From positions 1-16,107 of the forward strand of contig CAVUXE010000001.1 in NCBI GenBank assembly GCA_963745235.1: a stretch of DNA of 16,107 nucleotides, written 5' to 3'. A program made the translations under genes and the position numbers. Shown piece by piece: positions 1 to 16,107 of the stretch (positions are counted from its first letter, which is position 1; the number at the start of each line of letters is the position of its first letter). Below the pieces are notes generated by a model, which was not told where the DNA came from, did not search any database, and worked only from the letters and a program-made list of their open reading frames with translations. The stretch comes from an uncultured Spirochaetota bacterium (GTDB taxonomy: Bacteria; Spirochaetota; Spirochaetia; SZUA-6; Fen-1364).

Positions 1-222
1 TACACATTGGCGTTATTAAGCCAAACGGTGATTTGGCCGCTAGCGGCATTCAGTACGTGACGGCGGTTAATCTCTTTGACAGAAGGTTTTTTCAAAAGGC
101 CATATTTACGAGGCAGTTTTCTGTCGGAAACTTCGAGATTGGTCGTGTGACTCATGAACCTTCGATCAATTTTGGATATCCTGTCCTGTCTGAGACTGGA
201 GAGGTAAGGGCGGTCATTTTCG

Positions 223-1500
223 TTGCGCTGGATCTTTCATGGCTCACCGCCCACGAGCAAGCCTCAATGTCCCATCTCAGAACCGGATTCGATTTTCGCC
301 AAAATGGATTCGAATGGACTTGTCGTCGCATATCACCCAGACTCAAGTGAACGGATCGGAAAGCCAGCCCCATGGAAGTTCGTTGAAGCTATGAAGAGCA
401 CGGGGCGTGGGATGGCTGAGGAATCTTCCCCGGATGGAATTCCGCGAATATTCGCGTATGACGCTGTGACGGGGAGCAAGCTTTTTGGCGGGGATCTTTA
501 CGTAGCGATTGGGCTGCCGAAAGACTCCTTGCTTGCAGTGTTCAATCGCTTCATGGTCCAGAACACATCCGCCATGGGGATAGTTGCGCTCTTGGTTTTC
601 GTATTCGCATGGATAAGCAGCGAGCTTCTTGTTGTCCGTCCGGCTCGTGCCATTTTAACTACCACAGAGGAGCTGCGCCGCGGGAACTTGAGGGCTCGAA
701 CTGGGCTTCTCCATAGAGAAGGCGATATTGGACGATTGGCTTTTTCTGTCGACCAAATGGCGGAAACGCTGCAGAATCAGGACCACGAACACGAACGCAT
801 GATAGCCATACTGACTCAAAGTGAAGAGAAGTATCGCAGCCTTGTAGAAACATCACCCGATGCCATAGCGCTGTTGGATGAAAATTTCAAAATCATAATG
901 ATGAGCCCGGCAGGCTTGCGACTTACTGGATACGAAAGGCCGGACCAACTAATCGGAAAAAGCTTCTTCGATTTCTTTATTCCGGAAGATAAGTCTCGCC
1001 TGATTGAAGAAATCACTCGAACCCTTCAAGTCAAGGAAGTTCAGAATCTCGAGCACATCATAATCAGAGAGAATGGCACTTCAGTCCCCGTTGAGATCAG
1101 GGCTTCAGCGCTTGGTGATAAAAACACAACTTTCCGAAGCATTATCACCCTCCTCAGGGACATAAGCAGCCGCAAAGAGGCAGAGGAGGAAAGGAAGAAA
1201 ACGCAATCCCAACTCTTCCAGGCCCAAAAGATGGATTCTATCGGAACCCTCGCAGGAGGGGTTGCCCATGATTTCAACAACCTTCTCACGGTGATTATCG
1301 GTCACTCCGATTACTTGATGTCAGTTGTCGACAAAGATCAACAAATGTATACGAGCCTGAAGGAGATCCACCGCGCATCAATGCGGGCGGCGGATCTGAC
1401 CCACCAGTTGCTTCTTTTTAGTCGCCGACAACCAATGGAGCTCTTGCCCTTGATATCAGTAGGACGGTCGAAGGTCTTCTCAAAATGCTCAAACGCCTGA
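223..1500 (+). CDS. Middle segment of the frameshifted hybrid kinase (Cache C-terminal half, TM, HAMP, PAS, HisKA); real coding part about 280-1449
   Basis: HAMP, PAS and H-box (AHDFNNLLTVI) motifs in the translated ORF. Both termini of this ORF are off-frame read-through. Confidence 0.6.
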   Translation: MRWIFHGSPPTSKPQCPISEPDSIFAKMDSNGLVVAYHPDSSERIGKPAPWKFVEAMKSTGRGMAEESSPDGIPRIFAYDAVTGSKLFGGDLYVAIGLPKDSLLAVFNRFMVQNTSAMGIVALLVFVFAWISSELLVVRPARAILTTTEELRRGNLRARTGLLHREGDIGRLAFSVDQMAETLQNQDHEHERMIAILTQSEEKYRSLVETSPDAIALLDENFKIIMMSPAGLRLTGYERPDQLIGKSFFDFFIPEDKSRLIEEITRTLQVKEVQNLEHIIIRENGTSVPVEIRASALGDKNTTFRSIITLLRDISSRKEAEEERKKTQSQLFQAQKMDSIGTLAGGVAHDFNNLLTVIIGHSDYLMSVVDKDQQMYTSLKEIHRASMRAADLTHQLLLFSRRQPMELLPLISVGRSKVFSKCSNA

Positions 1501-2387
1501 TTGGTGAGGATATACAAGTCGAAACTGCCTTTGTACCAGAGCTATGGTCAGTGCTCGCAGATGCCGGGAGCATGGAGCAAGTGATCATGAATATTGTCGT
1601 CAACGCAAGAGACGCAATGAAGGCAGGAGGAACCCTTAGAATTACGACCGGGAATAAGGTTATCGACGAAGGGTATTGCGCACTCTACTCATTTGCGCGC
1701 GCCGGCAAGTTCGTGTGCCTCTCAATCACGGATACCGGTGTTGGGATGACACAAGAGGTTATCTCACACATTTTCGAGCCGTTTTTTACGACGAAAGAAA
1801 TGGGAAAAGGTACCGGGCTTGGCCTTTCAGTTGTGTATGGAATCGTCAAACAACATGAGGGATGGATCACCGTCAGGAGTGAGCTTGCGAAGGGCTCAAC
1901 GTTCGATATATGTCTCCCGGCCTTCTCCGGCAGCTCGGCCGCAGCTAAAGAGGAGGACGTATCTCTCGCAAACTTGCGGGGGCGGGGAGAACGTATCCTT
2001 GTAATTGAAGACGACGAATCCATTCGGAATCTTGTACAGAGTATGCTAGTTGAGAACGGCTATCAAGTGACGGTCGCAGCAGATGCGCGGACCGCTGTAG
2101 AAGTCTTTGAAAAGGAAAAAAGAGATTTTGATCTGATCCTAAGTGATGTCATCCTCCCAGACAGGAATGGGGTCCAACTTGTCGAAGATCTATTGTCCCG
2201 TAATCCAAATCTCAAGGTTCTATTGAGCAGCGGATACACTGACGACAAATCCCAGTGGGCCGTTATACGAAAAAGGGGCTTCCGGTTCATGCAGAAGCCA
2301 TACTCCCTAGTCGGTCTCCTTCGTGCCTTGAAAGCTTGTATGGAAGGAGATCATCCGGCGCGAAGTACGGGCCGCTATCTGACTTGA
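1485..2387 (+). CDS. C-terminal segment of the hybrid kinase (HATPase_c + receiver domain)
   Basis: N, G1, F and G2 boxes plus a CheY-like receiver. The same frame upstream of the ATG reads LDISRTVEGLLKML from 1449, the normal HisKA-HATPase linker. Confidence 0.7.
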   Translation: MLKRLIGEDIQVETAFVPELWSVLADAGSMEQVIMNIVVNARDAMKAGGTLRITTGNKVIDEGYCALYSFARAGKFVCLSITDTGVGMTQEVISHIFEPFFTTKEMGKGTGLGLSVVYGIVKQHEGWITVRSELAKGSTFDICLPAFSGSSAAAKEEDVSLANLRGRGERILVIEDDESIRNLVQSMLVENGYQVTVAADARTAVEVFEKEKRDFDLILSDVILPDRNGVQLVEDLLSRNPNLKVLLSSGYTDDKSQWAVIRKRGFRFMQKPYSLVGLLRALKACMEGDHPARSTGRYLT

Positions 2388-2429
2388 AACAACAGCGTTA
2401 TCCAGACAAAGGAGACGCACCGCAGCGAA

Positions 2430-2884
2430 ATGATAAAGAAGCTCTCTATCGATCAGATCACAGAAATCTACTACATCAGGGCAGCCCTATCTTGCATCGC
2501 CGCGCGCTTTGCGGCACGGAACTTAGCCGAAGATGAAAAGAAGCAGCTTTTTATCCTCTGCGACCGGATGGATACGGAAATCGAACACGCGCAATCCAAA
2601 GCCATGCTGGAAGACAATTTGAGATTTCACGACATCATCTGCAAGGCGGCAAAGTCGCGGCGCTTTGAGGATCTGGCCTTGCAATACCATACGCAAAGCG
2701 AGCGGTATCAACCTTGGGCCTGGAACTTCCGGGGCGCTACTCCGAAATTTGCGTTGAGCACCGGACCATCGCGCAGGCACGCGCCAACGGCGACAAGGCA
2801 AACGCAGAGTTCCAAGCGCGGCAGCATCTGTCCAACACGGCCAAGAGGATCGCTGACTACTTCCACATCGACCGAGAAATCTGA
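2430..2884 (+). pseudogene. GntR-family (FCD domain) transcriptional regulator remnant: no intact HTH, frameshift at ~2710
   Basis: KLSIDQITEIYYIRAALSCIAARFAA...DNLRFHDIICKAAKSRR is an FCD signature. From 2711 the -1 frame reads TLGLELPGRYSEICVEHRTIAQARANGDKANAEFQARQHL...DREI* (conserved EH..I and H), stopping at 2882-2884, 3 bp before the convergent mglC stop. Confidence 0.8.
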
Positions 2885-2887
2885 TCT

Positions 2888-3922
2888 CTATTTCCGCTTG
2901 ATGTATTTCTGCGAGTCGATCGTTATCGCCAAGACGATGATCAATCCCTTCACGCTGTATTGGACGTAAGGATTCACTCCAATATAAACAAGGCCATAGT
3001 TAATGATCTGGAACAAGACCACGCCAGTGACAACACCCGCGACCGACCCCACGCCGCCCCTTAATGAGACCCCGCCGACCACGCAGGCCGCGATTGCATC
3101 CAGCTCGTAGCCTTCTCCCAGCAGATTGGTCGCACTGCCAGTTCGGGCGCCCTCGAGCGCTCCGCCGAAACCGTAGAGCATTCCCGCGATCGCGAAAACG
3201 ACCACGCTGTTGAGCACTATATTCACGCCCGAGACCGTCGCAGCTTCGATGTTGCCGCCTATGGCAAACATGTTCTTGCCAAGCTTTGTCTTGTTCCAGA
3301 TGAACCAGATAATCCCGACCACGATCGCGGCGTATAAGATCAGGAAGGGGATCCTGAAGTTCTGGAATTCGATCGCGCCTTGCGCGAAGTGGCTGAAGAC
3401 AGGATCAAGACCGCCTATGGGGGAGGAGTCGTTCACGCGGTCGACATAAAGAGACTCCAGCCCGTAGATGATCAGCGCGAAGCCCAGAGAGGTTATGAAG
3501 GCTTCCGTCTTTAGTTTGGTCACAATAAGGGCAATTGCAATCAAGAACAGAGAGCAGAGTACCATGACCAGCAGGATAGGCAGGACCAGGGGGAGCCTTG
3601 GCAAAGACTGATAGATGCGATGGGAGTAGTTAACCGCCTGAAGGAGCGAACAGGCAACGATCGCCGACATACCCACGTTCCTGCCCAGGGAAAGGTCGAC
3701 GCATCCCAGGACGATGATGCCGGCGACGCCGAGGGCAAGAATAATCCTTGTTGAAGCTTGTGTCATGATAAAGACGAAATTTTGCATCCTGAAGAAGCTG
3801 GGATTGATGGCGATAATGATGGCCAGCAGCGCGATCAAGAACAAGTAGAGGCCGTTTTTCAGCAGAAAAGCGGGGAGCCACTTTCGAGTCCGCATCTGTT
3901 TCGCATTCAAATCCGTCATCAT
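2888..3922 (-). CDS. mglC: Galactose/methyl-galactoside-type sugar ABC transporter permease (BPD_transp_2)
   Basis: Hydrophobic protein with 'QASTRIILALGVAGIIV..CVDLSLGR', 'TKLGKNMFAIGGNIEAATVSGVN' and 'YELDAIAACVVGGVSLRGGVG'. Lies directly downstream of mglA, with an AAGGGG RBS-like sequence upstream. Confidence 0.88.
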   Translation of the reverse strand: MMTDLNAKQMRTRKWLPAFLLKNGLYLFLIALLAIIIAINPSFFRMQNFVFIMTQASTRIILALGVAGIIVLGCVDLSLGRNVGMSAIVACSLLQAVNYSHRIYQSLPRLPLVLPILLVMVLCSLFLIAIALIVTKLKTEAFITSLGFALIIYGLESLYVDRVNDSSPIGGLDPVFSHFAQGAIEFQNFRIPFLILYAAIVVGIIWFIWNKTKLGKNMFAIGGNIEAATVSGVNIVLNSVVVFAIAGMLYGFGGALEGARTGSATNLLGEGYELDAIAACVVGGVSLRGGVGSVAGVVTGVVLFQIINYGLVYIGVNPYVQYSVKGLIIVLAITIDSQKYIKRK

Positions 3923-3940
3923 ATATGCTCACCCCTTGCC

Positions 3941-5452
3941 CTACAAATGCCTTGCTGCCAGTTCGAGAATCTCTTCCTGTTTCGTCTCCGAAGCCTTGAC
4001 GATTCCTGCGACTTTGCCGTTGCTCATAACCAGTATCCGGTCTGCCACGCTGATCAGCTCAGGCATTTCGGAGGAAACGAAAACAATGCTGTTTCCCATC
4101 TTCGCGAGGTCTATCATGAGTTGGTAGATTTCGTATTTCGCACCGACGTCAATGCCACGTGTAGGCTCGTCCATGAGGAAAATTTGCGGCTTGGTGAGGA
4201 GCCACCTGCCGAGAATGACTTTCTGCTGGTTGCCTCCTGAGAGGTTGCCAATCTGCACCTTCTGAGAAGGAGTCTTCACCGAAAGCCGTTGGATCACCCA
4301 CTGTGTGTCTCGCGTGGCGAGCTTGTACCGCAGAATCCCGAGTCGATCGCAGTATGCGCTAATGTTGGCGATAATTGCGTTGAACTGGACGTTGAGTAGG
4401 GCGAAGATACCGGTCGCCCGCCGTTCCTCCGTGAGGAGGCCGAGACCTTTGGCGATCGACAACTTCGGGTTGGACGTGCGTGCCGATTTCCCGCGAACGA
4501 TTATTTCGCCGCTTTTCATTTTCCTGATACCGAATATTGTCTCGACGAGCTCGGTCCTCCTCGACCCTATGAGCCCCCCGATCCCGAGTATCTCGCCGCG
4601 ATACAGGTCGAAGGAGACGTCGACGATCGATGGCTGGTAGGTGGCTGTGAGGTTGCGTATGCTCATGACGACGTCATCCGAAGGCACATTTACCTTGGGC
4701 GGGAAGAGGTGGGTCAGGTCGCGGCCCACCATCAGGGAAATGATCGAGTCCTTGGTGAGGTCCGCGGCGCGCTCCGAGGCGATCCATTTGCCGTCGCGCA
4801 TTACCGTCACCTCATCGGAAATCAGCAGGATCTCTTCCATCTTATGAGATATGTAGACAACGGCAACGCCGTCATCTTTCAGTTTCCGGATGATGCGGAA
4901 GAGGTGCTGGACTTCGGTCTCGGTGAGCGAGGACGAAGGCTCGTCGAGGACGATGATCTTGGCGTCGCAGGAAACCGCCCTGGCGATCTCCACCATCTGC
5001 CGCTGCGCCACAGAGAGGGTTCCTATCTTCTTCTTCGGATTCAGCTCGATACTCAGGTCGCGGAGAATGCGTTGCGTGTCCTCTAGCATCTTCCGCTCGT
5101 CCACCATCAAGCCCTTCGTTGGGAAACGGCCTATCCAGATATTATCGGTGACGCTCCGCTCCAGCACTTGGTTCAGTTCCTGGTGCACCATCGACACGCC
5201 CGAGTCCAGCGCTTGGCGCGGGTTTTCGAATGACACCGGCTTGCCGTCCAGAAGGATCTCACCCGAATCCGCGCGATAGATACCGAACAAGCATTTCATC
5301 AGGGTCGACTTCCCTGCGCCGTTTTCCCCAACTAGCGCATGCACTGTGCCCGGCCGGATCCGGAGTCGCGCCTCGTCGAGCGCCTTCACCCCGGGAAACT
5401 CCTTGCACATGCCGCGCATCTCAAGGATGTACGTGCCGCTGTCCTGCTTCAT
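3941..5452 (-). CDS. mglA: Sugar ABC transporter ATP-binding protein, two NBDs (MglA/RbsA type), 503 aa
   Basis: Walker A GENGAGKST, Q-loop MVHQELN, Walker B IVLDEP, H-loop YISHKMEE, second domain LSGGNQQKV and LMDEPTRGIDVGAKYEIY. Start moved to ATG 5452 (MKQDSGTYILEM) with AAGG upstream. Confidence 0.9.
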   Translation of the reverse strand: MKQDSGTYILEMRGMCKEFPGVKALDEARLRIRPGTVHALVGENGAGKSTLMKCLFGIYRADSGEILLDGKPVSFENPRQALDSGVSMVHQELNQVLERSVTDNIWIGRFPTKGLMVDERKMLEDTQRILRDLSIELNPKKKIGTLSVAQRQMVEIARAVSCDAKIIVLDEPSSSLTETEVQHLFRIIRKLKDDGVAVVYISHKMEEILLISDEVTVMRDGKWIASERAADLTKDSIISLMVGRDLTHLFPPKVNVPSDDVVMSIRNLTATYQPSIVDVSFDLYRGEILGIGGLIGSRRTELVETIFGIRKMKSGEIIVRGKSARTSNPKLSIAKGLGLLTEERRATGIFALLNVQFNAIIANISAYCDRLGILRYKLATRDTQWVIQRLSVKTPSQKVQIGNLSGGNQQKVILGRWLLTKPQIFLMDEPTRGIDVGAKYEIYQLMIDLAKMGNSIVFVSSEMPELISVADRILVMSNGKVAGIVKASETKQEEILELAARHL

Positions 5453-5529
5453 TGCCTTGGCCGTCAGAGACGGAAACCGCGCTCGCGACACGCACAAAAC
5501 GCTGCCTGCCGTGCGCGCGGAATCGATAA
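5453..5529 (-). other. Structured mglB-mglA intergenic region (stem-loops, probable mRNA-stabilising or processing element)
   Basis: Minus-strand GCGCGCACGG...TTGTGCGTGT can pair, using G-U pairs. There is also a perfect small hairpin CCGTC-AGA-GACGG at 5461-5473. Such structures are common after binding-protein genes. Confidence 0.45.
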
Positions 5530-6573
5530 CTACTTTACTTCTGTCTTCGCGTAGGCGTCTTCTGCCAGCTTGACGTTGGCCTTGGTGATTTCGTAATAGG
5601 GCATACGTACGTCCCGGAAGGTCCCGACCTTGCCTTTCTTGACGCCCGCCAGGGGATTGGTGCCGCGCACGAGATTCACCGCGATGGTCAGGATGGCCTG
5701 GCCTTCGTTGTTAGGGTCGGAAAGGACGGAGCCGAGCATGATGTTGTCCTTGATGAGAGGCACGACGGTGGAGAGGGCGTTGATGCCTACGACGCCCATG
5801 TACTTCTTCCCGGTGAAATATCCGTTCTCCTTGAGAGCCTCAACCGCGCCGAGTGCCATGGCGTCATTGTTGCAGATAACCATATCGATCGTGTCGCCGT
5901 ATTTTCCGATCCAGGTCTCCATGACGTTCTTGGCATCGGCAGTGTTAAAGTTCGCAGGCTGGATTGCAAGCAACTCGGTTGCAAAGCCTGCGTTCTTCAT
6001 CGTTTCTATGACCGTCTTGGTACGGGCCTCAGCGTCGGGATGACCGGGGGTTCCCTTCAGGATCACATAATGCATCTTCCCGTCCTTGTTCCTGTCGAGG
6101 GAAGGCATGTCTTTCCAGGCTTTCATCACCAGTTGAGCCTGGATGACTCCAGATTCCTCGGGGGTCGTCCCCACGTACCAGCACTTGTCGTAGCTGAGAA
6201 TGTCTTCCTTGGCCGGGCAGCGGTTGAAGAATACGATGGGGATATTACTCGCCTTTGCTTTCGCAATCAAAGTAACTGCGGCTGCCGGGTCCACTGGATT
6301 GATCGCCAGAACGTCGACCCCTTTTGCGATCAGGGTATCTATCTGATCGTTCTGTGTCACCTGGCTGTTCTTCGCATCCACGTATTCGACGCTTACCGCG
6401 GGTCCCAAGCTGCTCTCGAAAGCCTTCATCCCTCCGCGCATGTACGACAGGTAGGTGTTGGAAAAGTCAAAGAAGTCCACTCCAATTTTCACCGTCTTTG
6501 TCGATTGCGCCCAGACTGCGGAGGCGCCCAGCAGCATTGCAACTACCAACAGGAGCAACAGAGCTTTTTTCAT
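5530..6573 (-). CDS. mglB: Periplasmic sugar-binding protein of the glucose/galactose-binding protein (MglB/GGBP) family, with a divergent pocket
   Basis: Sec/SPI signal peptide MKKALLLLLVVAMLLGASAVWA-Q. Motifs 'QNDQIDTLIAKGVDVLAINPVDP', Ca-loop 'DRNKDGKMHY', 'GHPDAEART' and 'CNNDAMALGAVEAL'. AGGAGG RBS at 6581-6586. The start could be any of three tandem ATGs (6573/6576/6579). Confidence 0.82.
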   Translation of the reverse strand: MKKALLLLLVVAMLLGASAVWAQSTKTVKIGVDFFDFSNTYLSYMRGGMKAFESSLGPAVSVEYVDAKNSQVTQNDQIDTLIAKGVDVLAINPVDPAAAVTLIAKAKASNIPIVFFNRCPAKEDILSYDKCWYVGTTPEESGVIQAQLVMKAWKDMPSLDRNKDGKMHYVILKGTPGHPDAEARTKTVIETMKNAGFATELLAIQPANFNTADAKNVMETWIGKYGDTIDMVICNNDAMALGAVEALKENGYFTGKKYMGVVGINALSTVVPLIKDNIMLGSVLSDPNNEGQAILTIAVNLVRGTNPLAGVKKGKVGTFRDVRMPYYEITKANVKLAEDAYAKTEVK

Positions 6574-6601
6574 CATCATACCTCCTGAAGCAAGTGTTAC
6601 T

Positions 6602-6647
6602 CGACCGCACACAGCGGCCGTCTACCCCCTGTCAACCCGGGGGGCAA
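6602..6647 (-). other. Tandem intergenic hairpins upstream of mglB
   Basis: Minus strand reads TTGCCCCCCG-GGTTGA-CAGGGGGTAG followed by CGGCCGC-TGTGT-GCGGTCG. No U-tract follows. Confidence 0.45.
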
Positions 6648-6657
6648 TCCGAATACT

Positions 6658-7620
6658 TTACGCGTTGTCCTCTGCGGCGATGTTCGCGGCGACGAAGGCC
6701 GCCACTTCGGTCTCGTTGCGCCAGTCCAGTGGCGCCTGCGCAGGGAAGATCTCCCAGTGTTCGACGTGCTCCACTGCGGCGCCCGGCGCGACGAGAGCCA
6801 GAGGCGAGAGGCTCTCCATCTCGAGCATGCGGTCATGGGTGTAGGTCTCGAACGACACGCCGAAATCGGGGTATTCCGCGCCCTCGACATGAGGATGCCG
6901 GCAAAGGAAGCAGCTGCCCTTGTTGATATAGCACGCCCAGCCTTCGACGTTGTTGATGCCAAGTTTCATGGGCTTTTCGTTGTTCGGATCCTGTTTGACG
7001 GCGACGTATCGGTTGCCCCAGTAGATCCGTTCGTCTCGCATCGCCGTGTAGTCCCAAAGCGCTATGCGACGGTTGGGCAAAACCCCCGCAAGCAAAGTTG
7101 GCTGCGGAATTATTTCCAGGCCGCCGGGGGCCATCGCGGTCACAGACCAAGCACCCATCCGCTTCGGCGACTTCCCGACGTTCGTCACACGAAAGCGAAG
7201 CGAAACCCTTCCTTTGCCCTTATCCATGCGAATCTCCACCTCGTTGCGAACCTCGTTCACTTTCTGCGGCGGAGAGCGGAATATCGCCCCGTCGGGGAGG
7301 AGTTCGGATTCGACCGGTTCATTGTCTGGATAGAATGCATGAGGAAAGGAGTGCGGCGAGACCCAGAGTCTGTTGCCGCCGTAAATGTTCCAGTACGCGC
7401 CCGGATAGAAAACCTCGTCGAAGGCCGGGCCTTTCTTCACGTTGTTAGGGTCGAGGTTGTTGAATAAGATATTATGTCCGCCGTCGAGGGAATAAGACAT
7501 GACACGAGGCCCGTAGTCGATGGCGACGGTGAGCCCGGCAGTGCCGTCGCTGACGCGCACGCAATTGCCATACTCAGAGCAGTGTATCAGCTCCGAACAG
7601 ACGCCGAGCGTGCCTTTCAT
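6658..7620 (-). CDS. DUF4380-like protein (probable galactose-mutarotase/aldose-epimerase-like beta-sandwich), function unknown
   Basis: Motifs 'DYGPRVMSY', 'WNIYGGNRLWVSP', 'FYPDNEPV', 'YPDFGVSFETYT' and 'LEMESLSP' are recalled as typical of this family. ATGA overlap with the upstream dehydrogenase. Confidence 0.7.
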   Translation of the reverse strand: MKGTLGVCSELIHCSEYGNCVRVSDGTAGLTVAIDYGPRVMSYSLDGGHNILFNNLDPNNVKKGPAFDEVFYPGAYWNIYGGNRLWVSPHSFPHAFYPDNEPVESELLPDGAIFRSPPQKVNEVRNEVEIRMDKGKGRVSLRFRVTNVGKSPKRMGAWSVTAMAPGGLEIIPQPTLLAGVLPNRRIALWDYTAMRDERIYWGNRYVAVKQDPNNEKPMKLGINNVEGWACYINKGSCFLCRHPHVEGAEYPDFGVSFETYTHDRMLEMESLSPLALVAPGAAVEHVEHWEIFPAQAPLDWRNETEVAAFVAANIAAEDNA

Positions 7621-8717
7621 CTGGCCGTTCCATCCTCAGGCCCATTGGGTTCGATAACGACTTTGATGGCCCCTTCCTTGCGGCCCACGAAAGTATCGAG
7701 CGCGACAGCGAACTCGTCCAAGGCGAAGACATGTGTTATGAGATCCTTGACGACAAGAGAACCGGAAGCTATTGATTCCACTATCTTCCATGAGACGTTG
7801 GGATTCGCCCTCGACCCGAAAATGGCGAGCTCATTGTGGACGATGTACTTGTAAGGAAGCTTTTCGAGGACCTTGTCGTTTGGCACGCCAAGAAGTGCCA
7901 CGCTTCCGCCCTTTCGTAGCATGCGTATCGCCTGAGCAAAGGTTCCCTCGGATCCCGAGCACTCGAATGCCTGATCGACGCCCTCGCCCTCAGTGGCCTT
8001 CCTGACGGCCTCAACAGGATCTTCCTTTTCAAAATTCACTACTACGTCGGCCCCCATCTTCCTTGCCGACTCGAGTCTCGATCCGCGCCCCACCATGATG
8101 ACCTTCGCAGCTCCCAGGACCTTGGCGAAGCGCATGGCGATGAGGCCTATGGGGCCAGGACCTATGACGGCCACTGTACCCCCGGCCGTGATTCCTGTCT
8201 GTTCCATGCCATGCAGTGTTACCCCCGCCGTATCCACCAGGGCGCCTTCTCTGAACGAAACGCTACCGGGCATCCTATTGATACTCTTTACCGAGTACAG
8301 GTTATATTGTGCATAGGCGCCTGGAGAGATGAAGCCGTAATGCCTATGCCCTGTTTCGGGCCTGCCGTAGTTAAGGCAAATTGTGTAGCGGCCGTTGAGG
8401 CAGTTCCTGCATATACCGCAACCCTTATGGGCCTGTCCCGCCACCCTGTCACCCACCGCAAAGCCGACTGCGTCCTGGCCCAAAGCGGCAACCTCGCCTG
8501 ACCATTCGTGACCCGGCGTGAAGGGGTAGGAAGGCGGCCACGTGCCCGCCAGATCGCCGCGGATGATTTCCGGATCGCTTCCGCATATCGCCACCGCGCG
8601 AATCCGGCACAGTACCTCACCAGGACCGGGCACCGGTACAGGTACTTGTCGGATTTCGAACTTCCCTGGAGAGGTCAATACCAATGCCTTCATCGTCGCG
8701 GCAATGGGAGAAACCAT
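7617..8717 (-). CDS. Zinc-dependent medium-chain (sorbitol/threonine-dehydrogenase-like) sugar or polyol dehydrogenase
   Basis: Catalytic 'ICGSD' and 'GHEWSGEV', structural Zn 'CGICRNCLNGRYTIC', Rossmann 'VIGPGPIG'. Start at ATG 8717 with GGAGG at 8724-8728. Confidence 0.9.
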   Translation of the reverse strand: MVSPIAATMKALVLTSPGKFEIRQVPVPVPGPGEVLCRIRAVAICGSDPEIIRGDLAGTWPPSYPFTPGHEWSGEVAALGQDAVGFAVGDRVAGQAHKGCGICRNCLNGRYTICLNYGRPETGHRHYGFISPGAYAQYNLYSVKSINRMPGSVSFREGALVDTAGVTLHGMEQTGITAGGTVAVIGPGPIGLIAMRFAKVLGAAKVIMVGRGSRLESARKMGADVVVNFEKEDPVEAVRKATEGEGVDQAFECSGSEGTFAQAIRMLRKGGSVALLGVPNDKVLEKLPYKYIVHNELAIFGSRANPNVSWKIVESIASGSLVVKDLITHVFALDEFAVALDTFVGRKEGAIKVVIEPNGPEDGTAR

Positions 8718-8782
8718 AATAAGCCTCCACATGGATGGGGATCAGGTACTATAAAAATTAGACGGTGGCGGATCTTCGATAC

Positions 8783-8811
8783 AGAATGCAACACAAAGAC
8801 GTGGATGTCAA
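8783..8811 (-). promoter_or_regulatory. Putative sigma70 promoter of the sugar operon
   Basis: Perfect -35 TTGACA (8811-8806), 17-nt spacer, weak -10 CATTCT (8788-8783), about 65 nt upstream of the start codon. Confidence 0.5.
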
Positions 8812-8872
8812 GGAAGAATTTTGCATCACTGGGTCTGGGCTTTCTTGGAAAGATCCTGTGATTCGCCGATAC

Positions 8873-8900
8873 TGGACATTATCCTATTTCGTGATATCTT
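8873..8900 (+). promoter_or_regulatory. Putative sigma70 promoter (extended -10) of the O-methyltransferase gene
   Basis: TGGACA (8873-8878), 16-nt spacer, TGa-TATCTT (8892-8900), followed by RBS GAAGGA and ATG 8926. Confidence 0.45.
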
Positions 8901-8925
8901 CCTGCCACTAGAAGGATTGAACATC

Positions 8926-9600
8926 ATGATCGACGACAAATGGATTGCAGTTGACGACTATTTCGAGGCACTTTTCACACAGAAAGACAAAGACCTGGAG
9001 ACCGCTCTCAATACCTGCACCGCGGCCGGGATGCTCGCGCAGCAGGTTACGGCGAGCCAGGGCAAGTTTCTGGCGATTCTTGCTCAGTCTGTCTGTGCAA
9101 AGTCCATTCTCGAGATAGGAACCTTGTATGGTTACAGCACGATTTGGCTCGGCCGAACGCTCCCGCAAGATGGCAGGTTATTCTCGTTGGAGATTGACGA
9201 TCAACGAGCCAAGCTTGCTCGCCTGAATATCGAAAGGGCGGGATTGGAGAAAGTAGTTGAAATCCGCACAGGCGCCGCGCTTGAAACACTTTCACATCTG
9301 GCGACGGAAAGGCAGGCGCCCTTTGACTTCGTCTTCGTGGATGCGGATAAGCCCAACTATCGCGCGTACCTTGACTGGGTCATGAGGCTGACAAGACGCG
9401 GCAGCCTGATTGTCGCTGACAATATTGTACGCGACGGAGCAGTCACCTACGCAGATAGCAGTGATGAGCGGATCCGGGGTGTTCGGGAGTTCAACTCTGC
9501 CGTCGCGGAAGATCGTCGGCTGAGCGCTGTTGGAATCCAGACTGTTGGAACGAAGGGCTATGACGGGTTTCTTGTTGCGCTGGTAACCGGAGACCCGTAA
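8926..9600 (+). CDS. SAM-dependent O-methyltransferase (Methyltransf_3; caffeoyl-CoA/catechol OMT-like), 224 aa
   Basis: 'QGKFLAIL', motif I 'ILEIGTLYGYSTIW', 'FDFVFVDADKPNY' and 'LIVADNIVRDG' (metal-binding D/DN). Start corrected to ATG 8926. Confidence 0.9.
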   Translation: MIDDKWIAVDDYFEALFTQKDKDLETALNTCTAAGMLAQQVTASQGKFLAILAQSVCAKSILEIGTLYGYSTIWLGRTLPQDGRLFSLEIDDQRAKLARLNIERAGLEKVVEIRTGAALETLSHLATERQAPFDFVFVDADKPNYRAYLDWVMRLTRRGSLIVADNIVRDGAVTYADSSDERIRGVREFNSAVAEDRRLSAVGIQTVGTKGYDGFLVALVTGDP

Positions 9601-9767
9601 GGCTCGCCAGACTTCCCCTGGACAGCCCGGCAGCACTGGAGTATCGTATGAGACCATCTTTTTCATGCATTTCCCTTCTCCAATCGAGAAATATCCCAGG
9701 CCGAAAGAGTAGTCTTAGAGCCGAACGGTATTGAAAACGCGGCCTAATTGGAACAAGGAGCGACGTA

Positions 9768-10883
9768 GTGCGCAAAACCGTGGTCTATGTGGGTACGTAC
9801 ACCGAACCAATTCTTTTCGGGTCGGGGGAAGTCTTTCAAGGAAAAGGCGAAGGCATTTACACCTTCGAGCTGGATGAGGCGACAGGAGCCCTGAATCTGC
9901 GCCACACGACAAAAGGCGTCACAAATCCGTCCTATCTGGCCATCGATTCTCGGCATAGGTTCCTGTATGCGGTCAATGAGCTGAAGACATTCGAAGGGAA
10001 AAAAAGCGGAACGATCAGCGCCTTTGCCGTGGACCCGCGTTCGGACTCACTTCAGTTCTTGAATAAGAAGCTCACACACGGAACCGATCCGTGCCACGTC
10101 GCAATCGACAGAAGCGGCAAAGCGGTTTTTGTCGCCAATTTCATGAGCGGGAGTGTGTGCGCCTTGCCAATCCGTGCGGATGGGAGCCTCCAGGAGGCGT
10201 CCACCATCATTCAGCATGAAGGATCAAGTGTAGATGCGAAGCGACAAAGCGGTCCGCACGCGCACTCGACGGTGCTCGATCCTGCAAACCGGTTCGCGTT
10301 CGTGCCCGATCTCGGGCTGGACCGCGTGATGTCCTACCGTCTCGACCTGGAGCAAGCCACGATGACGCCGAACGAGATACCTTGGCTCGAGGCAAAACCT
10401 GGTGCCGGTCCACGGCATCTCACCTTCACCCCGGATGGCCGATACGCATATATCATCAACGAGCTGGATTCTACAATGATAGCTGCTGCCTATCAGGCGG
10501 AGCGAGGTAGTTTTCAGGTGATACAGACTCTCTCCACCCTTCCCGAAGGTTTTGCGGGGACCAGCACCTGCTCGGACATCCAGGTTTCCCCTTCAGGAGA
10601 TCTCGTATTCGGCTCGAACCGAGGACATGACAGTATTGCCATCTTCGGGATCAACCGGGATACCGGCAGGCTGACGGCCCAGGGACATCAAGCGACCGGA
10701 GGAAGAATCCCACGGAGTTTCGGGATCGACCCCACGGGAACCTTTCTTCTCGTGGCCAATCAATCCAGCGATTCGATAGTGACATTCAGGATTGACCGAC
10801 TTCACGGCTCGCTCGTGCCCACTGGCCTGGTCGCGAATGTGCCGACCCCCACGTGCCTGACGTTTGCGTCCGAGGGACAATAG
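9768..10883 (+). CDS. Lactonase family 7-bladed beta-propeller (6-phosphogluconolactonase / 3-carboxymuconate cyclase-like), cytoplasmic
   Basis: 'VYVGTYT', 'NPSYLA', 'YAVNE', 'RQSGPHAH', 'VPDLGLD', 'GAGPRHL', 'SNRGHDSI' and 'VANQSSD'. GTG start with AAGGAG RBS. No signal peptide. Confidence 0.9.
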   Translation: MRKTVVYVGTYTEPILFGSGEVFQGKGEGIYTFELDEATGALNLRHTTKGVTNPSYLAIDSRHRFLYAVNELKTFEGKKSGTISAFAVDPRSDSLQFLNKKLTHGTDPCHVAIDRSGKAVFVANFMSGSVCALPIRADGSLQEASTIIQHEGSSVDAKRQSGPHAHSTVLDPANRFAFVPDLGLDRVMSYRLDLEQATMTPNEIPWLEAKPGAGPRHLTFTPDGRYAYIINELDSTMIAAAYQAERGSFQVIQTLSTLPEGFAGTSTCSDIQVSPSGDLVFGSNRGHDSIAIFGINRDTGRLTAQGHQATGGRIPRSFGIDPTGTFLLVANQSSDSIVTFRIDRLHGSLVPTGLVANVPTPTCLTFASEGQ

Positions 10884-10884
10884 A

Positions 10885-11823
10885 ATGTCAACGAGGGACA
10901 CAATTGCCGTAATCGGCACTGGGATGATGGGCCCCGGCATAAGCGCGCGCAGTGCGCTGGCAGGGAACAAGACGAAGCTGTTCAGCCGGTCGCCTGAGAG
11001 GGCGGCTGCTGGTCTGGACAAGGCAAGATATTGCATCCAGCAGTTGCTTGACAACGAAATAGTGAGCAAGAGCCAGGCCCAAAATGCAAATGAGTTGCTG
11101 GAGTCATCCACCGATTTTGAACGGGAGTTGGGGGATGTCTTCTGGGTCATAGAAGCAATCACGGAAAATCTTTCAAAGAAACAGGAATTGTTTACGCTGA
11201 TTGACACCATCGCGCCGCCGGAGGTGATTATTACAAGCAACACCTCTGGCTTGAGAATCACTGAGATTGCACAATTTACAAATCATCCCGAAAGGACGGC
11301 AACAACACACTTCTGGTTTCCTGCCCATCTGATTCCCCTTGTAGAAGTGGTTATGGGTGACAAGACCGATGAACGAATCGCCTTACATGTGAAGGAGCTT
11401 CTTCTGAAGTGGAACAAGGCTCCCGTCGTCGTCAAGAAGGATCTACCAGGGCAACTGGCCAATCGCATTCTGCAAGCCGTGATTCGCGAAGCGATCCACA
11501 TCGTTCAAATAGGATTGGCTACCCCTGAAGATGTCGATACAGCCGTGAAGATGGGGATGGGAATTCGTATGCCGGTTTGGGGACCACTGGAGCACATCGA
11601 AGCCGTGGGGCTCGACCTGGCACTCTCCGTGCAACAAAGCGTGCTCCCGGGAATAAGCAACGACGCTGAGCCTTCGATGTATCTGAAGGAGCTGGTCAAA
11701 CTGGGCAAGCTCGGTTACAAGACCGGTGCAGGTTTCTACGACTGGAGTGCGAAAGACATGGAGGCATTAACAGAGAAAAGGGATATCTTCATCATGAATG
11801 CTCTCAGATCCATCAGGCCTTGA
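10885..11823 (+). CDS. 3-hydroxyacyl-CoA dehydrogenase family protein (possibly L-gulonate 3-dehydrogenase/lambda-crystallin-like), 312 aa
   Basis: GTGMMG Rossmann motif, 'VIEAITENL', 'SNTSGL', catalytic His/Glu 'HFWFPAHLIPLVEVV', 'PGQLANRI', 'GPLE' and 'GKLGYKTGAGFYDW'. ATG lies 1 nt after the lactonase stop. Confidence 0.88.
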   Translation: MSTRDTIAVIGTGMMGPGISARSALAGNKTKLFSRSPERAAAGLDKARYCIQQLLDNEIVSKSQAQNANELLESSTDFERELGDVFWVIEAITENLSKKQELFTLIDTIAPPEVIITSNTSGLRITEIAQFTNHPERTATTHFWFPAHLIPLVEVVMGDKTDERIALHVKELLLKWNKAPVVVKKDLPGQLANRILQAVIREAIHIVQIGLATPEDVDTAVKMGMGIRMPVWGPLEHIEAVGLDLALSVQQSVLPGISNDAEPSMYLKELVKLGKLGYKTGAGFYDWSAKDMEALTEKRDIFIMNALRSIRP

Positions 11824-11825
11824 TA

Positions 11826-11852
11826 GACTTCCCCGAGGTCACAATGGAAGTC
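11826..11852 (+). terminator. Possible terminator hairpin after the dehydrogenase gene (no U-tract)
   Basis: GACTTCC (11826-11832) pairs with GGAAGTC (11846-11852) around a 13-nt loop, immediately followed by an IS3-like end. Confidence 0.3.
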
Positions 11853-11853
11853 G

Positions 11854-12320
11854 TGTAATGCTCCCCATTTTTTAGGCTACCGTGGCATGTTCTTGAGCCC
11901 CATATTCTCTGGAACTGTACGGAAAATTGGACAGTACCGCGAGACTTTCGGGGTAGTCCTGGTGGCTCGGCTATAAATGAGCCGGGATAGTGGCATTATT
12001 CAAAAGAGCGCGCTTCCAATCTGCACAGCCCTCTTGCCTTAGGTTCAGGAAGGCGCCCGCTTGCGGCGTGAAACGGGAGTCTTACCCATCATCTAAGCCT
12101 TCCGGGAAGGCTTGTTGGAATTAATCCTTGTCTTCGCTCGCTGAAGCGCAAAAGATGGTTGGTGCACCAGCGGCCGTGCACAATGCGGCCCCGCGTACAA
12201 GGCTCGGTAAGCAGAAACCGCGCAGAGCGGCCGTCGCTGGGCGATGGATATGGCCCCACGTGGTGTGCGGCAGCGACGGCTGGGCGCACTTGGTTGCGGT
12301 ATTGACTGCCATGATCGCGG
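11854..12320 (+). mobile_element. Degenerate IS3-family element remnant (terminal IR-like end plus fragment of OrfB integrase core)
   Basis: Starts with TGTAATGCTCCCC, an IS3-type 5'-TG end. Frame-hopping translation gives FREGLL (12100), LKRKRWLVHQRPCTMRPRVQGSVSR (12141), RWAMDM (12235), HVVCGSDGWAHLVAV and IDCHDR (12301-12318), which matches the W.xD...G..yL..viD..sR pattern of IS3/rve transposases. Confidence 0.72.
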
Positions 12321-12377
12321 CGATCTGTATTTCGTCAAGCAAAATCCCCGGAAAGATCGTGCAGTTTTTCCCCATTA

Positions 12378-12740
12378 GAGCCTATCCGAAAACCCCTTAG
12401 CGTTGTGAAATGCGGCCGGATTTGATTCTCTGGGAGGGGAAGATGGTCGACCAAGCGATGGGGATCGAAAAGAAATACTGCCTGTCGGATGTGGTGTGGA
12501 CACGAGTCATGCCGCTGCTGCCCGCGCACAGAAAGAGGCGCAAGGGCGGACGTCCACCGATGGACGACCAGAAAGGCGATGACTGCCATCTTGTACGTGC
12601 TGCTCACCGGTACCAGTGGAGAGCGCTTCCGCGAAGCTTGGGAGGGGACGACGTCATGATCGATTCGGCAATGGGTTAAGGCGGGTTGTTCAAAAAGATG
12701 TGGAAGGCCGGGCTGCTGGATTTGGGGGAAAAAAAGGAAG
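12378..12740 (+). mobile_element. Degenerate IS5-family (IS427-like, DUF4096 N-terminus) element remnant
   Basis: Left end TA|GAGCCTATCCGAAAACCCC. Fragments across several frames: YCLSDVVWTRVMPLLP...KGGRPPMDD, KAMTAILYVLLTG, QWRALPRSLG, HDRF, QWVKAG, LFKKMWKAGLL. No DDE domain or right IR seen. Confidence 0.8.
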
Positions 12741-12910
12741 CTCGGCTCGAGGACCGAAGATTCGCCGCCGCACAAGCGCGGAAGGAAGCCTCTGCCACCC
12801 GAGATCCCTGACGCTGCAATCCCTGGTGAACCTCTTGCGAGCGGAATTATCCTTTGCAGATCAGGCAATAGCATTGCTGTACGACCGTTCTTGCGGCAGA
12901 TGGTTGCTGA

Positions 12911-13822
12911 TTAATTCTCTTTCCTATACGGGATGCCGAGCTTGCCGGGAACGTTGAAGGAACGCCGCAGGATCGTCAGCGCGATGGTAAGGATGTAGGG
13001 AAGCGCGATAAAGAGCTCGTTCGGGAGCAGCAGTGAACCAGAGGACTGCATGCTAATGGCCACCGCTTCTGCCACTCCGAAGATCAGCGTCCCGGCCAGC
13101 GCTCCCAACGGGTTCCAATTCCCCAAGAAGCAGATTGCGAACGCGATCCAACCGCGGCCGCCGATGATGTTCGTGGTGAACATTCCCAGGTAGCCGATCG
13201 AATAGAAAGCCCCCGCGATCCCGCCCATGGCGCCCGCCAGAAGCACCATCGAAAACCTGATCCGTTCGACCCGGATCCCGGCCACGTCCGCGGCTTCGGG
13301 GTTCTCACCCGTGGACCGGATGGTAAGCCCGATCGAGGTCCGATACAAAACAAACCAAGCTGCGGGCACGATGAAATACATGCTGTACGTGAAGATATTC
13401 TGGTCGAACAATATAGCACCAATAACGGGAGTCCGCGACAGGATGGGCACCGCCAGCGTCCTGAGTGGTTCCACGGTCAGAGGCACGACGGGAACGCCGA
13501 AGACGGCCCGCATGAAGAAGGCGCTCAGCCCGGTGGCGAGGAGGTTGAAGGCAGTTCCCGTGACGATCTGATGCTGCTTGAGGTACACGGTGATCCAGCC
13601 GTAGAAAGCGGCGTAGACAGCGCCCACCAGCACGGCGAGAGCTATACCCACCGCGAGGCTGTGGCTCTCGTAGTCGCCAACGAAGCCCCCCAACGCGCCG
13701 AGAAGGAAGATGCCTTCGACGGCGCACACCATGACGCCGGCCCGCTCGGCAAAGACTTCGGCGATGGATCCGAACAGGAGAGGGGTGCTCATCATCAGGG
13801 CACGGGCAAGAAGGTCCGTCAT
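12911..13822 (-). CDS. Nucleoside/purine-type ABC transporter permease (NupC/YufQ-like)
   Basis: 'STPLLFGSIAEVFAERAGV', 'GLTIRSTGENPEAADVAGI', 'GRGWIAFAICFLGNWNP' and 'LPYILTI'. ATGA overlap with the upstream permease. Confidence 0.88.
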   Translation of the reverse strand: MTDLLARALMMSTPLLFGSIAEVFAERAGVMVCAVEGIFLLGALGGFVGDYESHSLAVGIALAVLVGAVYAAFYGWITVYLKQHQIVTGTAFNLLATGLSAFFMRAVFGVPVVPLTVEPLRTLAVPILSRTPVIGAILFDQNIFTYSMYFIVPAAWFVLYRTSIGLTIRSTGENPEAADVAGIRVERIRFSMVLLAGAMGGIAGAFYSIGYLGMFTTNIIGGRGWIAFAICFLGNWNPLGALAGTLIFGVAEAVAISMQSSGSLLLPNELFIALPYILTIALTILRRSFNVPGKLGIPYRKEN

Positions 13823-14883
13823 AGAGCCTGCGCCCTCCGCAGCTCCTTTTTTGAGCGCCGGACCTCAAACCCCGAACGGATAAAGTAGGACAGGATGACG
13901 AAGATCATGACAAACCCTTCCATGATCTCGATGATGCTGGCGGGCACCCCCGATGTTTGCCCCATGATGGTGCCGCCGACCTTCAGCGCTCCGATGAGTA
14001 TCGATGCGAAAATGACACCGATGGGATTGGCGTTGGCCAGGATTGCGATGCCAATGCCTTCAGCGCCGATGTTCGGATTGAAGCCCTGGACCAGCATGTG
14101 CTGGACTCCGTTGGTCTCCGTGAATCCGGCACTGGCAGCCAGGGCTCCAGCGATGAAGAACGTCGTCACCGTAATCCTTCTCGAGTCTATCCCCGCAAGA
14201 CGAGCCGCATCGGAATTGTATCCCACCACCCGGATCCTGTAGCCGAACGCTGTGCGAAAGAGCAAGAGCCAGATAAGAAGAGCGATCAGCACAGCGAGGA
14301 TGAATCCCGCATGCAGCCGCGTTCCCCTGAGGAAGATCGGCAGCCAGAGGCCAGGAGCGAACGGGTTGGTCTGCGGGTACTCGTGCTTCGTCTCCATCAG
14401 TGCCGTCCGAAGCAGGTAGTTCATGGCGGCCAGGGCCACGTACGTAGACATCATACTCACAAGGAACTCGTTAGCCCCGAACTTTGCCTTGACGAACCCC
14501 ACGAACGAGCCCCACAGGCCCCCGGCGGCCACGGCTGCGGCGAACACGATGACGAGGGAAAGCGGGCCGGGCAGCCTGTTTCCCAGGACGAGAGAGACCG
14601 CCGTCGCAGCGATTGCTCCCATGTAGAACTGCCCCTGCGCGCCGATGTTGAACAAGTTCGCCTTGTAGGTGAGCGCGAAGGCAAGGCCGGTCAAGATGAG
14701 CGGCGTGGCCTTGACGAAAATATCTGCGAACGTGTATCCATCGCGAATCACAGAAGCCGCAAGGAGCGCATAGGCGGTAACAGGGTTCTTCCCCAGGAAC
14801 AACAGGAGCGCCGCACTGGCGCATAAGCCCAGGACCACCGCGACTGCAATCGAGAGCAGCATATCTCTGAATCGGGGGCTCAC
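13819..14883 (-). CDS. Nucleoside/purine-type ABC transporter permease (NupB/YufP-like)
   Basis: 'KATPLILTGLAF...LFNIGAQGQFYMGA', 'KAKFGANE' and 'FGYRIRVVGYNSDAARLAGI'. GTG start with GGGGAG RBS. Confidence 0.88.
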   Translation of the reverse strand: MSPRFRDMLLSIAVAVVLGLCASAALLLFLGKNPVTAYALLAASVIRDGYTFADIFVKATPLILTGLAFALTYKANLFNIGAQGQFYMGAIAATAVSLVLGNRLPGPLSLVIVFAAAVAAGGLWGSFVGFVKAKFGANEFLVSMMSTYVALAAMNYLLRTALMETKHEYPQTNPFAPGLWLPIFLRGTRLHAGFILAVLIALLIWLLLFRTAFGYRIRVVGYNSDAARLAGIDSRRITVTTFFIAGALAASAGFTETNGVQHMLVQGFNPNIGAEGIGIAILANANPIGVIFASILIGALKVGGTIMGQTSGVPASIIEIMEGFVMIFVILSYFIRSGFEVRRSKKELRRAQAL

Positions 14884-14903
14884 GTCATCTCCCCGATGTC
14901 GAA

Positions 14904-16107
14904 TCAGCCGGCCATCTGCAGCCCGATTGTTTCCATTGTCAGTTCACCTTTAGGAACTATTCCTTGGAGGACCCCCTTGTAGAGGACGGCGATCCTGTCC
15001 GAGAGTGCAAATATCTCAGAGAGCTCTGTAGAAACCAGCAGCACGCATTTGCCTCGACCTCTTTCCTCCAGGATTGTCTTGTGCACGTAGTCGATAGCGC
15101 TGAGGTCAAGGCCTCGTGTGGGCTGATCGAAGACGATAAGCCTCGTGCCATTGTCCACCTCGCGTGCAACAATCACTTTCTGCTGATTGCCGCCGGACAG
15201 ACCCCGCACCACCGCGTCAGGCCCCGGCGTCCTGATGGAATACGCCTCGATGCGGCTCTTCGCGTAGTGCCTAATGCGGGAACGGTCCAGGAAAAAGCGT
15301 TTCTGCCACTTCGAGTTGTAGCTGCTCTTCAGGATCATATTTTCAGCGAGCGTCATTTCCATAACCATGCCGTCCCGTTGACGGTCTGCAGGAACATAAC
15401 CGATCCCGATCTCGATCCGCTCTCGTATCCCGAGAGAGCTGATGTCCCGGCTGTCAAGCCAGATCCGTCCCGATGCCAGGGGTCGAGAACCGTACACGAC
15501 TTCACATAGCTCCTGTTGGCCGTTGCCGGAGACCCCGGCAATTCCAAGGATCTCCCCTTCCTGGATCGAAAAGGAGACATCCCGAAGTCGGAAGATTCCG
15601 TGACGGTCCCGAACGGAGACGCCCTCCAGGCGCAGCATTTCGCGCGCCTGCGGCACTCCGGCGGGCACATCCGGGAGGGGGGGCAGCTCGTGCCCGATCA
15701 TCAGGAGGGATAACTCCTTCTCGTCCGTCCCCGCGCGTGGGAGGATACCCCGGACCTCGCCGCTTCGCATGATGATGATGCGGTCCGCACAGTCCATGAC
15801 TTCCTTCAGCTTGTGGGTGATAAAGATGACGGAATTGCCGGCTGCGGCATAGCGTCTGACGAAGTCCATGAGGTTTGCGGCTTCCTGAGGCGTGAGCACG
15901 GCTGTCGGCTCATCCATAATGAGCAACCTAGCATTCTGGAAGAGGGCCTTGAGGATCTCCACTTTCTGCTGGACACCCACCGGCAAGTCGCGCACGATTG
16001 CCGCTGGATCCACGTCGAAGCCGTACTGCACAGCGAGGTCTCGAATCTTCCGCTCGTAGGTCCGTCTGTTCAGCAACCCACTCACGCTGCCCAAGACGAT
16101 GTTCTCC
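14904..16107 (-). CDS. Nucleoside/purine-type ABC transporter ATP-binding protein (NupA/YufO-like), 5' end outside the window
   Basis: Frame is open to the window edge (ENIVLG...). Motifs 'LPVGVQQKVEILKAL', 'LIMDEPTAVLTPQE', 'FITHKLKEV', 'GVSGNGQ', 'LSGGNQQK' and 'DQPTRGLD'. Confidence 0.9.
   Translation of the reverse strand, partial: ENIVLGSVSGLLNRRTYERKIRDLAVQYGFDVDPAAIVRDLPVGVQQKVEILKALFQNARLLIMDEPTAVLTPQEAANLMDFVRRYAAAGNSVIFITHKLKEVMDCADRIIIMRSGEVRGILPRAGTDEKELSLLMIGHELPPLPDVPAGVPQAREMLRLEGVSVRDRHGIFRLRDVSFSIQEGEILGIAGVSGNGQQELCEVVYGSRPLASGRIWLDSRDISSLGIRERIEIGIGYVPADRQRDGMVMEMTLAENMILKSSYNSKWQKRFFLDRSRIRHYAKSRIEAYSIRTPGPDAVVRGLSGGNQQKVIVAREVDNGTRLIVFDQPTRGLDLSAIDYVHKTILEERGRGKCVLLVSTELSEIFALSDRIAVLYKGVLQGIVPKGELTMETIGLQMAG

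Follow-up and report, generated by a model that had tools for sequence, protein, structure and literature searches.

The region between 2.4 and 11.8 kb of the window (the whole 16,107-nucleotide stretch of DNA analysed here) is probably a single accessory module for the oxidation of a sugar or sugar acid, and it very probably imports a sugar, proposed to be of hexose type, and oxidises it via a lactone to a sugar acid. It forms part of an acquired gene island of atypical composition in a peat or soil spirochaete, and none of the enzyme subfamilies that the module uses has been characterised by anyone so far. Pfam and NCBIfam scans of the window found all of the island genes as described in the original prediction, arranged in two divergent clusters (Table 1). 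The minus strand carries an mglBAC-like importer, a DUF4380/TTE1925-like protein and a Zn-dehydrogenase (ZnDH), and the plus strand an O-methyltransferase (OMT), a beta-propeller lactonase and a HAD-family dehydrogenase. The promoter region that they share, earlier put at about 200 bp, measures 208 bp after refinement of the starts, since ZnDH begins at 8717, downstream of a GGAGG site and in line with the starts in the related loci L001 and L002, and the OMT at 8926. The scans also bear out that Leloir genes, beta-oxidation partners and zwf/gnd are absent from the window. Moreover, the lactonase, the HAD-family dehydrogenase and ZnDH fall below every NCBIfam equivalog cut-off, including those of Pgl, Hbd/PaaH and Tdh, so that the default labels fail, as had been argued. 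The grouping of the genes is more than chance, because it recurs in other genomes. A Bmp-type ABC operon lies outside the proposed pathway.

Table 1. Features of the island, with positions in the window and the domain or profile evidence for each.
Feature	Position	Strand	Evidence
GntR/FCD regulator remnant	2418-2969	+	FCD domain only (Pfam); HTH domain missing
mglC, ABC permease of MglC type	2888-3922	-	NF007014 430.5 bits, above the cut-off of 386
mglA, MglA-like ABC ATPase	3941-5497	-	NF008215 783.7 bits, below the cut-off of 828
MglB-like periplasmic binding protein, altered ligand pocket	5530-6612	-	NF011924 311.5 bits, below 420
DUF4380/TTE1925-like protein, predicted galactose-mutarotase fold	6658-7620	-	NF052227 284.8 bits, below 550
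ZnDH, Zn-dependent medium-chain dehydrogenase, NADP-type signature	7617-8717	-	ADH_N, ADH_zinc_N and Glu_dehyd_C domains
Divergent spacer	8718-8925		208 bp; alignment of ZnDH promoter with L001 and L002
OMT, cation-dependent, catechol-type	8926-9600	+	Methyltransf_3 144 bits
Lactonase, cytoplasmic, 7-bladed beta-propeller	9768-10883	+	PF10282 386 bits
HAD-family dehydrogenase, CoA-independent type	10885-11823	+	3HCDH_N and 3HCDH domains

The importer resembles the MglBAC system of E. coli in its architecture, in an MglC that passes the equivalog cut-off (and shares 80-85% identity with its counterparts in L001 and L002) and in being paired with a mutarotase-fold protein, the counterpart of GalM. 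Unlike the E. coli system, it has MglB and MglA scores under the respective cut-offs and is not accompanied by Leloir genes. The binding protein shares 43% identity with E. coli MglB and retains N91, H152, D154, R158 and N211 of that pyranose-binding protein, but its pocket carries the changes D14N, M182N, D236N and N256S, which are found in four of the four aligned clade members. With its pocket altered in this way, the importer would take up a sugar other than D-galactose or D-glucose.

The anomers of the sugar would then be interconverted by the DUF4380 protein, an activity suggested by the name of its NCBIfam family. The DUF4380 label stands by family relationship and fold but not by the Pfam threshold, the window protein reaching only 14.2 bits (E 0.021); PF14315 is present in most of its homologues at 36-57% identity. 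A galactose-mutarotase fold is predicted by its AlphaFold model (pLDDT 93.4), which matches GalM and aldose 1-epimerases best among PDB structures (E 9e-11, TM 0.57), in agreement with the anomer interconversion earlier proposed for it. There is no profile-level homology to PF01263, and none detectable in sequence to GalM (hhalign probability 0.7%).

Gene order elsewhere supports the reading as one sugar or sugar-acid module. The neighbourhood analysis found the ZnDH-DUF4380-mglB core in four other independent loci (L001/G401, L002/G402, L028 and L029), the count being 5 of 82 DUF4380-centred loci with L027 a duplicate of L001, and the five are exactly those in which DUF4380 is at least 47% identical to that of the window. 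No DUF4380 match at E <= 1e-10 was found in four of five ZnDH-bearing genomes of the same order. A single strand of L028 reads GntR-mglBAC-ZnDH-HAD(61%)-DUF4380-UxuA, the last a mannonate dehydratase (TIGR00695 408.9 bits, above the cut-off of 199.6), and in G470 ZnDH (66%) adjoins HAD (61%), with a GntR gene and a lactonase (58%) nearby. The module also has a lactonase orthologue (55-58%) as a neighbour in G401, in G470 and probably in G402. The lactonase is paired with HAD in the window and in G426, of the same genus (87% and 89% identity), and with an SDR in G401, G402 and G404; HAD is absent from G401 and G402. The functional link earlier claimed between the two clusters is thus favoured for the lactonase and HAD, by synteny in L028, G470 and G401, but not for the OMT, which was not found beside the module in L028, G402 or G470 and is represented at its position in G401 by a methyltransferase merely 30% identical. 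As it is not conserved beside the module elsewhere, the OMT is probably not a member of the pathway.

Because pairs of dehydrogenase and lactonase genes recur, we infer that the HAD-family dehydrogenase, or an SDR in its place in close kin, would oxidise a lactol to the aldonolactone, which the beta-propeller lactonase would open. The latter scores 178.8 bits with the Pgl equivalog (below 370), and its N-terminus, inspected by eye, is not signal-peptide-like. The NADP-type ZnDH would then convert the aldonate to a keto-aldonate, probably at the penultimate carbon, since UxuA, a fructuronate-reductase-like gene and GntR/FCD regulators adjoin ZnDH orthologues, and these neighbours point to entry of the keto-aldonate into the hexuronate route (fructuronate/mannonate to KDG). 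GntR/FCD regulators occur at 8 of 12 ZnDH loci. The fructuronate-reductase-like gene (361 bits) lies near the ZnDH orthologue of G454, together with a UlaG-like lactonase and a TIM-barrel protein, and UxuA is found beside the module in L028 only, with none above the cut-off in G000, a genome only 85.7% complete. In G458 a DHDPS-family gene, and in G462 a LarA-like one, also neighbours the ZnDH orthologue. We prefer this order of steps, namely import, anomer interconversion, HAD with the lactonase and finally ZnDH, tentatively, at somewhat less than even confidence.

The HAD-family protein has the same two-domain fold as FHMPC dehydrogenase (4om8) and L-gulonate 3-dehydrogenase (3ado), and it has in common with 4om8 the motifs H-(L/I)-IP-x-(V/I)-EV and VVVKKD-x-PG, which PaaH lacks. 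An HF-x-x-P ... VEV motif, which we take to be the site of the catalytic His-Glu dyad, is present in 120 of 120 homologues of the subfamily. The FHMPC-dehydrogenase equivalog scores only 204.8 bits (below the cut-off of 500), and that enzyme belongs to vitamin B6 degradation whereas HAD stands among sugar genes. We know of no aldose or lactol dehydrogenase in the HAD family, and literature searches found none, which counts against the preferred order. Of 120 ZnDH homologues, all 120 carry the GHE and CxxCxxCx7C motifs, and beta-2 ends in VGRGxR, an NADP-type signature. This too counts against the preferred order, as known aldonate 5-dehydrogenases, among them LguD, described below, use NAD+.

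The preferred scheme has parallels in the L-galactose/L-glucose and L-gulonate pathways. In the accessible part of the account of the lgu cluster of Luteolibacter LG18, which cites Bvu0219-0222 of Bacteroides vulgatus, an aldose is converted to an aldonate, then by the aldonate 5-dehydrogenase LguD to a 5-keto-aldonate, which passes through hexuronate catabolism to KDG (PMC12632266); the N-terminus of LguD (MKTLVL...) resembles that of the Zn-dehydrogenases. As far as that part of the account goes, the partner dehydrogenase is of the LguA family whereas the window has a HAD-family enzyme, and its kin an SDR; LguD uses NAD+ in contrast to the NADP-type signature of ZnDH; the dehydratase is for altronate, that of L028 for mannonate; and the beta-propeller lactonase, the mutarotase-fold protein and the MglB-like ABC importer are found in the window only (PMC12632266).

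The order originally predicted, which we regard as doubtful, makes ZnDH an NADP+ aldose 1-dehydrogenase that follows the mutarotase, after which the lactonase acts and HAD oxidises the aldonate at C3, in the manner of L-gulonate 3-dehydrogenase, or at another carbon. Throughout the clade ZnDH lies next to DUF4380, the signature is NADP-type, and the Glu_dehyd_C score (the C-terminal domain of archaeal glucose dehydrogenase; 50.1 bits against a Pfam cut-off of 34.9) fits this order, but the 60 best PDB matches of ZnDH include no glucose dehydrogenase and are headed by polyol dehydrogenases and Tdh. Lactonases of two folds accompany ZnDH, PF10282 and, in G454, UlaG-like, and its alternative partners (HAD, a Gno/KduD-like SDR and the mannitol-dehydrogenase family) come from families containing aldonate dehydrogenases. 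However, the Lact-HAD pair of G426 and the SDR-Lact pair of G404 occur without ZnDH. The proposed C3 oxidation sits poorly with HAD itself, which matches PaaH and FHMPC dehydrogenase at 164 bits each and lambda-crystallin/L-gulonate 3-dehydrogenase at only 94.5. Such chemistry is known in bacteria from the L-threonate 3-dehydrogenase route for C4-C6 sugar acids, but the enzyme there, according to the accessible part of the source, is an SDR working with a kinase and a decarboxylase (PMC12994016). No kinase or decarboxylase for a 3-keto-aldonate was seen in the window or in any related locus examined, and the ZnDH neighbours point instead to the hexuronate/KDG route, which disfavours the 3-keto-aldonate as product. 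As a whole, the original interpretation is partly supported.

It is unlikely that the pathway dispenses with an aldose step altogether, such that an L-aldonate or its lactone would be imported, the lactonase would open the lactone, ZnDH would oxidise C5 and HAD would reduce the keto-acid to a D-aldonate. An example would be the passage of L-gulonate through fructuronate and D-mannonate to KDG via UxuA, with an SDR or UxuB-like protein replacing HAD elsewhere. The run of ZnDH-HAD-...-UxuA on one strand in L028 and the accompanying GntR/FCD regulators are consistent with this, as are the alternation of HAD, the Gno/KduD-like SDR and the fructuronate-reductase-like gene as ZnDH partners and the neutralisation of two acidic pocket residues by D14N and D236N. 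IdnD/IdnO provide a further parallel. Such a route would, however, leave the mutarotase-fold protein without a role, it does not fit the NADP-type signature or the retained pyranose-binding residues and, to our knowledge, aldonate-binding CUT2 proteins are unusual. In H. influenzae, L-gulonate is said to pass via fructuronate and D-mannonate to UxuA, with UxuB as the reductase; HI0053 is reportedly a Zn-type enzyme, and the locus is said to hold an acid-sensing regulator. The accessible part of the published account, in which mannonate is prominent, parallels the aldose-free route in giving HI0053 as a putative L-gulonate dehydrogenase, but it describes a TRAP transporter and, within that part, no lactonase, mutarotase-like gene or HAD-family enzyme (PMC5788505).

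Still a little less likely is a mosaic of two unrelated units, ZnDH-DUF4380-mglBAC serving a sugar and OMT-lactonase-HAD serving something else, for example a lactone, whether aromatic or not. In favour of this are the atypical composition of the window as an island, the catechol-type OMT (231 bits with PDB 8c9s), the adjacency in G428 of distant homologues of the OMT and lactonase, and the occurrence of the module without HAD in G401 and G402. No ZnDH orthologue was found in G426, where the Lact-HAD pair is present, and therefore the two units can work apart; that pair, however, adjoins a CUT1 ABC transporter and a GH31 glycosidase. Also against a mosaic, two independent loci, L028 and G470, have a HAD orthologue (58-61% identity) immediately next to ZnDH and on its strand, the lactonase neighbours the module in G470 as well as in G401, and both G401 operons have an operator motif in common. 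An oxidoreductive polyol route, in which ZnDH would use NADPH to reduce an aldose or ketose to an alditol and a second dehydrogenase would yield a ketose, is very improbable, for although ZnDH is NADP-type and resembles sorbitol dehydrogenase and ketose reductase, and its G454 neighbour from the mannitol-dehydrogenase family reaches nearly the same score with D-arabinitol 4-dehydrogenase (326.9 bits) as with fructuronate reductase, the lactonases, UxuA and GntR/FCD regulators would be unexplained and the module has no sugar kinase.

The regulator remnant is frameshifted near 2714-2735, for two segments of the full-length regulator of G401, residues 69-174 and 168-223, match it in two different frames, and residues 1-68 find no match in it. 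By these alignments it is the decayed GntR/FCD regulator of the module and, the repressor gene having decayed here, expression of the module may be constitutive in this genome. The ZnDH promoter shares homology with its counterparts in L001 and L002, with TTGACA conserved, but the spacer operator is degenerate in that alignment, and a search of the window for the full operator motif, allowing up to three mismatches, found no match. Because the operator is degenerate and the regulator decayed, the window gives no signal of co-regulation. Near-identical contigs from two peat RNA libraries map to mglB (at 6009-6167), ZnDH, the lactonase and HAD, which is weak evidence of expression since DNA can occur in such libraries. 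In G401, the ZnDH and SDR-lactonase operons are each preceded by the same operator-like motif, with 3 matches observed against 0.27 expected.

The divergent gene cluster lies on a contig (C1) that the window covers from end to end (16,107 bp) and that belongs to a spirochaete metagenome-assembled genome of 5.85 Mb. Genes were defined by listing open reading frames (ORFs) and scanning with Pfam and NCBIfam, which recovered all the genes and the divergent layout of the original prediction and, again in line with it, found no Leloir, β-oxidation or pentose-phosphate genes in the window. On one strand a zinc-dependent medium-chain dehydrogenase (ZnDH), with a GGAGG site before its start, is followed by a DUF4380 protein and an mglBAC-type importer; across a spacer of 208 bp the other strand carries an O-methyltransferase (OMT), a lactonase and a member of the 3-hydroxyacyl-CoA dehydrogenase family (HAD), whose start was placed two bases past the lactonase stop because its best homologue has 312 residues. 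An Rfam scan of the window gave no match and a terminator scan only background level. Contigs of two public DNA runs, X1 and X2, have an additional G after position 8736, shortly before ZnDH begins; either strains differ here or the assembly is wrong, and the base is non-coding if the gene starts as tabulated.

Features of the window, with the basis on which each was assigned
Feature	Position	Strand	Basis or remark
Hybrid histidine kinase (HAMP-PAS-HisKA / HATPase-REC)	223-2387		two overlapping ORFs
GntR/FCD remnant	2418-2969		no HTH domain
mglC	2888-3922	minus	MglC equivalog passed, 430.5 bits vs 386
mglA-like	3941-5497	minus	NCBIfam/Pfam scans
MglB-like binding protein	5530-6612	minus	NF011924 match below cut-off
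DUF4380/TTE1925-like	6658-7620	minus	sub-threshold NCBIfam/Pfam matches
ZnDH, Zn-dependent medium-chain dehydrogenase	start 8717	minus	start from alignment with related loci
Methyltransf_3 OMT	start 8926	plus	Pfam
PF10282 beta-propeller lactonase	9768-10883	plus	Pfam
Two-domain HAD-family dehydrogenase	start 10885	plus	length of best homologue
orf179	12335-12874		no family match
Bmp-type ABC operon	12915-16107		two permeases and an ATPase

Neighbourhood searches were centred on the DUF4380 gene, the rarest of the set, and returned 82 loci, two genomic and 80 metagenomic. A ZnDH orthologue (69-92% identity) adjoins DUF4380 in five of these (L001 and its duplicate L027, L002, L028 and L029); these five, and no others, have a DUF4380 protein with 47% or more identity to that of the window, and in all of them an MglB-like gene follows or precedes. 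The other 77 (at most 44% identity, many on short contigs) held no ZnDH, HAD or lactonase homologue, and their contexts were mixed, including GalE with GalT, AraA with ROK, FGGY kinases and housekeeping genes. The nearest kin of the ZnDH-DUF4380-mglBAC run are found in genomes G401 (L001) and G402 (L002), at 80-92% identity to the window (82-92% in L001), where a convergent GntR/FCD gene of full length comes after the operon, and beyond it a pair made up of a short-chain dehydrogenase (SDR) and a lactonase 55% identical to that of the window; in G402 this pair is located at the end of a separate contig. In G401 a palindrome-like motif of 15 bases is found some 30 bp upstream of ZnDH, and a copy with two mismatches precedes the SDR-lactonase pair by about 22 bp. 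This operator-like motif (TGGATACTGGATCCA), at positions 8860-8874 and 15359-15373 of L001, stands before both operons and has three matches in G401 against 0.27 expected; the motif upstream of ZnDH in L002 is identical. In L028 a single strand carries GntR/FCD, mglB, mglA, mglC, ZnDH (69%), HAD (61%), DUF4380 (49%) and UxuA, the last of which passes the mannonate-dehydratase equivalog (408.9 bits against 199.6).

A ZnDH orthologue (E ≤ 1e-100, 57-67% identity) is present in six of 92 genomes of the same order, that of the window (G000) counted, and at the same threshold in none of 24 other genomes of the family. One strand of G470 carries a cupin, a CUT1 ABC importer, a second medium-chain dehydrogenase (MDR), ZnDH and HAD (61%), from which a GntR/FCD gene and a PF10282 lactonase (58%) diverge, and G465 has GntR, then cupin, MDR and ZnDH, plus a 5′-truncated HAD. 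MDR, GntR, ZnDH and a CUT2 ABC importer are found in G458, with a DHDPS-family gene nearby, and ZnDH, a LarA-like gene and an FAD oxidase in G462. A mannitol-dehydrogenase-family gene (best match fructuronate reductase, 361 bits, below cut-off) adjoins ZnDH in G454, which at a second site has a UlaG-like lactonase, ZnDH, a TIM-barrel gene, a CUT1 ABC importer, two GntR/FCD genes and ZnDH. As far as HAD and the lactonase are concerned, the two clusters, which had been proposed to belong together, are syntenic elsewhere, with a HAD orthologue adjoining ZnDH in L028 and G470 and a lactonase near the module in G401 and G470. Across twelve ZnDH loci a GntR/FCD regulator occurs in eight, DUF4380 in five, a HAD orthologue in four (one truncated) and a PF10282 lactonase on the same stretch in three, with that of G402 on a neighbouring contig end; by these counts ZnDH is the constant core, in sugar-acid contexts and paired with varied importers. 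No close DUF4380 or HAD orthologue was found in the 401 spirochaete genomes sampled, and plasmid searches returned only distant relatives (DUF4380 25-32%, HAD at most 39%, ZnDH at most 43%) in uninformative contexts.

Two smaller features of these loci may be mentioned. Where DUF4380 is absent, in L140 (G470) and L141 (G465), the small cupin before ZnDH (124-128 aa; Cupin_2 or AraC_binding) may be its functional stand-in, and the second Zn-MDR that also precedes ZnDH is 27-30% identical to it. The gap between ZnDH and HAD in L028 (8719-8960) contains, as read by eye, the 3′ part of a gene for an M24 peptidase, apparently left behind when the operon was put together by rearrangement; genes for M24 or Xaa-Pro peptidases are found as well near distant ZnDH homologues on Haloarcula and Brucella intermedia plasmids.

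The ZnDH protein contains ADH_N and ADH_zinc_N domains together with GHE and CxxCxxCx7C motifs, both found in 120 of 120 homologues, and by these features is a Zn-dependent medium-chain dehydrogenase. The end of its β-2 strand reads VGRGxR without an acidic residue, in all four clade members and in the commonest forms among the best 120 homologues. In Rossmann folds the lack of an acidic residue at this place is associated with NADP(H), and by this rule the motif suggests NADP(H) as the likely cofactor. With 50.1 bits against 34.9 the protein passes the Pfam cut-off for the C-terminal domain of glucose dehydrogenase, and it falls below the equivalogs for L-threonine 3-dehydrogenase (204.6 against 458), scyllo-inosose 3-dehydrogenase (IolM; 192.8 against 450) and L-idonate 5-dehydrogenase (99.5 against 469). 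Its nearest solved relatives, from a PDB search, are an uncharacterised S. meliloti enzyme, sorbitol dehydrogenases and threonine dehydrogenases. Homologues are numerous, the best 120 being 69-95% identical; the few with a source name come from metagenome-assembled genomes of several phyla, and the protein name, where a source gives one, is most often 'L-iditol 2-dehydrogenase'.

The binding protein shares 43% identity with E. coli MglB and scores below the MglB equivalog NF011924 (311.5 bits against 420). Among the residues that we take to be the ligand contacts of MglB (D14, F16, N91, K92, H152, D154, R158, W183, N211, D236 and N256), it retains N91, H152, D154, R158 and N211. The changes D14N, M182N, D236N and N256S are found in all four aligned clade members, F16Y, K92R and W183F in three of the four, and D14N is also present in the binding protein of L029. 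Such a pocket makes D-galactose or D-glucose an unlikely ligand. The DUF4380 protein, which is 40% identical to Thermoanaerobacter members named TTE1925 mutarotase or DUF4380, falls below both the TTE1925 family mutarotase model NF052227 (284.8 bits, E 6.7e-85, against 550) and the Pfam DUF4380 cut-off (14.2 against 29.4 bits). Its structural model (pLDDT 93.4, pTM 0.91) superposes best on GalM 4bze (E 9e-11, TM 0.57), followed by 3mwx, 3nre and YeaD 2htb, with TM values of 0.5-0.6 to aldose 1-epimerases, and the predicted fold is a galactose mutarotase-like β-sandwich. Comparison with PF01263 aldose 1-epimerase, through a profile of nine spirochaete GalM sequences, gave an hhalign probability of 0.7%, sequence and profile searches of the PDB gave no match, and an Atlas search with a stored homologue returned DUF4380 clusters only. 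A literature search on TTE1925, DUF4380 and tengcongensis mutarotase found nothing.

HAD retains the family motif HF-x-x-P ... VEV, which presumably carries the catalytic His-Glu dyad, and its motifs H-(L/I)-IP-x-(V/I)-EV and VVVKKD-x-PG are common to the CoA-independent FHMPC dehydrogenase (4om8) and not to PaaH. The clade goes, where a source name is given, under '3-hydroxybutyryl-CoA dehydrogenase', a kind of label for which the original prediction had seen no contextual support; the protein lies below the CoA-dependent equivalogs (Hbd, PaaH, FadB; 220.3 against 508, 192.3 against 408), and no β-oxidation or paa partner genes are found in the window, L028, G470 or the same-genus genome G426. 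It scores 94.5 bits to L-gulonate 3-dehydrogenase (λ-crystallin, 3ado) against 164 to PaaH and FHMPC dehydrogenase. The lactonase matches PF10282 at 386 bits and is below cut-off as a Pgl (178.8 bits against 370, NF008258); its relatives include the gluconolactonase PpgL, and its N-terminus, judged by eye, is unlike a signal peptide.

The lactonase and its dehydrogenase partner also occur apart from the module. In G426 a lactonase (87%) and HAD (89%) stand in the window's order beside a CUT1 ABC importer and a GH31 glycosidase, with no ZnDH orthologue in the genome, and another member of the genus, G404, has an SDR (65%) followed by a lactonase (58%). Since HAD is absent from both G401 and G402, these pairs make HAD and SDR look like alternative lactonase partners, and the simplest reading would be that the dehydrogenase forms a lactone which the lactonase then opens. 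The OMT, by similarity a catechol-type, cation-dependent enzyme, had been included in the pathway, to which it probably does not belong: it is absent beside the module in L028, G402 and G470, and the methyltransferase at its position in G401 is only 30% identical. It may be loosely linked to the lactonase, as distant homologues are adjacent in a further genome of the genus (G428, C12, L175, 8951-10998), where a Methyltransf_3 OMT (34%) diverges from a truncated PF10282 lactonase (41-42%) 468 bp away.

From the synteny, the shared operator of G401, the changed pocket, the fold and the motifs we infer the following catalytic assignments and order of steps. A sugar would be imported by the MglB-like ABC system, its anomers being handled by DUF4380, and would be oxidised to a lactone by HAD, or by the SDR in the kin. 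The lactonase would hydrolyse this to an aldonate, which ZnDH would oxidise to a keto-aldonate that enters the fructuronate/mannonate-to-KDG route. A pathway of the Lgu, Bvu or Gul type, from an L-hexose through an L-aldonate to a 5-keto-aldonate, would call for an aldose dehydrogenase, a Zn-type aldonate 5-dehydrogenase and hexuronate-route enzymes nearby; two dehydrogenases of putative function and a lactonase are present, with UxuA in one locus (L028) and a fructuronate-reductase-like gene in one (G454). That aldoses can be oxidised to aldonates by way of lactones, and that ketoaldonates link aldonates to KDG, is well known. The scheme would mirror the Luteolibacter L-glucose/L-galactose pathway, in which LguA acts ahead of the aldonate 5-dehydrogenase LguD, and hexuronate enzymes take over from there (PMC12632266), and likewise the L-gulonate pathway of H. 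influenzae (PMC5788505).

A serious rival is the order given in the original prediction, where ZnDH acts first on the sugar and HAD then acts on the aldonate. The NADP-type signature of ZnDH, its match to the glucose-dehydrogenase domain and its co-occurrence with lactonases of two different folds all favour this order. The C3 oxidation that the prediction assigned to HAD finds no specific support. The known bacterial aldonate 3-dehydrogenase is an SDR whose partners are a kinase and a decarboxylase (PMC12994016), neither of which is seen here. Returning to the order with HAD first, we regard as tentative, and rather improbable as it stands, the claim that HAD is a CoA-independent lactol (aldose 1-) dehydrogenase acting with the lactonase and that, together with the strongly conserved NADP-type ZnDH clade and a DUF4380 mutarotase, it constitutes a widespread soil and peat pathway from a rare, possibly L-configured hexose into hexuronate catabolism. 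If true, the 3-hydroxyacyl-CoA dehydrogenase family would gain lactol dehydrogenation as an activity new to it.

A search of the main texts of openly available journals found no characterised member of the family combination predicted here, namely an MglB-like importer with an altered pocket, a DUF4380 protein of mutarotase fold, an NADP-type Zn-MDR, a β-propeller lactonase and a CoA-independent HAD. Soil, peat and wetland metagenomes are rich in the ZnDH, HAD and ZnDH-linked DUF4380 subfamilies, none of which has a characterised member; the DUF4380 clade bears no functional name, and on the context evidence the automatic names of the ZnDH and HAD clades are probably wrong. The same evidence defines a compact set of five proteins for expression and assay. 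Identification of the substrate would correct many annotations and add an entry route of an unusual sugar into KDG metabolism, and could extend HAD-family chemistry to free sugars or sugar acids.

The copy of the module in the window has lost parts of its control. The GntR/FCD gene, intact (223 aa) at the same place in L001, is here a remnant with a frameshift near 2714-2735, and its ORF overlaps the mglC 3′ end by 82 bp. The operator is degenerate (TGTATCGAAGATCCG) within an otherwise conserved ZnDH promoter, and the full motif is absent from the window. Because of the remnant regulator and degenerate operator, co-regulation is not demonstrable in the window itself and expression of the module may be constitutive. 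Two peat RNA libraries contain contigs that match mglB, ZnDH, the lactonase and HAD at 97-100% identity, which is weak evidence of expression as such libraries can contain DNA; parts of the window without such a contig carry no weight, and the contigs of the public DNA runs are too short to bridge genes.

C1 has a GC content of 55.4% against 61.2% for the genome, and by tetranucleotide correlation it ranks among the lowest 4% of 16-kb pieces. Three genomes of the same genus (L164 in G405, L165 and L155) carry protein orthologues, at 83-86% identity, of the Bmp-type ABC operon (12.9-16.1 kb), which on this account is native to the genus. At the DNA level the resemblance to G405 breaks off at position 12915, so that everything to the left appears to be an accessory island; in the two other genomes the contig terminates at, or just beyond, the end of the perm1 match. 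Since the composition is atypical, the Bmp-type operon native to the genus and the closest relatives of the ZnDH operon those of other genomes, G401 and G402, an acquired island is a likelier account of the module than a chimeric assembly. Absences from its own genome carry little weight, and this applies to UxuA, for which G000 has no match above cut-off. A vitamin B6 unit of HAD and the 'B6 ABC'-like Bmp-type operon was dropped, as all scores were far below cut-off and the operon is convergent and, unlike the sugar genes, native to the genus.

Two further features flank the module. Contig C73 encodes a paralogue, at 52% identity, of orf179, whose reading frame is uncertain because two bases, at 12418 and at 12570, are missing from the contigs of run X2. 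The hybrid histidine kinase is broken at 1485-1500, either by a frameshift or by a sequencing error, and its stretch of C1, with a GC content of 49.7%, is the one that resembles the genome least in tetranucleotides (0.44).
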